Origin: Parcubacteria group bacterium 21-54-25
Lineage (GTDB): Bacteria > Patescibacteriota > Minisyncoccia > Phycocordibacterales > Phycocordibacteraceae
Direction: 5' to 3'
DNA: 64,000 nucleotides
Assembly (NCBI GenBank): GCA_002255585.1
Contig: NCBJ01000001.1
Location: 49,987 to 113,986 of the forward strand
Shown: in pieces, positions 1-64,000 of the stretch
How the letters are laid out: each line of letters opens with the position of its first letter
Position numbering within the stretch: the stretch's first letter is position 1
Position numbers and translations under genes: made by a program
The notes under the pieces: generated by a model
What the model saw: the letters and a program-made list of their open reading frames with translations, nothing else
The model's database searches: none
What the model was told of the DNA's origin: nothing

Positions 1-362
1 TCTGGATCAAGCGCATGCTCGGCGTCAACAAAGGCACACACACCACCTTTCTTTTGCGCCTCGGCAAGCGCGTGAAGTGCGAGCGTGGTCTTGCCGCTTG
101 ACTCAGGACCAAAAATCTCAATGATACGTCCGCGCGGCAGACCGCCGATACCAAGCGCATAGTCCAGACCAATGGATCCGGTCGGGATTGAGGGAATCGC
201 CTCGGGTTTCCGGGTACCGAACGTCATGATAGCTTCATCGCCAAACTTCGTGCGAATCTCTTTGAGCGCCAAGTCGATAGATTTTTGTTTATCGTCACGG
301 GTGGTTGCCGCGGCGCCCGTCGTCTTCAGTTCTTTATTTTTTACTGATTTTTTAATAGGCAT
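1..362 (-). CDS. recA: Recombinase RecA, N-terminal part (gene continues beyond the window start)
   Basis: Reverse-strand translation starts [13 protein letters not shown]...[14 protein letters not shown]...[62 protein letters not shown]. This carries the canonical RecA N-terminus and Walker A motif GPESSGKT. The ATG is at 360-362. Confidence 0.9.
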
Positions 363-380
363 ATAGGTAGGGTACGTAAA

Positions 381-710
381 TTAGCGAGCAAAAATTGTCC
401 GAGACTTGGTCACGGTATGGCCGAACCGGTCCGCCGCCCGTAACGTTAGTATAGACCCTCCACGGGGGAGGACGAGTGTTTCTGAAAATGAACCGTTTTT
501 GTCTGGCAGGATAGTTTTACCATCAATCGAAAAGGCGACTACCCGCGCGACGTGACCAGTCACGGCGACAAAACCATCTGCGGTCGTAGTGCCGTTTTGC
601 GGGGAGTCTATAACGAGCTCGGGACCAACAAGAACCGCGTGGGTCTCAAACAATGTATAGCTGCCCGCGAGCGTGAGCAGGGCAATGAGTGCAGCGCGGA
701 AAAACGGCAT
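381..710 (-). CDS. Small secreted hypothetical protein (109 aa, N-terminal signal peptide)
   Basis: The ORF lies between recA and ftsK on the same strand. It has a hydrophobic N-terminus MPFFRAALIALLTLAGSYTLF and no recognisable domain. Confidence 0.45.
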   Translation of the reverse strand: MPFFRAALIALLTLAGSYTLFETHAVLVGPELVIDSPQNGTTTADGFVAVTGHVARVVAFSIDGKTILPDKNGSFSETLVLPRGGSILTLRAADRFGHTVTKSRTIFAR

Positions 711-715
711 ACTAC

Positions 716-2962
716 CTATGCGCTCTCCTCCTCCTCGTCCGGTTCGTCCACGCCAGCCGCCCCATCCTCGTCCTCGTCGGTCGCGGATGAAAGCACCTCA
801 CGTGGTCGCGAACCGTCAGCCGGACCGATGACGCCCCTTTCCTCAAGAAGGTCCATCAGCCGCGCTGCGCGCGAGTAGCCGATGCGAAGCTTCCGCTGTA
901 GGTACGATGTTGACGCGCGCCCGGCCTCCTCTACCGCCTGGCGCGCTTCGCTATAGAGATCATCGTCCACGTCGTCATCTTCACCGGAGAGAAGTATCGC
1001 ATCGTTTGGTTCTGTGTTTTGAGCACCATTCCCCGCGCCAAGGTTGAGTGAAGAAAGATCGCCAGCGTTGTGTCGTTTAATGTGCTGTACGACCTTTTTC
1101 ACCTCGCTCTCGCTGATATAGGCTGTCTGGATACGCACTGGTTTTTGCATATCGCTCGAAAGGTAGAGCATATCGCCAGCACCAAGAAGCGTCTCCGCGC
1201 CAGCGCCGTCGAGGATGGTGCGCGAGTCAATTTGCGAAGCGACTTGCAGTGCGAGCCGGGTGGGCACGTTCGCTTTAATAAGTCCGGTGATGACGTTTAC
1301 GGAAGGTCGCTGCGTCGAGAGAATGAGGTGAATACCAACCGCGCGACTCATCTGGGCAAGCCGCACGATAGCCGCCTCCAATTCGCGCGGATAGCTTTGC
1401 ATAATATCTGCGAGCTCGTCGATGACAACGACTATATAGGGCATAGCTTCCGGCGCATCCTCTTCATTTGTCTTGCGCGCCGGTTCTGTCACCGTGTGGT
1501 GATACGAGTCAATGTCGCGCACCTGTTCGGCTTCGAGAATGTTGTATCGCCGATCCATTTCCTTGGCGGCCCACTTAAGCGCAAGAATAGTTTTCTTCGG
1601 GTCGGTAATGACCGGTGTTAGCAGGTGCGGAATCCCATTGTAGAGAGTGAGCTCGACGCGCTTGGGATCAATCATGATGAAGCGGAGCTGGTTTGGCCCG
1701 TTCCTATAGAGGAGGGAAGTGACGAGTGAGTGTATCGCGACCGATTTTCCTGAGCCGGTCGCTCCGGCCACGAGCGCGTGCGGTGTTTTGGCAATGTTCA
1801 CGTAGTGTGGCGTACCGGTAATGTCGCGGCCGAGCGCCGCCAGCAGCGGTTTTTTGTTCGCGCTCCACTCAGCCGCGGTTAGGAGCCCGCCCAGGCCCAC
1901 GGTTGCCTTCGCTGCGTTTGGCACCTCGATACCCACGAGTGATTTCCCGGGGATAGGTGCCTCGATGCGCACGGGATGGGCGGCAAGGGCGAGTTCCAGG
2001 TTGTTCTGGAGCGATATAATTTTAGAAAGCCGCACCCCCTCCGCCGGTTTGAAGGCGTAGCGAGTGACGGTCGGGCCGACCGACACCTCGTCCATTTCGA
2101 CTGAAATGCCAAAGTTCTGAAATGTGCGCTTGATGATGTTCGCGTTCGCCTTAATGTCGCCAACACCCGGCTTGCCCTTGTCTTCGCCGAGTAGCGAAAC
2201 GGGGGGCGCCGCATATTCTTCGTCAAAGTTTGTGATGAGTCCTGTCGGTGCCACTACCTCGCTGCCATGCATCTTGTTGAAGATTGTGACCGTCGGTTCG
2301 CGTTCGGGGTGGACTCTCTCCGCTTCCTCGTCCTCTTCCGCATCATCTTCTTCCTCTTCGTCTTCCACCTCATCCTCCTCCAATTCCTCCTCCTCGGGCT
2401 CGTCCGAACGGTCTTCTTCTGCGTGGCGCCAGATTGAAGGTCGTATGTTTCGGAGGGACCCTATGGTACGGACGAAAAAATTACCCATCGCATCAAGGAC
2501 AATTTCAATATCAGTCAGTACGACGAGAGCGATGAGTGCAAGAGCGAGCAGTAGCACGAGTGCTCCCCAAAAACCAAAAAATCCTTCCAGCACGTGCCCT
2601 ACGTACGCTCCGGTGGTACCGCCCCAGGTGGCGGCAGGGAACAGGCCGGCAAAAGAAAGCACCGCCGCAAGAAGCAGGGTGACTCCGCCCGCAGAAATTG
2701 GCGCAATCGTCGGTCTTCGGATACCAACATAGAGGCCAAGCGTAATGATGCCAATCGGCAATAAGAACGCCCCGACCCCTACTGCTGCGTATGAGAGCGT
2801 GAACGCTGCCCTGCCAAACGGACCGGCGGCACCAAACGCACCAAGCACAAGCAGGGCACCGGCAGCGATGAGCACAATCGCAGACGCCCACCGAATCACG
2901 TCCTCGTACGCTTTTACCGCACGCATCTTCGACAATCTTTTCTTTCGAGCCATTATGTCCAT
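716..2962 (-). CDS. ftsK: DNA translocase FtsK/SpoIIIE
   Basis: N-terminal TM helices are followed by an acidic linker (EEEELEEDEVEDEEEEDDAEEDEE) and a motor domain with Walker A GATGSGKSV. The C-terminal gamma winged-helix reads YLQRKLRIGYSRAARLMDLLEERGVIGP. The likely start is MDIMARKK at 2962; the listed ORF extends to 3067. Confidence 0.85.
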   Translation of the reverse strand: MDIMARKKRLSKMRAVKAYEDVIRWASAIVLIAAGALLVLGAFGAAGPFGRAAFTLSYAAVGVGAFLLPIGIITLGLYVGIRRPTIAPISAGGVTLLLAAVLSFAGLFPAATWGGTTGAYVGHVLEGFFGFWGALVLLLALALIALVVLTDIEIVLDAMGNFFVRTIGSLRNIRPSIWRHAEEDRSDEPEEEELEEDEVEDEEEEDDAEEDEEAERVHPEREPTVTIFNKMHGSEVVAPTGLITNFDEEYAAPPVSLLGEDKGKPGVGDIKANANIIKRTFQNFGISVEMDEVSVGPTVTRYAFKPAEGVRLSKIISLQNNLELALAAHPVRIEAPIPGKSLVGIEVPNAAKATVGLGGLLTAAEWSANKKPLLAALGRDITGTPHYVNIAKTPHALVAGATGSGKSVAIHSLVTSLLYRNGPNQLRFIMIDPKRVELTLYNGIPHLLTPVITDPKKTILALKWAAKEMDRRYNILEAEQVRDIDSYHHTVTEPARKTNEEDAPEAMPYIVVVIDELADIMQSYPRELEAAIVRLAQMSRAVGIHLILSTQRPSVNVITGLIKANVPTRLALQVASQIDSRTILDGAGAETLLGAGDMLYLSSDMQKPVRIQTAYISESEVKKVVQHIKRHNAGDLSSLNLGAGNGAQNTEPNDAILLSGEDDDVDDDLYSEARQAVEEAGRASTSYLQRKLRIGYSRAARLMDLLEERGVIGPADGSRPREVLSSATDEDEDGAAGVDEPDEEEESA

Positions 2963-3039
2963 ATTGTAGCACCGCTTTTGATACCTGTACGCATTTCTAC
3001 GCCCGCCTATCCGCGCGCCATCGCATCCAGAGGAATGCC

Positions 3040-3882
3040 TTGCACAAGACAGCTCAAGGACATACAATAGACAGTATCGAAGTCTCTAAGACACGTATGC
3101 TATCTAAAGGACAATCACACGACCATGCTGGAACGTCCTTGAAAATCACTATTAGCGATAATGGCGATTTCGTCTTAGAAAAAAGCATATTCTCGAATAT
3201 ATTTGATAGAGACATAAAACGTGTATTCATATATAAAAAAGCTGAACGCCTCGCAAAAGCAATTCACCTCATCACACCAGCCTTCCATAACGCCCCCTCG
3301 CTACGTGACCGCATAGACACAATTGCTATAGGGCTTGTAGATGCCGCCATACTTTCGCCTGCCGCCGCGCGCGATGCGCTCTCGCGTGAACTCCTCGCGC
3401 TTTCGAGCGTGCTCTCGATTGCACGCACGAGCAGCATGCTTTCCGCGATGAACTCAGAGCTCATTTCTCGGGAAGCGCATCTGCTTCTGCAGGAAGTTGC
3501 CGCATACGAAGAGCCGCGTCTTTTTCTTGATGATGTGCCGTCACTCTCCGAACTTTCAAAAGCGGCGCCAAGCGCCCAGATGCTGCGCACGTCATCAAAG
3601 ACATCTGGTGCGTCCGAGCAGCGTGTTTCGAAAGCTCCCGCTGCTGTTCATAAAGGACACACACATATAAAGGACAATGACGCAAAGAACTCTCGACGTG
3701 ACGCGATCGTTTCTATCATCCGCACCAAAGGCAGCGCATACATAAAAGATATATCCACTGTTATAAGGAACGTAAGCGAAAAAACCATTCAACGCGAGCT
3801 CGCGGCGCTTGTTTTAGAAGGCGTGCTCACCAAACAAGGAGAGCGTCGGTGGACCTCCTATACCATCACCTCCTCCATCTAA
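3040..3882 (+). CDS. Hypothetical protein with C-terminal winged-HTH-like domain
   Basis: 280-aa ORF divergent from ftsK. The C-terminal segment RRDAIVSIIRTKGSAYIKDISTVIRNVSEKTIQRELAALVLEGVLTKQGERRWTSY resembles a wHTH DNA-binding domain. The true start is uncertain. Confidence 0.4.
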   Translation: MHKTAQGHTIDSIEVSKTRMLSKGQSHDHAGTSLKITISDNGDFVLEKSIFSNIFDRDIKRVFIYKKAERLAKAIHLITPAFHNAPSLRDRIDTIAIGLVDAAILSPAAARDALSRELLALSSVLSIARTSSMLSAMNSELISREAHLLLQEVAAYEEPRLFLDDVPSLSELSKAAPSAQMLRTSSKTSGASEQRVSKAPAAVHKGHTHIKDNDAKNSRRDAIVSIIRTKGSAYIKDISTVIRNVSEKTIQRELAALVLEGVLTKQGERRWTSYTITSSI

Positions 3883-4520
3883 CCTTAACCCAACACAAAC
3901 AAATAGTACCTATATATAATATCAATCTATAACACAACACAAAAATCCATTTTGTCTTATTTGACCGCATGTTCCACCTTCTGTAATATAGCCACCGTGG
4001 TGACGTCTATAGGTATAGAGGAACACCGGGGCCGCTCGCGGCCATTTTGGCGTTCCCCTGCATAACCCGTTATCCACACAGTACGCCGCTTGTGCAACTT
4101 CGAAATAAACCAGTACTCCGCTATACTAAAGCACAGTCCTAAGCGGGGTATGGGGCGTTTCTTTCCGCAGGGGGCAAGGTCTTTGATAATTGAATAGAGC
4201 AACTTGACCAGTTGCAGGCGCGCAGGCGCGATGTACACCGTCGCGGGTTTCCCTGTTGCCACGCGCGCTTTCACTAACAGGATTCGGTACGGATGCACAC
4301 TCGACTATGACGGATGCACGAAACGCACGACACCTTTCTCTTGCCAGCTAGCCCATGGGAGGCAGGTCGATACCGCCCTCTGTGGGATAGTGATTGGAAA
4401 CAACACATGAAACCGATCGCTCACACGATCAAATTACCAGGTGAACCAACTGCACACTCGTCCGCCACCATTACTTATTCGGTGGACGAATGCGCAGTCT
4501 AGAAAACTTAACAATCAAAC

Positions 4521-7500
4521 ATGCAACATTCAGTAACCAACAATGCGTTTGCGAAAATCGCCGCAGTGGTTGCCGGTCTTGCCATGGCAGCTTCGATGGT
4601 GTTTGTCGCTGTGCCTACCGCACACGCGCAGACAACCTCGCAGCTCCAGGCTCAGATCGCATCACTCTTGGCGCAGATCCAATCGCTCCAAACACAGCTC
4701 AATACTGTGCAAGGCGGTTCAACAACAACCACCACCAGTTCTGCAGGCGGCGCTTGCACCTTCACGATGAGTCTCACGCTGAAGAGCAAGGGCGCAGATG
4801 TTACCTGCCTCCAGAACTACCTGACGAAGGGCGGTTACTTCACCTATTCAGGTGGCGCAACTGGCTACTTCGGCCCGATCACCCAAAAGGCGGTCGCCGC
4901 ATGGCAGGCAGCCAACGGTGTCGCTCCGGCAGTCGGCTACTTCGGTCCGATCTCTCGCGCTAAGTACGCAGAGCTGACGGCAGGACAGACGACCACCACG
5001 ACCACCACAGGCGGCACGACCACGACCACCACAGGCGGCACGACAGGCGGCACCACGCCGACCGGCAACGGCCTCCAGGTCTCGCTCGCGCCGACCTCGC
5101 CAAACGGCACCGTGCTTGTCGCAGGTCAGGGCATCGGTGATCTCGGAGAGTTCCTCTTCACGAACCCGACCTCGGCCCCGATCACGGTAACGAATCTTTC
5201 GTTCCAGCGCATCGGCGTCTCAAACGACTCGACACTAGTGAATGTGTACCTCTACAACGGAGCAACACGCATCACTGACTCGGCGGGCGTGAGCAACTCG
5301 ACGTTCTCGTATGCTAACGCAGGCGGTATCTTCACGGTTCCGGCAGGCGGCACCTACACGGTGGCTGTCCGCTCGGACATCGAGAAGAGTATCTCCGGTC
5401 AGCAAATTGGCGTCGCGCTCACTTCGGTTGGTTCGACAGGCACGCTTGACTCAAGCGTCTCGTTCCCAATCAACGGCGGCCTCCAGGCCATCTCGACTGC
5501 GAACATCGCGTCGGTTGACTTCAACACGAACACTATCCCGAGCGCCGCAACGAGCATTAGTCCGCAGAGCGACTACCCGGTCTGGCAGAACACGGTTTCC
5601 GTGTCCACCAACCCGGTGAAGCTCTCGTCAATGACCTTCACGAACCTCGGTTCGGCTGATGCGTCAGCGATCACGAACTTGCGTCTCTACGTTGACGGCA
5701 CGCAGGTCGGCTCAACGGTTCCGCAAATGAGCACGAACCGCACGGTGACCTTCGACCTCTCGGCCAGTCCGTACTTGCTCTCTGAGCAAAGCCATGTGAT
5801 TAAGGTCTTGGCCGACATCGGCGGCGCAGCTTCGAGCCGCACCGTTCAGTTCTCAGTGCAGCGCTCATCTGACGCAACGTTCATCGACAGCGAGCTTAAT
5901 CAGCCGGTTACCCCGACGATTAACACCCAGAACTTCTCGTCAGTTAGCACGGGCGTAATCAGCATTCAGTCAACCGGCTCTACGGGTGTCTCGGTAACGA
6001 AAGACCCGACCTCGGCAAGCAACAACATTCCGGTAGGCGCGACCAGCGTAAGCCTCGCGACCTTCGGTATGCTCGCCTCGGGTGAGCCGACGTATGTGCG
6101 CGATCTCTACGTCTGTTCGAACACCACGGCTTCGAGCACCGCGACTTATGGCGGTTTGAAGAACGGCAAGATCATGGTTAATGGTGTGCAGGTAGGATCG
6201 ACAAAAGACATTGTCGATTGTAGCAATGGGAGCACCGACTTCACGATCGGCTCCTCGCTCACCCTTCCGGCTAACCAGACCACGCTTGTCTCGGTCTACG
6301 CTGATGCAAAGAACACAAGCTCAGTGAACCTTCCTAACGCCTCTACCGTATCGGTTACCTTGGTAGCAGGCACCAGCAACGGACAGGGTCAGTACTCCCT
6401 CACGTCGGCAAACATTCCGTCAAGTAACATTACGGGCAACACGTTGACGGTGACCACGTCGTCGCTTACAGCGAACATGGCCACGGGATACGCTAACCAG
6501 GCCGTTACTCCGGGCACAAACAACTTCAAGATTGGTCAGTTTGTGCTTCAGGCCGGCTCGACAGAGGGTCTCAACGTTAACTCGATTGGCATCACTCTGA
6601 CAGGTAATGACGGCACACCGCTTCAGAACCTGAAGTTGGTGAACGACGCGACCGGTCAGCAGCTTGGCACGGTTGTTACTTCGCCAGGCGCTCCGAGCAA
6701 CTCGCCGTCGAACACGTTCTCGACGAATCTCACGATCCCGGTCTCTTCATCGGTGACGATTGACGTCTACGCAGATGTACCGTCGAACACGGCAAACGGC
6801 AAGACCATCACCCCACAGGTTGGCTACGCGGCGACAAACGCGACAGGCCTCACCACGGGCACGACCGCAACCATCGGATCGTCTAACGTACCACTGCAGA
6901 CCATCACGACGGGCAGCGGTTTGCTCACGGTCTCGCTTGGTGCGTCAAACCCGATTGCTACGAACATTGTCGCTGGCACGTCGGGTAACGAGATTGCTGA
7001 CTACACCTTCTCGGCGAACACCTCGTCGTACACGGTGAGCCAGCTTGAGTTCTCAATGCCAGCGGCATCGTCCACGGCAGTGAGCGGCATTGCAGTCTCG
7101 TACCCTGGCTCAAATGGCGTGACCTCGTACGTTCCGCTCGTGACCAACGGCGCGACCTCGACAGCCCGCCTCACCGGACTCAACTTCACGATTCCGGCGA
7201 ACAGCTCGGCTGACATTCAGGTCTTTGCCGCGACGCCGATCATTACCACGGGTTCCGCGACGATCTCCGGAACGAAGATCGCGCTCACGCTCGTTGGTAC
7301 GGACGGCACGAATGTGCAGGTCACGGACGGCGCAGGCAACCTGGTGTACTCGGTTAACGGCGGCGTAAACTTGAAGTCAAACACTTCAAGCTACGGCTTT
7401 GGTGTGCTGCGCGCATCTGCACCGACCTTTGCCGGCCAGAGCTACAGTTCGCAGAATCCACCGAACGGGGGCACCGTGCTCTACCAGTTCAGTGTCGCGG

Positions 7501-7943
7501 CTGACCCCAAGGGTGCAATTGACTTGAACAAGATCTCGTTCAACGTCAGCACGTCCTCGCTCACCGTAAAGAACTTCCAGCTCTACGACCAGTCGAACGC
7601 TTCTATTCCGTTGAACGCCGCTGGCGCAAATGCGAATGCAAGCGGGCTCGTCTCGATCGTGCCTGACCAGATTATCCAGGTTGGCGCAGGGAGCACGAAG
7701 ACCTTCATCTTGAAGGCGGCGTCCCCAACGAATATCGGGGTCACGACTGGCTCAAGAAGTCTCTCGGTAAACCTCGCTCCGGCAGACACGACGCTTGTAG
7801 CGAACACCGCAGCAGCGTCAGTCTCAGGCAACTATGTCTGGTCAGATCGCACAGCAAACAACGATTCGCCCACTGCAGCTCAGTGGACGAACGGCTTCTT
7901 GCTTCGCGACCTGGTGAGCGGCACCTACAGCTTCAACTGGTAA
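4521..7943 (+). CDS. Giant secreted/surface protein (1140 aa) with signal peptide, coiled-coil, peptidoglycan-binding-like domain and a Thr/Ser/Gly-rich region
   Basis: Signal peptide MQHSV...AMAASMVFVAVPTAHAQ. Coiled-coil QLQAQIASLLAQIQSLQTQLNTVQ. Peptidoglycan-binding-like segment LQNYLTKGGYFTYSGGATGYFGPITQKAVAAWQAANGV. Tandem Thr/Gly tracts, then a long Ser/Thr/Asn-rich beta-rich region. Confidence 0.7.
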   Translation: MQHSVTNNAFAKIAAVVAGLAMAASMVFVAVPTAHAQTTSQLQAQIASLLAQIQSLQTQLNTVQGGSTTTTTSSAGGACTFTMSLTLKSKGADVTCLQNYLTKGGYFTYSGGATGYFGPITQKAVAAWQAANGVAPAVGYFGPISRAKYAELTAGQTTTTTTTGGTTTTTTGGTTGGTTPTGNGLQVSLAPTSPNGTVLVAGQGIGDLGEFLFTNPTSAPITVTNLSFQRIGVSNDSTLVNVYLYNGATRITDSAGVSNSTFSYANAGGIFTVPAGGTYTVAVRSDIEKSISGQQIGVALTSVGSTGTLDSSVSFPINGGLQAISTANIASVDFNTNTIPSAATSISPQSDYPVWQNTVSVSTNPVKLSSMTFTNLGSADASAITNLRLYVDGTQVGSTVPQMSTNRTVTFDLSASPYLLSEQSHVIKVLADIGGAASSRTVQFSVQRSSDATFIDSELNQPVTPTINTQNFSSVSTGVISIQSTGSTGVSVTKDPTSASNNIPVGATSVSLATFGMLASGEPTYVRDLYVCSNTTASSTATYGGLKNGKIMVNGVQVGSTKDIVDCSNGSTDFTIGSSLTLPANQTTLVSVYADAKNTSSVNLPNASTVSVTLVAGTSNGQGQYSLTSANIPSSNITGNTLTVTTSSLTANMATGYANQAVTPGTNNFKIGQFVLQAGSTEGLNVNSIGITLTGNDGTPLQNLKLVNDATGQQLGTVVTSPGAPSNSPSNTFSTNLTIPVSSSVTIDVYADVPSNTANGKTITPQVGYAATNATGLTTGTTATIGSSNVPLQTITTGSGLLTVSLGASNPIATNIVAGTSGNEIADYTFSANTSSYTVSQLEFSMPAASSTAVSGIAVSYPGSNGVTSYVPLVTNGATSTARLTGLNFTIPANSSADIQVFAATPIITTGSATISGTKIALTLVGTDGTNVQVTDGAGNLVYSVNGGVNLKSNTSSYGFGVLRASAPTFAGQSYSSQNPPNGGTVLYQFSVAADPKGAIDLNKISFNVSTSSLTVKNFQLYDQSNASIPLNAAGANANASGLVSIVPDQIIQVGAGSTKTFILKAASPTNIGVTTGSRSLSVNLAPADTTLVANTAAASVSGNYVWSDRTANNDSPTAAQWTNGFLLRDLVSGTYSFNW

Positions 7944-7965
7944 TCTCTAACGAAGCTCTCCCTTT

Positions 7966-7986
7966 GAGTAAGGTTTAACCTTACTC
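7966..7986 (+). repeat. REP palindrome copy 1 (GAGTAAGGTTTAACCTTACTC, centre TTTAA)
   Basis: Perfect 21-nt inverted repeat. One of six near-identical copies in the window. Confidence 0.8.
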
Positions 7987-8020
7987 AAGGTGTCCAGCTA
8001 GGAAATTGGCCTAGCAAAAC

Positions 8021-8056
8021 AAAAAACCACCCTCTTTTGGGTGGTTTTTTGTTTTC
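8021..8056 (+). terminator. Rho-independent terminator downstream of the giant surface protein gene
   Basis: Stem AACCACCC / GGGTGGTT with loop TCTTTT, followed by a T-run and preceded by an A-tract. It is possibly bidirectional. Confidence 0.6.
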
Positions 8057-8063
8057 CAGCGTT

Positions 8064-8084
8064 GAGTAAGGTTAAACCTTACTC
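8064..8084 (-). repeat. REP palindrome copy 2 (centre TTAAA, inverse orientation)
   Basis: GAGTAAGGTTAAACCTTACTC. It is the reverse complement of copy 1 at the asymmetric centre. Confidence 0.8.
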
Positions 8085-8129
8085 AACGCTCAGTTTATGC
8101 ACCTCTTATCTTTGCCCTACGGACCAAGT

Positions 8130-8150
8130 GAGTAAGGTTTAACCTTACTC
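8130..8150 (+). repeat. REP palindrome copy 3 (centre TTTAA)
   Basis: GAGTAAGGTTTAACCTTACTC, 14 nt upstream of the RAYT start codon. Confidence 0.8.
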
Positions 8151-8163
8151 ACGGCATGCTAGA

Positions 8164-8883
8164 ATGTACGCAATGCGAGTAGAACCATACGGTGTTGGAT
8201 CCATTGTGCACATAACAAACAGGGGTGTGCGGGGGACAGATATCGTGCGCGATACGGCGGACAAAAGAAATTTTATGCGGTCACTTTTTTATTTGAATGA
8301 TACGTACACAAGCCGTAACTGGCGGCGTGAGATTGCTGATATCGGCATGTTTGAACGCCCGTCAGTATGGCCAGAGCGCGATCCTCTCGCCCGGATACTT
8401 GCCTGGACGCTTTTGGACAACCATTTCCATTTGCTCGCTCAAGAGATTCGAGAAGGGGGCGTAGCGAAGTTCATGCAACGTCTTTGCGGGAGCCTCGCGA
8501 TGAGTTTCAATCTGAAATATAGGGAAAAGGGGAGCATCTTCCAAAGTTCGTATCATGCGCGATCGGTTACCGAGGATAAACACCACCAGTATCTTGTGTT
8601 TTATGTTCTCGTTAAGAATGTTCTTGACCTGTACCCAGGCGGACTTACTGCAGCTGCGCTGAATTTTGATGACGCATGGGAATGGGCAAAACAGTACCCG
8701 TATTCAAGTTTTCGTGACAGTATCGCAGGCAAGGAATCGCCGGTTCTTGCCGACCCAGACATGCTTATTGCGAGTATTCTCGGTACCGGGGATGTTTACA
8801 AACAAGAAGCAAAGGATATGCTCGATTTCCACCTTGCCTCAAGAGGGGAAGCGTTCAAAGACATAATGCTTGAACCGTGGTGA
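8164..8883 (+). CDS. REP-associated tyrosine transposase (RAYT; IS200/IS605-family Y1 HUH transposase-like)
   Basis: HuH motif LLDNHFHLLAQ. The C-terminal block FQSSYHARSVTEDKHHQYLVFYVLVKNVL aligns to the RAYT/TnpA block [29 protein letters not shown] and carries a candidate catalytic Tyr. The N-terminus GSIVHITNRGVRGTDIVRDTADKRNFMRSLF matches the Y1 transposase N-terminal pattern. The ORF is flanked on both sides by the REP palindromes. Confidence 0.7.
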   Translation: MYAMRVEPYGVGSIVHITNRGVRGTDIVRDTADKRNFMRSLFYLNDTYTSRNWRREIADIGMFERPSVWPERDPLARILAWTLLDNHFHLLAQEIREGGVAKFMQRLCGSLAMSFNLKYREKGSIFQSSYHARSVTEDKHHQYLVFYVLVKNVLDLYPGGLTAAALNFDDAWEWAKQYPYSSFRDSIAGKESPVLADPDMLIASILGTGDVYKQEAKDMLDFHLASRGEAFKDIMLEPW

Positions 8884-8891
8884 TAAGCCGT

Positions 8892-8912
8892 GAGTAAGGT
8901 TAAACCTTACTC
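8892..8912 (-). repeat. REP palindrome copy 4 (centre TTAAA)
   Basis: GAGTAAGGTTAAACCTTACTC, 9 nt after the RAYT stop codon. Confidence 0.8.
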
Positions 8913-8955
8913 ACCGTCTTCATGGCTTCGCTCAGCACTTGGTCTGGAGTTTGTT

Positions 8956-8976
8956 GAGTGAGGTTTAACCTTACTC
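8956..8976 (+). repeat. REP palindrome copy 5 (one mismatch: GAGTGAGGTTTAACCTTACTC)
   Basis: Near-perfect copy with centre TTTAA. Confidence 0.7.
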
Positions 8977-9105
8977 ACGGCAGGGGCGTTGGCTATCCAC
9001 CGCGGTAAGAAAGAAGTGCCCCGCGCGTCTGGTATGCTTTGAGGGCAGGGCACCACGCCCGCACCCGCTATTGATTATTATTTACCCCAAAATTACACTT
9101 ACGTC

Positions 9106-10053
9106 ATGAACAGCAAGACATTTCTTAGCGTTGCCATTGGCTTTACTATGGCCGTGGCACCGTTTGCAGCGCCGCTCGCTTTTGCAGATGCTACCACCAC
9201 GGCGACGTCCACCGCCACCTCGACCGCCACCACCACTTCGTCTACCAGTGGTACCACTGCAACGAGCACCACTGCGACTTCGACTCAAACCACTACTGGC
9301 AGCACCGCAACTTCGACCAGCGTGACGACAACGTCAACCTCGCCAACCATCGCCTCACTTCAGGCAGAGCTCCAGAGCCTCCTCGTCGAGGTGCAGGCGC
9401 TCACTGCTAAGTTGGTCCAGGTGCGCCAGCAGGTAGCAAGCACGACGATTGCGATTCAACAACAGCTCCACGTGGGCTCCACCGGTCCAAACGTAACGCT
9501 GCTTCAGCAACTTCTTGCCGGTAATCCTTCCGTGTATCCGCAAGGTCTCGTTACCGGCTACTATGGTCCCTTGACCGAAGCGGCGGTAAAGCGCTTCCAA
9601 AAGGATCACGGCATAGAAAGCGTGGGAGACGTTGGTCCTCAGACACGCGCTGTATTAAACGCTTACTTGGCAAATGCAACGAGCACGTCTCCCCGAGCGC
9701 TGCTGCACGAGTTTGAAGCAGAGGGGTCAGCCAGCACCACAGCGAGTGGTAGCGGAGAGCCCATGGTAACGATGTGTCACCATGCAGGCCTTTCTGGAAA
9801 CAGCCAAACCATCGTTGTTGCCCAACCAGCAACGTTCGCCCACATAGAACACGGTGATAGCATTGGCGCCTGCAGTAGTGAAGGAGAGAACAGCCAAGGT
9901 AGCCAAAACAGCGATCATGGCAATGGGCAGGGTGGCGGCGAGTCAAACCACACGATGATTCCGTACACAGGCACCACGACCCAAAGCACGGCACCCTCAA
10001 CCGATAACAGCACACAACAAAGCTCAGACCACCAGTCAGGAAGCGATAACTAA
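9106..10053 (+). CDS. Secreted protein (315 aa) with signal peptide, Thr/Ser-rich linker, coiled-coil and PG_binding_1-like domain
   Basis: Signal peptide MNSKTFLSVAIGFTMAVAPFAAPLAFA. TSTAT repeats. Coiled-coil IASLQAELQSLLVEVQALTAKLVQVRQQV. Peptidoglycan-binding-like TGPNVTLLQQLLAGNPSVYPQGLVTGYYGPLTEAAVKRFQKDHG. It has the same module order as the N-terminus of the 4521-7943 protein. Confidence 0.65.
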   Translation: MNSKTFLSVAIGFTMAVAPFAAPLAFADATTTATSTATSTATTTSSTSGTTATSTTATSTQTTTGSTATSTSVTTTSTSPTIASLQAELQSLLVEVQALTAKLVQVRQQVASTTIAIQQQLHVGSTGPNVTLLQQLLAGNPSVYPQGLVTGYYGPLTEAAVKRFQKDHGIESVGDVGPQTRAVLNAYLANATSTSPRALLHEFEAEGSASTTASGSGEPMVTMCHHAGLSGNSQTIVVAQPATFAHIEHGDSIGACSSEGENSQGSQNSDHGNGQGGGESNHTMIPYTGTTTQSTAPSTDNSTQQSSDHQSGSDN

Positions 10054-10128
10054 CCCTCTCCGTTACGTCTGGGCATACTGCACACAGCGGCTTTTCGCCG
10101 CTGTGTGTGTTGTGGTATGCTCGTACCT

Positions 10129-10977
10129 ATGAGACCAAATAGAGACATTGTCATTGGTGCGGGTGCCATAGTGGTGTTTATTATCCTGCTCGTGTGGCTG
10201 CTCTCCGCGCGTGTTGCGTCGTATTCCCCGCCAAGTACCACCAGCGCGCTCGCCACCTCGACACTACCAATCGCCTCCACGACACCAGCAACAGCGACCA
10301 GCACCAGTGCTACTCGCGGCCTGGGCACGGTGACGGTTTTGCCCGTGGCAGGCACCGCGCATCTGGCAGCAAATCCAATACCGATAGATGCGCGTGACGC
10401 CATCACGTCGTGGGCGCTCCCTGGTACCGAAAGTACGACGACCAAAGCGAAACTCCAAGCGCGAATCAACACGCTGTTGGCAGACGTGGGCACGGGCCGC
10501 TATACGAACTTCAACATCTACGCGCAAATAGCGCAGAACTATGGGTTCATGGGAAACGGCTTGCAGGCGTATCGTTTTTACGTGCGCGCGGCACAAAGTG
10601 ACCCAACCGCAGGCCTGCCTTTCAGTAGCATTGGCGATCTCATGGTGCAGCTTGGTGCGTACCACACCGCCTATGCCGCGTATGGGAAATCAATCACCCT
10701 GCAACCGCGTGTCGAGCAATTTTGGCTCGCGTATCTGCGCTTCCTCGCGGCGCACGAGGCCACGGCGCCAGCAACCGCAAGCATTTTTGCCTCGGCAAAG
10801 ACCGCAACGAATAACGCGCCGAACGTGCTTATTGCCGAGGCAAACTGGCGCGCCAGCACGGGCAACATAACCGGTGCAATCACAGATTGGAAACTGGTGC
10901 GTTCGCAGGCGGGCACCGGGCAGCAGCAAGCAATCGATGTGGAAATAGCCAAGCTTGAGAAGCAGCAATCTTCCTAG
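10129..10977 (+). CDS. Membrane-anchored hypothetical protein (N-terminal TM helix, Thr/Ser-rich linker, helical repeat domain)
   Basis: ORF 10105-10977. The likely start is MRPNRDIVIGAGAIVVFIILLVWLL. No recognisable catalytic motif. Confidence 0.5.
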   Translation: MRPNRDIVIGAGAIVVFIILLVWLLSARVASYSPPSTTSALATSTLPIASTTPATATSTSATRGLGTVTVLPVAGTAHLAANPIPIDARDAITSWALPGTESTTTKAKLQARINTLLADVGTGRYTNFNIYAQIAQNYGFMGNGLQAYRFYVRAAQSDPTAGLPFSSIGDLMVQLGAYHTAYAAYGKSITLQPRVEQFWLAYLRFLAAHEATAPATASIFASAKTATNNAPNVLIAEANWRASTGNITGAITDWKLVRSQAGTGQQQAIDVEIAKLEKQQSS

Positions 10978-10980
10978 CGT

Positions 10981-11172
10981 ATGCAAGACAAACCAGAACC
11001 ATCGGCAGCGAAGATGCCGTACGTGCTTGAGTTTGCGAAATTTCTCGGCATATTTATTGTCATGATTGGTGCTGCGCTTTCTTTGCTGCATGTCATATGG
11101 GTGGCGACTCAGGGGAACCAAACCAATGCGTCCGCCGCAGTTGCACCCGCAGTGTCGAGAGGAGGGCACTAG
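10981..11172 (+). CDS. Small membrane protein (63 aa), hypothetical
   Basis: Single hydrophobic helix FLGIFIVMIGAALSLLHVIWVA. Followed by hairpin GGGCGACGCTCTGCGTCGCCC at 11199-11220. Confidence 0.35.
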   Translation: MQDKPEPSAAKMPYVLEFAKFLGIFIVMIGAALSLLHVIWVATQGNQTNASAAVAPAVSRGGH

Positions 11173-11239
11173 CACGCTACAGGTATCGCTGGGGATAACG
11201 GGCGACGCTCTGCGTCGCCCGCGGTACCATGTACCTATC

Positions 11240-12058
11240 GTGATTGATCAACAGCTCGTTGACTACGTCCGGCAGCAGCTCGCAAAGAACACGTCTCGCG
11301 AGGAGACCATAAGCGAGCTCATTGCCGCTGGCTGGGATAAAGAAGACGTAGAAGCGGCTTTTGCCGCGGTTGGTGCGACACCACCCGCACCCGCGCCCTC
11401 TCCCTACTCTGCCGCGCCGCCCTCGCAACCGCCGCAGGAGCCGCGGGCAAGTTCGCCGCACGCTCAACCCTCGCCCTCGACATTGCAAAAAGAGATTCCT
11501 TCAAAAAACGCGGAGGCCAGCACAAAGGATACCCACGTTTCAGATAAGAAAATCGTAGGAATCCTTGCTATAGCTTTTGTTGCAGCGATTTTGCTTGTTA
11601 TTGCGACATTTAAATCTTTCTCTTCTACCACTACCCCGGAAGGGGGGTTCGTTGCTGCCATGGTGATGCTGGGGCTCTTTTTGTCTATTGTGACAGGTGT
11701 TGTGGTTGTGACCATGGTCGTTGCGGTCGGAAATACGTACACATCGGTGAAAGCTCTCTCCAGCAAACGTGCCAGTAAATCGCGTGCGATAGGAAATATC
11801 CTGCTTGCGGGCGGAAGCATTGTTATTGGCGCGTGGGTTTCGTTGTTTGAACAAACGAACTCTATTGCAAAAACCCTGGACCTTCTCACCGTTGCTTTTT
11901 TGTATACCTTTGTGAAATCGGCCTGGTTTTTGATTGATTCGTCTCGTGCGAAACGCCCCGTGTCAGAAAGAATTCTTCCGTGGATTATGGTCGGAATTGG
12001 AGTCTCCGTCGTCGTTGTCTTTGTGTATAATTATTTGACCCCACCCATCCCTCTGTAA
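11240..12058 (+). CDS. Integral membrane protein with N-terminal cytoplasmic Pro-rich domain, hypothetical
   Basis: ORF 11066-12058. The upstream part overlaps the previous ORF, so a GTG start near 11240 is likely. At least four TM helices are present (ILAIAFVAAILLVIATF, VAAMVMLGLFLSIVTGVVVVTMVVAV ...). Confidence 0.45.
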   Translation: MIDQQLVDYVRQQLAKNTSREETISELIAAGWDKEDVEAAFAAVGATPPAPAPSPYSAAPPSQPPQEPRASSPHAQPSPSTLQKEIPSKNAEASTKDTHVSDKKIVGILAIAFVAAILLVIATFKSFSSTTTPEGGFVAAMVMLGLFLSIVTGVVVVTMVVAVGNTYTSVKALSSKRASKSRAIGNILLAGGSIVIGAWVSLFEQTNSIAKTLDLLTVAFLYTFVKSAWFLIDSSRAKRPVSERILPWIMVGIGVSVVVVFVYNYLTPPIPL

Positions 12059-12331
12059 TGTAGCCAACCATTCTAACGTTCCAATCTAAAATACGAACGA
12101 TAGGGAACTGCGCCTCATCTCGTAGCAGACTGCGCGCAGAAAACATACGTTCTTGATTTTAAAGAAGTCTTCCTGTATCGTATCAAACGTGCGGACCGAA
12201 GACAGCAGGCATCCATAAGCCCTGCCGAGGGACGAAATATCTGCGCACTGCGCGGATAGGTCGAAGTCTCCATGTGAAAACGGTCCCGAAAGGGGCTATT
12301 TTCATTTCAGTCTCGTACTCAAAACAACACA

Positions 12332-12829
12332 ATGGCTATCAGCAAAACAAAGAAGCAGGGCGTCGTCGCGACTATTGCGCGCGCAGTGGAAGATGCGGCG
12401 TCCGTCGTATTCGTGAGTTTCTCTGGGATTTCTGTTGCAGACACGACCACAATGCGTAAGGAGCTTCGCGACGAGGGCGTTGGTTACTACGTGGCCAAGA
12501 AGTCACTCATTCGTCACGTGCTCGATGCGCGCGGTTACACGGGCGAACTTCCCGAGCTCCCGGGTGAAATCGCTATCGTGTGGAGCGCAAGCGATGCGAC
12601 GCTTCCGGCCCGCTCAATGTACGAGCAGGGGAAGAAATACAAAGACACACTCACCATCGTTGGTGGCGTGTTCGAGAATGCTTACGTCGACGCGGCAAAG
12701 ATGCAATCGATTGCAACGATTCCACCGCTACCGGTCTTGCGTGGCATGTTCGTGAACGTAATCAATTCGCCAATCCAGGGTCTCGTGATCGCGCTTGACC
12801 ACATCCGCCAGTCAAAAGCTGCGGCGTAA
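12332..12829 (+). CDS. rplJ: 50S ribosomal protein L10
   Basis: MAISKTKKQGVVATIARAVEDAASVVFVSFSGISVADTTTMRKELRDEGVGYYVAKKSL is typical L10. It lies immediately upstream of L7/L12. Confidence 0.9.
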   Translation: MAISKTKKQGVVATIARAVEDAASVVFVSFSGISVADTTTMRKELRDEGVGYYVAKKSLIRHVLDARGYTGELPELPGEIAIVWSASDATLPARSMYEQGKKYKDTLTIVGGVFENAYVDAAKMQSIATIPPLPVLRGMFVNVINSPIQGLVIALDHIRQSKAAA

Positions 12830-12852
12830 ATTAACTCATTAAAAAAAGTACT

Positions 12853-13317
12853 ATGTCTGACGAAGTAAAAAAGGAGGAGGAGAAGGCAACTGAGGCCGCA
12901 GCCGCTCCGGAAGTATCTGCTGCTGCCGAGGAGGCAGAAGTTGAGGTGCCGGAGCAGTTCAAAAAGCTCGTAGAAACAATCGAGACCATGACGGTTCTCG
13001 AACTCTCGGAGCTTGTGAAGGTATTTGAGAAGAAGTTTGGTGTGTCGGCGTCTGCGGTTGCGGTCGCCGCACCGGGCGCCACGGCTGCTGCAGGCGAAGA
13101 GGAAAAGAGTATGGTTACGGTAGAACTTTCCGAAGTCGGCGCCAACAAAATTGCGGTCATCAAGGCCGTGAAAGAGGTGCTTGTCTTGGGGCTTAAAGAA
13201 GCAAAAGACCTCGTGGACGGCGTACCGTCCGTGCTCAAGGAGAACGTTAAGAAAGAAGACGCCGAGGTGCTCAAGAGTAAAATTGAAGCAGCAGGCGGCA
13301 AGGTTACGTTTAAATAA
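12853..13317 (+). CDS. rplL: 50S ribosomal protein L7/L12
   Basis: C-terminal domain [56 protein letters not shown] is canonical L7/L12. The N-terminus has an acidic/Ala-rich extension. Confidence 0.9.
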
Positions 13318-13342
13318 CCTCTTGCAAGCACGATGCAAACTG

Positions 13343-13368
13343 AAAAAGCCGGCCGAGCCGGCTTTTTC
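13343..13368 (+). terminator. Rho-independent terminator after rplL
   Basis: AAAAAGCCGGCCGAGCCGGCTTTTT: GC stem, 4-nt loop and T-run. Confidence 0.75.
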
Positions 13369-13383
13369 AGTTTGTCGAGCGAT

Positions 13384-13404
13384 GAGTAAGGTTAAACCTT
13401 ACTC
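13384..13404 (-). repeat. REP palindrome copy 6 (centre TTAAA), downstream of the rplL terminator
   Basis: GAGTAAGGTTAAACCTTACTC. It sits within a 27-nt extended palindrome GATGAGTAAGGTTAAACCTTACTCATC. Confidence 0.8.
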
Positions 13405-13443
13405 ATCGTCTTATCGTGGGAACGGGCAGTATTTTGTCAAGTC

Positions 13444-14052
13444 TTGCGGGGTATTCCTGTGCAGGGGTACAATGCCGCTGTCATGGATGCTTTGGCTCGA
13501 CTTTTCTGCTCCCCCGCACGTTTAAAACTGCTCCGGCTTTTTATATTCAACGACACCGCCAATTACTCAGGGAGTGATGTCGCATTCCGCGCGAAAATAA
13601 GTTCAGCTGTCGCACGCAAAGAACTTGCTGCGCTCATGGCAGCGGGTGTCATTCGTCGCCGCGGGGAAGGTCGGGGGGTAAAATATAGTACCAACAACCG
13701 TTTCCCACATCTTGAACCACTTGCCGCATTTTTGCGTGAGACAACGGTCGTGGGTCCGCAAGAAGTGCTTGCCGCCCTGCGCAAAGCCGGCACGTTGCGT
13801 CTCGTTGTGCTCACGGGCCTCTTTTCTGGAGCCGTTGAGCCAAAGATAGACCTGCTGGTTGTGGGCGACCGGCTTGATGAGCGGATACTCGCAGGTGCCG
13901 TACACGCCATAGAAGCCGATATCGGACGGGAAATACGCTACACGATCTTTTCCACAGAAGACTTCCGCTATCGTTTTGGGGTGTACGACCGCCTTTTACG
14001 AGATATTTTTGACTACAAGCACCGCGTAATACTTGACAAGATAGGATTATAA
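13444..14052 (+). CDS. Hypothetical protein: N-terminal winged-HTH (ArsR/MarR-like) plus C-terminal nucleotidyltransferase-like fold
   Basis: ARLKLLRLFIFN...VARKELAALMAAGVIRRRGEG is HTH-like. LRLVVLTGLFSGAVEPKIDLLVVGD resembles a minimal nucleotidyltransferase G[ST]...D.D core. The assignment is weak. Confidence 0.4.
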   Translation: MRGIPVQGYNAAVMDALARLFCSPARLKLLRLFIFNDTANYSGSDVAFRAKISSAVARKELAALMAAGVIRRRGEGRGVKYSTNNRFPHLEPLAAFLRETTVVGPQEVLAALRKAGTLRLVVLTGLFSGAVEPKIDLLVVGDRLDERILAGAVHAIEADIGREIRYTIFSTEDFRYRFGVYDRLLRDIFDYKHRVILDKIGL

Positions 14053-14180
14053 CTGTCTTGTCATTATTACCGGCTATCCACAGGGGGGGTAATAAAATGC
14101 TTGTTTTCTGCTACACTTAAATAAAGCTTGGCTCGCGCCAGCTGCTTTACCCGAAATAATTAGTCTTAACACAGAAAACT

Positions 14181-14864
14181 ATGCTTCTATCGACCTGGGC
14201 AGATGTGTTGACACAGTCTTTCCAAAACATGTATTTGGGGACGGCACAATATCTACCGAATCTCGTTATCGCCATTATCATTTTCATCATCGGCTGGCTG
14301 ATTGCCGTCGTTGTTGATCGCATTGTTGTGCAAATATTCAATGCGCTTCGCATTGACCAGGCACTGCGTGCTGCTGGAACCGAACGGATTGTTGAGCGTG
14401 CTGGATTTACCCTGTCCTCAGGGAAGTTCGTCGGCGCCCTCGTGAAATGGTTCATCATCGTCATTTTCTTGGTCGCGTCACTGAATGTGCTGCACCTTGA
14501 CCAGGTGAACAACTTCCTGGATACCGTGGTACTAGGCTACCTGCCACGCGTTATCGCTGCGGTGCTCATTCTGCTCGCTGCGGGTATCCTTGCGGAAACA
14601 ATGCATCGCGTGGTTACTGGTTCTGCAAAGGCGGCTCGTCTTACTTCAGCGAACTTCCTGGGCACGGTTGCTAAGTGGTCCATCTGGGTGTTCGCAGTGC
14701 TCGCGGCGCTCTATCAATTGGAGATAGCATCGCAAATTGTTCAGACGCTCTTCCTCGGCATCGTTATCGCTATTTCGCTTGCGCTTGGCCTGGCGTTTGG
14801 ACTTGGTGGTCAGCAAGCAGCTGCTCGCTATATCGAGCATGTGCGCGAGCAGATCAAAAACTAG
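14181..14864 (+). CDS. Membrane protein with repeated conserved-TM-helix motifs (PF05552-like, mechanosensitive-channel N-domain-like)
   Basis: Four hydrophobic helices each followed by amphipathic segments. The repeated pattern is LxxxVxxxxxxIIxxIIxxIIGWLIA / VxKWxIxVxxxLAAL. Confidence 0.5.
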   Translation: MLLSTWADVLTQSFQNMYLGTAQYLPNLVIAIIIFIIGWLIAVVVDRIVVQIFNALRIDQALRAAGTERIVERAGFTLSSGKFVGALVKWFIIVIFLVASLNVLHLDQVNNFLDTVVLGYLPRVIAAVLILLAAGILAETMHRVVTGSAKAARLTSANFLGTVAKWSIWVFAVLAALYQLEIASQIVQTLFLGIVIAISLALGLAFGLGGQQAAARYIEHVREQIKN

Positions 14865-14903
14865 AGCTTCTTTCTAGTTTTCTCCACTCACTCATTTGAG
14901 CGA

Positions 14904-14937
14904 ACACACCCCGCGTGCACAAGCACGCGGGGTGTGT
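14904..14937. repeat. Perfect 15-bp-stem palindrome ACACACCCCGCGTGC-ACAA-GCACGCGGGGTGTGT
   Basis: Seen directly, 40 nt after the stop of the 14181-14864 gene. It is not followed by a T-run, so it may be a terminator, attenuator or protein-binding site. Confidence 0.5.
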
Positions 14938-15024
14938 TGTGCACATTCCCCATTGACACAACACCAATATTTCGTTACAAATAAAGACGGGAAAGCACAT
15001 AAACCAAGAACGGGAGATAAACAA

Positions 15025-15327
15025 GTGACACTACGAGACGCACAAGCGGAACTGCCATTGACAGAAGAAGAAGAGGCAGAAATTCTGCAAGAAAGTATGT
15101 ATGACTCGGGCACTGCGTCTGAAATCCTCAGAGAGGTTCCGGAGGGTCTATGCCTTTGTTGCGTGCATGCCGATCATCGAGGTCGAAATGACCTCTGTCC
15201 ATACCGGCGGCACCGAAGCGGGCACTACTTTTGTAATCAGTATCGCTTGGATGATCGAGCCCCGAGGACTCGTATCGCAGAGCGGATCTTGCGTGCTGTT
15301 AAGGCAACTAAGGCAACAACAAAATGA
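15025..15327 (+). CDS. Small hypothetical protein (about 100 aa) with possible GTG start
   Basis: SD-like GGGAGA lies 7 nt before GTG at 15025. The ORF ends 11 nt before a strong terminator. It is Cys/His-rich (CLCCVHADH...C...H) with no homology recognised. Low confidence. Confidence 0.25.
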   Translation: MTLRDAQAELPLTEEEEAEILQESMYDSGTASEILREVPEGLCLCCVHADHRGRNDLCPYRRHRSGHYFCNQYRLDDRAPRTRIAERILRAVKATKATTK

Positions 15328-15337
15328 CCACCACTCC

Positions 15338-15366
15338 GGTCGCCCGTGTACGGGCGACCTTTTTTA
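15338..15366 (+). terminator. Rho-independent terminator
   Basis: GGTCGCCCGTGTACGGGCGACCTTTTTT. Confidence 0.7.
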
Positions 15367-15546
15367 TGCGAGTTTTGTACGAAATAGTTGTGCGCGTGTC
15401 TGCTGGCAGCAGATAAGCATCCTGTGTTTAACTCTGTTGACGTCCTACCGCCTCGGGTGTTGACTGGAAATAGAGTATAAGAGTAGGGAACCCCCGGCCC
15501 ATAGCCCATCCAGTGTTTGCCACACAGCAAACAAGGAGGCGCGACC

Positions 15547-15900
15547 ATGCACAAGCTCACGCAGGACGAGGCTTTGATGCAACAAATGATTCGTTGCGCT
15601 ATGGCAGACAGGGGTACTGCGCTGCTCGTAGTCTCTATAAAGGACGGAAGAACCCCTCATGAAGCGTGTCTGTGTCCGTTCTGTGCCAACGGAGAAGGTA
15701 GGGCAGGGATGTGCCCGGTACCCGGATCGTCGGTGCTGGGGAGATGCGAACATTACGTGGCGGATCGGGACGCAGTAATTCGCGAATTCCCCACCAAGAG
15801 GAGTCTGCGAGTTCTAGAAGAAATACTAAAGAAACTGAAAACGTCCGCACGCAAAAAGCCGCAGGCGGAAGAAGAGAAACAGCCGCTCCCCTGTGTTTAG
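15547..15900 (+). CDS. Small Cys-rich protein upstream of rpmF (possibly DUF177/YceD-like)
   Basis: Strong SD AAGGAGG lies 7 nt upstream of ATG 15547. Cys cluster CLCPFC...C(x11)C. A position directly upstream of rpmF is typical of DUF177. The sequence match is weak. Confidence 0.45.
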   Translation: MHKLTQDEALMQQMIRCAMADRGTALLVVSIKDGRTPHEACLCPFCANGEGRAGMCPVPGSSVLGRCEHYVADRDAVIREFPTKRSLRVLEEILKKLKTSARKKPQAEEEKQPLPCV

Positions 15901-16016
15901 TACAAGGAGTCGGCCAATGCATATTCACTCTACATATACAAACACAAAGCAGCACTGAGCGTCGCCTACCAAGTCGGCGCTTTCTTTTTTTATTTGTCCG
16001 TGCTAAGGTACGCAAC

Positions 16017-16340
16017 ATGTCAATACGCATGCGTCACACCCGTTCGCACACTAATAACCGCCGGGCACACCACGCGCTTGCCGGTATCTCGGTCGTGGTA
16101 GACAAGGAGAGCGGCGCACTTCGACGCGCGCACCGTCTCGATGAGACGACCGGTAGCTATCGCGGCAGGGTAATTGCCACCCCAAAGAAAAAGAAAGAGC
16201 GTACGAAAGCCGAAAAACACGATCATCCGGCGCACACACACGTTGAGCCGGTTGCAGATAAGGATTCGTCGCAAAAGCCAAAGGTACTCGGTACGCACGA
16301 ACACGGCGACAGTCTTCCAACGTCACGCCGTGGCGCGTAG
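16017..16340 (+). CDS. rpmF: 50S ribosomal protein L32 (with basic C-terminal extension)
   Basis: MSIRMRHTRSHTNNRRAHHALAGISVVVDKESGALRRAHRLDETTGSYRGRVI matches the L32 consensus (M..Q.K.SRSRR..RR.H.AL......VDK.SGE.HL.HH....G.YRGR.V). Confidence 0.8.
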   Translation: MSIRMRHTRSHTNNRRAHHALAGISVVVDKESGALRRAHRLDETTGSYRGRVIATPKKKKERTKAEKHDHPAHTHVEPVADKDSSQKPKVLGTHEHGDSLPTSRRGA

Positions 16341-16435
16341 ATTTTCATACTGTGCACAAAAACAATCGTAGTGCTCTTGCGCTGCGGTTGTTTTTTGCGT
16401 ACCCTAGAAAGTGCACCGCTCTTTACATTTAAATC

Positions 16436-17338
16436 ATGGCAAACCGTCACCTTGCGCGCTCGATTATATTACAAACGCTTTTTGAATGGGATACGACACA
16501 CGCATCCCTTGATAGTGCGCGCGATATCCTCGCTCGAAACCGAGAAGAATTTGGTGGAGACGACACTGATAACCCGTTTATGGAGAAGCTCCTCACGGGA
16601 GTGCTTGCTAAGCACGGGGATCTCGACCTCATTATTGCCAAAGCGGCACCAGAGTGGCCGCTTGAAAAAATCGCGCCAATTGACCGCAACGTACTACGCC
16701 TCGGTCTTTACGAGCTTCTCTTTGCAGACCGCGCACAGGTGCCAGCAAAAGTTGCTATTAACGAAGCCATCGAACTTGCTAAAGCGTTTGGCGGTGATTC
16801 GTCGGGCCGTTTCGTGAACGGTGTTCTCGGCGCAGTGTATAAAGAAATCGGCGAGCCCGGGAAAGATGAAATCGGGAAAAAACGCACACCGCCTGCTGAA
16901 ATGCCGCTTGAGACGCTGGGCGGTGCTATCGTGTACACACAGCACGAGGGGCAATACTATCTCGCGCTTGTGCATGATGTGTTCGGACACTGGACTCTCT
17001 CCAAAGGACATATCGAACATGACTCCTCACCAGAGTTGGGCGTTGCGCGGGTCATCACTGAAGAACTTGGGCTTTCTGGTTCGGTTGAGGGACTTATTGG
17101 AGAAAACGAATACATTGCATCACACCCAGAGAAAGGGAAGACACGTAAGCACGTGTACTTTTTTCTCGTTAGCGCAAGTTTTGAGCCATTAACGCTGAAA
17201 AAAACCGGCGGTCTCGATGACGCGAAATGGTTTAAGCTCGCCGATATTCTTGACCTCAACTTCTATGATGATATGCTCCCCATCGTTACGGCGGGTGTGC
17301 AGAAGATTCTCGACCACGCACGCGCCGCAACGCGATAA
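16436..17338 (+). CDS. nusB: NusB-like antitermination domain fused to a NUDIX hydrolase domain
   Basis: The N-terminal 140 aa (RSIILQTLFEWD...IDRNVLRLGLYELLF...KVAINEAIELAKAFGGDSSGRFVNGVLGAV) is NusB-like. The C-terminal half has Nudix box GHIEHDSSPELGVARVITEELGL (G-x5-E-x7-REUxEExGU). Confidence 0.7.
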   Translation: MANRHLARSIILQTLFEWDTTHASLDSARDILARNREEFGGDDTDNPFMEKLLTGVLAKHGDLDLIIAKAAPEWPLEKIAPIDRNVLRLGLYELLFADRAQVPAKVAINEAIELAKAFGGDSSGRFVNGVLGAVYKEIGEPGKDEIGKKRTPPAEMPLETLGGAIVYTQHEGQYYLALVHDVFGHWTLSKGHIEHDSSPELGVARVITEELGLSGSVEGLIGENEYIASHPEKGKTRKHVYFFLVSASFEPLTLKKTGGLDDAKWFKLADILDLNFYDDMLPIVTAGVQKILDHARAATR

Positions 17339-18027
17339 TGCCTGACTTCACTTCATACGCAAAACAGCTCGGTCTATCATTTGATCATATCGACCTGTTC
17401 GTTGAGGCGCTTACGCATCGTTCATACCTGAACGAAAACCGGAGCGTCGTACACAGTCACAACGAACGCCTTGAGTTTTTAGGCGATGCGGTGCTTGAAC
17501 TTGTCGTCACACACTTTCTTTTTATGAAATTTCCGGAGAAGCCGGAGGGCGAACTAACCGCCTATCGCGCTGCGCTCGTTAACACACAGTCGCTTGCGTC
17601 GTCTGCCGAAGCACTGGGAGTAAATGACATGCTGCTCTTGTCAAAGGGGGAGGCGAAAGACACCGGTCGCGCGCGGCAAATTATTCTTGCCAATGCTTTT
17701 GAGGCGATCGTGGGAGCCGTCTACCTCGATCGAGGATATGCTGCTGCGGCGCATTTTATCGCTGCTACCATTCACCCAAAAATAGATGCGGTGGTCGCCG
17801 GGCGCCTCTGGCAAGATGCGAAGAGTCGCTTTCAGGAAGTGGCGCAAGAGCAGCACGGCGTGACGCCGCGCTACGAAACACTTGGTGAAGAAGGTCCTGA
17901 TCACGACAAACATTTCACCATCGGGGTGTTTCTTAAAGCAGAGCAGATTGCACTAGGCTTCGGCAAGTCAAAACAGGAAGCAGAACAAGACGCCGCACGC
18001 GTTGCGTTACAGAAAACCGGCTGGTAG
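17338..18027 (+). CDS. rnc: Ribonuclease III
   Basis: Signature ERLEFLGDAVLELVV. C-terminal dsRBD (KSRFQEVAQEQHGVTPRYETL...GKSKQEAEQDAARVAL). Confidence 0.9.
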   Translation: MPDFTSYAKQLGLSFDHIDLFVEALTHRSYLNENRSVVHSHNERLEFLGDAVLELVVTHFLFMKFPEKPEGELTAYRAALVNTQSLASSAEALGVNDMLLLSKGEAKDTGRARQIILANAFEAIVGAVYLDRGYAAAAHFIAATIHPKIDAVVAGRLWQDAKSRFQEVAQEQHGVTPRYETLGEEGPDHDKHFTIGVFLKAEQIALGFGKSKQEAEQDAARVALQKTGW

Positions 18028-18092
18028 CGGCAACGTTGTGTCGCCCGCGCGCCATCTTTAGCCGCTCTTGGGTAATACGGTATACTTTTAGC

Positions 18093-20303
18093 ATGCTTAA
18101 GCGACTTGAGATTGCGGGATTTAAATCATTTGCACGAAAGACCGTGCTTGATTTTTCTTCTTCCGTGACGGCAATCGTGGGACCAAACGGATCGGGAAAA
18201 TCAAACGTGGCTGAAGCGTTTCGTTTTGCGCTCGGTGAGCAATCCATGAAGAGCATGCGTGGCAAGCGGAGCGAGGATCTCATCTTTAGCGGATCGCACT
18301 CTGCAGCACGCACTAATCGCGCCGCAGTGGCTATCGTTTTTGATAATTCACGCCGACTCTTTGCGCTCGATTTTGATGAGGTGTCCATCGAACGCGCGGT
18401 CTTTCGCGACGGTACGAGTGAGTATTTTATAAATGGTTCCAAGACGCGCCTACGTGATGTTCAGGAGCTTTTGGCGCGCGCCAATATCGGTGAGAGCGGG
18501 CACCACATTATTTCACAGGGCGAGGCAGACCGTATTTTGCTCGCCTCGCCGCGCGATCGCCGCTCGACGCTTGAGGACGCACTCGGTTTGAAGGTCTATG
18601 AGTTTAAAAAACAGGACGCGATACGCAAGCTAGAAAAGACCGAAGAAAATATTTCTCACGTTGAGGCATTACGCCGTGAACTCGCACCGCACCTACGTTT
18701 CCTCGGCAAACAGGTGGAGAAGCTTGAGCACGCCGCGCAGTTGAGGAGTGCGCTCGCTCAGGCAGCGTGCGAATATTTTTCCATTGAAGACATTTACATA
18801 GAAAAAGAAAAATTTCGCGTTGCAGCTGCGGAAGCGTCTGCAACCGAACAGCTTGCCGTTGCTTCTGCGGAATTGTCCGCGCTTGAAAAACACGCTGCGG
18901 GCGATGCGCAAGGCATGGCGCACCTGCGCACCGTGCGCGCAGCCGAAGCGGCACTTGAAACAGCAACCAGTACACGCGCAGCACTTTCTCGCGAGATCGG
19001 GCGGATTGAGGGTGCGCTCGCAGAGACGAAGAAGCGCGCACATGCCGTAACGCAAGACCCATATGCAAAAGTGCCGCGCGCCGACATTGCGGCGCTTCAC
19101 GATGAGATTGAGCGCCAAGCCGAAGATGTTTCGGGCGAACCGGAAGCGCTTGCCGCAGCCCTCTCGGCTATTCGTGTGGCAGGGCGCGCGTTTTTCGAGC
19201 GTTTTGCCGTATCCAAGGACGACTATTTGGCTGATGAGGAGCGTGCACTGCATGCGCTTGAGGAAGAGCGAGAAATGCACACCGCAAAAGATGCGGCACT
19301 TGCCGAAGAAGTGGAGCATGCACGCATGGCGCTTGCACGTGCACGCGAGGAATCCATCGCGCACGACGAAGCCGGTCGTGAAGGACAGCGACGCCTCATT
19401 GACCTTGCACAAACACAGGCACATGCTGAAGCGGAAGTAGCGCGCCTCTCTGTACGTCGTGCCGAAATCACGCACCTTGCCGAAGAATGTGAACTCGGCA
19501 AACAGGATGTAGCCGCACTTGCGGGTCCCGCAGTGCTTTCATATGCGCCGCGTATGGATATGCCGGATGAACCACGCACCGTACAAGAAACTCGCCGCCG
19601 CACGCTCGAGCGCCTTAAAATTCGTCTCGAAGAATCCGGCGGAACCGGCGAAGATATCCGTCGAGAGTTTGAAGAAGTGTCCGAGCGTGAACAGTTTCTC
19701 GCGCGCGAGCTCGCTGACCTCGCGCAATCGGCGAGCGGCTTGAAGGCGCTCATTGCCGACTTGGACGCCGAACTCGCAAAACATTTTGCTGAGGGGCTTG
19801 CGAGTGTGAATCAATTTTTTGGAGAGTTCTTTTCACTTATGTTTGGTGGCGGCGATGCACGACTCATTCTTGAAGAACCAGCGGCGGTTAGAAGTGACGA
19901 GGACGCAGAAGATTCAAATGAGGATGCGCACGTGCGTGCCGTGGATCGACCAGGCATTGAGGTGTCGGTACATTTGCCAAAGAAGCGCGTGCAGGCACTC
20001 ATGCAACTTTCCGGCGGTGAGCGGGCGCTTACTTCTATCGCGCTTATTTTTGCCATGAGTCAGGTGAATCCGCCGCCATTTTTGATACTTGACGAGACCG
20101 ACGCAGCGCTTGATGAAGCGAACAGTCGTCGCTATGGCGACATGATTGAGACGCTTGCCAAGCGCTCGCAACTGATCGTCATTACGCATAATCGCGAGAC
20201 GATGAGTCGCGCGAACATTCTTTACGGGGTCACGATGGGTGGCGACGGCGTTTCCAAACTCCTCTCCGTGAAATTCGACGAAGCCGTGGCCGTAGCGAAA
20301 TAG
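18093..20303 (+). CDS. smc: SMC-family chromosome segregation ATPase, short form (about 736 aa)
   Basis: N-terminal head MLKRLEIAGFKSFARKTVLDF...IVGPNGSGKSNVAEAFRFALGEQS. C-terminal head LSGGERALTSIALIFAM...FLILDETDAALDEANSRRYGDMIETLAKRSQLIVITHN. Conserved rnc-smc linkage. The coiled-coil region is only about 450 aa. Confidence 0.8.
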   Translation: MLKRLEIAGFKSFARKTVLDFSSSVTAIVGPNGSGKSNVAEAFRFALGEQSMKSMRGKRSEDLIFSGSHSAARTNRAAVAIVFDNSRRLFALDFDEVSIERAVFRDGTSEYFINGSKTRLRDVQELLARANIGESGHHIISQGEADRILLASPRDRRSTLEDALGLKVYEFKKQDAIRKLEKTEENISHVEALRRELAPHLRFLGKQVEKLEHAAQLRSALAQAACEYFSIEDIYIEKEKFRVAAAEASATEQLAVASAELSALEKHAAGDAQGMAHLRTVRAAEAALETATSTRAALSREIGRIEGALAETKKRAHAVTQDPYAKVPRADIAALHDEIERQAEDVSGEPEALAAALSAIRVAGRAFFERFAVSKDDYLADEERALHALEEEREMHTAKDAALAEEVEHARMALARAREESIAHDEAGREGQRRLIDLAQTQAHAEAEVARLSVRRAEITHLAEECELGKQDVAALAGPAVLSYAPRMDMPDEPRTVQETRRRTLERLKIRLEESGGTGEDIRREFEEVSEREQFLARELADLAQSASGLKALIADLDAELAKHFAEGLASVNQFFGEFFSLMFGGGDARLILEEPAAVRSDEDAEDSNEDAHVRAVDRPGIEVSVHLPKKRVQALMQLSGGERALTSIALIFAMSQVNPPPFLILDETDAALDEANSRRYGDMIETLAKRSQLIVITHNRETMSRANILYGVTMGGDGVSKLLSVKFDEAVAVAK

Positions 20304-20350
20304 ACGTGCATTTTTGATGGAGGCGCGTGCGATGCGGTATGATTAGGGTG

Positions 20351-21022
20351 ATGCGTACTCGCACAGCTATACTCGTCATTACTTTCTTCGCCATCATCGG
20401 CGCAGTGTTTGTCGAGGTGACCATAACGCGTACGAGCGCCATTTCACCTACGCCTTCTTTGCTGACCGCGACTTCGACCGCGACACTCTCGACGCCGCAG
20501 ATTACTTTTCCATTTCCTACAAACTACGGCCTGGCTACTACCCAAGAGCAGATTCTCGCAAAAGCGTACATTCCGCCCTGCAACGAGCCGTTCAACTACT
20601 GCCTCTACTACAATGGCAGCGCATATAAGGGCACAAATTTTGAGAGCGCGGGCTTGCGTATTGAACGCCGCAGCGACCTTACCACCAGCGAGTCGTGTCT
20701 CACGACGCCGCCCGCGAACCGCTCGCGCCTCTCTGCCACTACGACGCCGCACACTGGCTACGCCACGAGCGTGTTTTCGCCGCTTGGTGACGCAGCCGCG
20801 GGACACTATGCAAATGGCGCACTCTACCGACTCTTTTTCAATGGCACCTGCTATGAGTTTGAGACGCGCGTCGGTGAGACGCAGTTCGCAAACTATCCTC
20901 CCGGAGCGATACAGAAGTTCACTGACGCCAATCGGCAAGCCGTGTTTGCCGGCCTGCAATCGATACTCGACCGCGTGACTATTACCAGCACCGGAGCAAG
21001 GGTGCAATTCCCCGCGTCCTAG
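20351..21022 (+). CDS. Membrane-anchored/secreted hypothetical protein
   Basis: N-terminal TM/signal segment MRTRTAILVITFFAIIGAVFV, then a Thr/Ser-rich segment. No known domain recognised. Confidence 0.45.
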   Translation: MRTRTAILVITFFAIIGAVFVEVTITRTSAISPTPSLLTATSTATLSTPQITFPFPTNYGLATTQEQILAKAYIPPCNEPFNYCLYYNGSAYKGTNFESAGLRIERRSDLTTSESCLTTPPANRSRLSATTTPHTGYATSVFSPLGDAAAGHYANGALYRLFFNGTCYEFETRVGETQFANYPPGAIQKFTDANRQAVFAGLQSILDRVTITSTGARVQFPAS

Positions 21023-21055
21023 CGGCGTGCGCTTGGCGTGGTACTGTACGTGTGC

Positions 21056-21772
21056 ATGGCAGCGATTATTTTTGATATTGAAACTATTGGTGAAGACTTC
21101 ACCGCACTCGATGAGACTACGCAGGAAGGGCTCACGCGCTGGATTCGCAAAGAGCACGCCAAAGACGACGCGGCGTATGCCGTGGCACTCGAGGATATAA
21201 AAAACGGCCTCGGCTTTTCACCGCTCACGGGAGAGATTGTTGCCATTGGTATGCTCGAGGGCGAGCGTGATCGCGGTGCGGTGTATTACCAAGCGCCCGG
21301 AGAAAACAAGAAAGATTTCGAACAAGATGGAATCACATTTAAACAAATGACCGAGAAGGACATGCTCGCGCAGTTTTGGGAGGTGGCGAGCCATTGCGAT
21401 GAGTTCGTAACGTTTAACGGCCGCAGTTTTGACGTGCCGTTTCTCATGATCCGGTCAGCCGTGCACGGTATTCGACCTACCAAAAATCTCCTTAAGGGAC
21501 GCTACTTGTACCAACAAAATACGAACGCACGACATATTGACCTGTTAGATCAACTTACATTCGAAGGAGCGGTTTGGCGGAACAAGGGTACGTTGCACCT
21601 ATACTGTCGGGCGTTTGGCATAGAGAGTCCTAAGGCGGGCGGTGTGACCGGCGATGACGTCGCGACCCTTTTCCAGGAGAAGCGTTTCGTGGACATTGCG
21701 ACATATAATGTCGGCGACATTCGCGCCACTAAAGCGCTCTACGAGAAATGGCGCGACTATCTAAAACCATGA
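21056..21772 (+). CDS. Predicted 3'-5' exonuclease, RNase H-like (PolB-exonuclease-like, PF10108-type)
   Basis: AAIIFDIETIG is the exo I DxE motif. Further acidic motifs are FNGRSFDVPFL and YNVGDIRAT. Confidence 0.55.
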   Translation: MAAIIFDIETIGEDFTALDETTQEGLTRWIRKEHAKDDAAYAVALEDIKNGLGFSPLTGEIVAIGMLEGERDRGAVYYQAPGENKKDFEQDGITFKQMTEKDMLAQFWEVASHCDEFVTFNGRSFDVPFLMIRSAVHGIRPTKNLLKGRYLYQQNTNARHIDLLDQLTFEGAVWRNKGTLHLYCRAFGIESPKAGGVTGDDVATLFQEKRFVDIATYNVGDIRATKALYEKWRDYLKP

Positions 21773-21899
21773 ATCATGCTACCGACAGGTACATACCGCG
21801 CTCTGCGCGCGGGAACTGCAAAAAGTTCGCGCTCCTGGCCGCCCGGCAAAAACATATTTATTTTTTCCCGACGCTTGCGTCGGCCGCTTGCACGATGCT

Positions 21900-23612
21900 A
21901 TGACCCAACAAAATGCTCTCGACATTTTGAAGACGGGCGCGAATGTGTTTCTCACCGGCGAGCCGGGGAGTGGGAAGACGCACACCGTCAACTTGTTCGT
22001 GGCGTGGCTCAGAGAGCACGGCGTGGAGCCAGCAATCACCGCATCAACCGGCATCGCCGCCACACACATACACGGCCTAACCGTCCATTCTTGGAGCGGT
22101 ATTGGCGTACAGCGTGATCTTTCCGCAGAAGATCTTGACCGCATCGCACAAAAAGAGCACGTAGTGCGTCGTGTGCGAAAGACGCACGTGCTCATCATCG
22201 ACGAAATTTCTATGCTCTCAGCCGATACTCTCGCGATGGTCGATGCGGTGTGTCGGGAAGTACGCCGCGACAGCCGATCGTTTGGCGGCATGCAGGTCGT
22301 GCTGGTGGGCGACTTCTTTCAGCTGCCACCAATTACACGGTCCGCTAGCAGCAATACGCGTGTACAGGGCGATTTGCTCATGCGCGGTGACCCTGAGAGC
22401 GTATTCGCGTTTTCCGGTGAGGTCTGGCATCGATTAAACCCGCTCGTGTGTTATCTCACCGAGCAGTACCGTCAGGAAGACGCCGCGTTTCTTGACGTGC
22501 TGTCGGCAATACGGAGCGGTACCGTGACGGCCGAGCACGAAGCGCTGCTTACCGATCGTCGTGTCGAACCCGCAGACGAGGTGCCGGCACTCTTCCCGCA
22601 CAATGCGAACGTCGATCGCGTGAACGACGCCGCACTCGCAAAACTGCCCGGCACTGCACGACACTTTGCTATGGAGCGTTCTGGACCTGACGTACTTACC
22701 GATGCACTCGTACGCGGATGTCTTTCGCCCGAGACGCTTGCGCTCAAGGAACGCGCACGCGTCATGTTTACGAAAAATAATCCAGCCGAAGGGTTTGCCA
22801 ACGGCACGCTCGGTATGGTAGTTGGGTTCGACCACGGTCAGCCAGCGGTTGAAATGCGTAACGGCCGCACGATTACCGTAGCGCCGATGGAATGGGTCGT
22901 CGAAGAGGGCGGTAAAATACGCGCCAAAATTACCCAAGTGCCGCTACGGCTTGCGTGGGCTATTACGGTCCATAAGAGTCAGGGCATGTCGCTTGACGCG
23001 GCACACGTCGACCTTGCGCATGCATTTGAATATGGTCAGGGTTACGTAGCACTATCGCGCGTGCGATCGCTTGCAGGCCTCACCTTAGCCGGGCTTAATC
23101 GCCGCGCGCTTGAGGTGCACCCCGGTATCCTTGAAAAGGATTCGGTATTTCGCGAGCAGTCTGCGGCTGCCCAAGCGACATTTATCGACCTTTCAGAAAA
23201 AGAACTCGCGACAATGCATGCGCGCTTTCTGAAGGCGATGGGTGGCAGCATCGAGGTGCTGAGCAAGGAAGAACAACACGCGGCCACCGGTCCGCGCGAA
23301 GACCCAATTCAAGCCACCCTCGCGCTTTTACGCACAGGCCACAGCATCGAAGAAATTGCCGCGCTGCGCGCACGAAAACAAAGCACCATTATTACGCACA
23401 TCGAGCACCTTCATGACGCAGGCGCACTCTCGTATGCCGATGTCGCACACTTGCTGCGTGGACGCGAGGAAGACATTGAGACGGCACACACTGCGTTTAC
23501 GCTCTTAGGAACGGAACGGCTCGCGCCCGTTTTCTCAAAATTACACAAGAGTATCTCGTACGACACGCTACATCTTGCGCGCGTACTGTTTCTGTTGAAG
23601 GACAAACCATAG
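21900..23612 (+). CDS. Pif1/RecD-family ATP-dependent DNA helicase with C-terminal HTH domain
   Basis: Walker A GEPGSGKTH, Walker B LIIDEISM, and VLVGDFFQLPP, the Pif1 signature region. C-terminal HTH-like ATLALLRTGHSIEEIAALRARKQSTIITHIEHL. Confidence 0.75.
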   Translation: MTQQNALDILKTGANVFLTGEPGSGKTHTVNLFVAWLREHGVEPAITASTGIAATHIHGLTVHSWSGIGVQRDLSAEDLDRIAQKEHVVRRVRKTHVLIIDEISMLSADTLAMVDAVCREVRRDSRSFGGMQVVLVGDFFQLPPITRSASSNTRVQGDLLMRGDPESVFAFSGEVWHRLNPLVCYLTEQYRQEDAAFLDVLSAIRSGTVTAEHEALLTDRRVEPADEVPALFPHNANVDRVNDAALAKLPGTARHFAMERSGPDVLTDALVRGCLSPETLALKERARVMFTKNNPAEGFANGTLGMVVGFDHGQPAVEMRNGRTITVAPMEWVVEEGGKIRAKITQVPLRLAWAITVHKSQGMSLDAAHVDLAHAFEYGQGYVALSRVRSLAGLTLAGLNRRALEVHPGILEKDSVFREQSAAAQATFIDLSEKELATMHARFLKAMGGSIEVLSKEEQHAATGPREDPIQATLALLRTGHSIEEIAALRARKQSTIITHIEHLHDAGALSYADVAHLLRGREEDIETAHTAFTLLGTERLAPVFSKLHKSISYDTLHLARVLFLLKDKP

Positions 23613-23710
23613 CGGGCCACTCTCGACCCCACTCATTGAGCGAGACGGTGTATATCGTGCTGCCGCAGAAAATTAGACCGCGCACTGGCCGTGTGTACGT
23701 GTCGCGCGTG

Positions 23711-23739
23711 TTGACAGAGCGCGGCGGTGCGCGTATCCT
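23711..23739 (+). promoter_or_regulatory. Candidate sigma70-type promoter upstream of 23S rRNA (TTGACA-17 nt-TATCCT)
   Basis: Sequence match only. Confidence 0.3.
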
Positions 23740-24517
23740 GTGGGGACGTGTTTACGGCAATAGAAAGACCCACATAAAGAGAGCGGATAGGCCGCAGGCC
23801 TCAGCATGCAAATGCAACCGCTCCTTGGCGGTTTTTTCTTTTTTGCACGGGGAACACGAGACCTTTGACAACTGAATACGTATAGGTAATCAAAGTGCAA
23901 ACTGCCAAGCAGTATGCAAATAATGCTTGGCATTCAACGAGAAAATCGTTTTGTGGTGTATAGGTCTCCACGCAGGAGACAGTAAGGGTGCACGGTGGAT
24001 GCCTTGGCTTGCGTAGGCGATGAAGGACGTGATTAGCCGGCGATACGCTTCGGGGAGGTGGCTTTTAACCTTCGATCCGGAGATGTCCGAATGGGGAAAC
24101 CCTCCCGCCATGCGCGGGAACCATACGAGTAACGTCGTATGGAGCGCACCTGGGGAAGTGAAACATCTCAGTACCCAGAGGAAAAGAAAGCAATAGTGAA
24201 CCGTTTTTTATCGGCCCGACTAGTCTGGCTGATAAAAAACGGTTCCCGCGATTCCCTAAGTAGCGGCGAGCGAAACGGGATAAGCCCAAACCCACATGTT
24301 CGCATGTGGGGGTTGTAAGGCAGGAACGCAGTACTTGTACTGGAAGAGTTATCAATCATACTTATAGAAGAAACTGCTGGAAAGCAGTGCCCAAGACGGT
24401 AATAGCCCCGTATTTGAAATGGGTATGACTCTTTCGTTCCTGTTCTTGAGTAGTTCGAGACACGAATAGCTCGAATGAATCTACCAGAACTAACTGGTAA
24501 GGCTACATACTACGCAA

Positions 24518-24563
<46 letters not shown>

Positions 24564-25260
24564 GATGAGGGGAGTGAAATAGAACTGAAACCGTGTACCT
24601 ACAAAGGGTCGGAGCCCATGATTCTTTTGAGTCAGGGTGACGGCGTGCCTATTGAAGAATGAGCCTGCGAGTGTGTGTCTGTTGCATAGCTAAGCCCGTA
24701 ATGGGGTGGAGCTTCAGGGAAACCGAGTGTGAATAGCGCGTCGGTAGCAGACATACGACCCGAAGCCAGATGAGCTTGCCATGAGCAGGGTGAAGTGTGT
24801 CGAAAGACACATGGAGGCCCGAACCCGTTGGTCGTACAACGCCTTGGGATGACTTGTGGTAAGGAGTGAAAAGCTAATCGAATCTGGTAATAGCTGGTTC
24901 TCTCCGAAACAGCTTTTGGGTTGGCGTCGCGTGATCCTTCTGGGGGTAGAGCACTGGAAGGGATGAACAGGGAGAAATCTCGTCATTCCTATCAACCTCC
25001 GAATACCAGAAGTTACAGCGCGGCAGTTAGAAGGCGGGGGCGAAGCTCCGTCGTTCGAAAGGGGAAGAGCCCAGATCGCCAGTTAAGGCCCCAAAATCGA
25101 CGCTCAGTACAAGGTGAGGAAGTAAGAATCCTGAGACAATGAGGATGTTGGCTTAGAAGCAGCCACCATTTAAAGAAAGCGTAACAGCTCACTCATCGAG
25201 GGTTCTTGCGCCGTAAATAATCGGGGTTAAGCGTCGTGCCGAAACTGCGGGTTTGCACAC

Positions 25261-25437
25261 TTCACAGGGGAGGAAACTTCCTAAATGTTCTTCGGGGTGG
25301 CGTTCTTCTACGCGCGGACAAAATCCGCTGCGAGGAGGCCAGAGGTATAGCCCTCACCACCCCGACCACTTTCTTTACGAAAGTGGTCAAGAATTATTGA
25401 GACGAATCTAATCATAATGATTCGCCTCTCCTGTGAA
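25261..25437 (+). other. Intervening-sequence-like expansion in 23S helix 45
   Basis: A 177-nt insertion closed by the long-range stem TTCACAGGGGAGG...CCTCTCCTGTGAA. E. coli has a short helix at this point (around position 1170, a classic IVS site). Confidence 0.5.
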
Positions 25438-26178
25438 GTGTGCAAGCGGTAGGAGAGCGTTCTGTTCCGCTATGAAGGGAAAGGGGTGACCCGTCCTGGA
25501 GCGTACAGAAGTGAGAATGCAGGCACAAGTAACCACAATGCAGGTGAGAACCCTGCACATCGAAAGACTAAGGTTTCCCGGGCCATGACAATCATCCCGG
25601 GGTTAGTCGGACCTAAGGGGATGGCGAAAGCCGCACCCGATGGACACACGGTCAATATTCCGTGACCGCCGCACATGCGAGTGGGGTGACGGACTGCAGT
25701 ACTGACGGCCAGTTATTGGATTCTGGTTGGTTTCGTAAGGGGGCGCTCTAGGTAAATCCGGAGCGCGCATACCCCAAGCGATGCCGCGACTTTCTTCTTC
25801 GGAGGGAGGAAGCGTCAGGAGCGCGGTTCCAAGAAAAACCTCTAAGCTTCAGTGTGCGTGCGACCGTACCGAAAACCGACACAGGTGGTCTGGTCGAGAA
25901 GACTAAGATGAACGAGTGAGAGGTCCTCAAGGAACTCGGCAAACAAGCGGCCGTAACTTCGGGATAAGGCCTGCCCATCGCAAGATGGGCCGCAGCGAAA
26001 GATTTCCTAGCGACTGTTTACCAAAAACACAGCTCCCTGCGAACTCGTAAGAGGAAGTATAGGGGGTGACGCCTGACCAATGCCGGAAGGTCAAGTACGG
26101 GTGGTTACATACTTCGGTGTGTAGCTGGACTGTATAAGCCCCGGTGAATGTCGGCGATAACTATAATCGTCCTAAGGT

Positions 26179-26547
26179 CAGACACACTTTTCAGAAATGA
26201 TAAGCGTGTCTGAGGATTGGGACGATTGTAGGGTAGACAGTAACGTCAGCTGCCTTACTGCACAGCAATGTGCAGATTAATCCACCCATGGCCATATGCT
26301 GGGAAGGGAGTGTCTAGGGCATAATTATTCCTTAGACATGAACGATCAGCAGGAAAGATCGAGAATTGAAGGATAGATTGTGGAATTTACGGATAGAGAA
26401 GGGCTTCAGAAGGAAGATTGCGTACATTAATAGAGCGCATGAATCGCAAGAACCCATCACAATTCTTGAAATCCTCAGAGACTACACGCCATGCCCCCGT
26501 ACACGATGCGGGGTGAAGATATAGTCCAAAGGTTTAAAGGAACCTAG
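26179..26547 (+). mobile_element. Group I intron 1 in 23S rRNA (about 369 nt, no ORF), inserted at CCUAAGGU|AGCGAAAUUCC (around E. coli position 1917)
   Basis: The exon junction restores the universally conserved sequence. The P7 core is CAGAGACTACACG ... AAGATATAGTCC (compare Tetrahymena CAGACUAAAUG ... AAGAUAUAGUC). The 5' exon ends in U and the intron ends in G. Confidence 0.7.
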
Positions 26548-26998
26548 AGCGAAATTCCTTGTCGGGTAAATTCCGACGTGCACGAATGGCGTAACGACTG
26601 GGAAACTGTCTCGAGGACTCGCTCGGTGAAAATGCAATACCGGTGAAGATGCCGGTTACCTGTAGTTAGACGAAAAGACCCCAGGAGCTTTACTGCAGCT
26701 TCGTATTGGGGCTACGTGATACGTGCGTAGCATAGGTGGGAGACTTTGAAGCGTGCCTTTTGGGGTACGTGGAGTCGCCAGTGAAATACCACTCTCGTAT
26801 TGTGTAGTTCCTAACCGTCGGGTGGAACCCCGTCGGGACCGTGCGTGGCAGGCAGTTTTAGTGGGGCGCTATCCTCGAAAGCAGCGCCCATCCGACTAAA
26901 TCCAAAAACAGGAAAATATAAAAAAGGGGGACTATGTGAAGTAATTCACATAAGCAATCTGGCTAAATGCTGGAACATCCGAGAATCTTCAAGTACTC

Positions 26999-27023
26999 AT
27001 TTAGGACACGCCGTGTCCTAAAT
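26999..27023. repeat. Palindrome family 2, copy A (ATTTAGGACACGCCGTGTCCTAAAT), inside intron 2
   Basis: 25-nt perfect inverted repeat. The centre CGCCG is inverted relative to copies B and C. Confidence 0.8.
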
Positions 27024-27178
27024 AGTGAAAATCTTTGAAGTGCGGACAATCAGCAGGGAAGACTCGCAAGAGAACCCTCAGAGACTACACGCCAGACTCC
27101 GCGCATAGCGGATGAAGATATAGTCCGATCTGCATGGCGACATGCAGGCGCAATTTCCTCCCGTGATTGCGCACGCCC

Positions 27179-27203
27179 ATTTAGGACACGGCGTGTCCTA
27201 AAT
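27179..27203. repeat. Palindrome family 2, copy B (ATTTAGGACACGGCGTGTCCTAAAT), inside intron 2
   Basis: Part of the 31-nt hairpin CCCATTTAGGACACGGCGTGTCCTAAATGGG. Confidence 0.8.
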
Positions 27204-27549
27204 GGGGAACACAAGCCTAAAAAGTAACGGAGGAGCCTATTAAGGTCGGCTAGGCGCGAATGGAAACCGTGCCGATAGTGTAATGGCACAAGCCGGCTTA
27301 ACTGCGAGGGGTACATCCCAAGCAGATGCGAAAGCAGAGCATAGTGAACCGATGGTTCGCCTTAGAAGCGGCCAGAGATTAACGGATAAAAGTTACCCTG
27401 GGGATAACAGGCTAGTACCGCCCAAGCGTCCATAGCGACGGCGGTGTTCGGCACCTCGATGTCGGCTCACCTTAGCGCGGGGCTGAAGCAGGTCCCAAGC
27501 GTTTGGCTGTTCGCCAATTAAAAAGGTACGCGAGCTGGGTTCAAACCGT

Positions 27550-27926
27550 CGAGCACCTGAATCACGCGATTCGGTTGTTCGACCCGTTTGAACCCCGAGG
27601 AAACTGTTATATAGAATCTGCACAAGATCTCATTGCGTATGCGATGAGTAACTTGAGCAGGTTTGCATGTGTGTGGAGACGCACAAAAAAAGACATACTC
27701 ACGGCGGCGCATTGCAGGAATGCAGTGCGAGCAAATCGACTGATATCGGTGAAATCCTGAACGTTGTGTACGTGAAGGACAATACCGAGGGAAGTGCGGT
27801 AACGCATGCCCCTAGAGACTGAATGTCGATCACCCTACCCATCGAAAGATGCCGGGTGGTGTTACAGTCCGATCCCTTCAGTAATGGAGGTAACGTTCTG
27901 CGCGAAAGCGAAGGACAAACTAGATG
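27550..27926 (+). mobile_element. Group I intron 3 in 23S rRNA (about 377 nt), inserted in AACCGU|CGUGAGACAGG (around E. coli 2593-2596)
   Basis: The exon junction restores the conserved GAACGUCGUGAGACAGUU. Divergent P7 pairing is AGAGACTGAATG ... GTTACAGTCC. Only an 85-aa ORF without homing-endonuclease motifs lies inside. Confidence 0.55.
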
Positions 27927-28069
27927 CGTGAGACAGGTTGGTCTCCTATCTACTACAGGCGTTGATTCTTGAGGGGGCTCGTCCCTAGTACGAGAGGACC
28001 GGGATGAACTGACCTCTGGTCTACCTGCTGTCGCGCCAGCGGCATCGCAGGGTAGCTATGTCGGGTTTT

Positions 28070-28100
<31 letters not shown>

Positions 28101-28328
28101 TTGCCCCAAGATAAGGAATCGTTATGAGACTCCTGGAAGATGACCAGGTTGATAGGCTTTAGGTGTACGCACAGCAATGTGTTCAGCCGAGAAGTACTAA
28201 TACGTCCAGTCTCTTGCGTGGAAATCTGTATGACACAATACGATTTCTCGTTGTGTGCTTTTAGTACCTATACGTATACAGTGGGTGGTCAGAAACCGCC
28301 GCGCGCTTGTGCGCGCTGACGGAGAAAT

Positions 28329-28457
28329 GCGCCCACAGTGTTGGTGATTAATCGGAGGGGATATACCCGTTCCCATTCCGAATACGGCAGTCAAGCCCTC
28401 TTGAACCGATGGTACTCCGCAAGGGGGAGAGTAGGTAGTCGCCAACACTGTGGGCGC
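28329..28457 (+). rRNA. rrf: 5S rRNA
   Basis: CCCGTTCCCATTCCGAATACGGCAGTCAAGCCCTCTTGAACCGATGGTACTC...GGGAGAGTAGGTAGTCGCCAACAC matches the 5S consensus. Helix I pairs GCCCACAGTGTTGGTG with CGCCAACACTGTGGGC. Confidence 0.8.
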
Positions 28458-28650
28458 ATTTCTGTTTACGCTCACGCCCCAGCATTGCGCAAGGGGGAGA
28501 GTAGGTAAGAAAAACACGCCCAAACCATGGGCGCGTTTTTCTTTCTCCCATCGCTCGCTTCACACACGCAAACTTCACCCAGTTTGCGTGTTCTCGCTCG
28601 CTCGGTAGTAGTCGCCAACACTGTGGGCGCATTTCTTATCTACTCCTACC

Positions 28651-28682
28651 AAAACACCGCTCAAAATGAGCGGTGTTTTGGT
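28651..28682 (+). terminator. Rho-independent terminator at the end of the 23S-5S unit
   Basis: AACACCGCTCAAAATGAGCGGTGTTTTGG. Confidence 0.6.
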
Positions 28683-28693
28683 ATACTAGGCGC

Positions 28694-29485
28694 ATGGCAA
28701 TGAGGGGATTATCGTGGGCAGACCGCCGCCGCGCAATAGTGTTGCTCATACTCGCAGCTATTGGTCTTTCGCTGTTATTTTTCACGTACCATACCGCTTT
28801 CTATCGTGCGCCATCGTGCACCGATGGCATTCAGAATCAAGGGGAGGCGGGTATTGACTGCGGCGGGCCGTGCCAGTATTTATGCAGCACGCACGTGCAA
28901 CCGCCAACCGCGCAATTTGTACGACCGCTGGCAAACGGAGGGAACCGTACTGATATCATCGCGTATATTGATAATCCAAATCCCGCCGCTGCGGCAGCGG
29001 GTGCGACATACTCCGTACAACTGTATGGCACCGACGGGGCGTTGCTTGCACAGAAAAGTGGCACGGTTGATTTGCCGCCCCACAGCACGGTGCCGGTGTT
29101 CATGCCTAATTTCTACAATGGCGCAGGGCAGGCCGCAAACGCTTTCATCACGTTCGATCAGGCGTCACTCAAATGGTTTTTAAGTACGACGTCTCCTCAA
29201 ACGCTTCCCGTGTCAAACATTCAAGTGGCGGCGAGTACGAGTACGCCAAATGTGACGGCTACGATTACGAACCCTACTGCACTGCCGTTCTATAACGTGC
29301 GCGTGGTGGTAGTGGTGCTTGGTGCGTCCAGCTCATCAAACAACGTTATCGCGGCATCACAGACCGTGGTGCCGAGCATTCCTGCGCAGGGGACCGCCCC
29401 GCTCACGTTCACCTGGAGTGTACCGTTTGCAGGTACGCCTGTACGCGAGGAAATATTTCCGATTGTGCCGCTCGCGCATCCGTAA
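28694..29485 (+). CDS. Membrane-anchored hypothetical protein (N-terminal TM, extracytoplasmic beta-rich domain)
   Basis: TM helix AIVLLILAAIGLSLLFF. Cys cluster CTDGIQNQGEAGIDCGGPCQYLC. The stop is 1 nt before the SEDS gene start. Confidence 0.5.
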   Translation: MAMRGLSWADRRRAIVLLILAAIGLSLLFFTYHTAFYRAPSCTDGIQNQGEAGIDCGGPCQYLCSTHVQPPTAQFVRPLANGGNRTDIIAYIDNPNPAAAAAGATYSVQLYGTDGALLAQKSGTVDLPPHSTVPVFMPNFYNGAGQAANAFITFDQASLKWFLSTTSPQTLPVSNIQVAASTSTPNVTATITNPTALPFYNVRVVVVVLGASSSSNNVIAASQTVVPSIPAQGTAPLTFTWSVPFAGTPVREEIFPIVPLAHP

Positions 29486-29486
29486 C

Positions 29487-30632
29487 ATGGCGGTCGCGTC
29501 TTCGTTTACTCCGCGCGCAATTCTTCGCGCTATTGACTGGGCACTCGTTGCGCCAGCGTTGACGATTACGATGCTCGGTCTTCTTACCATGCACACTTTC
29601 GGTGCGGGCGCTTCGTTTGCACCAAAACAAGTGGTGTGGGCTATTATCGCTTTCGCGGGATATTGTTTTTTCGCTGTCGCCGACGTGCGTTTTATCCGAA
29701 GAACGCCGGTTGTGATGACGCTCTATGGGTTCGTCACCGTACTACTACTTTTGCTACTTGTCGCCGCACACCCCATCATGGGCGCAAAGAGTTGGTTTGT
29801 TGTCGGCGGCATATCATTTCAACCAGCAGATCTTGCCAAACTCACCCTCATCGCCTTGTTAGCGAAATATCTCTCTCGTCGGCACATAGAAATTGCCGAC
29901 TGGCGACACGTACTTGCTTCAGGTGCTTACGCGGGCCTGTTTGTGTTGCTCGTGCTCGTGGAACCGGACCTTGGTATGGCGGTTATTTTAGGGTCTATTT
30001 GGCTTGGACTCATGCTTGTTTCAGGTATCTCTAAAAAACATCTCGCCATAATTGGCGCGTTACTGGTTGCTACGGCAATCTTCCTCTGGTTTTTTGGTCT
30101 TAAACCGTACCAGCGCGATCGTATCGTTGCATTCATCAATCCCGCCGCAAACGTGCAGGGCGCTGGTTACAATGCCTACCAAGCGATGATTGCGGTTGGG
30201 TCGGGTGAACTGTTTGGTAAAGGCATTGGGTATGGTACGCAGAGCACCTTGCGGTTTCTTCCTGAGTATCAAACCGACTTCATCTTCGCTGCGTACGCAG
30301 AAGAGTGGGGCTTCGTTGGTATCATACTCTTACTCGCCCTCTACGCACTCCTGCTTTCGCGTCTGTTTATTATTGCCCGCAACGCAGGAACAAACTTCGA
30401 TGCGTTTTTCACACTGGGTGTTGCCATATTGTTCATGGCGCACATTGCGCTACACGCAGGAATTAACGTCGGACTGCTTCCTATTACCGGCACCACGATC
30501 CCGTTTATGAGTTATGGCGGCTCGAATCTCGTGATGGAATTCTCGGCACTCGGTATCGTCACTGCGCTCGCACGGCACGGGCGTTCGGTGCCCCGTGCGG
30601 CGGCGCATCAGGAATACGACGGTGGATCGTAG
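29487..30632 (+). CDS. SEDS-family peptidoglycan glycosyltransferase (FtsW/RodA)
   Basis: Ten predicted TM helices. Conserved motifs QPADLAKLTLIALLAKYL and GLLPITGTTIPFMSYGGSNLV. ORF 29319-30632 with start at MAVASSF. Confidence 0.8.
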   Translation: MAVASSFTPRAILRAIDWALVAPALTITMLGLLTMHTFGAGASFAPKQVVWAIIAFAGYCFFAVADVRFIRRTPVVMTLYGFVTVLLLLLLVAAHPIMGAKSWFVVGGISFQPADLAKLTLIALLAKYLSRRHIEIADWRHVLASGAYAGLFVLLVLVEPDLGMAVILGSIWLGLMLVSGISKKHLAIIGALLVATAIFLWFFGLKPYQRDRIVAFINPAANVQGAGYNAYQAMIAVGSGELFGKGIGYGTQSTLRFLPEYQTDFIFAAYAEEWGFVGIILLLALYALLLSRLFIIARNAGTNFDAFFTLGVAILFMAHIALHAGINVGLLPITGTTIPFMSYGGSNLVMEFSALGIVTALARHGRSVPRAAAHQEYDGGS

Positions 30633-31774
30633 CACGCGAATGTTTCGCGTAGCATTTTCTTACGAGAAAAAGTCCGGGACACACTCCGTTGCAGCTCCTT
30701 GCCGAGCGTCGCGCGGAGGGATGCATCGTGCATGAGGCGGTCAAGTGCGTCAGCAAGAGCGACACTTTGCTGCGGTTCGACTAAAAGACCGCTCCTCTCT
30801 TCTTTGATGATGTCGACAATACCGGGGATACGGCTGCCTACCACAGCCAACCCAGCGCCACCTGCCTCAAGAAGAACAGTCGGGAGGCCTTCTTTTACTG
30901 ACACGAGCGTAAAAATATCAAATGCTTTGAGATACTGTGCCGCGTCTGGCATAAAACCAGTAAGCCGTACCGTGTATTCAAGGTGTCGCGCGCGTATGAG
31001 CACCTCGAGCGCGCGACGTTCGTCACCATCGCCGATTATGTAAAGTGTGAACACACGGCGGCGCTCCACAAGAAGCGCCGCCGCTTCGATAAGTGAGGGA
31101 AGGGCTTTGTTTGGAACGAGTTCAGCAATAGTGCCCACGCACAACCCTTCTTGCGGTAGTGTAAGCGCGCGCCGCGCTTCTTCGCGCGAGCAATATGCTA
31201 CCGGCTCGATGCCGTTGTAGATGAGCGTTACTTTCTTTCCACAAAACGGGAGGCGCTTGCCACGCCGCTCATTGTCCTTGGAAAGGACAATGACGCGATG
31301 CGCAAGACAAAAAGTAATCCACGTTGCACATGCGATAAGCGCACGCGCGAGCGGCGCGCGCGCCTCGTCATACGCCAGCCCGTGCGAGGTGAAAATAATA
31401 CGTGGTATGCGCGCCAGTCGTGCTGCCAGTGTGCCGATACCACCGGCTTTTGAGCTGTTGACGTGCACTACCTGCGGTCGCTCACGGCGGATGATGCCAA
31501 GCAGTTCGATAAATGCTCGCCACTCATGCAGCAGCGATAGGTCACGCATAAACGCAGTAACAACGATAGTGCGGATACCCGCGTTCTTGAGCCGGGTGGC
31601 TAACGCGCCCGGCGCGGCGCCCGCCGCGCCGGTGCCGCCGAGCGCCACGACCACTTCCGCGCCTTCCCGTGCAAGTTCGGTTGCAAGCGTGTGGACATAC
31701 GCTTGTGCGCCACCCCAGTTTGATTTCGTGATTACTAACAGCACCTTAGTATCTTTTCGGATGAGCGGCGTCAT
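30608..31774 (-). CDS. Glycosyltransferase family 1 (GT4-type)
   Basis: N-terminal motif VITKSNWGGAQAYV. C-terminal EX7E region LVSVKEGLPTVLLEAGGAGLAVVGSRIPGIVDIIKEERSGLLV. Confidence 0.75.
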   Translation of the reverse strand: MTPLIRKDTKVLLVITKSNWGGAQAYVHTLATELAREGAEVVVALGGTGAAGAAPGALATRLKNAGIRTIVVTAFMRDLSLLHEWRAFIELLGIIRRERPQVVHVNSSKAGGIGTLAARLARIPRIIFTSHGLAYDEARAPLARALIACATWITFCLAHRVIVLSKDNERRGKRLPFCGKKVTLIYNGIEPVAYCSREEARRALTLPQEGLCVGTIAELVPNKALPSLIEAAALLVERRRVFTLYIIGDGDERRALEVLIRARHLEYTVRLTGFMPDAAQYLKAFDIFTLVSVKEGLPTVLLEAGGAGLAVVGSRIPGIVDIIKEERSGLLVEPQQSVALADALDRLMHDASLRATLGKELQRSVSRTFSRKKMLRETFACYDPPSYS

Positions 31775-31825
31775 AATATGAGTAACTGTACAGCAGATTG
31801 GAAAGGTATACTATCGATATACAAC

Positions 31826-33160
31826 ATGGCATTTTCCCGCCGCGAAACAGCATTATTACTCATCGGAGATTTTTTACTCCTCGCGGTTTCTTTGTGGGTA
31901 GCTCTTGGGTTACGTAACTTCGCATTCCCGGCACCCAGTTACTTTTTGGAGAACCTCACTCCATTTATTCCCGTTTTCCTCTTTTCTCTCGTAGTGTTTT
32001 ATATTGCCGGTTTGTATGAGAAGCCGACGCGGCCAGCACGACGTGCGATGGGGGAGCGCATCATTGGTGCACAAGTTGCCAACACACTACTCGCCGCCGT
32101 ATTCTTCTTCGTCCTACCGCTTTCTATCGCACCAAAGACAATCCTTGTCATCTATCTAATTATCTCGGTGGCAGCCATCACACTGTGGCGCTTCTACTCT
32201 ATGTCGCATGTGGCGCCACGCGAACGGCTTGCGGCGGTGCTTGTCGGACACGGCGCGGCCGTTGATGAGGTCGCGGAAGAACTCACTCATAACGATCGCT
32301 CTGTGGTGCGTCTTGTCGCGCGCATTGACATTGCGGCGGAGACGTCCGAGCCGCTCTCGGCGCGAGTTAAGTTAGCGGTAAGCAAGGGAGCGCAGGTAGT
32401 CATTCTTGATGCGCGCAACGCATTTGTTGCGCGCGACCTACCCGCGCTGTACGGGCTCATGCTTCACGGGATTATCTTCGTAGACTTTTCCGCGTTCTAC
32501 GAGGAGGCGTTTGAACGCGTGCCGCTTGGGCAGATAGATTACGCGTGGCTGCTCGACTGCTTGCCGCGTGAGCACTTCATTTACGATATCGTCAAACGCG
32601 CGCTTGACTTGGGTTTTGCGACAATTGGCATCCTCATGGGAATGGTTGTCGTGGTCCCGTCCGTACTGGTCTTGCTCGCTACGGGCGGGCGGCCGTTCAT
32701 TTTTCATGAACGTATTGGTCGTGGCGGTGCGCTTTTCCGTATCATAAAATTGCGTACGATGCTTTTTAACGATCACGGGGACCCCGAGCTTCAAAAACAA
32801 AATCGGGTTACTCGGTTTGGGAGGTTGCTGCGAAAAACGCGCATCGATGAGCTGCCGCAGCTGGTGAATGTGCTTGCGGGAACGCTCTCTTTTATTGGTC
32901 CACGCCCGGAACTACCGCAGATTGCGCGCGTGTATGAGCAGCAGGTACCGTACTATCACGTACGCCACCTCATCACCCCCGGCCTTTCTGGATGGGCGCA
33001 GATTCGCGACTACGATGCGCCGCGCGGCGGTGCCGATATTGAACGCACGCGCCGCAAGATTTCGTACGATCTGTACTATCTCAAGCACCGCTCGCTCACG
33101 CTTGATTTGGCGATTACATTGCAAACACTGCGCGCGCTTGCGACGTTCACGGGCACGTAA
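31826..33160 (+). CDS. Polyprenyl-phosphate sugar phosphotransferase (WbaP/CpsE-like bacterial sugar transferase)
   Basis: Four N-terminal TM helices and a central domain. C-terminal catalytic domain ERIGRGGALFRIIKLRTM...RIDELPQLVNVLAGTLSFIGPRPELP. Confidence 0.8.
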   Translation: MAFSRRETALLLIGDFLLLAVSLWVALGLRNFAFPAPSYFLENLTPFIPVFLFSLVVFYIAGLYEKPTRPARRAMGERIIGAQVANTLLAAVFFFVLPLSIAPKTILVIYLIISVAAITLWRFYSMSHVAPRERLAAVLVGHGAAVDEVAEELTHNDRSVVRLVARIDIAAETSEPLSARVKLAVSKGAQVVILDARNAFVARDLPALYGLMLHGIIFVDFSAFYEEAFERVPLGQIDYAWLLDCLPREHFIYDIVKRALDLGFATIGILMGMVVVVPSVLVLLATGGRPFIFHERIGRGGALFRIIKLRTMLFNDHGDPELQKQNRVTRFGRLLRKTRIDELPQLVNVLAGTLSFIGPRPELPQIARVYEQQVPYYHVRHLITPGLSGWAQIRDYDAPRGGADIERTRRKISYDLYYLKHRSLTLDLAITLQTLRALATFTGT

Positions 33161-33166
33161 GCGATA

Positions 33167-34006
33167 ATGGCGAGTATGATGTCTACGCAACGCATATCAG
33201 GAACACACATCGCCGCACACCGTATCGCTGCGTTGCGAGAGGATATTCAGACGCTTCCGCGCGCACCGCATTTGCGTGTGGTTTGCGTGGGGGTGCAGCC
33301 GGCCATTGCGTCGTACATACGTATAAAAGAACGGCGCGCGAAAGAGGCGGGCATTGCATTTTCTCTCACGCAGCTTCCCGAAGAAAGCACGGCGCACGCA
33401 CTTGTTGCAGCGCTCTCTGCCGACGCCTCAGACGCGCTCGTGGTGCAGCTACCGTTGCCACCACACATTGATACCGACGCGGTGTTAGAGATGCTACCAA
33501 CGGGCAAGGATGCAGACATACTCTCGCCGCAGGCCTATGCGCAGTTTGCTGCTGGCGCGCCAGGCGCACTCTTGCCGCCGGTGGTATATGCCGTGCAGTG
33601 CGTGCTCGCTGAGGCGCGCGTATCCGTTGCTGGACGTGCTGCATTGGTAGTCGGGAACGGTCGTCTTGTCGGCAAGCCGGTTGCAAAGTGGCTTGCACAA
33701 CAAGGGGCACGAGTAACCGTTGTCACGCGCGATTCCGGAACGCTTGCCGAGGCGCTTGCCGAGGCGGACCTGGTTGTGTCTGGTGCTGGCGTACCGCGCC
33801 TCATTACCCCCGAGCAGGTGCGCCCGGGAGCGGTGCTTATTGATGCTGGTACTTCTGAGCTGGGCGGGGTACTCGTTGGGGATATCGACCCAGCCTGCGA
33901 AGACAAGGCGTCTGTTTTTACGCCCATGCCCGGCGGCATAGGCCCCCTCACCGTCGCAGGGCTTCTTTCGAACGTGGTAGCCATTACCAGTCGGCGATTT
34001 GCATAG
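33167..34006 (+). CDS. folD: Bifunctional methylenetetrahydrofolate dehydrogenase/cyclohydrolase
   Basis: LVVGNGRLVGKPVAKWLAQQGARVTV...VGDIDP...FTPMPGGIGPLTVAGLL matches FolD signature regions. Confidence 0.8.
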   Translation: MASMMSTQRISGTHIAAHRIAALREDIQTLPRAPHLRVVCVGVQPAIASYIRIKERRAKEAGIAFSLTQLPEESTAHALVAALSADASDALVVQLPLPPHIDTDAVLEMLPTGKDADILSPQAYAQFAAGAPGALLPPVVYAVQCVLAEARVSVAGRAALVVGNGRLVGKPVAKWLAQQGARVTVVTRDSGTLAEALAEADLVVSGAGVPRLITPEQVRPGAVLIDAGTSELGGVLVGDIDPACEDKASVFTPMPGGIGPLTVAGLLSNVVAITSRRFA

Positions 34007-34034
34007 CGGTGCACCTTTGCCTATACTAGCGAGC

Positions 34035-35366
34035 ATGAAACGCTATCGGATGGCGGCGGTGATGATTGTACTGGCAGCACTTGCGCTAGGTTGGTTTGTG
34101 TGGTCTACCAGCAACCCAGATTCCACCTACGCATTTAAGCTAGGGCTTGATCTTGCTGGCGGCACGGAACTCGTCTACAAAGCAGACATGAGCGAGACGC
34201 CGCCAGCAGAGCGCGCGGGCGCGCTTGCAGCACTCCAGGGCGTTATTGAACGACGAGTGAATCTTTTTGGTGTGGCAGAGCCCCTAGTGCAGACTGAACA
34301 TTCGAGTCCGCTCGCTCCGACACAAGAGTATCGCCTCATCGTAGATTTGCCCGGTGTTACAAATATCCAGGCCGCCGTGGCTGCGCTTGGAAAGACGCCG
34401 ACACTCGATTTTCGTCTCGCGACGACGACGACCGTTGGTACCACGACTCAAACAGCATTTCTGCCCACTGGGATTACCGGCCGTTACCTGTCCGGCGCGT
34501 CGCTGCAGTTCGGTGCCACACAAGCAAATGCACTCGGTGAGCCGCAGGTGCTAATTCACTTTGACAGCGCCGGCGCGAAGCTTTTCGAACAAGTCACCAG
34601 TCAGCACATCGGCCAGATGCTCGCCATTTTTCTTGATGGGCAACCCATTTCAACACCTATTATTCAGCAGGCGATTCCGGGCGGTACCGCAGTCATTTCT
34701 GGTCACTTTACCGCTGCTCAAGCGCGCGATTTGGCACAAAACCTCAATTTCGGCGCGCTGCCGGTGCCGATCTCTCTTGAGAGCAGCAGCTCGGTGGGGC
34801 CAACGTTGGGCGCTGCGGCTATTCACGACGGTTTGAACGCCGGTTTGGTCGGCTTCGCGTTTGTCGTGCTATTCATGCTTTTGTGGTATCGCTTGCCAGG
34901 GCTCATTGCCGACGTCGCGTTATCAGGCTACCTCGCGCTGGTGCTTTCCATCATGAAAATTATCCCTATTACGCTCACCGTGTCTGGCATTGCAGGACTC
35001 ATCCTTTCGGTCGGTATGGCGGTTGATGCGAACGTACTCATTTTCGAACGTATCAAGGAAGAGTTGCGCGCGGGAAAAGGTGCTCGTGAAGCAACGCACA
35101 TCGGCTTCGCGCGTGCATGGCCGGCAATTCGCGACGGGCACGTGACCATGCTCATCTCATCGGTCGTGCTCTTCTGGCTCGGTACCTCGATTGTGCAGGG
35201 CTTTGCGTTTACGTTTGCGCTTGGCGTACTTGCGTCACTGATTTCTGCGGTGTTTGTGTCGCGCGTGCTTTTGCTCGCAATACTTCCCGAAGGGAATGCG
35301 GGCGCATGGCGTTTCCTTACCAGTTGCGGTTTCCGTTCGCGGGTTCCGTTGTCAGAAAAAAATTGA
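34035..35366 (+). CDS. secD: Protein translocase subunit SecD
   Basis: KLGLDLAGGTELVYKA signature, periplasmic domain and a six-TM C-terminal domain. Immediately upstream of secF. Confidence 0.85.
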   Translation: MKRYRMAAVMIVLAALALGWFVWSTSNPDSTYAFKLGLDLAGGTELVYKADMSETPPAERAGALAALQGVIERRVNLFGVAEPLVQTEHSSPLAPTQEYRLIVDLPGVTNIQAAVAALGKTPTLDFRLATTTTVGTTTQTAFLPTGITGRYLSGASLQFGATQANALGEPQVLIHFDSAGAKLFEQVTSQHIGQMLAIFLDGQPISTPIIQQAIPGGTAVISGHFTAAQARDLAQNLNFGALPVPISLESSSSVGPTLGAAAIHDGLNAGLVGFAFVVLFMLLWYRLPGLIADVALSGYLALVLSIMKIIPITLTVSGIAGLILSVGMAVDANVLIFERIKEELRAGKGAREATHIGFARAWPAIRDGHVTMLISSVVLFWLGTSIVQGFAFTFALGVLASLISAVFVSRVLLLAILPEGNAGAWRFLTSCGFRSRVPLSEKN

Positions 35367-35369
35367 ACT

Positions 35370-36281
35370 ATGTTTATCGTCAACCATCGTGCTCTCTTTT
35401 TTTCCATAACCGGCCTAATTGTCGCCGTAGCGATTAGCGCGATCGCGTGGTTCGGCCTGCCGCTTGGCATCGATTTTACCGGCGGTTCGCTCGTTGAAGT
35501 CTCTTACGCTGGGCCGCGACCTGATATAAACACACTCCAAAAGCGCGTATCGGCAATTCCGCTCGGTGAGATTTCATTACAGGACTCTGGTGCGCACGAC
35601 GTAATCGTACGCACCCGCACGCTCACTCCCCAAGAGCATACGGCGGTGCTTGCTGCGCTTTCTTCAGCAAACGCAACATCGACAGAGCTCTCATTCACTT
35701 CTGTCGGACCGACGCTTGGTTCGGAACTCGCGCGCAAGGCGCTGGTCGCGCTTGCCGTCGTTGTACTTACTATTGTGTTCTATATTGCGTGGGCGTTTCG
35801 GCGCGTATCGCGCCCCGTCTCGTCATGGGTGTACGGCACGATTGTCGTCGTCATTTTGTTCCATGACATCCTCATCCCCGCTGGTTTTTATGCCATCCTT
35901 GCACACTTCACCGGTGCGCGCGTCGACTCTTTGTTTGCGGTCGCACTGCTCACGATACTCGGCTACTCGGTCAACGACACCATTGTGATTTTTGATCGCG
36001 TACGTGAGCACTTGGCGCGCGATGAGCGCACCGCTACACACGAGGAATTTGCAGCACTCGTAGGACAATCTATCAACGAAACCATGGGACGATCTATTAA
36101 CACATCCCTCACCGTGATGCTGGTGCTCCTTGCGCTTGTGGTGCTTGGAAGTCCGGTTACGTTTAACTTTGCGCTCGTGCTTTTGGTTGGGGTCATCGCC
36201 GGTACCTACTCGTCCATACTCTTGGCCGCGCCGCTTCTGGTGCCGGTGGCGCGTTATTTTACAGAGAGGCGAAAGAAATAA
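35370..36281 (+). CDS. secF: Protein translocase subunit SecF
   Basis: GIDFTGGSLVEVSYAG signature and a six-TM domain with the VNDTIVIFDRVRE motif. Confidence 0.85.
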   Translation: MFIVNHRALFFSITGLIVAVAISAIAWFGLPLGIDFTGGSLVEVSYAGPRPDINTLQKRVSAIPLGEISLQDSGAHDVIVRTRTLTPQEHTAVLAALSSANATSTELSFTSVGPTLGSELARKALVALAVVVLTIVFYIAWAFRRVSRPVSSWVYGTIVVVILFHDILIPAGFYAILAHFTGARVDSLFAVALLTILGYSVNDTIVIFDRVREHLARDERTATHEEFAALVGQSINETMGRSINTSLTVMLVLLALVVLGSPVTFNFALVLLVGVIAGTYSSILLAAPLLVPVARYFTERRKK

Positions 36282-36290
36282 CGACGTATC

Positions 36291-36848
36291 ATGGTGTTGG
36301 GTATTACCGGAACAATCGGGGCGGGGAAGGGGGCCGTGGTCGCATATCTCACTGCCACAAACGGATTTACCCACTTTTCCGCGCGCTCATTTTTAGAGCG
36401 GCGACTACAGGAGCGCGCGCTGTCTCCAACGCGTGACAACATGAAGCGCGTTGCCGATGAGTTGCGTGCCAACCACTCGCCCGCGTATCTCATCGAACAG
36501 TTGTTTGCTGAAGCGGCCGCGCTTGGAAGCAACGCAGTGATTGAATCCGTACGCACGCTTGGTGAAGCGTCTTTCCTACAGCAGCGGGGCGTACCACTTC
36601 TTGCGATTGATGCAGATCGCCGCGTGCGCTATCGACGCATTGTGGGTCGCGGATTGTCCACTGACCACGTTTCATTTGCGGAGTTTTGTCGGCAAGAAGA
36701 CGCAGAGCTTTCAAATACTGACCCGAACCAACAAAACCTTACGGGCGTCATGGCACGCGCGGACTGCCATATCGAAAATGACGGATCACGGGACGATTTG
36801 CGTACGCAGGTCGACGCGTGCCTGGCACCCTATCTACATCGGGAGTAG
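36291..36848 (+). CDS. P-loop nucleotide/nucleoside kinase-like protein (dephospho-CoA kinase / dNMP kinase-like)
   Basis: Walker A LGITGTIGAGKGAV at the N-terminus. Small size (185 aa). The specific family is not resolved. Confidence 0.5.
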   Translation: MVLGITGTIGAGKGAVVAYLTATNGFTHFSARSFLERRLQERALSPTRDNMKRVADELRANHSPAYLIEQLFAEAAALGSNAVIESVRTLGEASFLQQRGVPLLAIDADRRVRYRRIVGRGLSTDHVSFAEFCRQEDAELSNTDPNQQNLTGVMARADCHIENDGSRDDLRTQVDACLAPYLHRE

Positions 36849-36884
36849 TGGGCAGTAGTGGGCAGTAGTGTTTAATTTTCCACA

Positions 36885-37574
36885 TTAGGAAATTGTCGTT
36901 CCAATAAAAGGTGTGCCAGCCAGATAGTGCTCAAACCGATCAAGATGCGCGCCATTGATCACCGCAACCTCTAGCCCGAGCATCTCAGCTTCTTTTGCGG
37001 CGATGGGATCAAAGGGCGCAGAAAGGCCCGGGTCCCATGTTGTGGGGATGAGGGAGCGAAACCGATTCCATGTCATCCGCTCAATTGGCTGCGCATCTGG
37101 GTTAATTTTCGGGTCGTGTTCGTACACGTAGTCAATGTTTGAAAGGTTCACGAGCCGTTTCGCGCCGAGCGTTTTCGCTGCCGTTACCGCACAATAATCC
37201 GTAGACCAGCCGGGCTCAGTGCCCGCACCTATGATAATCGGTTCGGTTGCTTCAATGCGCACCGTGGGATCTTTCATGATGCGCGAGTACGATTGCTCGC
37301 GAAAAATCGTACGCAGGAGGTGCGCATTCAGGCGTGTCGCGTGGATACCAAGCCAGTCGAGGTCATTTCGCGGCAAATCTCCGTGCACTTCGCGCGCGGC
37401 TTCCTGATAGCGGCGTGCGGTTTTACCCCCGCCGGCAATAATGAAAAAAGAGAGACCCTGCTCAATACCGCGCAGGACACACGCGCGCAATGCAACAAGA
37501 AAACCAACCGCAATCCCATCGGGTACGATAAGTGATCCACCAACGGACACAACGACACGTTTTGAAGTGCTCAT
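36885..37574 (-). CDS. Amino-acid-kinase-family protein, UMP kinase (PyrH)-like, archaeal type
   Basis: RVVVSVGGSLIVPDG and FFIIAGGGKTARRY motifs are characteristic of carbamate/UMP kinase-fold enzymes. Confidence 0.55.
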   Translation of the reverse strand: MSTSKRVVVSVGGSLIVPDGIAVGFLVALRACVLRGIEQGLSFFIIAGGGKTARRYQEAAREVHGDLPRNDLDWLGIHATRLNAHLLRTIFREQSYSRIMKDPTVRIEATEPIIIGAGTEPGWSTDYCAVTAAKTLGAKRLVNLSNIDYVYEHDPKINPDAQPIERMTWNRFRSLIPTTWDPGLSAPFDPIAAKEAEMLGLEVAVINGAHLDRFEHYLAGTPFIGTTIS

Positions 37575-37746
37575 AGCTGCATAGAGTAAGCAAGGTGACG
37601 GCTGTTCCCACTATACGTGGCTCCTCACGCAAGCACAACGATGACACTAAAGCGGTTGTGTGTTATTCGCACCACCGTTTATACACAAGTACTATTTTTT
37701 GCTGTCGTTGGCGTGGTACGCTGTATCTATAAATGCACCATACGCT

Positions 37747-38616
37747 ATGAGCTCGTTTCGCGAATTGTATACGCAGCATAAAAAAGAAGTGCTTGTGTGG
37801 GGGGCGCTTATCGTCGTTGCCATAATTGTTGCTATTGCCCTTGGCGTGACGCAATTAACTACGCGCGGCCCGTCCGACGGTTTTGCCGCGTGGCGCGCAG
37901 CACTCATTAAAGACACGACGACCGTGAGCGGCACGGTTACGCGCATTAGCACGACCACGCCAGATTCCGGCACCATTACCCTCGCCACCACCCTCATTGA
38001 CCTACAAGACCCTTCGCTCCGAAGTGCATACGACCGCTTGCTGGTGGCACGTCGCCTCGGCGGCGCTGGTGGCCCCTCGCCGCTGGGCCCCTTCTCTCTG
38101 CCACGGAAAAAAGTAACGCTCGCCATCGCTTTTAGCACGGCCACAAAATTCAATGCGAAAGCACTAAGCGGCATTCACTCGGGAGACATTGTCGGTATCG
38201 ATCTCACCGGTAGCGCGTACGCAACGAGCACACCGCTCACCGCGCGCACGGTAACCTACATAAATCCCATACAGCAGGCAATTACCGCGGAAACGCAATC
38301 AGCGCTCGGCAACACGCACGAGCTCTTTGGCACCGTGACGGCCGTCAATCACACCAGCGCGGGCACCGTACTTTCCGTGCGGGCAAAAGTGGTTGATCAA
38401 GCAAAACTTGCCACAACCCTCAAAACAAATGTCGCCACCTCTTCGTATGCCTACACCGTACCGTACGTAGAAAAACCATACACCGTCACCGTACCCGCCT
38501 CAGCAACAGTCACCGGCACCTTCGCCGTGGGCACTCTTGTGTGTGTTTCCGCGACCGAAAGTATTTACAGCACCAGCCGCCTTACCGCAAGCGCACTGAC
38601 CGTTTTGTCTCCATAA
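37747..38616 (+). CDS. Membrane-anchored hypothetical protein
   Basis: ORF 37660-38616. The probable start is MSSFRELY, followed by TM helix VLVWGALIVVAIIVAIALG. The rest is Thr/Ala-rich with no domain recognised. Confidence 0.45.
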   Translation: MSSFRELYTQHKKEVLVWGALIVVAIIVAIALGVTQLTTRGPSDGFAAWRAALIKDTTTVSGTVTRISTTTPDSGTITLATTLIDLQDPSLRSAYDRLLVARRLGGAGGPSPLGPFSLPRKKVTLAIAFSTATKFNAKALSGIHSGDIVGIDLTGSAYATSTPLTARTVTYINPIQQAITAETQSALGNTHELFGTVTAVNHTSAGTVLSVRAKVVDQAKLATTLKTNVATSSYAYTVPYVEKPYTVTVPASATVTGTFAVGTLVCVSATESIYSTSRLTASALTVLSP

Positions 38617-38619
38617 ATT

Positions 38620-41178
38620 ATGAAACACTCTCTCGCACAACATCTGTTTTCGTACACAGCGCGCGCGGCGGTACTATCGCTCGCCGCCCTTTTTGTTGGG
38701 TACGCCCTCATTTCTCCCGCAGTCTCCCACGCTGCGGTGCCCGGCTCGCTCGGGGCACCAACTTGGACAGCAACAAACCCAGCTGTTCATGGTGGTGGCC
38801 ATACAGTAGCTAATGGGAATTATTTATACTCTGGCGCGACAAATTTCATAAGCGGTCCTTTTGGCGGCACCTGGTATATTGAAAAGCGAAATAAAACAGG
38901 AGTACTTGACTGGAGTATCAATGAATCCCTCCCCTCTGCTCTTCCTTGTTGGGGAGGAGGAACGAGTAATAATGAATGCAATATCCTCACTGACATCGCC
39001 GTCGGAAATAATTTTGTATATGTTGTTGGAATGCGTTATGTGTATCCTCGCACAGACGGTGCCGGATATGAAATGCTGCGAGTGGAAAAACGCAGTAAAT
39101 CCACAGGACAACTACTGGCCGCCGTAGATTATGGTCCACCGTACGGGAGTCACTTCTACAACGCAGCGGCTTATAGCGTTGCTGTTGGAACAAATAATTT
39201 ATACGTAGGAGGAGGACAGAATGCTATAGGGTCGTTCGGTCCAGCAAGCGTGGTAGTTCTTAAAATAAATAAGGTAAATTTCCTCTACACGGCGCATGTT
39301 CTACCTACATCAGGCGGTACAACAGGGGCGATACCAGTGTATATATCTCTTGATGGGAATAATATTTATCTCGCCAGCGAGAATGGCAGCTTCACAACCA
39401 CCCTTGTCCAGGGATGGAAGAAGGATTTTTCTAGCCAGATACTTACCCAATCAATATCAGCACCACCTGGGTCGTCTTACTCTGAACCAACAGCAATATT
39501 GGCCTTTGGTAATCTCCTATACATCGGCTGGTTGTACGCCCCACCAGGGGGATCGGGCACAGGTCCATTTTGGGTTCTTTCTATCTTAGACAAGAACACA
39601 GGCACAACTATAGCAACTAGAAATTCGGGTGGTGCATACGGCTCTATTTCCGGGATAAGCACGAACGGAAGCAATATATACGTTTCGTATAACTTCTTCG
39701 TAACGACAGGTTTATTTACTTCCTCAAGTAACGGGTACCGCATCGAGGCGTACCCCGTAAATGGAACGGCCCCTTCTTGGTCACAAAATTATCTTACCCC
39801 ATCAATTTCAATTGGTCCTCCGGCAGTAGACGCCACCAACGCATTCGTTCCAGGAAGTGAGGAACCTCTTGGGAGTCCAATACAATTTTATCTCCAAGAC
39901 CTACCCATCATCCCCTCTGCCTCTCCCCCAACCCCCAGTATAAATTTTGCCCCTTCGCCGCCGCCAAGTGGGAAAATAAACTGGTCATGTAATGGCAACG
40001 GTTCAAATATCACGTCTGTGACGATAGTTGACCCAAGCGGCGCGACAGCATACTCAAGCTCTCCCAATCTGCCTTTTGTAAGCGGGAGTTACACACCGAC
40101 AACGTCCGGCACCTACACACTCACCTGCACGAGCCCCGGCGGTCCCGCCACAGCTCCCGTTACTGTTCCGGCTCTTTCACTTCCTGATCTAACCGCTGGT
40201 GGCATTACACCCACAAACGCAACAGTTGGCACACCCATTACGCTTCAGGCAACTATCACCAACCAAGGCGCCGCATCAACCGGCGCGCCGTTCACTGACC
40301 TCTTCCAATCAGCAACGCAAATAACCCCATCATTAGTAGGGGTCACAGGCATAGGAACAGCTCCATCGCCCACTCTTGCTGCCGGACAGTCACAACCCGC
40401 AACACTCTCCCATACCTTCTCCTCGGCAGGAGCTATATATGTGCGCGCCTGTGCTGACAGCACCGATCTCATCCCCGAATCAAACGAAAACAACAACTGC
40501 GGTGCATGGACACCAGTCACGGTGTCCGCGGCTGTGCCCGTTGTCGCTGGCGTCTGTGCCACGACGCATTACCAATGCACCACTCCTAGCTCCAGCACAA
40601 ATCACGGTAGTGGCGTTAGTGCGTGGACATGGTCCTGTCCGGGAACGGGTGGTGGAAGCACCGCATCATGTTTTCAACCAAAGCCGACCGCGGGCATTTG
40701 TGGCGTAACACACTACAGTTGTATTGCGGGTACGAGCATAAATGATACTGCCAGTGGCAGCGGTTGGACATGGTCCTGCCAAGGAGTGGGCGGTGGAAGT
40801 ACCTCGTCATGTTCTGAAGCCCCCACCATCACCAGCGGCACCCTCACCGCCATACCCATCATGGTGCCGCGGGGCATCGCCATCAACGCCACCTTCAACT
40901 GGTCGCTTTCGGGTGCCGGTGTCACAAGTATCGGCAGCAATGTCTGCCAGATTTGGCAGCAAGAGGGCTCGACGAATACGGTCGTTGACCCCGCTGGCTT
41001 CAGCGGTGGTTCCGGCGGCTTCACCCTCCCCACACTAACCGGCTCCATCACGACACCCATAACACTCAATCACCAAGCACTCTACAACATCGAATGCAGC
41101 GTCAGTGGCGGTAGCAGCACCTCAGTCTCCGGTGCCAACACCCTCATCAACCTGATACCGCAGTACTCGGGGTTTTAG
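38620..41178 (+). CDS. Large secreted protein (852 aa) with repeated Cys-containing C-terminal modules
   Basis: Signal peptide ...AALFVGYALISPAVSHA. C-terminal tandem modules (about 45 aa) GVCATTHYQCTTPSSSTNHGSGVSAWTWSCPGTGGGSTASCFQ / GICGVTHYSCIAGTSINDTASGSGWTWSCQGVGGGSTSSCSE. Confidence 0.6.
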   Translation: MKHSLAQHLFSYTARAAVLSLAALFVGYALISPAVSHAAVPGSLGAPTWTATNPAVHGGGHTVANGNYLYSGATNFISGPFGGTWYIEKRNKTGVLDWSINESLPSALPCWGGGTSNNECNILTDIAVGNNFVYVVGMRYVYPRTDGAGYEMLRVEKRSKSTGQLLAAVDYGPPYGSHFYNAAAYSVAVGTNNLYVGGGQNAIGSFGPASVVVLKINKVNFLYTAHVLPTSGGTTGAIPVYISLDGNNIYLASENGSFTTTLVQGWKKDFSSQILTQSISAPPGSSYSEPTAILAFGNLLYIGWLYAPPGGSGTGPFWVLSILDKNTGTTIATRNSGGAYGSISGISTNGSNIYVSYNFFVTTGLFTSSSNGYRIEAYPVNGTAPSWSQNYLTPSISIGPPAVDATNAFVPGSEEPLGSPIQFYLQDLPIIPSASPPTPSINFAPSPPPSGKINWSCNGNGSNITSVTIVDPSGATAYSSSPNLPFVSGSYTPTTSGTYTLTCTSPGGPATAPVTVPALSLPDLTAGGITPTNATVGTPITLQATITNQGAASTGAPFTDLFQSATQITPSLVGVTGIGTAPSPTLAAGQSQPATLSHTFSSAGAIYVRACADSTDLIPESNENNNCGAWTPVTVSAAVPVVAGVCATTHYQCTTPSSSTNHGSGVSAWTWSCPGTGGGSTASCFQPKPTAGICGVTHYSCIAGTSINDTASGSGWTWSCQGVGGGSTSSCSEAPTITSGTLTAIPIMVPRGIAINATFNWSLSGAGVTSIGSNVCQIWQQEGSTNTVVDPAGFSGGSGGFTLPTLTGSITTPITLNHQALYNIECSVSGGSSTSVSGANTLINLIPQYSGF

Positions 41179-41224
41179 GGGCGGGGTGGTGAGCGGAACG
41201 ACTCAAAACGCGGCGCGCGGCGTA

Positions 41225-41253
41225 TTGACGGGAACACGGTGAAAAGGTACCAT
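41225..41253 (+). promoter_or_regulatory. Candidate promoter upstream of 16S rRNA (TTGACG-17 nt-TACCAT)
   Basis: Sequence match only. Confidence 0.25.
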
Positions 41254-41399
41254 AGCGGAACCGCTCTTGGGGCGGTTTTAGTTTCTTTGAAAGACTGGGT
41301 TTCGATAAAAAAGATGCACTCGAGTCGCATCTCGGAACCCTCCATAGCAGTAGATAGAACGTAAAAGTTCTAATGTGTTCTATTGCGTTCCGCCTATTC

Positions 41400-42857
<1,458 letters not shown>

Positions 42858-43166
42858 TGGAATTGATGTCTCCGAAAGAGCATCTTGTCGATCATTAGAC
42901 CTAGTCTAATGGGGAGATAGCACTTGTCCCTACACAGTGCTCGGACGCCGGAACCCCGTTACCGGTATCCCGTTGAGCGCCTCAATTGAGCGCTCAAGGG
43001 ATGAATAGGCGGAACGCAAGAGAACACATGACAAGAAACCCGCGCAGCTCTGCTGCGCGGGTTTCTTGCTGCGTCTGTGTGAGCGCGGATTTCTGGCTGG
43101 TATCTGTATGGTCACAAATGCGCTGGCAGCGTAAAGGAATATCTGTTAGTATCGCAAAACGTACGC

Positions 43167-43240
43167 GCGAGTGTAGCTCAGGTGGTTAGAGCACTCCCCT
43201 GATAAGGGAGAGGCCCCAGGTTCGAGTCCTGGCACTCGCA
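43167..43240 (+). tRNA. tRNA-Ile (anticodon GAT)
   Basis: Acceptor GCGAGTG/CACTCGC. D-arm GCTCAGGTGGTTAGAGC. Anticodon loop CTGATAA. T-arm CCAGGTTCGAGTCCTGG. CCA is not encoded. Confidence 0.9.
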
Positions 43241-43308
43241 CACTTTCTGTGTTATAGTTTTCTCGGATCAGAAACGCCGCGCACGCGGCATAAAAAGGGA
43301 GACTGCAC

Positions 43309-43902
43309 ATGAAGCGGGAACAGCAACAGCAAGGGTCGTTCACCGGCCCCGTTCTATTGGCACGCGCGCTGTACGAGTGTCGAGACACACGAGAGTGCGC
43401 ACAGGAGCTTGTCAATCTGCGCGGCGCACTCGACGCGCACGCGCGGTTCTTGTTGAGCCACGCCACCTTCGATTCAGCGGCCGAGGTTGCCGTAGTCGCA
43501 GAAGTACTGTTCTGGATCGCCGTTCAGGATGTCGCCGCACTCACCGAGGGCGAGGGGAAACAGCTCCTTCACCGCGCGCGCGGGCTCTGCACAAAAGGGA
43601 TTGCTCTTTCGGATCGTGCGGAAGAGACGAACCACCTTGTGACCGCACGGTGTTACATCACACGTGCGGCCGTGTACCTCGTGGAAGGCAACGGAGTCGC
43701 GGCACGGCGTAACCTCGACGGCGCCATTTTTCATGCACCGCGCATTCAGGACCCAGAGTCTCGGGCGCTGGCGTACGAGAAGATTGCGTACGTCATCGAG
43801 TATGATGGCAGTCTACTCGGTGTCCCTTTTGGGAACCTACGGGCTTTGTTGCTTCGGCTTAGGGCGGGGTTCACGCACTGGGCTCCGCGTCGTCCAGCGT
43901 AG
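43309..43902 (+). CDS. Hypothetical protein (197 aa)
   Basis: Good SD AAAGGGAGA upstream of the ATG. Followed by terminator AGGCCCGCACTTGCGGGCCTTTTT (43917-43941). No domain recognised. Confidence 0.5.
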   Translation: MKREQQQQGSFTGPVLLARALYECRDTRECAQELVNLRGALDAHARFLLSHATFDSAAEVAVVAEVLFWIAVQDVAALTEGEGKQLLHRARGLCTKGIALSDRAEETNHLVTARCYITRAAVYLVEGNGVAARRNLDGAIFHAPRIQDPESRALAYEKIAYVIEYDGSLLGVPFGNLRALLLRLRAGFTHWAPRRPA

Positions 43903-43916
43903 CAGTCTTTCTTTCA

Positions 43917-43941
43917 GGCCCGCACTTGCGGGCCTTTTTGT
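43917..43941 (+). terminator. Rho-independent terminator
   Basis: GGCCCGCACTTGCGGGCC followed by TTTTT. Confidence 0.7.
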
Positions 43942-43992
43942 TATCCACGCACGCCTATCTGAGAGCACGCAAACACTTGCTATACTTCTTAT

Positions 43993-44475
43993 ATGAATAA
44001 AGATATCGCGATACTTGGGGGCCTTGCACTGCTTGCGTTTGTCGTAGGCGGCAGTATATTTTTCTTCGGATTAAAGACAACGAATACGTCATTGCCGGTT
44101 TCAGTAATTGCGCAAGGAACGAACGCGTCTGTTCTAACGCGCAGTAATTACGTTATCAAGAACGAGAGTGACTGGCAGCAATTCAAGACGCTCTTTGATG
44201 GCACCAGCGGCTCCCCGCTCCCTACGATTGATTTTTCGAAAGAACAAGCGCTCGCTGTTTTTGCTGGAGCGGAGCCGACCGGGGGGTATCGCATAGAAGT
44301 CTCGAAGATAACCGATTCCACACAGAAACGAACGATTGACGTTACCATCTCTACGCCAGGCCCCCACTGCACGGTCACACAGGCGCAGACAAGCCCATAC
44401 GAGATTGTGGTCGTTCCAGCCACTTCGCTGCCGCTTATGCACGTTGATACAACCAAGGTGTCCTCGTGCCAATAG
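43993..44475 (+). CDS. Membrane-anchored hypothetical protein (160 aa)
   Basis: N-terminal TM helix ILGGLALLAFVVGGSIFFF, then an extracytoplasmic domain with two Cys. Confidence 0.5.
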   Translation: MNKDIAILGGLALLAFVVGGSIFFFGLKTTNTSLPVSVIAQGTNASVLTRSNYVIKNESDWQQFKTLFDGTSGSPLPTIDFSKEQALAVFAGAEPTGGYRIEVSKITDSTQKRTIDVTISTPGPHCTVTQAQTSPYEIVVVPATSLPLMHVDTTKVSSCQ

Positions 44476-44586
44476 TCTTTCGCGCGGCTGACGTAATGCG
44501 AGCGATACCCGGGCGCGCATAGCAGCCCTTTCTCCGCCTCTTTTTCTTTTATCGCAGCACCCGCTTTTCTGGTATCCTCTACGCAC

Positions 44587-45903
44587 ATGGACGCCTCTTC
44601 ATTTTTCCGTGGTAAGAACATAACCCTCATGCGTGTCGGGCTCCTTGGGCGAGGAGTGAAAGATGCGGCGTACCTGGCCCAATGTGGTGCTACGGTGCTT
44701 GTGGTGGACGATGCCCCGCAGGCGGTGATGCAGCCCTCTGTAGATGCTCTCCAGAAGTATCCAAATATTTCTTTCAAGTTCGGCTCATACGATCTGCACG
44801 ATTTTCGAACGTGCGACATGGTCTTGAAAGGTGCTGGCGTAGCACTCAACTCTCCGGAAATTGCTGAAGCGAAGAAAAACGGTATTCCTGTGCGCATGAG
44901 CGCGGATCTTTTCATGGAGCTCGCTGGCATACCGGTTATCGGCGTGACCGGCACGCGCGGCAAGTCGACGGTTACGCACATGCTCGAAGCGATACTCAAG
45001 GCGGCAGGAAAGAAAGTGCTCTTAGGCGGCAACGTGCGCGGTATTTCCACGCTCGCACTTCTGCCAGAGACCACCCCAGAGCACGTTGCCGTGCTCGAGC
45101 TCGATTCCTGGCAGTGCCAGGGGCTGGGTGAAGCAGCGCTCTCGCCGCACATTGCGGTCTTTACGACGTTCTATCCCGATCACCTCAATTATTATAAAGA
45201 TGACCCCGGCCAATACCTTGCCGACAAATCCAACATCTTTTTGTACCAAGACCCGGACGACACCCTGGTGACCGGGAGTCAGTGCGCGCCCACGCTCATC
45301 GAAGCGTATGGTGAACACATCATCTCGCACATGATGATTGCCGACGACAAAAAACTACCGACAGACTGGACACTCACGGTTCCAGGCGCACACAATCGCT
45401 ACAATGCCGGTATTGCGCTTGTTGCGGCTCGCGCGATGGGTATTGGTGACGAAACAAGTCGTCGCCCGCTCGCTGCGTTTGCGGGAGTGCCAGGCCGGCT
45501 GGAACTTGTCGCGGAGAAAGGTGACATTCGCTACTACAACGACACCACCGCCACCACGCCCGAAGCCACGCTCGCGGCACTCGCGGCGCTTGGTGCCGAT
45601 CATACCGTGCTTATCATGGGTGGGGCCGATAAAGGACTTGACATGAGCAAGCTCCTCGCCAAGCTTCCGGAAGTGAAAAAAGTCGTGTTGCTTGCGGGCA
45701 CAGGTACCGACCGTGTGCACAGCGAACTGCCCGACGCGCCGATGCACGACTCACTTGAAAACGCGCTTGCCGACGCGCGCGCCCACGCCGCACCCGGCGA
45801 CGCTATTCTCCTTTCGCCCGCATTCGCTTCGTTTGGCATGTTCAAAAATGAATTCGACCGCGGTGACCAATTCACGGCGCTCGCGAAAGGATATGGTGAA
45901 TAA
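44587..45903 (+). CDS. murD: UDP-N-acetylmuramoyl-L-alanine--D-glutamate ligase
   Basis: Mur ligase motifs GVTGTRGKSTVTHM and the central DSWQCQG region. Lies upstream of murI and murC. The MurC-specific GIGMS motif is absent here and present in the 47072 gene. Confidence 0.75.
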   Translation: MDASSFFRGKNITLMRVGLLGRGVKDAAYLAQCGATVLVVDDAPQAVMQPSVDALQKYPNISFKFGSYDLHDFRTCDMVLKGAGVALNSPEIAEAKKNGIPVRMSADLFMELAGIPVIGVTGTRGKSTVTHMLEAILKAAGKKVLLGGNVRGISTLALLPETTPEHVAVLELDSWQCQGLGEAALSPHIAVFTTFYPDHLNYYKDDPGQYLADKSNIFLYQDPDDTLVTGSQCAPTLIEAYGEHIISHMMIADDKKLPTDWTLTVPGAHNRYNAGIALVAARAMGIGDETSRRPLAAFAGVPGRLELVAEKGDIRYYNDTTATTPEATLAALAALGADHTVLIMGGADKGLDMSKLLAKLPEVKKVVLLAGTGTDRVHSELPDAPMHDSLENALADARAHAAPGDAILLSPAFASFGMFKNEFDRGDQFTALAKGYGE

Positions 45904-46309
45904 CGTACGGTCACAGTATGCAGGGGGCTTTTTCTATGATGCGGATGCAAAGACGGTTTTGCTTCACCTTCGAGACACACACACAACTTTCGCGCCTGGG
46001 AAGTGGGCGTTCTTTGGGGGGTTGTGTGAAGACAAGGAGACGCCTGAGGATTGTTTTTTGCGTGAACTTCGTGAGGAGCTCGGTGTCGAAGTGGATACTG
46101 AGAAAGTCGTGCACCTTCGTTCGTATTTGAATGAGGAACCCAAAACCGATAGACACGTATTTTATACAACGAAGAGCGTGTCCGTCTCGGCGCTCGTTCT
46201 AAACGAGGGTGCTGGATTTGGCTGGATTTCTTTAGGCAATGTTTTTTCGTATGATCTTTCTGACTATACGCGAAGTGACCTCGAGTTTTTCGTCACACAA
46301 ATACAATGA
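45893..46309 (+). CDS. NUDIX hydrolase (138 aa)
   Basis: Nudix box GGLCEDKETPEDCFLRELREELGV. The start ATGGTGAATAA overlaps the murD stop. Confidence 0.65.
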   Translation: MVNNVRSQYAGGFFYDADAKTVLLHLRDTHTTFAPGKWAFFGGLCEDKETPEDCFLRELREELGVEVDTEKVVHLRSYLNEEPKTDRHVFYTTKSVSVSALVLNEGAGFGWISLGNVFSYDLSDYTRSDLEFFVTQIQ

Positions 46310-47067
46310 TAGGCATTTTTGACTCTGGCTCGGGAGGGCTTTCGGTGCTGCGTGCAATTCGTACGCGTATGCCATCAGCCAACGTGCTGTACTTTGGCGA
46401 CATCAAAAACGCGCCGTATGGCGAGAAAACGCAAGAGGAGCTCTCGGCGCTCACGGTACACGCCATGCAATTTCTCCAATCGAACGGAGCAGAGAGCATT
46501 GTTTCGGCGTGTAACAGCGTCTCGGCATCACTCGCAGTTTCGCTCTTCGACGCACTCAATTTGGCCAGCGACCGGCTCATAGAAATGGTGGGGCCGACGG
46601 TGAGTCATTTTCGAGCGAGCGATAAACGCGTGCTCTTATGCGCGACGCCCGCGACCGTGCGCTCCGGCATTTACCAGAATGGTTTTCGTATGGTGGGAAG
46701 GGAGCTGACGGCGGTGGCCATCCCCGCGCTTGCTGGTGCGATAGAGTTTGGTGCGGGAGATGTGGAGTACGAGCGTATCATTCGTGAAGCGTTTTCGGAC
46801 GTGCCGTTCGATGCTTTCGACACGCTTGTGCTCGGATGCACGCACTATCCGCTCGTATTGCCGGTTTTTGAGCGCGTACTTGGTGAGTCGGTGCAGATTT
46901 TTGATCCGGCAGACGCGGTGGCTGCGCGCGTTGAGAAGCAACTCTGGCCGCGCGAGGTAGGGGACGGGAGGTTACAATTTGTAATCTCAAAAGACTCTGC
47001 GCCATTTCGCGCGCGTATCAAAGAGTTGTTCCCAGAAAGCATCGCGGCGATCGAAGTGGTACAGTAG
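46306..47067 (+). CDS. murI: Glutamate racemase
   Basis: IGIFDSGSGGLSVL N-terminal signature. Second catalytic region LVLGCTHYPL. Confidence 0.85.
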   Translation: MIGIFDSGSGGLSVLRAIRTRMPSANVLYFGDIKNAPYGEKTQEELSALTVHAMQFLQSNGAESIVSACNSVSASLAVSLFDALNLASDRLIEMVGPTVSHFRASDKRVLLCATPATVRSGIYQNGFRMVGRELTAVAIPALAGAIEFGAGDVEYERIIREAFSDVPFDAFDTLVLGCTHYPLVLPVFERVLGESVQIFDPADAVAARVEKQLWPREVGDGRLQFVISKDSAPFRARIKELFPESIAAIEVVQ

Positions 47068-47071
47068 CTCC

Positions 47072-48388
47072 ATGACGTTGCAGGGTATAAAAAAAGCTCA
47101 TTTCGTTGGGGTCGGTGGCATTGGCATGAGCGCATTGGCGCAGCTTTTTGCGCACGAAGGCATTGTCGTGTCTGGCTCAGACCAGACCGCTTCACCAACT
47201 ACTGATTTACTTGCCAAAAAAGGGGTTGCAGTATCGTTTATACAGTCCGCGGAGAACGTACCAGAGGATATTGACGTGCTTGTGTACAGCGACGCGGTGG
47301 CTGATGGTTCCGAAGGGTTCCCACAGCGCATACGAGCGAGAGAGCGTGGCGTGCCGGAGTTTTCGTTATTCCAAATGCTTGGCATGGTTTCTGCGGGGAA
47401 GCGCACGATCGCAATTGCTGGCACGCACGGCAAGACGACTACGACGGGCATGCTTGCGAAGATTCTTGTCGATGCAGGGGTAGACCCTACTGTGGTAGTG
47501 GGGAGTATCGTGAAAGATTTCGAGAGCAACTATGTTGCAGGAAGTTCGGACTGGTTCGTGGTCGAGGCGTGTGAGTATCACGACCACCTGCTTGAGCTCT
47601 CGCCCGAGGTGCTTGTCATCAATAACTTGGAATGGGATCACACGGATTACTTTCCGTCTCTCGAAGCACTGCAGGAGACCTTTCGCAGGGCGATTGCAAA
47701 AGTGCCGGCGCACGGTGCCATCGTAACTGACCCGCATAACCCAACCATTGCAGCGCTTCTCTCGTCAGCGGTGGCACACGTCATCGACTATATGGAAGCG
47801 GGAAGGTCTAACCTTCCCACGGGTGCATATGAGCTTACGCTGCCTGGGGAGTTTAACCAAAACAATGCACGCGCCGCAGCCGCGGCCGCCCGCCGCGTTT
47901 CGGCAGATAGCACCGCAGAATCCATCGCTACCGCACTGGCGGATTTCCACGGCACCTGGCGTCGGTTTGAATACAAAGGCACAACCGAGAATGGCGCGGA
48001 TGTGTACGACGACTATGCGCATCATCCGACTGCCGTGCGCGAAACCATTCACGCGCTTCGCGCAAAAACAGCAGGGAAGATGTTCATTGCATTCCATCCG
48101 CATCTTTACAGTCGCACGCGCGATCTACTCGAAGATTTCGCTACGGCGTTTGCCGGTGCTAATGACGTCATCATCGCACCTATTTACGCGGCGCGAGAAC
48201 ATGATGACGGCACCATTTCCAATCGCATACTTGCCGAGCGCATCGCTGCGACTGGCGTGCACGCACACACACTCGAAACATTTGACGACATCACCGCATA
48301 CCTGAACGTGCATGCAAAGAAAGGCGACACCGTGATGACTATGGGCGCGGGCGATATTTACAAAGTGGCAAATCAGCTCGTAGCCTGA
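47072..48388 (+). CDS. murC: UDP-N-acetylmuramate--L-alanine ligase
   Basis: HFVGVGGIGMSALAQLF is the MurC N-terminal signature. IAIAGTHGKTTTTGM is the Mur ligase P-loop. Confidence 0.85.
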   Translation: MTLQGIKKAHFVGVGGIGMSALAQLFAHEGIVVSGSDQTASPTTDLLAKKGVAVSFIQSAENVPEDIDVLVYSDAVADGSEGFPQRIRARERGVPEFSLFQMLGMVSAGKRTIAIAGTHGKTTTTGMLAKILVDAGVDPTVVVGSIVKDFESNYVAGSSDWFVVEACEYHDHLLELSPEVLVINNLEWDHTDYFPSLEALQETFRRAIAKVPAHGAIVTDPHNPTIAALLSSAVAHVIDYMEAGRSNLPTGAYELTLPGEFNQNNARAAAAAARRVSADSTAESIATALADFHGTWRRFEYKGTTENGADVYDDYAHHPTAVRETIHALRAKTAGKMFIAFHPHLYSRTRDLLEDFATAFAGANDVIIAPIYAAREHDDGTISNRILAERIAATGVHAHTLETFDDITAYLNVHAKKGDTVMTMGAGDIYKVANQLVA

Positions 48389-48447
48389 GGTACAAAAAGA
48401 CATTGCGGCTCCTTTTCACGGTGCATACTTGGTAGTACAGTAGCGAT

Positions 48448-49128
48448 ATGGGGACGCTTTCAGTCGTGGCAACGCCAATAGGGAACTTGGGCGACCTCAC
48501 GCTCCGGGCACTTGAGACACTCAAAAGCGTGGACGTTATTGCCTGCGAAGATACGCGCGTCACCGCAAAGCTCCTCGCGCGGTATGAGATAAAAAAGCCG
48601 CTCGTGATTTTCCACGCAAGAAAGGCGCGCGCCGGTGGCGCGCGCGTCCTTGCCCTTTTGAAAACAGGGAAGCACATTGCACTCGTGACGGACGCCGGTA
48701 CGCCTGGCATTTCGGATCCTGGTGCGGAGCTTGTGGCACTCGTGCGCCGCGAGTTGTCTGACGTGCGCATTGAGGTCATTCCGGGCGCTTCGGCACTTGT
48801 TGCTGCGCTCTCCATCGCCGGGGTGCCGGTCGCGGAGTTCACCTTTCTTGGTTTCCTACCGCACAAGAAAGGCCGCCAAACGCTCTTTGCGGAGATTGCG
48901 GCGGCCGCGCGTACCTACGTTTTTTATGAGTCACCGCATCGCATAGAGAAGGCACTCGCTTCGCTTGCGAGCGCGCTGCCAGACGAGCGGCGCGTGGTTG
49001 TTGCGCGCGAGCTCACAAAAATGCACGAATCGGTTACTACCGGTACCGCCACTGAGGTCGCGGCCTATTTCACCAACCACCCAGACGAGGTCCGCGGCGA
49101 GTTTGTCGTCATTGTGGCATCGCACTAG
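48448..49128 (+). CDS. rsmI: 16S rRNA (cytidine1402-2'-O)-methyltransferase RsmI (tetrapyrrole-methylase fold)
   Basis: LSVVATPIGNLGDLTLRALETLKSVDVIACEDTRVTAKLL is the canonical RsmI N-terminus. Confidence 0.8.
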   Translation: MGTLSVVATPIGNLGDLTLRALETLKSVDVIACEDTRVTAKLLARYEIKKPLVIFHARKARAGGARVLALLKTGKHIALVTDAGTPGISDPGAELVALVRRELSDVRIEVIPGASALVAALSIAGVPVAEFTFLGFLPHKKGRQTLFAEIAAAARTYVFYESPHRIEKALASLASALPDERRVVVARELTKMHESVTTGTATEVAAYFTNHPDEVRGEFVVIVASH

Positions 49129-49348
49129 CGGGCTCAACACGTAATCGCACCAGCGGACAATTTATCGAGTTTTCCACTTCACGGGACGACGGATGTGTCG
49201 GCCCGCCAATCGACACGTAGTCGGGAGTCGTCACGCAACTCGTTTCGTTTCGGCCGCCGTTCATTAGTCGGCCTCGCACGAGGCTGGCTTTTGTTATTTG
49301 TAGCTCCCTGGTACACTGGAGCCATCACATTATATAACCAGTATCATC

Positions 49349-49591
49349 ATGTCTTCTGAAAGCACGCTTATTCTTTTCGGTTTCCTCATCATCATCACGC
49401 CATTTTTGGGCTTGCCGTTTTCGTGGTACAGCTATATTCTCCCTATTCTCGGTCTTTTTGTATTTGGTATAGGCCTCTCGTTTCGTATGCGCCGGTATCG
49501 AGCGCGCAAGCCACATGACCACGCTGCACCTATGCACGACGATGGTGCTGACCAGGAGCCCACGCCCCACGACCCATCACCTATCGCGTAA
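49349..49591 (+). CDS. Small membrane protein (80 aa), hypothetical
   Basis: Two hydrophobic helices and a charged His/Asp-rich tail. Confidence 0.4.
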   Translation: MSSESTLILFGFLIIITPFLGLPFSWYSYILPILGLFVFGIGLSFRMRRYRARKPHDHAAPMHDDGADQEPTPHDPSPIA

Positions 49592-49671
49592 CCTATACAT
49601 TTTCTTGGCGCAATGGAGCGTTCCTAAACAGAGTCAATACTCCGCCTCTTAGTGCGGTATAATCGACCGTA

Positions 49672-51408
49672 ATGGAGAACCCTGAACGTGTCACGTACTT
49701 TGCCGCAACTGATGCGCGCGGACAACGCACGCCGTTTGGTATCAAACAGAAGGATCGTTCCAAACACATGTACGTTATCGGCAAAACAGGCATGGGCAAA
49801 TCAACCCTGCTCGAGAACATGGCGATACAGGATATTCGAAATGGCGAGGGACTCGCTTTTATCGACCCGCACGGCGGCACTGCCGATAAGTTGCTTGACT
49901 ACATTCCAGAGGAACGAATACCCGACGTAGTGTACTTTGCGCCGTTTGATATGAATCAGCCGATTGCGTTCAACATCATGGAAGACGTGGGATACGACAA
50001 ACGCCACCTCGTGGTAAGCGGTCTCATGGCGACGTTCAAGAAAATCTGGCAGGATGCGTGGAGCGCGCGCATGGAGTACATTCTCTCAAACACACTTCTG
50101 GCGCTTCTCGAGTACCCGGACGCGACGTTGCTTGGCGTCAACCGCATGTATACCGACAAGGCATATCGCAAACTCGTCGTGGACAACGTGAAAGATCCAC
50201 TCGTCAAAGACTTCTGGACAAAAGAGTTTGCTGGCTACACTGACCGCTATACGCAGGAGGCGACACCGGCTATTCAAAACAAAATCGGCCAATTCACGAG
50301 CAATCCGCTCATTCGAAACATTATCGGGCAACCGAAGTCCTCGTTCGATATTCGCGAGATGATGGACCAAAGAAAGATTCTTATCATCAATCTCTCCAAA
50401 GGACTCGTGGGTGACACCAACATGCAGCTCTTGGGCTCCATGCTTACGACGCGTATCTTTTTGGCGGCTATGAGCCGCGCTGACGCAGCAGCACCAGAGA
50501 TGGCCAAGCTGCCACACTTCTATTTCTACGTCGACGAATTCCAGAACTTCGCAAACGAAACATTTGCCGAGATACTTTCCGAGGCGCGCAAATACAAACT
50601 AAACCTCGTCATTGCACACCAGTACGTAGAGCAGATGGAGGAAGAGGTGCGCGCAGCGGTCTTTGGCAACGTCGGGACAACGGTAGCGTTTCGCGTCGGA
50701 CCGTTTGACGCGGAGATACTCGAGACGGTGTTCATGCCAGAATTTACCAAAGAAGATCTGGTGAACCTTGGGTTTGCGCAGATCTATCTTACCCTCATGA
50801 TTGACGGCGTCGGTTCGCGGCCGTTCTCTGCCGTCACTATTGCACCCATTGAACCGCCTCCACACACGTTTAAGACTGAGGTCATCGAGGCGTCGCGTGC
50901 GCAATTTGGGCACCCTCGCGACCAGATAGAAGCAGCCGTTACAGCAGAGCTTGCTACCACTACCAGCACGGAAACGAGGGGCGCTAGTGCCGCCCCACCC
51001 GCGCGCAACGGGAAAAAGGCTCCCCGGATATCTCCGCGAGATACGGAACAGTCTCCGCCGATCGAAGGAACTACCCACCGCCCACCACGCCCTGTTGCGG
51101 TCCCCCCAACACCACAAAAGACGGCTGACGAGCTCAAGGCCGTACTACGTTCGATTACCACCACTACTTCCGCCACCAAACTGCGCAAAGAAACAACACA
51201 GAAGCACGCGCTCAAGAGCGCGCTTTCTGACGTGCTACAGCGTGCCGGGGGAACGACATCCTCATACAAACCGCCCCACAATGCGCCGGTGCCAGGCCCT
51301 GCGCGCCCACGTGAATCACCCCCACAACAAAAAGAAAACAGAGAAGCAGCTCTTCCATTTGAAGTGCCTGAAGAAACGTTGAAGAACGTACTTAATGGCC
51401 ATGCGTAA
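49672..51408 (+). CDS. P-loop ATPase, TraD/VirD4/DUF87-like (type IV coupling-protein-like) with Pro/Thr-rich C-terminal tail
   Basis: Walker A YVIGKTGMGKSTLL, then AFIDPHGG. Walker B FYFYVDEFQNFA. The C-terminal 180 aa are low-complexity (PPPHTFK...PRPVAVPPTPQK...). Confidence 0.5.
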   Translation: MENPERVTYFAATDARGQRTPFGIKQKDRSKHMYVIGKTGMGKSTLLENMAIQDIRNGEGLAFIDPHGGTADKLLDYIPEERIPDVVYFAPFDMNQPIAFNIMEDVGYDKRHLVVSGLMATFKKIWQDAWSARMEYILSNTLLALLEYPDATLLGVNRMYTDKAYRKLVVDNVKDPLVKDFWTKEFAGYTDRYTQEATPAIQNKIGQFTSNPLIRNIIGQPKSSFDIREMMDQRKILIINLSKGLVGDTNMQLLGSMLTTRIFLAAMSRADAAAPEMAKLPHFYFYVDEFQNFANETFAEILSEARKYKLNLVIAHQYVEQMEEEVRAAVFGNVGTTVAFRVGPFDAEILETVFMPEFTKEDLVNLGFAQIYLTLMIDGVGSRPFSAVTIAPIEPPPHTFKTEVIEASRAQFGHPRDQIEAAVTAELATTTSTETRGASAAPPARNGKKAPRISPRDTEQSPPIEGTTHRPPRPVAVPPTPQKTADELKAVLRSITTTTSATKLRKETTQKHALKSALSDVLQRAGGTTSSYKPPHNAPVPGPARPRESPPQQKENREAALPFEVPEETLKNVLNGHA

Positions 51409-52933
51409 ATATCTTTTCATCGGGTTTTTAGCAGCAGCAGTGCCCATGGCGGCGCAGGCGTCGGTACGCATCAACGAAATTGCGTGGATGGGTACTGACG
51501 AAAGCGCAAGCGCCGAGTGGATGGAGCTTTCAAACGATGATAATCAACCAGTCGATCTGTCCGGATGGATACTCAACGCTGCGGACGGCTCACCGTCTAT
51601 CACGTTTCCAGACGGTGCGCACATCGATGCACAGGGCTATTTCTTGTTGGAGCGCACGCGCGATACGACAGTGCCAAGTGTTCCTGCTGACCTCATATAT
51701 ACCGGGAGCTTGAGTAATAGTGGTGAGACACTCACGCTCACCGACGCCGCTTCGACGACGGTCGACGTGGTCGTGGGGGGTGATGGTTGGTGCGCCGTGG
51801 GTGGCGATAATGCGACCAAACAAACCGCGCAGCGTACCGGATCTGGTTGGATTACTGCGACAGCAACACCGCGTGCGGCAAACGCTGCAACGGGTACGAC
51901 TGCCTCTTGCGACAAGGCGACCGACCAAGCAACGGGATCAAAAGGTGCATCCACGAGCACCAGCACTACTACTGCCACCGACTCAACCGCCGCTGCCGTT
52001 GCAACCACGACCGCCCCCGCCACTTCCGCAGGATCAGGAGGGGGCGGTGGCCCGCCAACCTATGAACCGGTACCGCCGGTTTTTCTCAGTATCGGACCGG
52101 ATCGGACCGTTGTCGCGGGAGCAGATACCAAATTCCAGGCGCTCGTTTCAGACGGGCAGGGACACCGCTACGCGGCGGCGACGGTGCACTGGGCGTTTGG
52201 CGACGGGTCTTCCGCGGACAGTACGAATGTATTTAAGAGCTACCGCGCACCGGGTACCTACCTGGTGACAGCGGCAGCCATACAGGGTCTTGGCAGCGGA
52301 GCAGACGACCTCACCGTGACGGTGAAAGACGCTGCCGTGCGGGTGATCACGGTGTCGCCCCAAGGCATCACCATTGCAAATGACTCGGCAAGCCGGCTCG
52401 ACCTCTCTTTCTGGAGACTGCGCGCGGGCACGACGACGTACGCACTCCCCGAAGGAACGAAAGTACTTCCGCACGTCACCGTTTTGTTTCCAAAAGATAT
52501 TACCAACCTTCCGTTCACACACGACAGCGCGCTTTTGTATCCAAACGGAAAGATAGCAGCAGGGTACCGCGTAGTAAAAGATGTGGCCGCAGCGCTTCCC
52601 ACGACACCACGTGTGCAACCTGCGGTGCCCACAGAGGGTTTTAACCCTATACAGGTCGGGGCACCTGTAGTTCATAACAGCGCTAACCATATTTCGGCGT
52701 ATGATGAAAATACAGCAGTAGCAGCCCCCGCCGCCTCGGCTAAAACCGAGGTGGCGGGGGCGCTTTACGCAGAGCACGCGTCGGCGACTGCATCTAGGTT
52801 GATTGCCGCTACTTCTACGGCTACCTCACCCGGCACGGTGCTATTTCCTTTTCAGTCGTTCTTTTCCTCCCCGCTTACGATTACGCTCGTCGGCGTTTTG
52901 CTCGCTTCTGGCACGGTTCTGGTCCTCCTTTGA
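51395..52933 (+). CDS. Lamin-tail-domain (LTD) containing surface protein with C-terminal TM anchor
   Basis: Signal peptide MAMRKYLFIGFLAAAVPMAAQA. LTD motifs VRINEIAWMGT, SAEWMELSN, DLSGWIL, LSNSGETLTL. C-terminal hydrophobic anchor ITLVGVLLASGTVLVLL. Confidence 0.65.
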   Translation: MAMRKYLFIGFLAAAVPMAAQASVRINEIAWMGTDESASAEWMELSNDDNQPVDLSGWILNAADGSPSITFPDGAHIDAQGYFLLERTRDTTVPSVPADLIYTGSLSNSGETLTLTDAASTTVDVVVGGDGWCAVGGDNATKQTAQRTGSGWITATATPRAANAATGTTASCDKATDQATGSKGASTSTSTTTATDSTAAAVATTTAPATSAGSGGGGGPPTYEPVPPVFLSIGPDRTVVAGADTKFQALVSDGQGHRYAAATVHWAFGDGSSADSTNVFKSYRAPGTYLVTAAAIQGLGSGADDLTVTVKDAAVRVITVSPQGITIANDSASRLDLSFWRLRAGTTTYALPEGTKVLPHVTVLFPKDITNLPFTHDSALLYPNGKIAAGYRVVKDVAAALPTTPRVQPAVPTEGFNPIQVGAPVVHNSANHISAYDENTAVAAPAASAKTEVAGALYAEHASATASRLIAATSTATSPGTVLFPFQSFFSSPLTITLVGVLLASGTVLVLL

Positions 52934-52968
52934 GAACGGGAATTTTGTGTATATACAGGTAATTATTT

Positions 52969-53844
52969 ATGTCAAAACCAAAAAAAATAATAGTAGTTAC
53001 GGGTGGGGCGGGATTTATCGGCTCACACCTGTGTGAACGGTTGGTCAAAGACGGCCACACGGTTGTCTCTCTCGATAATTACTTCACCGGGAGCACAGAC
53101 AACCACGTGAAGGGCGTTGAATACCGCAAAGGTCATACCAAAGACATAGAGAAACACGTGCCCGAGACGCCCGACATCGTCTATCACCTGGGCGAGTACT
53201 CGCGCACGGCGGTGGCGATTGAGGAGCCCAACGTTGTCTTCGATCTAAACACTCTCGGCACGTTTGGTGTTCTTGAGCATTGGCGTAAGCGCAAATACAA
53301 ACTCGTCTATGCCGGTTCATCAACAAAGTTTGCAGATGTTCGCGCAGACCATATCGAAGGTCGACATCTTTCCCCATATACGTACGCGAAAGCAGTTAAT
53401 ACAGATTTGGTTCGAGACTACGGACGGTGGTACCAGTTGCCGTGGGCGATAGCGTATTTTTATAACGTATACGGTCCCCGCGAGCTTTCTGGCAAGTACG
53501 GAACGGTAGTAGAGATATTTAAACAACAGTACTTAGCGGGGCAGCCGCTGACCATGCGACTTCCGGGAACCCAAAAACGCACATACACGCACGTGTTAGA
53601 TACAGTCAACGGGCTCATTCATATCGGAGAGCAGGGTAATAATGACGAGTTTGGCATTGCTGCACACGAGACGTACACCACGCGCGCTGTCGCGGAAATG
53701 TTCGATACAGAAATTGAGGAGCTACCAGCAAGGAAAACCAGCCGGCCATCGACTCCCGTGGACACTAGCAAGCTCGAAACGCTCGGCTGGCAACAGCAGC
53801 ATTACCTGACAGACTATATTAAAAGTATAACGCGGTCACGATAA
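52969..53844 (+). CDS. NAD-dependent epimerase/dehydratase family protein
   Basis: VTGGAGFIGSHL Rossmann motif. YxxxK context SPYTYAKAVN. Confidence 0.75.
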   Translation: MSKPKKIIVVTGGAGFIGSHLCERLVKDGHTVVSLDNYFTGSTDNHVKGVEYRKGHTKDIEKHVPETPDIVYHLGEYSRTAVAIEEPNVVFDLNTLGTFGVLEHWRKRKYKLVYAGSSTKFADVRADHIEGRHLSPYTYAKAVNTDLVRDYGRWYQLPWAIAYFYNVYGPRELSGKYGTVVEIFKQQYLAGQPLTMRLPGTQKRTYTHVLDTVNGLIHIGEQGNNDEFGIAAHETYTTRAVAEMFDTEIEELPARKTSRPSTPVDTSKLETLGWQQQHYLTDYIKSITRSR

Positions 53845-53913
53845 TAGGAGTTTACATAAATAAATATAGATGGCGGCACGTATCGTGCCGCCATCGGTTG
53901 TATTTCTCCTAAG

Positions 53914-54279
53914 CTAAGCTCGAGTCGAAATGAGTGAGAGCCAAGGATTGGGCGCGGAGCCATCAAGGAGCAACTCCTCGTTGTCGATCTCAATCGTTGG
54001 TTCATCGAGGTAGCCTGTAGGAATCCACACCTCCTCGTCCACTAGGGGTCCGAAGTGGTTGGGGGGAAGGAGCAAGTAGAGCCAACTAGACGTGTTTGCC
54101 GCTATGCACGCTCGGATAAAGTCCTCACGGAAGAATCCAAGCAGAGCGTACGCCGCTTGCCAAGAGGTTGGTTTCTTGGTGACCGAGATCGTGAACACAA
54201 GCGGGTCAGTTTCGCCGGACCCGTCGCTACACTGTGTCTGTCTGCGCCCAAATACGTATACGTAGTGTACATCTGCCAT
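53914..54279 (-). CDS. Hypothetical protein (about 121 aa)
   Basis: ORF 53914-54339 with the likely start at MADVHYVYVF. No domain recognised. It is the only minus-strand gene in this stretch. Confidence 0.35.
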   Translation of the reverse strand: MADVHYVYVFGRRQTQCSDGSGETDPLVFTISVTKKPTSWQAAYALLGFFREDFIRACIAANTSSWLYLLLPPNHFGPLVDEEVWIPTGYLDEPTIEIDNEELLLDGSAPNPWLSLISTRA

Positions 54280-54327
54280 GGCTTTAACCTCCTTTGATTG
54301 AAAGCCAGTAATGATGATATTAGTTGA

Positions 54328-55554
54328 TTGATAAGTCAAATTTTGGCATTATGTGCTGAGAATGTTACACTTTATGCCGTGAACAAGCCCAAAAAGATTC
54401 TCATTTTTTCGCTCGCATACTACCCGAGCCACGTGAGCGGTGCAGAGGTAGCCATAAAGGAAATTACCGACCGTATTGCGCCCAAAGACATAGAATTTCA
54501 TCTCGTCACACTTTTGTTTGACAAGACGACGGCACGAGAAGAGGTCATTGATCATGTGCATGTGCATCGCGTTGGCTCCGGAGGTGCGTATCTTTCCAAG
54601 GTGCTGTTTCCGCTTGCGGCTGCGCTCAAAGCGAGCTCGTTACATAAACAACATCACTTTGACGCGCTGTGGGTCATGATGACCTATATGCTCCTGCCGG
54701 CAATGCTCGCCAAGTGTGTTGGAGTAAACGCACCACACATTCTCACGCTTCAGGACGGCGACCCGTATGAAAAAGTGTTCGGGCGAGCTCGCATTTGGCC
54801 GTTCCTACCGCTCATCGATCGTGGTTTTCGCACGGCAAAAATTGTGCAGGCGATATCGGCGTATCTTGCAACGTGGCCTGCCAGACGTGGGTATCGCGGG
54901 GAAGTGATTACGATACCAAACGGTGCGTCCATCCCATCGGCACAGCCCTATCCGCAAGAAGAACTTGATGCACTCAAGAAAGAGATCGGCAAACAGAAAG
55001 GCGAGGTGTTCCTCGTCAGCGTCTCCCGGCTCGTGCATCAGAAGGCCATCGATATCATCATCCGTGCTCTCCCGCTCCTGCCAGAGAACATCCGGTACCT
55101 CTGTGTGGGAGATGGCGAGGAGCGCGAATCGCTCGAATCGCTCGCTCAAGAACTTGGCGTTGCCGACAGAGTCATCTTTACCGGTCAAGTCGACCGGACG
55201 ATGACCGCGAAATATCGGAAGATATCCGATATATTTGTCCTCCCGAGTCGGTCAGAAGGACAAGGCATCTCTTTCCTTTCGACCATGGTATCCGGTCTCC
55301 CTATGATCGCGACGCAGGAGGGTGGTATCGCAGACTTCCTTTTCGATGCGAAACGGAACCCTGACAAGCCAACAACCGGCTGGGCAGTCGATGTGGATCG
55401 GCCAGAGCAGATTGCCGAAGCGGTCAAAGATATTCTCGCGCACTCTGATATCGCCCAGAAAGTGACAAAGAACGCCTCAAAGTTTGCACACGAGCATTAT
55501 GATTGGGACGTGATAGCCAAAGATATGGAAGGGCAGGTATTCCGTAACGTATAA
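54328..55554 (+). CDS. Glycosyltransferase family 1 (GT4)
   Basis: LPSRSEGQGISFLSTMVSGLPMIATQEGGIADFL matches the EX7E region. Confidence 0.75.
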   Translation: MISQILALCAENVTLYAVNKPKKILIFSLAYYPSHVSGAEVAIKEITDRIAPKDIEFHLVTLLFDKTTAREEVIDHVHVHRVGSGGAYLSKVLFPLAAALKASSLHKQHHFDALWVMMTYMLLPAMLAKCVGVNAPHILTLQDGDPYEKVFGRARIWPFLPLIDRGFRTAKIVQAISAYLATWPARRGYRGEVITIPNGASIPSAQPYPQEELDALKKEIGKQKGEVFLVSVSRLVHQKAIDIIIRALPLLPENIRYLCVGDGEERESLESLAQELGVADRVIFTGQVDRTMTAKYRKISDIFVLPSRSEGQGISFLSTMVSGLPMIATQEGGIADFLFDAKRNPDKPTTGWAVDVDRPEQIAEAVKDILAHSDIAQKVTKNASKFAHEHYDWDVIAKDMEGQVFRNV

Positions 55555-55644
55555 TGCGCTTGACATATGTAGATTATCAACGTAATCTACATATCAGACA
55601 ATCCTGTCAACTAGACGTCCGTAGGCGGATAAGGAAGGTGTGCG

Positions 55645-56166
55645 TTGGACGCAAAACTTTTAGCGGATTTGACGGTCCGTAGCATCATGGGACACGCTCT
55701 TCATCCAAAAGAGCCGAAAAATGCAGTGCGCAAGTGGGACGGGAAGACCCCATACGGTGTTCACCCAGTGTGGTGTGCAATGACCGTGCTCACGGAGGAG
55801 CTTCTCCCAGAAAGTTGCCGGATCCGCCTATCACAGGCACTCCTATTTCATGACTTCCGTGAAGACACAGACGACGAGGTTCCGGACTCTGTTGAAGACG
55901 GAGTCAGTGCGCTCGTTGATGAGATGACCTTTAGGAGCTCGGATGATGAAATGGAAAACCTATGGTCGCGGAGCGACGAGACGAAGCTTGGGAAGTTGTA
56001 TGATAAAACTTTCAACTTTCTTGATAACAGCTGGATGTCAGACGAGCGTAAGGCGAAACACGCCGCTCATCTACGTCGGTTGTGTGATGTGGTGCAGCGC
56101 TTGTACGGCACTCTCAACATCGTACTCATTGCTCGGGGAGTGCTACATAAGCTCGATGTCGCGTAA
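55645..56166 (+). CDS. HD-domain phosphohydrolase (YfbR-like)
   Basis: H...HPVWCAMT...LLFHDFRED follows the HD pattern H..H...HD. Followed by terminator 56166-56203. Confidence 0.55.
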   Translation: MDAKLLADLTVRSIMGHALHPKEPKNAVRKWDGKTPYGVHPVWCAMTVLTEELLPESCRIRLSQALLFHDFREDTDDEVPDSVEDGVSALVDEMTFRSSDDEMENLWSRSDETKLGKLYDKTFNFLDNSWMSDERKAKHAAHLRRLCDVVQRLYGTLNIVLIARGVLHKLDVA

Positions 56167-56203
56167 AAAAGCAGAAGGCCCAGTCTCGGGGCCTTCTTTT
56201 TTA
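56166..56203 (+). terminator. Rho-independent terminator
   Basis: AGAAGGCCCAGTCTCGGGGCCTTCTTTTTT. Confidence 0.7.
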
Positions 56204-56229
56204 TTAAAAGCTGGTGATATACTCCGGAC

Positions 56230-57006
56230 ATGGATACTCATGACCTCATCACCACTGCTGTACGCAAGGCAGGAGAGTTGGTTGTGCGTCTGCGCAAAGA
56301 GCACTTTGAGACTTTGAGCAAGGGCGACAATCCGCGCGATATCGTGACTTCGGTCGATCTTGTGGTGAACGATTTTTTGGTAGAGAAGATTCGTTCGGTA
56401 TTCCCTGACGACAAGATTTACTCTGAAGAAGGAGCCGACGCAGTTACGAGTGCTCCGCGGCTCTGGACCATTGACCCTATCGACGGGTCATCGAATTTCT
56501 CGCGCGGAATTCCACATTATTCAATTTGTCTTGCGCTTCTTGTGAGTGGGGTGCCAGAAGCGGGTGCCGTTTACAACCCAGTTACGCAAGAGCTGTTTAG
56601 CTTCAAGCGGGGCAGTGGTGCGTTCTTGAACGGAACACAGATTCACGTTTCCACGGAGGCAGAACTCAAGAACGCATTTGTTCTTTTACATGCCGGACGC
56701 AAGCCCGAATTACGCGAATGGGGCGGGAACGCCTATCGACAGCTTCTTGAGCACGCAAAGAAAACGAGCAATCTTGCAGGGAGCGCACTCGACATGTGCT
56801 TTGTAGCGGCAGGTCGTGTCGAGATAGACATTTATGGTACGGGTACCCTGCTCGACATTGCAGCTGCGGTAGGCATTTTGCGCGAAGCTGGGGGTATTAT
56901 CATAAACAAGGAAGGAGAGCCGGCAGAACTACTGGGAGTACCGCAGCGCATTATCGCAGCAAACTCGGCCGCCATGGCTGACCAGGTTCGATCAGTTGTC
57001 GGTTAA
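56230..57006 (+). CDS. Inositol monophosphatase family protein (SuhB/IMPase-like)
   Basis: WTIDPIDGSSNFSRGIPHYSICLAL signature (DPIDGT) and the C-terminal GTLLDIAAAVGILREAGGII motif. Confidence 0.75.
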   Translation: MDTHDLITTAVRKAGELVVRLRKEHFETLSKGDNPRDIVTSVDLVVNDFLVEKIRSVFPDDKIYSEEGADAVTSAPRLWTIDPIDGSSNFSRGIPHYSICLALLVSGVPEAGAVYNPVTQELFSFKRGSGAFLNGTQIHVSTEAELKNAFVLLHAGRKPELREWGGNAYRQLLEHAKKTSNLAGSALDMCFVAAGRVEIDIYGTGTLLDIAAAVGILREAGGIIINKEGEPAELLGVPQRIIAANSAAMADQVRSVVG

Positions 57007-58097
57007 ACCTGAGCGAATTCGCGTTGCCGCGCCTTCTCTTCTTCGGAACGGAGAGCATCGCGCCGGGTTTTGTAATTCTCAATCGTTTCTGGCGAGACTG
57101 GTTCGTCTACGAGAATAGCATCTAACACTTCTGCCCAAAAATCGAGCCGTGCTTGGGTGAGCGTGTGCAGATCGCCGGTGGTGCGAGTGAGTGAGCGGGC
57201 ATAATACGCGAGCAGCTGGCCGAGCTTGAATGCGCGCATTAGGCGCAATGATAGATACTCCTCGGGTGTTCGATTCTCGCGCACGTATTCGACGAGTGTC
57301 TGCTCAAGTGGTTGATTATAGAGCAACATATAGTTTAGGAACCGTGCCCAGCTTTCATATTTGTTACCGAAACGGAACGAAGTGTGGTCGAGTAGATAGA
57401 CTTGCTCTTGCGTAACGCGTAGGTTGTGTGGGACAAAGTCTGTATGGGTTAGAAAACCGCAGTACTGTTCGATGGTTTTGACGTGATTAATAAGAAACGT
57501 TGCCGCGTTTTTGATCGTCTCCTGAAGAGAGGCATTTTTAGGTGTGTTCGTGTCGATGTCGTGCGCGAACGAGGAGAAATCGGCGAGGTAGCTCTTTGCA
57601 TCTGCTTTCTCGAAAATATGGCGGATAATACGATCGTGCCCATACGCAACTGTATGAGTTGCCTCCTGGGCCTTAAGCTCTTTGAGCGCGAGCACGAACT
57701 GTTTGCGAAGAGGATATTCCAAGAAACGTTTTTCTTCGGGAATAAACCCAGTGATGGCGACAGTCAAGCCGTCGTGCTTCTCGAATAACAATTCTTCTGG
57801 TGCAGGAAATGATTGGTAGGCAAACGGGAGATGGGGAAGCGTTACTCGTAGCTGGTGTTCGCTTTCTATTTCTTTCGCCCCGTTTGCATCACTACTCGCC
57901 TTTATGATGACGCGTTTGGTGTCGCTGAGGCGGGTGCCGACTAACACCAGCTTTTTGCCGCTCATAAGAAAACGTTCTCCTGATACATGCACTTGATTTG
58001 GTGACAGACTATAACCGAGTTTGGTGAGGCGTGTGCGGACGCGCGTAAGCTCGTTAGTGCGGTATGCATCCCACTCCTTTTTTGCGTCAGTTGCCAT
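57003..58097 (-). CDS. Aminoglycoside/choline-kinase-fold phosphotransferase (APH-like)
   Basis: Catalytic loop HTDFVPHNLRV (HxDxxxxN) and the DFG-like LLDHTSFRFG. Function inferred from the fold only. Confidence 0.5.
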   Translation of the reverse strand: MATDAKKEWDAYRTNELTRVRTRLTKLGYSLSPNQVHVSGERFLMSGKKLVLVGTRLSDTKRVIIKASSDANGAKEIESEHQLRVTLPHLPFAYQSFPAPEELLFEKHDGLTVAITGFIPEEKRFLEYPLRKQFVLALKELKAQEATHTVAYGHDRIIRHIFEKADAKSYLADFSSFAHDIDTNTPKNASLQETIKNAATFLINHVKTIEQYCGFLTHTDFVPHNLRVTQEQVYLLDHTSFRFGNKYESWARFLNYMLLYNQPLEQTLVEYVRENRTPEEYLSLRLMRAFKLGQLLAYYARSLTRTTGDLHTLTQARLDFWAEVLDAILVDEPVSPETIENYKTRRDALRSEEEKARQREFAQV

Positions 58098-58605
58098 GGT
58101 TTAGTATCTGCTCAAGTGTGTGTATGTGTTTCTGCCATGCGCCGTCCCACGCCGCAAGTGCATGAGTCGGTTCCGGTTCAAAAGGAAGAATTTCCGGTTT
58201 CGAACCCGGGATATCTTTTATGACTGCGCGCGCGCGAATAGATGTGATATTTTCGAGCAGTCGGCTGCGCTTGTGGGCTGTTTTATCCGCGATACAAAGA
58301 ATGAATGGGACGGGATTCCTAAGCAGAAGAGGTAGCTCAACAGATGCGCCGTTTACCGCGATGATCACGTCTGTATCTCGAGCAGTCTTTCTCAACACAT
58401 CGCGAAACGTACGTAGGCGCGCAAAGCGCGGCTGGTGCTTGTCTACGGCAATAACCTTCACACCTGCAAGTTCTTCAGGCAAGTGCGTGTACGCTACCAC
58501 CGTGACCTCGTGGTGCATTGAAAGGCGCCGCGCGAGTTCTTTGGTGTAGGCGGCCGCACCGGCGATTTCAGGTGGGTAGAGCGGGGTGGCAAGCACTATG
58601 CGCAT
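58087..58605 (-). CDS. Glycosyltransferase N-terminal-domain-only protein (172 aa), truncated paralog of the adjacent GT
   Basis: MRIVLATPLYPPEIAGAAAYTKELARRL is paralogous to MRLVIATPLYPPEPGGPATYAKVLAEGL of CDS 58679-59710. It lacks the C-terminal catalytic EX7E domain. Confidence 0.5.
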   Translation of the reverse strand: MRIVLATPLYPPEIAGAAAYTKELARRLSMHHEVTVVAYTHLPEELAGVKVIAVDKHQPRFARLRTFRDVLRKTARDTDVIIAVNGASVELPLLLRNPVPFILCIADKTAHKRSRLLENITSIRARAVIKDIPGSKPEILPFEPEPTHALAAWDGAWQKHIHTLEQILNHGN

Positions 58606-58678
58606 AGCGGAAGTCTAGCATAATGCACATAACCACCCCTGGTGGCGCAGAAGGTACAAAAAAGATACCATTTTAAGT

Positions 58679-59710
58679 ATGAGGCTCGTCATAGCGACAC
58701 CACTGTATCCGCCCGAGCCGGGCGGACCGGCTACCTATGCAAAAGTTTTGGCGGAGGGGTTACCGGAGCGGGGCATCGAGGCGGCACTTGTGAAGTTTAG
58801 CGACGTGCGGCACCTGCCAAAGCTTGTGCGCCACGTTGCGTACTTCGGGCGAGTACGCCGCGCGCTCAGGGGTGCTGACGCCGTGCTTGTGCTTGATCCT
58901 GTCTCTACAGGGCTTCCCGCGTGTCTTGCCGCGTGGTCGCTCAAAAAGCCGCTTGTGGTGAAGGTGGTAGGTGACTACGCGTGGGAGCAGGGGCGGCAGC
59001 GTTTCGGGGTCACTGCGGGTTTAGATACGTTCGTGAAGACAAAAAAAGTACCGATAGCAGTGCGTTTTTTACGCAAGGTGCAGACTGGCGTCGCACACCG
59101 CGCGCGCGCGGTCATTGTGCCGAGTGCATACCTTAAAGGCATTGTGAAGAATTGGGGAATTCCAGAAGAGAAGATTCACGTTGTGTACAACGGCGTCGAG
59201 TTGACGGAATCACTGCCTACCCCCAAGCGCCCGAAGGGGCTTCTTGTTGTTTCAAGCGGACGCCGGGTGCCCTGGAAAGGGTTTGAGGCGCTTGGGCGTG
59301 TGGTGGCTCGTGAGCCGTCATGGCACCTACACATTGCCTCGGACGTTTCTCCTGGAGAAGCACGTGGGTGGGTGCGCGCGGCGGATGTTTTTGTTCTGAA
59401 CTCCACGTATGAGGGCCTTTCGCACGCACTCATTGAGGCCATGATGTTGGGCACGCCGATTATTGCCACTGCGGTTGGGGGTAATCCGGAACTTATTAAA
59501 GACGGTGTCACAGGGCTTCTTGTCCCACCCGGAGACGACGACGCGCTCCACGCCGCTCTGCAACAGGTCGACCACGACCCAGCCGCCGCGCGCACCCGCG
59601 CGGCGGCTGCCCAGAAAGCCGCCGCGCGCCTTACGCCAGCTGCTATGATTGAAAATACGGCAGCGCTCATACGATCCAATTTACCCAATTTAGGACACGG
59701 CGTGTCCTAA
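58679..59710 (+). CDS. Glycosyltransferase family 1 (GT4)
   Basis: The N-terminal domain as above. C-terminal LNSTYEGLSHALIEAMMLGTPIIATAVGGNPELIKDGVTGLLV. Confidence 0.75.
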   Translation: MRLVIATPLYPPEPGGPATYAKVLAEGLPERGIEAALVKFSDVRHLPKLVRHVAYFGRVRRALRGADAVLVLDPVSTGLPACLAAWSLKKPLVVKVVGDYAWEQGRQRFGVTAGLDTFVKTKKVPIAVRFLRKVQTGVAHRARAVIVPSAYLKGIVKNWGIPEEKIHVVYNGVELTESLPTPKRPKGLLVVSSGRRVPWKGFEALGRVVAREPSWHLHIASDVSPGEARGWVRAADVFVLNSTYEGLSHALIEAMMLGTPIIATAVGGNPELIKDGVTGLLVPPGDDDALHAALQQVDHDPAAARTRAAAAQKAAARLTPAAMIENTAALIRSNLPNLGHGVS

Positions 59711-59711
59711 A
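59687..59711. repeat. Palindrome family 2, copy C (ATTTAGGACACGGCGTGTCCTAAAT), at the 3' end of a glycosyltransferase gene
   Basis: Identical to copy B over 25 nt. It encodes the last residues LGHGVS plus the stop codon of CDS 58679-59710. Confidence 0.8.
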
Positions 59712-59721
59712 TATCTAAAAT

Positions 59722-60846
59722 ATGAAAGTCCTCTTTATTTCAAACGACCCGACGATTTTTGATCCGGAAAGTCCGCTGCGTACTCGTGAGCGCATGCGTG
59801 CGTACGCGGACGCTATCGGCGAACTACATATTATTTCGCGCGGTAGCGAAACTAAAGACGAGACGGACGGGCCACTTTTTCTCCACAGCATCAAACCACT
59901 ACCAACAGTCCTTGGACGAACGCTCTTCTTGTACACGTTTGGAAAGCGCGCGCGCAAACTTGTGAAGGAACTAGGTATCGAGGTTGTCTCGGCACAAGAC
60001 CCGTTTGAGCACGGTGCGGCTGCTCGCCGTGCGGTTTCTGGCACGAATGCAAAGTTGCACATACAGGTGCATACTGATTTCCTCTCGCCCTACTTCGCAA
60101 AGGAGTCGCGCAAAAACAAGGCGCGTGTGCGTATCGCTGATTCAGTACTGCCACAGGCCACTGGCGTTCGCGTTGTTTCTGAACGTATCAAAAAGTCACT
60201 GGTAGAGAGATACGGGGACCGTATACCGGAACCCGTCGTGATACCGATAGCCGCAGCGGTGCCAGCGCCCGAAAACGCGCCGCCGCCAAAATTTTCATTC
60301 AAGTTTTCGCTCCTGGCGGTGAGTCGGCTTGAGAAGGAAAAGTGTATCGGGGACCTCATTCGCGCCGTTGCCACCCTGGCAAAAACGCACTATCCAGTCG
60401 GGCTGTATGTCGTTGGTGCGGGGCGTGATCGTGCAGCCCTCTCGACGCTCGCGAGCACACTCGGTATCAGCGAACGTGTCATATTTCTGGGCGAGCAGCC
60501 AAACGTTGCGGCTTTATTTGCCCGCGCACAGGTGTTTGTGCAAGCAAGTTCGTATGAAGGATATGGCCGTACGTACATTGAAGCAGCACTTGTCGGCGTG
60601 CCGATGGTGGTCACGGATACCGGCATCATTGGCGAAGTCTTTAAGAATGGCGAGTCTGCACTCGTGTGCCCTGTGGGCGACGTAGCATGCCTCACCCACG
60701 CCATCGCAACCTTGATAGAAGAAAATGCCGAGCGCGTGCGTATTGGAGGAAACGCCAGGCGCGCGGCCGAGATGCACTTGTCGACCATGGGTAACGTCCC
60801 AGAGCGTATCGCCGCCGACCTTGCACAGCTTATCGCACGCGTATGA
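59722..60846 (+). CDS. Glycosyltransferase family 1 (GT4)
   Basis: VQASSYEGYGRTYIEAALVGVPMVVTDTGIIGEVF EX7E region. Confidence 0.7.
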   Translation: MKVLFISNDPTIFDPESPLRTRERMRAYADAIGELHIISRGSETKDETDGPLFLHSIKPLPTVLGRTLFLYTFGKRARKLVKELGIEVVSAQDPFEHGAAARRAVSGTNAKLHIQVHTDFLSPYFAKESRKNKARVRIADSVLPQATGVRVVSERIKKSLVERYGDRIPEPVVIPIAAAVPAPENAPPPKFSFKFSLLAVSRLEKEKCIGDLIRAVATLAKTHYPVGLYVVGAGRDRAALSTLASTLGISERVIFLGEQPNVAALFARAQVFVQASSYEGYGRTYIEAALVGVPMVVTDTGIIGEVFKNGESALVCPVGDVACLTHAIATLIEENAERVRIGGNARRAAEMHLSTMGNVPERIAADLAQLIARV

Positions 60847-61889
60847 AATTGCTTATCGTCACACAGGCTGTTGACCAGCACGATCCCGTGCTTGGATTTT
60901 TTGTGCAGTGGATAGAGGAGTTTGCAAGGCACGCAGAGCGGGTTGAGGTCATTTGTTTAAGAAAGGGGGAGTACCACTTGCTCTCAAATGTGCGCGTGCA
61001 CTCGCTCGGGAAAGAACGGAGCACGCCGCGCTTCGCGCGGCGCCTTGTCTACGCTTCTCGTTTCCTTCGGCTCGCATGGCGGCTGCGCCACGGCTACGAC
61101 ACCGTCTTCGTGCATATGAACCCGGAATATCTCGTCATCGCTGGTTGGCTCTGGCGGCTTCTCGGCAAGCGCACCGCACTCTGGTACACGCACAAAAGCG
61201 TCAACCTGAAACTGCGTATCGCGGTCTTTTGGGCGCGCGTTGTTTTTACCGCGTCAAAAGAGAGCTTTCGCCTTCCCACAAAAAAACTACAGATTGTCGG
61301 GCATGGCATTGATGTCGCCGCGTTTGTTGCCGCGCCGCGCAGGGCGCGGCGCGGCGCTCCCCTGCACATTCTCACCATCGGGCGCCTCGCTCCCAGCAAA
61401 CGCCTTGCAGAAATGCTCGCAGCGCTTGACGTGCTCCACCGAGAGGGCACCGCGTTCTCATTTACCATCGCGGGCGTGCCGGCAACGCGTGCGGACGAGG
61501 GGTACGAGCGCGCCGTTCGTGCGGACCTCATTCACAAGCCCTACGCGCGCACGGTCACCTTTTTGGGTGCTGTTTCGCACGCCTCCATTCCCGCGCTCCT
61601 TGCCAAGGCCGACGTGTTTGTAAACTTGAGTACGACCGGCAGCATGGATAAGGCGGTCTTGGAAGCGCTTGCGGCGGGCGTGCCGGCTGTGACCACAAAC
61701 GAAGCGTTTCGTGAGCTCCTTGAACCAGCCGGCCTTTTTGTCAAAGATGACATACCCGAAGCCATTGCCGCGGCGCTTCGTACCGCAGCCACCACAGATA
61801 TTGCTCCTGTCTCCGCGCGTATCCGCGCCGAGTACGCGCTCCCGGCGACCATCTCTCGCATCACCGCCGCACTTTCTCCGGGCGTATGA
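60843..61889 (+). CDS. Glycosyltransferase family 1
   Basis: VNLSTTGSMDKAVLEALAAGVPAVTTNEAFRELL EX7E-like region. 4-nt overlap with the upstream GT. Confidence 0.65.
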   Translation: MKLLIVTQAVDQHDPVLGFFVQWIEEFARHAERVEVICLRKGEYHLLSNVRVHSLGKERSTPRFARRLVYASRFLRLAWRLRHGYDTVFVHMNPEYLVIAGWLWRLLGKRTALWYTHKSVNLKLRIAVFWARVVFTASKESFRLPTKKLQIVGHGIDVAAFVAAPRRARRGAPLHILTIGRLAPSKRLAEMLAALDVLHREGTAFSFTIAGVPATRADEGYERAVRADLIHKPYARTVTFLGAVSHASIPALLAKADVFVNLSTTGSMDKAVLEALAAGVPAVTTNEAFRELLEPAGLFVKDDIPEAIAAALRTAATTDIAPVSARIRAEYALPATISRITAALSPGV

Positions 61890-62953
61890 AGCGCGTGCTC
61901 TTTTTCGGCATCTTTGATCCGGACTACGCGCGCTCGCGCGTTTTGTGCGAGGGGTTTGAAGCAAACGGATACACCGTAGAAATGTGCCGCGTCGATCCGC
62001 GCGCGCACCGCGGCGTGCGTAAATATTTGATGCTCTTCCGGCAGGGGAGGGTACGGAAAAAAGAACATTTTGAGTATATCTTTGTCCTTTTCCCCGGCCA
62101 CACGGTTGTGTGGCTCGCGCGGCTTCTTTTCGGGAAACGCATTATTTTTGACGCGTTCGTCTCACTATATAATTCAAATGTGCACGATCGCACGCGCTAC
62201 GTGGCGCGTTCTCTCCCTGCACTTCGCGACCGACTCTTTGACTGGTCGTCCTGTGCGCTTGCGGGGACGGTGCTTGTAGACACACAAGCGCATCGACAGT
62301 ATTTTATCGCGCGCCACCTCGCATCGCCCAAGAAAACGCTCGTTGTGCCAGTAGGAGCTTCGCAGGCATGGTTTGAGGCGGAAACGGCGCACGCACCACA
62401 AGCAAAACACAAAACAATCACCGTTGGTTTCTATGGCACGTATATTCCTCTGCAAGGAATTGACTCCATCGTGCGGGCTGCTGCAACCCTCTCTCGAGCG
62501 CCTCTACGGTTTGAGATCATTGGCAGTGGACAGGACACCGCCCGAATAGCTGCATTGATAAAAGAACTTGGCGGATTGCCCAATGTTACTTTTATCCCTC
62601 GGATTTCGCGTGATGAGCTTATTGAGCGCGTGAGATGTTTTGATATCAATCTTGGCATTTTTGGTACTACGGAAAAGGCGCAGCGTGTAGTACCCAATAA
62701 AGTATACGAAGCCGCAGCTCTTGGGAAAGCAGTCATAACCGCCGATACGCCGGCGGCACGCGAAATTTTTTCAGAAAAAGAAGTCATACTTGTGCCTTCG
62801 GGAGATCCGAGCGCGCTTGCCAAGGCGATCCGTAGCTTGGCTGCGGATCTCGCGCAGCGGCGACTCATCGCCACCGCTGCGCGAGAGCTCATGGTTGAGC
62901 GCTACACACCCGATAAAATAGTCGCGAACCTCCTCAAAGAACTGCCTCATTAA
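61886..62953 (+). CDS. Glycosyltransferase family 1
   Basis: GT-B fold pattern. C-terminal region GTTEKAQRVVPNKVYEAAALGKAVITADTPAAREIF. 4-nt overlap with the upstream GT. Confidence 0.6.
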   Translation: MKRVLFFGIFDPDYARSRVLCEGFEANGYTVEMCRVDPRAHRGVRKYLMLFRQGRVRKKEHFEYIFVLFPGHTVVWLARLLFGKRIIFDAFVSLYNSNVHDRTRYVARSLPALRDRLFDWSSCALAGTVLVDTQAHRQYFIARHLASPKKTLVVPVGASQAWFEAETAHAPQAKHKTITVGFYGTYIPLQGIDSIVRAAATLSRAPLRFEIIGSGQDTARIAALIKELGGLPNVTFIPRISRDELIERVRCFDINLGIFGTTEKAQRVVPNKVYEAAALGKAVITADTPAAREIFSEKEVILVPSGDPSALAKAIRSLAADLAQRRLIATAARELMVERYTPDKIVANLLKELPH

Positions 62954-63113
62954 ATCTGCTAGAATGCGTCCATGATCCCTTTTCTTGGTTCTCGCAAACC
63001 CGATTTTCGGGCAGGGCGCCACGCACTCATGCAGGAGCGCTATACGTCCAGGCGTGTGGTCGTTGGGATCCTCGAGGCGCTTCGGCAGTGAACAACTGCG
63101 ACTCGATTTTTGG

Positions 63114-63983
63114 TTACGGTGTCACCGTGCGTCCGATCTTGAGCCACACGACCCATCCCATGAGAGCCCACCACACGGACGGGTAGTAGGTGTAGGCGCC
63201 AAATCGGTACCGCAGTGGCAGTGGGGCGTCTTTAGCGAGCACCCTGATGTCGGTTCTCGGCACTTCTACGGAGGCATCATTTTCCTCGGTCAAAAATAAG
63301 TCTGACCAATACAGACAAGATATGCCAAGACCTCTATGCAGTATGTTGCGACTTAGCCCGATCTCTCCCTGGTTAATAATGTCCAATCGATCGGCGCACC
63401 CTGCTCCAGGGTACGCGGTACACATGTCTTCCAGGTGCTGCCATTGAGTGAGATACACATAGGTCTGCACGTGTGCTGTTTGCCCTGGAACTGGACGTTT
63501 TGGATGCCCGACGAGATTGATGGTGCTACCCACCAAGCCGGTTTTTGGAAACTTCATATACTGATCCACGTACGACTGATACCATGAACGAGAGAAGGGG
63601 CCATACGCACTCCTATTTCTAACCATAATGAAATCCTCAGCCGCGGCCTCTTTTTGCATGTGTTGCAAGCACGCTTCAACGGAACTGAAATCTCGACCAA
63701 TATTGCTTTTCCAAATAATCTCTTGAACTTCGAGCCAGGGGCAGTCCGCGGCCATTTTCCGCAGGCCATTGATAGCCCGCAAATCAGTTGCGTTGACGCC
63801 CCGCACACAGCTTATGGCTATATACACAAGTACCCGATCGACGCCGGGGTTCAGGCGCGCCATGTTTCTAAAATTGAGAAAATCAGCGAGATAGTTGGGG
63901 GCATCGTTCGCGGTTGCGTACGCTAGAAAGAATTTCCGGGCTTTCCGGGGTGGTGTTTTGAGGTACGGATTAGCCACATTCAT
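63114..63983 (-). CDS. Hypothetical protein (289 aa), possibly polysaccharide-biosynthesis related
   Basis: Convergent with the GT operon. No motif recognised with confidence. Confidence 0.4.
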   Translation of the reverse strand: MNVANPYLKTPPRKARKFFLAYATANDAPNYLADFLNFRNMARLNPGVDRVLVYIAISCVRGVNATDLRAINGLRKMAADCPWLEVQEIIWKSNIGRDFSSVEACLQHMQKEAAAEDFIMVRNRSAYGPFSRSWYQSYVDQYMKFPKTGLVGSTINLVGHPKRPVPGQTAHVQTYVYLTQWQHLEDMCTAYPGAGCADRLDIINQGEIGLSRNILHRGLGISCLYWSDLFLTEENDASVEVPRTDIRVLAKDAPLPLRYRFGAYTYYPSVWWALMGWVVWLKIGRTVTP

Positions 63984-64000
63984 TACTGGTTACGATACGC

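Follow-up and report, generated by a model that had tools for sequence, protein, structure and literature searches.

Palindromes in a 23S rRNA group I intron and at a glycosyltransferase gene junction are probable copies of a REP-type element family of Patescibacteria

Results

A palindrome at three sites

The window, by which we mean the whole stretch of 64,000 nucleotides analysed here, contains a 23S rRNA gene interrupted by a 340-nt group I intron and by two other introns, and, further downstream, two adjacent glycosyltransferase genes, GT1 and GT2. The intron and the GT1/GT2 junction share the palindrome ATTTAGGACACG[C/G]CGTGTCCTAAAT, which occurs at three sites (Table 1). Exactly these three matches with at most three mismatches were found in the window, versus none in any of 100 dinucleotide-preserving shuffles. 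Exact matching confirmed the coordinates that the preliminary description had given for the two intronic copies (26999-27023 and 27179-27203), whereas the third copy, which it placed at 59687-59711, is present but lies one base further on. The architecture of the palindrome is 12+1+12 with an unpaired centre base, and the "inverted centre" attributed to copy 1 (ATTTAGGACACGCCGTGTCCTAAAT) is therefore a plain reverse complement of the copy 2 core (ATTTAGGACACGGCGTGTCCTAAAT). Both centre orientations do exist, as had been said by comparison with the REP family, but this has little meaning: whether C or G stands at the centre does not depend in any consistent way on the direction of the transposase gene described below. 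In its full extent, copy 2 is a 31-nt palindrome (CCCATTTAGG...CCTAAATGGG) with perfect arms of 15 nt, and the family consensus built from 103 distinct copies, those of other loci together with those of the window, reads CCCATTTAGGACACG[C/G]CGTGTCCTAAATGGG. As RNA, copy 1 forms a hairpin with an 11-bp stem and a 3-nt loop (-12.6 kcal/mol), and copy 2 one of -21.8 kcal/mol. The outer stem of the palindrome covaries: its position 1 forms Watson-Crick pairs of the types TA, CG and GC at 31 of 35 sites, versus 17.6 expected. Two of the reading frames contain stop codons, while a single frame is open on both strands and encodes PFRTRRVLNG, both centre variants giving Arg.

Table 1. Features of the intron and of the glycosyltransferase junction in the window
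Feature	Coordinates	Strand	Description and basis
Group I intron, 23S rRNA gene	26876..27215	+	340 nt, at E. coli 23S position 2262/2263; copies 1 and 2 lie inside it
P5a extension (CUUCAAG...CUUUGAAG)	26982..27046	+	Copy 1 at its tip; constrained and deletion folds, sequence reading
REP copy 1	26999..27023	.	25-nt core, centre C; exact match; Rfam insertion in P5 terminal loop
REP copy 2	27176..27206	.	Full 31-nt consensus CCCATTTAGGACACGGCGTGTCCTAAATGGG; core 27179-27203, centre G
GT1, family-4 glycosyltransferase	58679..59710	+	Pfam Glycos_transf_1 and Glyco_transf_4; orthologues; 3' end probably remodelled by the REP
GT1 C-terminal extension PNLGHGVS and stop	59684..59710	+	LGHGVS and stop from the palindrome; codons read
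REP copy 3	59688..59712	.	25-nt core, centre G; exact match; GT1/GT2 junction
GT2, downstream glycosyltransferase	59722..60846	+	Pfam; identical product on record

The intronic copies lie outside the ribozyme core

The intron scores 77.4 bits against Rfam Intron_gpI (gathering score 50) over 26910-27147. In a blastn comparison with E. coli rrlH the alignment resumes at 27216, which corresponds to E. coli 2263; the joined exons, GGGGCGCUAUCCU followed directly by CCUAAAAAGUAACGGAGG, agree with the Rfam LSU consensus, and the intron is preceded by U and ends in G. Copy 1 caps the extension of P5, 123 nt from the 5' splice site and downstream of the 5' strands of P3, P4 and P5, and copy 2, which follows P9 and is no longer covered by the Rfam intron model, forms a P9.2-like hairpin that leaves 9 nt to the 3' splice site. 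Contrary to what had been supposed, the two copies do not bracket the whole of the P3-P9 core; both are outside the Rfam core and are probably passengers of the ribozyme. The preliminary description had proposed comparing folds with and without the palindromes, and P3, P4, P5, P5a, P6 and P8 are indeed predicted both when the copies are deleted and when they are forced into local hairpins, the forced-hairpin fold additionally keeping P9 and P9.1. Relieved of its palindrome, the P5a extension would be a hairpin with a loop of roughly 14 nt. We infer that the palindromes were inserted into the intron. No sense-direction ORF of at least 80 aa was found within the intron, and the palindrome is absent from the other two introns of the same gene.

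Two further candidates were rejected. The unconstrained fold (-119.5 kcal/mol) joins the two copies in a long-range helix of 28 bp; we do not accept it as the biological fold, since the helix crosses P4/P5 and the gain over the two-hairpin fold, which restores the group I helices, is only 1.5 kcal/mol. An insertion of the whole block 26999-27203, in the manner of a REPIN or a MITE, is contradicted by the 155 nt between the copies, which contain core strands of the intron that pair outside the copy pair, with sequence upstream of copy 1. In the surroundings of the 23S gene, homologues of the PIF1-type helicase encoded upstream of it have a sortase gene immediately behind them and no rRNA in two loci (L102 and L103), and a third locus (L101) ends at the helicase; an exact-product lookup of the ORF at 28673-29485, downstream of the 5S gene, returned no record.

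The palindrome supplies the end of GT1

The last codons of GT1 read CCC AAT TTA GGA CAC GGC GTG TCC TAA, with the stop at 59708-59710 inside the palindrome, in agreement with the earlier observation that the repeat encodes LGHGVS and the stop; GT2 starts at 59722, 11 nt after this stop, also as stated before. A comparison with orthologues had been suggested at the time. GT1 has 343 aa in the window, while most of the 119 listed orthologues have 333-336 aa and end in ...LLKSL. At the orthologous junction of locus L097 there is a full 31-nt REP, whereas the junctions of L098 and L099 are without one, and there the start of GT2 overlaps the stop of GT1 (ATGA; gtATGAcc).

The possibility that the palindromes of the rRNA region arose through misassembly of repeats in a metagenome-assembled genome (MAG) has to be weighed at this point, given that an independent Logan contig from the same sample (L109) stops where the 23S gene begins and leaves the intron without a second assembly. 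The copy at the glycosyltransferase junction is, however, identical in the NCBI and Logan assemblies, the intron with its copies aligns coherently in Rfam with exact exon junctions, and the sequences on either side of the two intronic copies are unique and prolong the local helices, so that we regard an artefact as extremely improbable.

A dispersed family in Patescibacteria

A wider search had been recommended for the palindrome, and public sequence data contain its 19-nt core at 117 sites beyond those of the window. These sites belong to 94 loci, come from dozens of Patescibacteria assemblies and have unrelated surroundings. Nearly all of the genome loci with this core (36 sites in 30 loci), and nearly all the labelled loci, are Patescibacteria MAGs, and the 25-mer is present in 64 metagenome loci. 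The palindrome is repeated and dispersed within genomes, although in numbers that are low compared with classical REPs: individual MAGs have 3-7 exact copies, the window three in 64 kb, a Kaiserbacteria MAG (CAWEXP01) six loci and the MAG JANLHF01 four. None of the 94 fetched loci contains rRNA, an Rfam scan of 20 of them revealed no group I intron, and a scan of viral_contigs gave no match to the core and hence no sign of carriage by phages. The site at 59.7 kb is therefore not unique, nor is the palindrome specific to the intron; a unique copy there, together with a hairpin conserved in the intron subfamily, is what the preliminary description had named as evidence against mobility.

Among 105 non-redundant sites, 23 lie in frame within long ORFs of conserved genes of other genomes, where they encode PFRTRRVLNG, and at 14 the repeat reaches across the end of a gene, which takes its stop codon from it. 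The genes that host in-frame copies include those for UvrB, GuaA, PheT, TsaD and Dus. The site in Dus is filled in locus L045 and empty in L030, and the protein is 18 aa longer in the former; some other intragenic copies shift the length of the protein by only 1-5 residues, with no clean insertion of fixed length. The existence of both filled and empty orthologous sites, at the GT1/GT2 junction and in Dus, argues for insertion. No consistent or convincing target-site duplication was found in the flanks of the copies. The canonical unpaired 5' GT[AG]G guide is absent from most copies; they have TTAG instead, as a paired part of the stem, and GTAG is confined to some lineages (L007 and L009).

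A RAYT-type gene accompanies the palindrome

A homologous ORF adjoins 45 of the 120 sites, the distance exceeding 40 nt at just one of them; in the non-redundant set the number is 36 of 105. There is usually one copy on each side, and in at least 25 loci the palindrome occupies both flanks of the gene, which is the layout of a REPtron. Its product is a Y1_Tnp/HUH protein of about 215 aa that matches Pfam Y1_Tnp with 37 bits (gathering score 23) and carries the conserved H-Y-H and YIHLNP motifs as well as a conserved C-terminal extension; H68-x-H70 (H68-Y-H70), Q108 and Y128 are invariant across 47 sequences. Among NCBIfam models REP_Tyr_transpos fits best, with 39.8 bits, short of the cutoff of 80. 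A search of PDB sequences with the single protein returned one chance match only, and a profile search placed 4er8 first with a marginal E = 0.025, so that a search by fold was needed for a clear answer. The AF2 model (pLDDT 88.5) has 4er8_A as its top Foldseek match in the PDB (probability 1.00, target-normalised TM 0.63), followed by the TnpA of ISDra2 and IS608, and PDB 4ER8 is E. coli TnpA-REP (RAYT) bound to its REP hairpin. The prediction is a TnpA-REP fold that carries an HUH motif and one catalytic Tyr. The 72-kb contig with the REP at the glycosyltransferase junction of L097 also has, at locus L105, a REPtron with three REPs.

Discussion

We propose that the three palindromes are, with high probability, copies of a REP-type element family that is widespread in Patescibacteria/CPR and that elsewhere flanks its own Y1/HUH RAYT-type gene. 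A small, mobile and dispersed REP-like palindrome had already been suggested from the window alone, and this suggestion is supported by the 117 sites in 94 loci, by the RAYT-type gene flanked on both sides and by the filled and empty sites; the alternative of a MITE, put forward at the same time, does not agree with units that are single hairpins and have no terminal inverted repeats. By analogy with E. coli TnpA-REP and with the TnpA of IS200/IS605, the RAYT would bind the element as a single-stranded DNA hairpin, cut it near the foot of the hairpin by means of the catalytic Y128 of the YIHLNP motif and of the H-Y-H metal site, and rejoin the strand elsewhere, with the result that copies would spread in trans. 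Such copies would persist only in tolerated places, which here would be the gene junction and two peripheral positions of an intron that is spliced out, namely the tip of P5 and a hairpin that follows P9.1 and precedes the 3' splice site. The copy at the junction would have parted two formerly overlapping glycosyltransferase genes and given GT1 its last residues and its stop. According to this explanation the palindrome is selfish DNA lodged where the harm is small, and nothing functional need connect the intron with the glycosyltransferase locus.

It could be argued, conversely, that the hairpins are native to the intron subfamily, as the P5a tip and P9.2, or constitute a recognition module of an intron endonuclease, with the copy at the glycosyltransferase locus being a secondary or chance derivative. 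Both intronic copies do occupy positions at which group I introns commonly carry peripheral helices, and there is complementarity between their 3-nt loops (GCC and GGC), one copy being the reverse complement of the other. This explanation is already largely refuted and seems to us hardly credible, in view of the 117 sites outside rRNA and of the 20 Rfam-scanned loci devoid of a group I intron, of the tight linkage between the family and a transposase gene, of the two other introns of the same 23S gene that do without the element, and of the core helices predicted in its absence; the idea of an endonuclease-associated module, also raised in the preliminary description, finds no support, as there is no endonuclease ORF in or near the intron.

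A different question is whether the palindrome could be maintained by the host as a regulatory hairpin or protein-binding site (a terminator, an mRNA stabiliser or an operator) that spreads by selection, the Y1 protein using it as its own regulatory site. The invariance of the core, while the associated proteins diverge to 57% identity, would suit such a role, as would the A-runs and T-runs that flank some copies in the manner of bidirectional terminators (L018 and L019) and the position of others just upstream of promoter-like TGGTATAAT sequences (L012, L022, L026 and L028) or of tRNA genes (L020, L058 and L070). Known REPs have been reported to have secondary regulatory roles of this kind (PMC6006769). 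A terminator or operator would nevertheless make no sense in the 23 of 105 copies that are in frame inside conserved genes or in the two inside a ribozyme, the T-run is missing at the copies of the window, and the filled and empty orthologous sites argue for insertion. We consider host maintenance unlikely as the general explanation; it is compatible with the REP-type explanation, in which an exaptation of individual copies is possible.

The placement of copy 2 just before the 3' splice site invites a third comparison, in which the REP hairpins would be handles by which a Y1 transposase mobilises the intron in trans, with self-splicing neutralising the insertion as in CdISt1. IS200/IS605 elements carry a subterminal hairpin at their right end, which this placement resembles. 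A symbiosis between a group I intron and an element with a Y1 transposase also has a precedent (reference 4 of PMC6006769). Copy 1, on the other hand, lies at the tip of P5 and far from the 5' end, no second copy of the intron exists in the window, the site 2262/2263 is in conserved rRNA and typical of ordinary homing introns, and the intron sequence was not found in other REP loci (rRNA check and Rfam scan of 20), all of which make an IStron-like origin very unlikely. The IStron of Clostridioides difficile (CdISt1), a group I intron fused to an IS200/IS605 element, resembles the 23S intron in that the ribozyme is joined to recognition sequences for a Y1 transposase of the IS200/IS605 type and splicing hides the insertion. 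IStrons differ in carrying transposase ORFs, in inserting into protein-coding genes and in having splice sites as the ends of the element, whereas the intron described here has hairpin repeats only, in loops and not at both termini, and no ORF.

Returning to the REP-type element, the family shares several properties with the REP/BIME and RAYT systems of Enterobacteria and Pseudomonas (REPtrons and REPINs), namely short hairpin palindromes that are repeated and dispersed, a single-copy Y1/HUH transposase gene flanked by the REPs of its own family, which for the present palindrome is seen in at least 25 loci outside the window, and a predicted transposase fold closest to PDB 4ER8. Its 25-nt core and 31-nt consensus fall within the size of REPs, which are short stem-loop palindromes of about 20-65 nt. 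It differs in being a near-perfect symmetric palindrome, most copies of which have no unpaired 5' GT[AG]G guide, although some subclasses of TnpA-REP also do without this motif (PMC6006769). Other differences are the low copy number, with single-digit exact copies per MAG of about 1 Mb, the protein of about 215 aa with its conserved C-terminal extension, which stays below the NCBIfam REP_Tyr_transpos cutoff, and the host, Patescibacteria being a group of which we found no mention in the REP/RAYT literature searched. REPs are predominantly extragenic, whereas about a fifth of the Patescibacteria copies are intragenic and in frame.

The last point brings the family close to the Rickettsia palindromic elements (RPEs), reportedly described by Ogata et al. 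in 2000, which are about 100-150 bp long and specific to Rickettsia, and for which we know of no identified transposase. In both cases palindromic repeats of small, reduced genomes are found in frame in conserved protein genes, to which they add a peptide, and also in non-coding DNA. The resemblance is functional only: the Patescibacteria unit is 25-35 bp long, its peptide has about 10 residues (PFRTRRVLNG), there is a RAYT-type gene linked to it, and both sequence and host differ. RPEs are also mentioned in PMC1779305. With bacterial MITEs such as Correia, ERIC/IRU and Nezha, the family shares a small size, a non-autonomous and dispersed nature and the capacity to give stop codons, hairpins and remodelled gene ends, but MITEs have terminal inverted repeats around an internal segment, target-site duplications and DDE transposases, in contrast to a single hairpin with an HUH/Y1 enzyme and no convincing duplication. 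The mobile GC clusters and hairpin repeats of fungal mitochondria are short palindromes tolerated in intergenic DNA, intron loops and variable regions of rRNA. They are organellar, of another sequence and have no associated Y1 transposase.

REPs and RAYTs have been studied almost only in Proteobacteria and have been defined as extragenic, while the RAYT-linked hairpins described here belong to ultra-small Patescibacteria genomes, in which they lie between genes, in frame in essential genes, at gene ends to which they donate a stop, and in the loops of a self-splicing rRNA intron. More tentatively, and with somewhat less than even confidence, we suggest a coding-compatible REP family with an identifiable RAYT, whose copies would settle in frame in essential genes, close gene ends with a stop of their own and occupy loops of the ribozyme in an rRNA intron, the tiny CPR genomes offering little room between genes. 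Such a family would represent RPE-like selfish DNA inside proteins together with a candidate enzyme, and the hairpins in the intron might even make the intron a target of the transposase, as in an IStron. If the link to the transposase holds, it would provide a tractable pair of enzyme and substrate for the entry of palindromes into coding sequence, a question that the RPEs of Rickettsia also raise, as well as a marker for the turnover of REPs at orthologous sites across CPR lineages. Annotators would likewise be warned that insertions or tails of 8-18 residues in CPR proteins (LGHGVS, LGHPMS, RTSDVL, PFRTRRVLNG) are repeat-derived. Our literature search, of incomplete coverage, on RAYT/REPIN in CPR, group I introns with REPs, RPEs with RAYTs and the motif or its peptide found no earlier description.

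The cognate RAYT of the family (family 2) is not encoded in the window, and that of the source genome was not recognised among the best 120 of 2,568 homologues. The sole RAYT-like gene of the window (8164-8883) is 29% identical and is flanked by a different palindrome family. As in REP/RAYT systems, where two families can share one genome, two are present in the window, each apparently with its own type of RAYT. Other RAYTs of the protein family studied here have a sister REP, GGACATC[S]GATGTCC, directly beside them.

A dispersed palindrome family in Patescibacteria

The palindromic unit ATTTAGGACACG[C/G]CGTGTCCTAAAT, with a 12+1+12 architecture, occurs three times in the window (REP copies 1 to 3 in the table), and the second copy is nested in a 31-nt perfect palindrome (CCCATTTAGG...CCTAAATGGG, 27176-27206). 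The same three copies are the only window matches at up to three mismatches, and 100 dinucleotide-preserving shuffles of the window gave none at that threshold. The preliminary description had all three copies, with the third placed one base too far to the left; the "inverted centre" that it saw in copy 1 is indeed a central C, but merely reflects the reverse complement, because the unit is 12+1+12.

When species-representative genomes were scanned for the 19-nt core TAGGACACGSCGTGTCCTA, 30 loci were recovered, nearly all from Patescibacteria MAGs labelled Kaiserbacteria, Parcubacteria, Paceibacterota, Saccharibacteria, Berkelbacteria or Minisyncoccia, and a metagenome scan for the exact 25-mer added 64 further loci (94 in all). 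None of these 94 outside loci contains rRNA, and in the 20 that were scanned with Rfam, tRNAs and one RNase P RNA turned up but no group I intron; thus the hairpin does not belong to a particular subfamily of introns. This distribution contradicts the proposal of a native intron hairpin or an intron- or endonuclease-associated module. The other initial reading, a small dispersed REP-like element, is supported by the same core in the 94 outside loci, in many of which it flanks genes for RAYTs, the Y1/HUH transposases linked to REPs. The sole match labelled Gammaproteobacteria (L001, 3174-3192) has the core in another reading frame (…GPITVGHAVSYKS…) within a long ORF; the contig may have been misbinned, or the core may have arisen there by chance or independently.

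Copy 2 equals the 31-mer consensus derived from 103 distinct copies. In the genome set, whose flanks the search pattern left free, the bases next to the 19-nt core remain able to pair even though the pair type varies, outer stem position 1 forming Watson-Crick pairs (TA, CG, GC) at 31 of 35 sites against 17.6 expected. Such covariation is indicative of selection on a hairpin.

Features of the window (coordinates are window positions)
Feature	Position	Strand	E. coli 23S site	Basis or remark
RAYT-like gene, different palindrome	8164-8883	+		Y1_Tnp 26 bits; 29% identical to family-2 RAYT
23S gene, bacterial	23972-28219			Rfam
23S group I intron, ORF-less	26179-26547		1931/1932	group I signal 20 bits
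23S group I intron, ORF-less	26876-27215		2262/2263	group I signal 77 bits
Group I intron match	26910-27147			Rfam, 77.4 bits
REP copy 1	26999-27023			centre C
P9	27130-27147			
P9.1 hairpin	27148-27174			
REP copy 2	27179-27203			centre G
23S group I intron, ORF-less	27552-27926		about 2593-2595	group I signal 32 bits
5S gene	28340-28447			Rfam
16S gene	41399-42857			Rfam; unlinked to 23S
GT1, glycosyltransferase gene	58679-59710	+		family 4
REP copy 3	59688-59712			centre G
GT2, glycosyltransferase gene	59722-60846	+		

Association with a RAYT-type transposase

Many loci carry two copies 685-700 nt apart that enclose an ORF of about 215 aa, one copy usually ending 18-24 nt 5' of the start codon and the other beginning 7-19 nt 3' of the stop. 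Homologues of this ORF adjoin 45 of 120 sites, with a single exception no more than 40 nt away. The REPtron of REP/RAYT systems (PMC6006769) pairs a single-copy Y1 transposase gene with flanking repeats of a kind that is also scattered elsewhere, and this is the arrangement of the RAYT-flanking palindromes. The protein, here called the family-2 RAYT, matches Pfam Y1_Tnp at 37 bits (gathering score 23), and its top NCBIfam model, REP_Tyr_transpos, scores 39.8 bits, under the cutoff of 80. All 47 sequences compared share residues H68-Y-H70, Q108 and Y128, the last within YIHLNP. A profile search of PDB sequences placed E. coli TnpA-REP (4er8) first with a marginal E = 0.025, aligning H-Y-H with H-M-H and YIHLNP with YIYINP; the AlphaFold2 model (pLDDT 88.5) has as its top structural match 4er8_A, a RAYT bound to a REP hairpin (probability 1.00, TM 0.63 normalised to target), followed by ISDra2 TnpA and IS608 TnpA. 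Homologues fall into 2,568 clusters at E <= 1e-20; among the best 120 of these, 119 carry PF01797 and one has no Pfam domain on record, the named members being "transposase" of Kaiserbacteria, Paceibacterota or Patescibacteria. There is no family-2 RAYT in the window, and the source genome's own was not recognised among the best 120 of 2,568. A good example is L105, where a single REP, embedded in a 53-nt perfect palindrome, precedes the RAYT and two more follow it; the 72-kb contig of this locus also includes L097, a locus with a REP at its glycosyltransferase junction.

The RAYT-like gene of the window is flanked by five copies of another palindrome, GAGTAAGGTTnAACCTTACTC (three upstream, two downstream; 7966-8976), with a sixth, solo copy at 13384-13404, and is a REPtron of its own with a different palindrome family. 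The two palindrome families of the source genome probably belong to two RAYT types, as in other REP-bearing bacteria (PMC6006769).

Copies inside and near genes

Read as C CCA TTT AGG ACA CGS CGT GTC CTA AAT GGG, the element has one open frame, PFRTRRVLNG, in which both centre variants encode Arg; the other two frames hold TAG and TAA, and the opposite strand behaves likewise because of the palindromic symmetry. Once duplicates are removed, 36 of the 105 sites are adjacent to a RAYT gene, 23 lie in frame within long ORFs, 14 provide a long ORF with its stop codon, as copy 3 does for the window GT1, and 32 are intergenic or other, including both intronic copies. The in-frame copies of other CPR genomes encode (G)PFRTRRVLNG and lie in conserved genes, among them UvrB (five loci, same position: L014, L085, L052, L054, L038), GuaA (four loci: L008, L017, L075, L032), a MutY-like glycosylase (L041, L060, L067, L094), an alpha/beta hydrolase (L046, L074, L084, L059), a reverse transcriptase (L042, L088, L040) and, singly, PheT (L044), TsaD (L009), Dus (L045) and a PIF1 helicase (L021). 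They often occupy an identical position in orthologues with no more than 73-80% identity, pointing either to old insertions whose DNA sequence is frozen or to a site targeted more than once. The Dus of L045 is longer than that of L030 by 18 residues around the REP; the REP-bearing segments of the helicase and TsaD are only 1-5 residues longer than in REP-free orthologues, and therefore not all intragenic copies are clean fixed-length insertions. Several of the intergenic or other copies lie 5-20 nt upstream of tRNA genes (L020 4793-4817, L058 138-162, L070 1119-1143) or just 5' of TGGTATAAT promoter-like sequences (L012, L022, L026, L028). Individual copies may have been exapted, but no palindrome under host selection for regulation alone can account for the copies that are in frame or in the intron.

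GT1 ends within copy 3, which, as first described, encodes the terminal LGHGVS of the protein and the TAA stop, 11 nt before the start of GT2. A remodelling of the C-terminus by insertion is supported by the REP-free loci L098 and L099, in which the GT1 stop and GT2 start overlap (gtATGAcc). Most of the 119 listed GT1 orthologues have 333-336 aa and end in ...LLKSL, and the window GT1 is longer (343 aa), with a REP-derived end (...IRSNLPNLGHGVS). A full 31-nt REP stands at the same junction in L097 (protein 71% identical), yielding ...SHLGHGVS*. The palindrome common to the intron and the GT gene end is explained and in itself ordinary for a REP; the interest lies in the wider behaviour of the family. 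Immediately 5' of copy 3, CCAATTTAcCCAATTTAGG (59677-59694) is a near-tandem duplication of the REP left flank, and could be an older copy's remnant or a footprint of the insertion process.

At the L100 junction (3977-4023) a sister palindrome, GGACATC[C/G]GATGTCC (peptides RTSDVL and LGH[P/R]MS), is present as a doublet, GGACATCcGATGTCC + TTAGGACATCgGATGTCCTAA, read as RTSDVL...LGHRMS*. Many other GT1 orthologues end in LGHPMS or LGHRMS (P0007, P0008, P0044, P0065, P0106, P0114 and others), and so do several RAYTs of the same family (P0301, P0315, P0322, P0332, P0336, P0359), which the sister palindrome abuts. Given these shared ends, the sister REP has a RAYT subclade of its own; REP and RAYT seem to have diversified together, with compensatory changes in the apex of the stem.

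Proposed mechanism

We propose, by analogy with E. coli TnpA-REP and IS200/IS605, that the RAYT would recognise the hairpin in single-stranded DNA, cut near its foot via Y128 and the H-Y-H metal site, and join the strand to new single-stranded targets, with copies spreading in trans. Selection would then retain only harmless insertions, in intergenic sites, gene ends, tolerant protein loops and spliced-out intron loops. The analysis itself shows the dispersal across genomes and contexts, the REPtron layout, the catalytic motifs, the RAYT-like fold, the outer-stem covariation, and the filled and empty orthologous sites. More speculatively, the heavily transcribed rRNA gene may expose single-stranded DNA, the intron being its only neutral landing zone.

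The system works like REP/RAYT, but differs from the textbook case in that most copies lack the unpaired GT[AG]G guide, copy number is low, in-frame intragenic copies are frequent and the host belongs to the Patescibacteria. Rickettsia palindromic elements behave similarly within genes, whereas the unit here is much shorter and has an associated transposase gene. No paper in the part of the literature covered describes REP/RAYT in CPR, REPs in group I introns or this motif; an earlier account may exist.

The intronic copies and the 23S gene

Alignment to E. coli rrlH located three intron-sized insertions in the 23S gene, of which the middle one alone passes the Rfam gathering score and alone contains REP palindromes. 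This intron is preceded by U and its last base is G; the exons joined across it, GGGGCGCUAUCCU to CCUAAAAAGUAACGGAGG, agree with the Rfam LSU consensus and E. coli. The intronic copies do not bracket the whole P3-P9 core, as initially thought, and occupy two peripheral positions: Rfam models copy 1 as an insertion in the P5 terminal loop, where it caps a P5a extension (CUUCAAG/CUUUGAAG, 26982-27046), and copy 2 lies 3' of P9 and P9.1, 9 nt from the 3' splice site and beyond the Rfam model. An IStron-like role of these hairpins is disfavoured by the location of copy 1 deep within the intron and by the lack of a second copy of the intron in the window. The intron region is known from one assembly; that its palindromes arose by misassembly is unlikely.

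Without constraints, the intron RNA folds (-119.5 kcal/mol) with a long-range helix of 28 bp between copies 1 and 2, which would cross P4/P5. When the two copies are constrained to local hairpins (-118.0 kcal/mol), the fold is only 1.5 kcal/mol less stable and recovers P3, P4, P5, P5a, P6, P8, P9 and P9.1. The local hairpins should form first, since copy 1 is transcribed about 155 nt ahead of copy 2, and the long-range pairing is possibly a misfolding liability rather than a demonstrated function. In the fold predicted after deletion of both palindromes (284 nt left), P3, P4, P5, P5a, P6 and P8 are kept. The predicted core can thus do without the palindromes, which are best regarded as passengers in loops that tolerate them.

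Across the 5' splice site of the same intron (26863-26889), exon GGGCGCU, in the 23S P-loop region, is perfectly complementary to intron AGCGCCC 13 nt downstream; a canonical P1 of only about 4 bp can be drawn. Relative to E. coli, the 23S gene also has a 52-nt near-perfect palindromic hairpin at E. coli 227/228 (24194-24245) and roughly 175 nt extra near E. coli 1164-1185 (25251-25447). The rRNA genes appear to have been relocated, because in the relatives L102 and L103 a PIF1-type helicase gene is directly followed by a sortase gene, and in the window (21888-29485) the helicase is followed by the intron-rich 23S-5S unit, unlinked from the 16S gene, and then by an uncharacterised 270-aa ORF.

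Follow-up and report, generated by a model that had tools for sequence, protein, structure and literature searches.

A UAUCC tail in place of the anti-Shine–Dalgarno core in the 16S rRNA of a Kaiserbacteria-like bacterium, and promoter boxes at a spacing that suggests leaderless mRNAs

The 16S rRNA gene in the 64,000-nucleotide stretch of DNA analysed here (the window) ends in a tail that carries UAUCC at the position of the anti-Shine–Dalgarno (anti-SD) core, CCUCC. Canonical Shine–Dalgarno (SD) usage is absent from the genes of the window and so is any alternative SD co-evolved with the altered tail. Instead, a promoter box stands so close to the start codon of many genes that, we infer, their transcripts begin at or within one or two nucleotides of the AUG. 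The host belongs to Paceibacteria (Parcubacteria, Candidate Phyla Radiation, CPR) and is close to Ca. Kaiserbacteria. We put at about three in four the probability of the whole explanation, in which the 16S rRNA with its UAUCC is genuine, SD pairing is unused, operon-first genes would be leaderless, downstream genes would be translationally coupled and the tail would have drifted.

The gene is full length, and a cmscan score of 1359 bits against the Rfam model RF00177, for which the threshold is 50, marks it as a genuine bacterial SSU rRNA (Table 1). The rRNA genes of the window are unlinked; the 23S (23972-28219) and 5S (28340-28447) genes are followed by 13 kb of protein genes before the 16S gene is reached. 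The 23S gene has several insertions, one of them a group I intron. In the 16S alignment, helix 45 with its GGAA loop and the GAUCA single strand that follows (42821-42849) carry the top posterior-probability symbol. The tail reads GAUCA-UAUCC-GAA against a consensus of GAUCA-CCUCC-UUu, with GAUCA kept and the remainder deviating; every column is aligned at the highest posterior-probability symbol with zero indels, and the passage from CCUCC to UAUCC amounts to two substitutions. An earlier note on this DNA had read the 16S 3′ terminus as lacking the canonical anti-SD. The structure-aware alignment of the 3′ minor domain with cmscan and RF00177 bears out that reading, CCUCC being absent from the tail, and the coordinates, the account of helix 45 and the sequence quoted in the note were all correct on re-inspection. 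Since CCUCCU is present at 20,495 of 20,648 re-annotated bacterial 16S ends (PMC6107228), the UAUCC tail lies far beyond chance variation. RNAalifold also predicted a GGAU/AUCC mini-hairpin inside the tail; all of its columns are invariant and lend no covariation support, and it was not relied on.

The remainder of the 16S transcription unit can be followed on both sides of the gene. A targeted 25-bp stem check paired the 5′ leader with a 3′ trailer strand to form a pre-16S processing stem, presumably a substrate of RNase III; the product of rnc, also encoded in the window, is the likely enzyme. The trailer strand of the stem lies 145 nt past the tail, with no CCUCC between them, and CCTCC has zero occurrences in 42701-43400 and none for 540 nt 3′ of the tail. 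The hairpin directly 3′ of the tail maintains six pairs via changes on both sides in an RNAalifold comparison of 11 relatives, and this structured 145-nt trailer with its covarying first hairpin may relate to 3′ maturation. Beyond the processing stem is a GC-rich terminator-like hairpin, the full 18 pairs of which are listed on the minus strand with a shorter plus-strand site at 43049-43061; in a permissive search it also matched, on the plus strand and below threshold, Rfam models of the Leu/Thr-leader terminator type. The entire unit is thus visible without CCUCC, which excludes an intervening sequence ahead of an anti-SD.

Table 1. Features of the 16S transcription unit and of gene starts in the window.
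Feature	Coordinates	Strand	Evidence or remark
16S rRNA gene, full length, 1459 nt	41399..42857	+	RF00177, 1359 bits, model positions 1-1533
5′ leader strand of pre-16S processing stem	41373..41398	+	Duplex with 43004-43030, dG -41.9 kcal/mol
Helix 45, CACGGCUAGC-GGAA-GCUGGUCGUG, GGAA loop intact	42821..42844	+	cmscan structure line
13-nt single-stranded 3′ tail, GAUCAUAUCCGAA	42845..42857	+	Aligned to consensus GAUcACCUCCUUu
UAUCC at the anti-SD core position (CCUCC)	42850..42854	+	Sequence and cmscan alignment
Trailer hairpin directly 3′ of tail, GAUGUCUCC-GAAA-GAGCAUC	42864..42886	+	RNAalifold
3′ trailer strand of processing stem, presumed RNase III substrate	43004..43030	+	Duplex with 41373-41398
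GC-rich terminator-like hairpin that would close the 16S transcription unit	43031..43069	+	Hairpin prediction
tRNA-Ile(GAT), downstream of 16S	43167..43241	+	ARAGORN; Rfam tRNA model, 73 bits
rnc (RNase III)	17338..18027	+	TIGR02191, 247 bits
Canonical SD-like AAGGAGG, an isolated case, 7 nt ahead of ATG 15547 (117-aa hypothetical protein)	15533..15539	+	Upstream scan
SD-like AAGGGAGA ahead of ATG 43309	43295..43302	+	Upstream scan
Predicted leaderless start: TGCTATACT (extended -10), 6 nt, ATG 43993	43978..43995	+	CTGAGA-16-TATACT with TG
Predicted leaderless start: TGGTATACT, 6 nt, ATG 28694	28679..28696	+	Box scan
Predicted leaderless start: TATAAT, 8 nt, ATG 49672	49658..49674	+	Box scan
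Predicted leaderless start: TGATATACT, 6 nt, ATG 56230	56215..56232	+	Box scan; start in the GCA_035427565.1 annotation

The altered tail is not peculiar to this genome. A scan of GTDB, with one genome per species and the pattern GTCGTAACAAGG-N20-26-GGATCATATCC, retrieved the GGATCATATCC tail in 13 species representatives, amongst which the invariance of UAUCC is by construction, the exact tail having been the search pattern. Their labels are Paceibacterota, Paceibacteria, Parcubacteria, Ca. Kaiserbacteria, Ca. Ryanbacteria, Minisyncoccia or Patescibacteria, two of the 13 probably being mis-binned, and their 16S sequences range from 96% down to about 82% identity to that of the window. The closest comparison, with a Ca. 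Kaiserbacteria MAG, gives 96.2% over 999 nt, and Paceibacteria and Minisyncoccia MAGs follow at 90-95%. The relatives show compensatory changes in helix 45 (GGCUAGC/GCUGGUC, GGGUAGC/GCUGCUC and GCGUAGG/CCUGUGC), and the sequences of the 13 diverge straight after the tail.

A second scan, of metagenomes, was anchored on the helix-45 base of the clade (CACG...CGTG plus GGATCA) with the tail left unspecified, and returned at least 120 contigs. Amongst the 120 matches listed, CCTCC is kept in five and missing from 115; the tails include ATTAA (30), TTTTT (21), CTACA (10), TTTAA (7), ATTCC (5), TCTCC (3) and others. The type of tail follows 16S similarity in these listed matches: the sole contig amongst them with at least 88% identity to the 16S 3′ end of the window also has TATCC, and the next neighbours listed, at about 85%, have CTTCC and ATTCC. 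Given the replaced tail in 13 species and the 115 of 120 listed clade contigs without CCTCC, the anti-SD has been lost across a large Parcubacteria clade; the replacement is real and inherited, and it extends over the clade. A Kaiserbacteria-like sublineage has UAUCC, and in its neighbours CUUCC and AUUCC look like related states of decay.

The use of SD sequences was assessed from the best duplex energy at positions -20 to -2 of each gene, against either the canonical or the actual tail, with gene interiors as controls. Gene calls were taken from public assemblies and comprise 48-49 genes within this 64-kb window of one genome; 42 genes of E. coli passed through identical code served as a positive control. 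Against the canonical tail the upstream regions of the window have a mean dG of -3.20 and the interiors -3.72 (p=0.99), and against the actual tail the values are -3.59 and -4.37 (p=1.0). The corresponding figures for E. coli with the canonical tail are -6.37 and -3.77 (p=7e-10). SD tetramers (GGAG, GAGG, AGGA) occur upstream of 10% of starts in the window, compared with 8% of interiors, and of 57% in E. coli, compared with 4%. SD k-mers are likewise not enriched upstream of starts in the window (GGAG 3 against 3.3 expected, GAGG 2 against 2.8). The motif complementary to the UAUCC tail is not enriched 5-12 nt upstream either (GGAT 3 against 2.3 expected), and its pairing is weaker than in the controls. 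The CPR relatives that keep CCTCC provided five loci with six usable ORFs, too few for an SD contrast.

The earlier observation that most coding sequences start without an SD is therefore upheld by a quantitative test with an E. coli control, and each of the examples given for it (rplJ, rplL, the RAYT gene and rnc) does lack one. Also present are both of the strong motifs that had been singled out as exceptions, AAGGAGG before 15547 and AAGGGAGA before 43309, and a strong canonical SD-like motif also belongs to the gene at 53914-54279 on the minus strand. Because SD k-mers overall are at expectation, the strong sites at 15533-15539 and 43295-43302 are within what chance would supply. The gene at 43309 appears to have a leader of about 44 nt, judging from a promoter-like site at 43229-43258. 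SD-like sequence also precedes three non-ATG starts (13459, 55645 and 56284), which the gene caller may have chosen for that very motif.

Enrichment ahead of start codons is strongest for the k-mers TATAC, GGTAT, ATACT and TGGTA, and these combine into an extended -10 promoter box. With the gene calls unrevised, TANNNT hexamers cluster 12-14 nt ahead of the ATG in 13 of 48 genes, exactly at -12 in seven; when the calls are ignored and a first-ATG rule is applied, TANNNT is found at -12 in 8 of 43. The box scan points to a better start in seven genes (8173, 10129, 20351, 21056, 28694, 34035 and 56230), and after these revisions the box stands at -12 to -14 in 20 of 48 genes, compared with 2 of 42 in E. 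coli, seven of the leaderless-start calls thus depending on start codons that were re-positioned in the analysis. Five of the seven revised starts coincide with those of an alternative NCBI annotation, GCA_035427565.1; ATG 28694 precedes the start called at 28700 by 6 nt, in the same frame. On the revised starts, the extended form TGnTAnnnT lies 12-14 nt before about 40% of ATGs.

Several properties of the box suggest that it is a promoter element. ORFs of 100 codons or more begin at 43% of the ATGs that have the box and at 18% of those that lack it (Fisher p=1.5e-5). TGn stands ahead of 10 of 19 boxes, whereas over the whole window it precedes 7% of TANNNT sites. On the other side, matches to the -35 element are poor, with a mean of 2.9/6 against 2.6/6 in controls, as is common for extended -10 promoters. 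In the short flanks covered for relatives, the box is at -12 in 8 of 56 and at -14 in 7 of 56 for those with the TATCC tail, and for others without an anti-SD it is at -12 in 43 of 428, against a background of about 17. A hexamer that occupies -12 to -7 would set the start of transcription on the AUG itself, so that boxes 12-14 nt upstream of ATGs imply leaderless mRNAs.

Other genes are arranged in a different way. About 30% (15 of 48) overlap the upstream gene or sit no more than 15 nt from it, an arrangement expected for termination-reinitiation and one that implies translational coupling. The box-bearing and coupled classes jointly account for about 70% of genes. The remaining genes, rplJ and rplL for example, have A-rich, G-poor upstream sequence and no -10 box. 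Over all genes the upstream regions contain 28% A and 22% G, compared with a background of 23% and 27%, and A is found at -3 in 22 of 48. In this 64-kb window the rplJ-rplL pair (12332-13317) has no rplK-rplA ahead of it, which would agree with a loss of uL1 without amounting to proof.

Two explanations would remove the finding altogether. One is that the 16S 3′ end was wrongly assembled or sequenced, or joined chimerically; metagenome assemblies often break at rRNA genes, and a Logan contig does begin just 80 nt upstream of the tail, within the 16S gene, which indicates that assemblies fragment there. Nevertheless, the window is 100% identical to DAICZD010000001.1 of the NCBI MAG GCA_027311325.1, and Logan contigs from SRR5352536 are identical to it, with SRR5352536_7267 spanning the tail, so that this MAG and the Logan assembly agree across the tail. 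A further assembly, GCA_035427565.1, confirms the regions flanking the tail only, at 99.97% over the 20.7 kb of 7338-28027 (seven mismatches) and with identity over 42969-63844. The same 11-mer, in differing flanks, ends the 16S of the thirteen other species, and the leader/trailer processing stem consistently brackets the gene. Independent assemblies and these species exclude the artefact that the earlier note had allowed for, and its probability is negligible. The second explanation places the true CCUCC further 3′, behind an intervening sequence or in a 3′ extension of the mature rRNA. Insertions are well known in CPR rRNA genes, the 23S of the window has several, a group I intron amongst them, and 145 nt of structured trailer, an unusual length, precede the processing stem. 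Against this, the tail aligns to the consensus without a gap, no insertion relative to the SSU model was found near the 16S 3′ end, the alignment continuing gap-free to position 1533, no Rfam intron match occurs there, CCTCC does not occur in 42701-43400, and the relatives also lack CCTCC within 60 nt past the tail. This scenario too had been foreseen, and it fails as far as the processing stem and terminator; we give it almost no credence.

Two others accept the tail and differ over what it implies for initiation. UAUCC might work as an alternative anti-SD with a co-evolved SD such as GGAUA in mRNAs. The pentamer is constant across 16S sequences that have diverged to about 82% and amid local GC contents of 39-61%, and divergence begins right past it, which together suggest constraint, but the constancy in 13 genomes partly reflects the search pattern. 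GGATA is found upstream of starts twice, against 0.6 expected; GGAT, on the other hand, is near expectation and the actual tail pairs worse with upstream regions than with gene interiors, as described above. In the survey of Amin et al. (PMC6107228), an altered anti-SD was never accompanied by a correspondingly altered SD, and we regard a working UAUCC:GGAUA pair as very improbable. The other proposal is that the anti-SD is lost and that genes are recognized mainly through unstructured A-rich leaders bound by bS1 and a Kozak-like context, as in Bacteroidia, the TANNNT peak being a mere consequence of AT-rich leaders. The G-poor, A/T-enriched upstream regions, the preference for A at -3 and the A-rich upstream sequence without a box that several genes have, rplJ and rplL amongst them, all fit this proposal. 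Yet the TANNNT signal peaks sharply at -12 to -14 instead of being spread out, TGn accompanies 10 of 19 boxes as against 7% of controls, and the box predicts long ORFs, none of which AT-richness by itself would produce. We consider A-rich leaders unlikely as the general answer, and prefer the reading in which the box would be a promoter that delivers leaderless mRNAs.

The loss of the anti-SD as such is already known and has been published for Parcubacteria: both the clade and the phenomenon match those in the available text of Tsurumaki et al. (Tsurumaki, Saito, Tomita, Kanai 2022, RNA 28:1041; PMC9297842), according to which an anti-SD motif was detected in only 48% of Parcubacteria. In that text the members without an anti-SD overlap a group lacking uL1, and SD helices are supposed not to form in them. 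The likeness extends to the disappearance of CCUCCU from a 16S 3′ end in a molecule that is otherwise intact, and our metagenome matches indicate a similarly broad loss. The portion of the study available deals with presence or absence of the motif, whereas here the replacement is defined (UAUCC, in at least 13 species) and leaderless initiation together with coupling is suggested. Full-text searches, of incomplete coverage, found no literature linking leaderless initiation to CPR or Patescibacteria, and the leaderless reading may represent a modest addition to the published loss.

Lim et al. 2012 reportedly described loss of the anti-SD in other phyla. Sporadic losses are documented in Chryseobacterium, Elizabethkingia, Riemerella, Blattabacterium, Mycoplasma and Ca. 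Carsonella (PMC6107228), and organisms without an anti-SD were generally found to lack SDs, with no variant anti-SD paired with a variant SD (Amin et al. 2018, PMC6107228). These organisms resemble the present case in a recognizable helix 45, a 13-nt tail without CCUCC, no SD enrichment and a lineage-coherent distribution. They differ in phylum, many being AT-rich endosymbionts or Bacteroidota whereas our host is a CPR bacterium of 54% GC, and in the alternative signal, here a promoter box spaced as for leaderless mRNAs. Bacteroidia, the ribosomes of which ignore SDs, offer a further comparison; in the available text on that system, the anti-SD is sequestered by bS21, bS18 and bS6 (PMC13000453). 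Start selection without SD pairing and upstream regions that are A-rich and G-poor are common to both, but so far as that text describes them Bacteroidia keep an intact CCUCC hidden by proteins. Here CCUCC itself is changed and the defining feature of the Bacteroidia system is absent.

Leaderless mRNAs are abundant in Mycobacterium, other Actinobacteria and Deinococcus-Thermus, and the mRNAs of mammalian mitochondria are leaderless or almost so. For Mycobacterium an example is the study of Cortes et al. 2013, as cited in the available part of PMC12641261. The leaderless-rich bacteria have a -10 hexamer about 6-8 nt before the start codon and a predominance of AUG, both of which are predicted here from sequence. 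They keep a canonical anti-SD and use SDs for leadered genes, however, whereas the present 16S rRNA is without an anti-SD. In that respect it resembles the mammalian mitochondrial 12S rRNA, a small-subunit rRNA with no anti-SD and a conserved helix 45 (PMC10582724). Mitochondria are organelles that translate very few mRNAs and do so with dedicated factors; the two cases are evolutionarily unconnected, and the comparison is an analogy only.

The mechanism that we propose is as follows. In the UAUCC lineage, SD:anti-SD pairing would no longer select start sites. TGnTAnnnT promoters of operon-first genes would start transcription at, or within one or two nucleotides of, the A of the AUG, and ribosomes would bind the resulting leaderless mRNAs by their 5′ AUG. 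Termination-reinitiation, or coupling over ATGA-type overlaps or very short gaps (no more than 11 nt), would serve the genes downstream, and a minority of genes would keep short leaders that are A-rich and G-poor. Once SD function had been lost the tail would have been left to drift in a lineage-specific manner, giving CUUCC and AUUCC in the nearest neighbours and AUUAA, UUUUU and CUACA in more distant Parcubacteria. Era binds GAUCACCUCC, and era has been lost in most CPR (PMC10582724). Because Era reads this sequence, its loss may have contributed to the drift, and it is plausible that a second constraint on the tail was relaxed in this way.

The observations can be drawn together further, into a reading that we hold with belief and doubt in equal measure. 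Paceibacteria without an anti-SD would have moved the selection of starts largely to the level of transcription, and the tail GAUCAUAUCC, specific to its lineage yet conserved, would have been retained, with the covarying trailer hairpin after it, because of some function unrelated to SD pairing, for example 3′-end maturation or assembly of the 30S subunit without Era.

The anti-SD is amongst the most conserved of bacterial sequences, and its loss means a changed way for ribosomes to find start codons. There are practical consequences, since gene callers that reward SD motifs misplace starts in such genomes; in this window, 7 of 48 starts appear to have been called wrongly. Phylogenetic markers could be drawn from the clade-specific tails, which include UAUCC, AUUCC, AUUAA and UUUUU, and the variants form a natural series in which to study other constraints on the 16S 3′ end. 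The pattern of a -10 box at the AUG provides a testable model of initiation for a very large uncultured group. If starts are indeed selected at the level of transcription, this large uncultured clade would represent a natural instance of essentially SD-free bacterial translation, similar to that of mitochondria.

The rRNA genes of this Parcubacteria genome are not linked to one another, and their order is unusual, with 23S and 5S (23972-28447) followed by 13 kb of protein genes and then by 16S (41399-43241 including the tRNA-Ile). The latter looks like a separate transcription unit, with its own promoter-like site and terminator-like hairpin (see the table) and a leader/trailer stem; a tRNA-Ile is positioned past the hairpin. 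This processing stem, a predicted duplex of the pre-16S RNA, directly adjoins the 5' end of 16S, and between the 16S tail and the stem there is a highly structured 3' trailer of 145 nt (42858-43003). The asymmetry is opposite to that in E. coli. The first trailer hairpin (42864-42886) carries compensatory changes among 11 relatives, and the GGAA and GUCG motifs around it are conserved.

The 23S gene (23972-28219) is 4248 nt long, compared with 2925 positions in the model, and several insertions were located within it. No ORF of at least 90 aa was found in the intron region.

Insertions in the 23S gene and signals of the 16S unit
Feature	Position	Remark
54-nt insertion in 23S	near model position 228	
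Two 23S insertions, 86 and 99 nt	near model position 1940	
348-nt insertion in 23S	near model position 2295	contains group I intron match
Group I intron match in 23S	26910-27147	77 bits
Promoter-like site of 16S unit	41225-41253	
Terminator-like hairpin of 16S unit	43031-43069	

ARAGORN reported an 88-nt tRNA-Arg(TCT) at 59559-59646 (-); a glycosyltransferase gene runs in the other direction there, and the call falls within its 3' end. At the gathering score, the Rfam tRNA model gave no match to this tRNA, which is probably a false positive.

Several protein genes are of unusual make-up. A 300-aa protein (16436-17338) has an N-terminal NusB domain (residues 4-137) fused to a NUDIX domain, and the stop codon of its gene overlaps the rnc start (ATGA). 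The SMC homologue (18093-20303) has only 736 aa against a profile of about 1180 positions; its head domains match the profile, and much of the coiled coil seems to be absent. At 107 aa, the product of the gene with a ribosomal protein L32 domain (16017-16340) is roughly double the normal size. A RAYT-like Y1 transposase (8173-8883), matching PF01797 weakly, is flanked by two genes for peptidoglycan-binding-domain proteins, one on each side. The rplJ-rplL pair (12332-13317) is isolated, with neither rplK-rplA upstream nor rpoB downstream; upstream lie two hypothetical protein genes with no Pfam match. Such isolation is compatible with the Parcubacteria group lacking ribosomal protein uL1, although membership is not proven thereby.

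Two small hypothetical ORFs without Pfam matches, 53914-54279 (-) and 15547-15900 (+), are preceded by near-perfect, properly spaced canonical SD motifs (AAAGGAGGT and AAGGAGG, respectively) in a genome without the anti-SD. Possible reasons for these motifs are chance, a bias of the gene caller or recent acquisition of the DNA.

The two public annotations of the population (GCA_027311325.1 and GCA_035427565.1) disagree on several of the start codons at 8164/8173, 10117/10129, 20339/20351, 21038/21056, 28700/28694, 34062/34035 and 56284/56230. In all of these pairs the better start looks to be the one given second here, which is preceded at -12 to -14 by a -10 box. Therefore, gene callers that reward SD motifs may place start positions wrongly in this clade.
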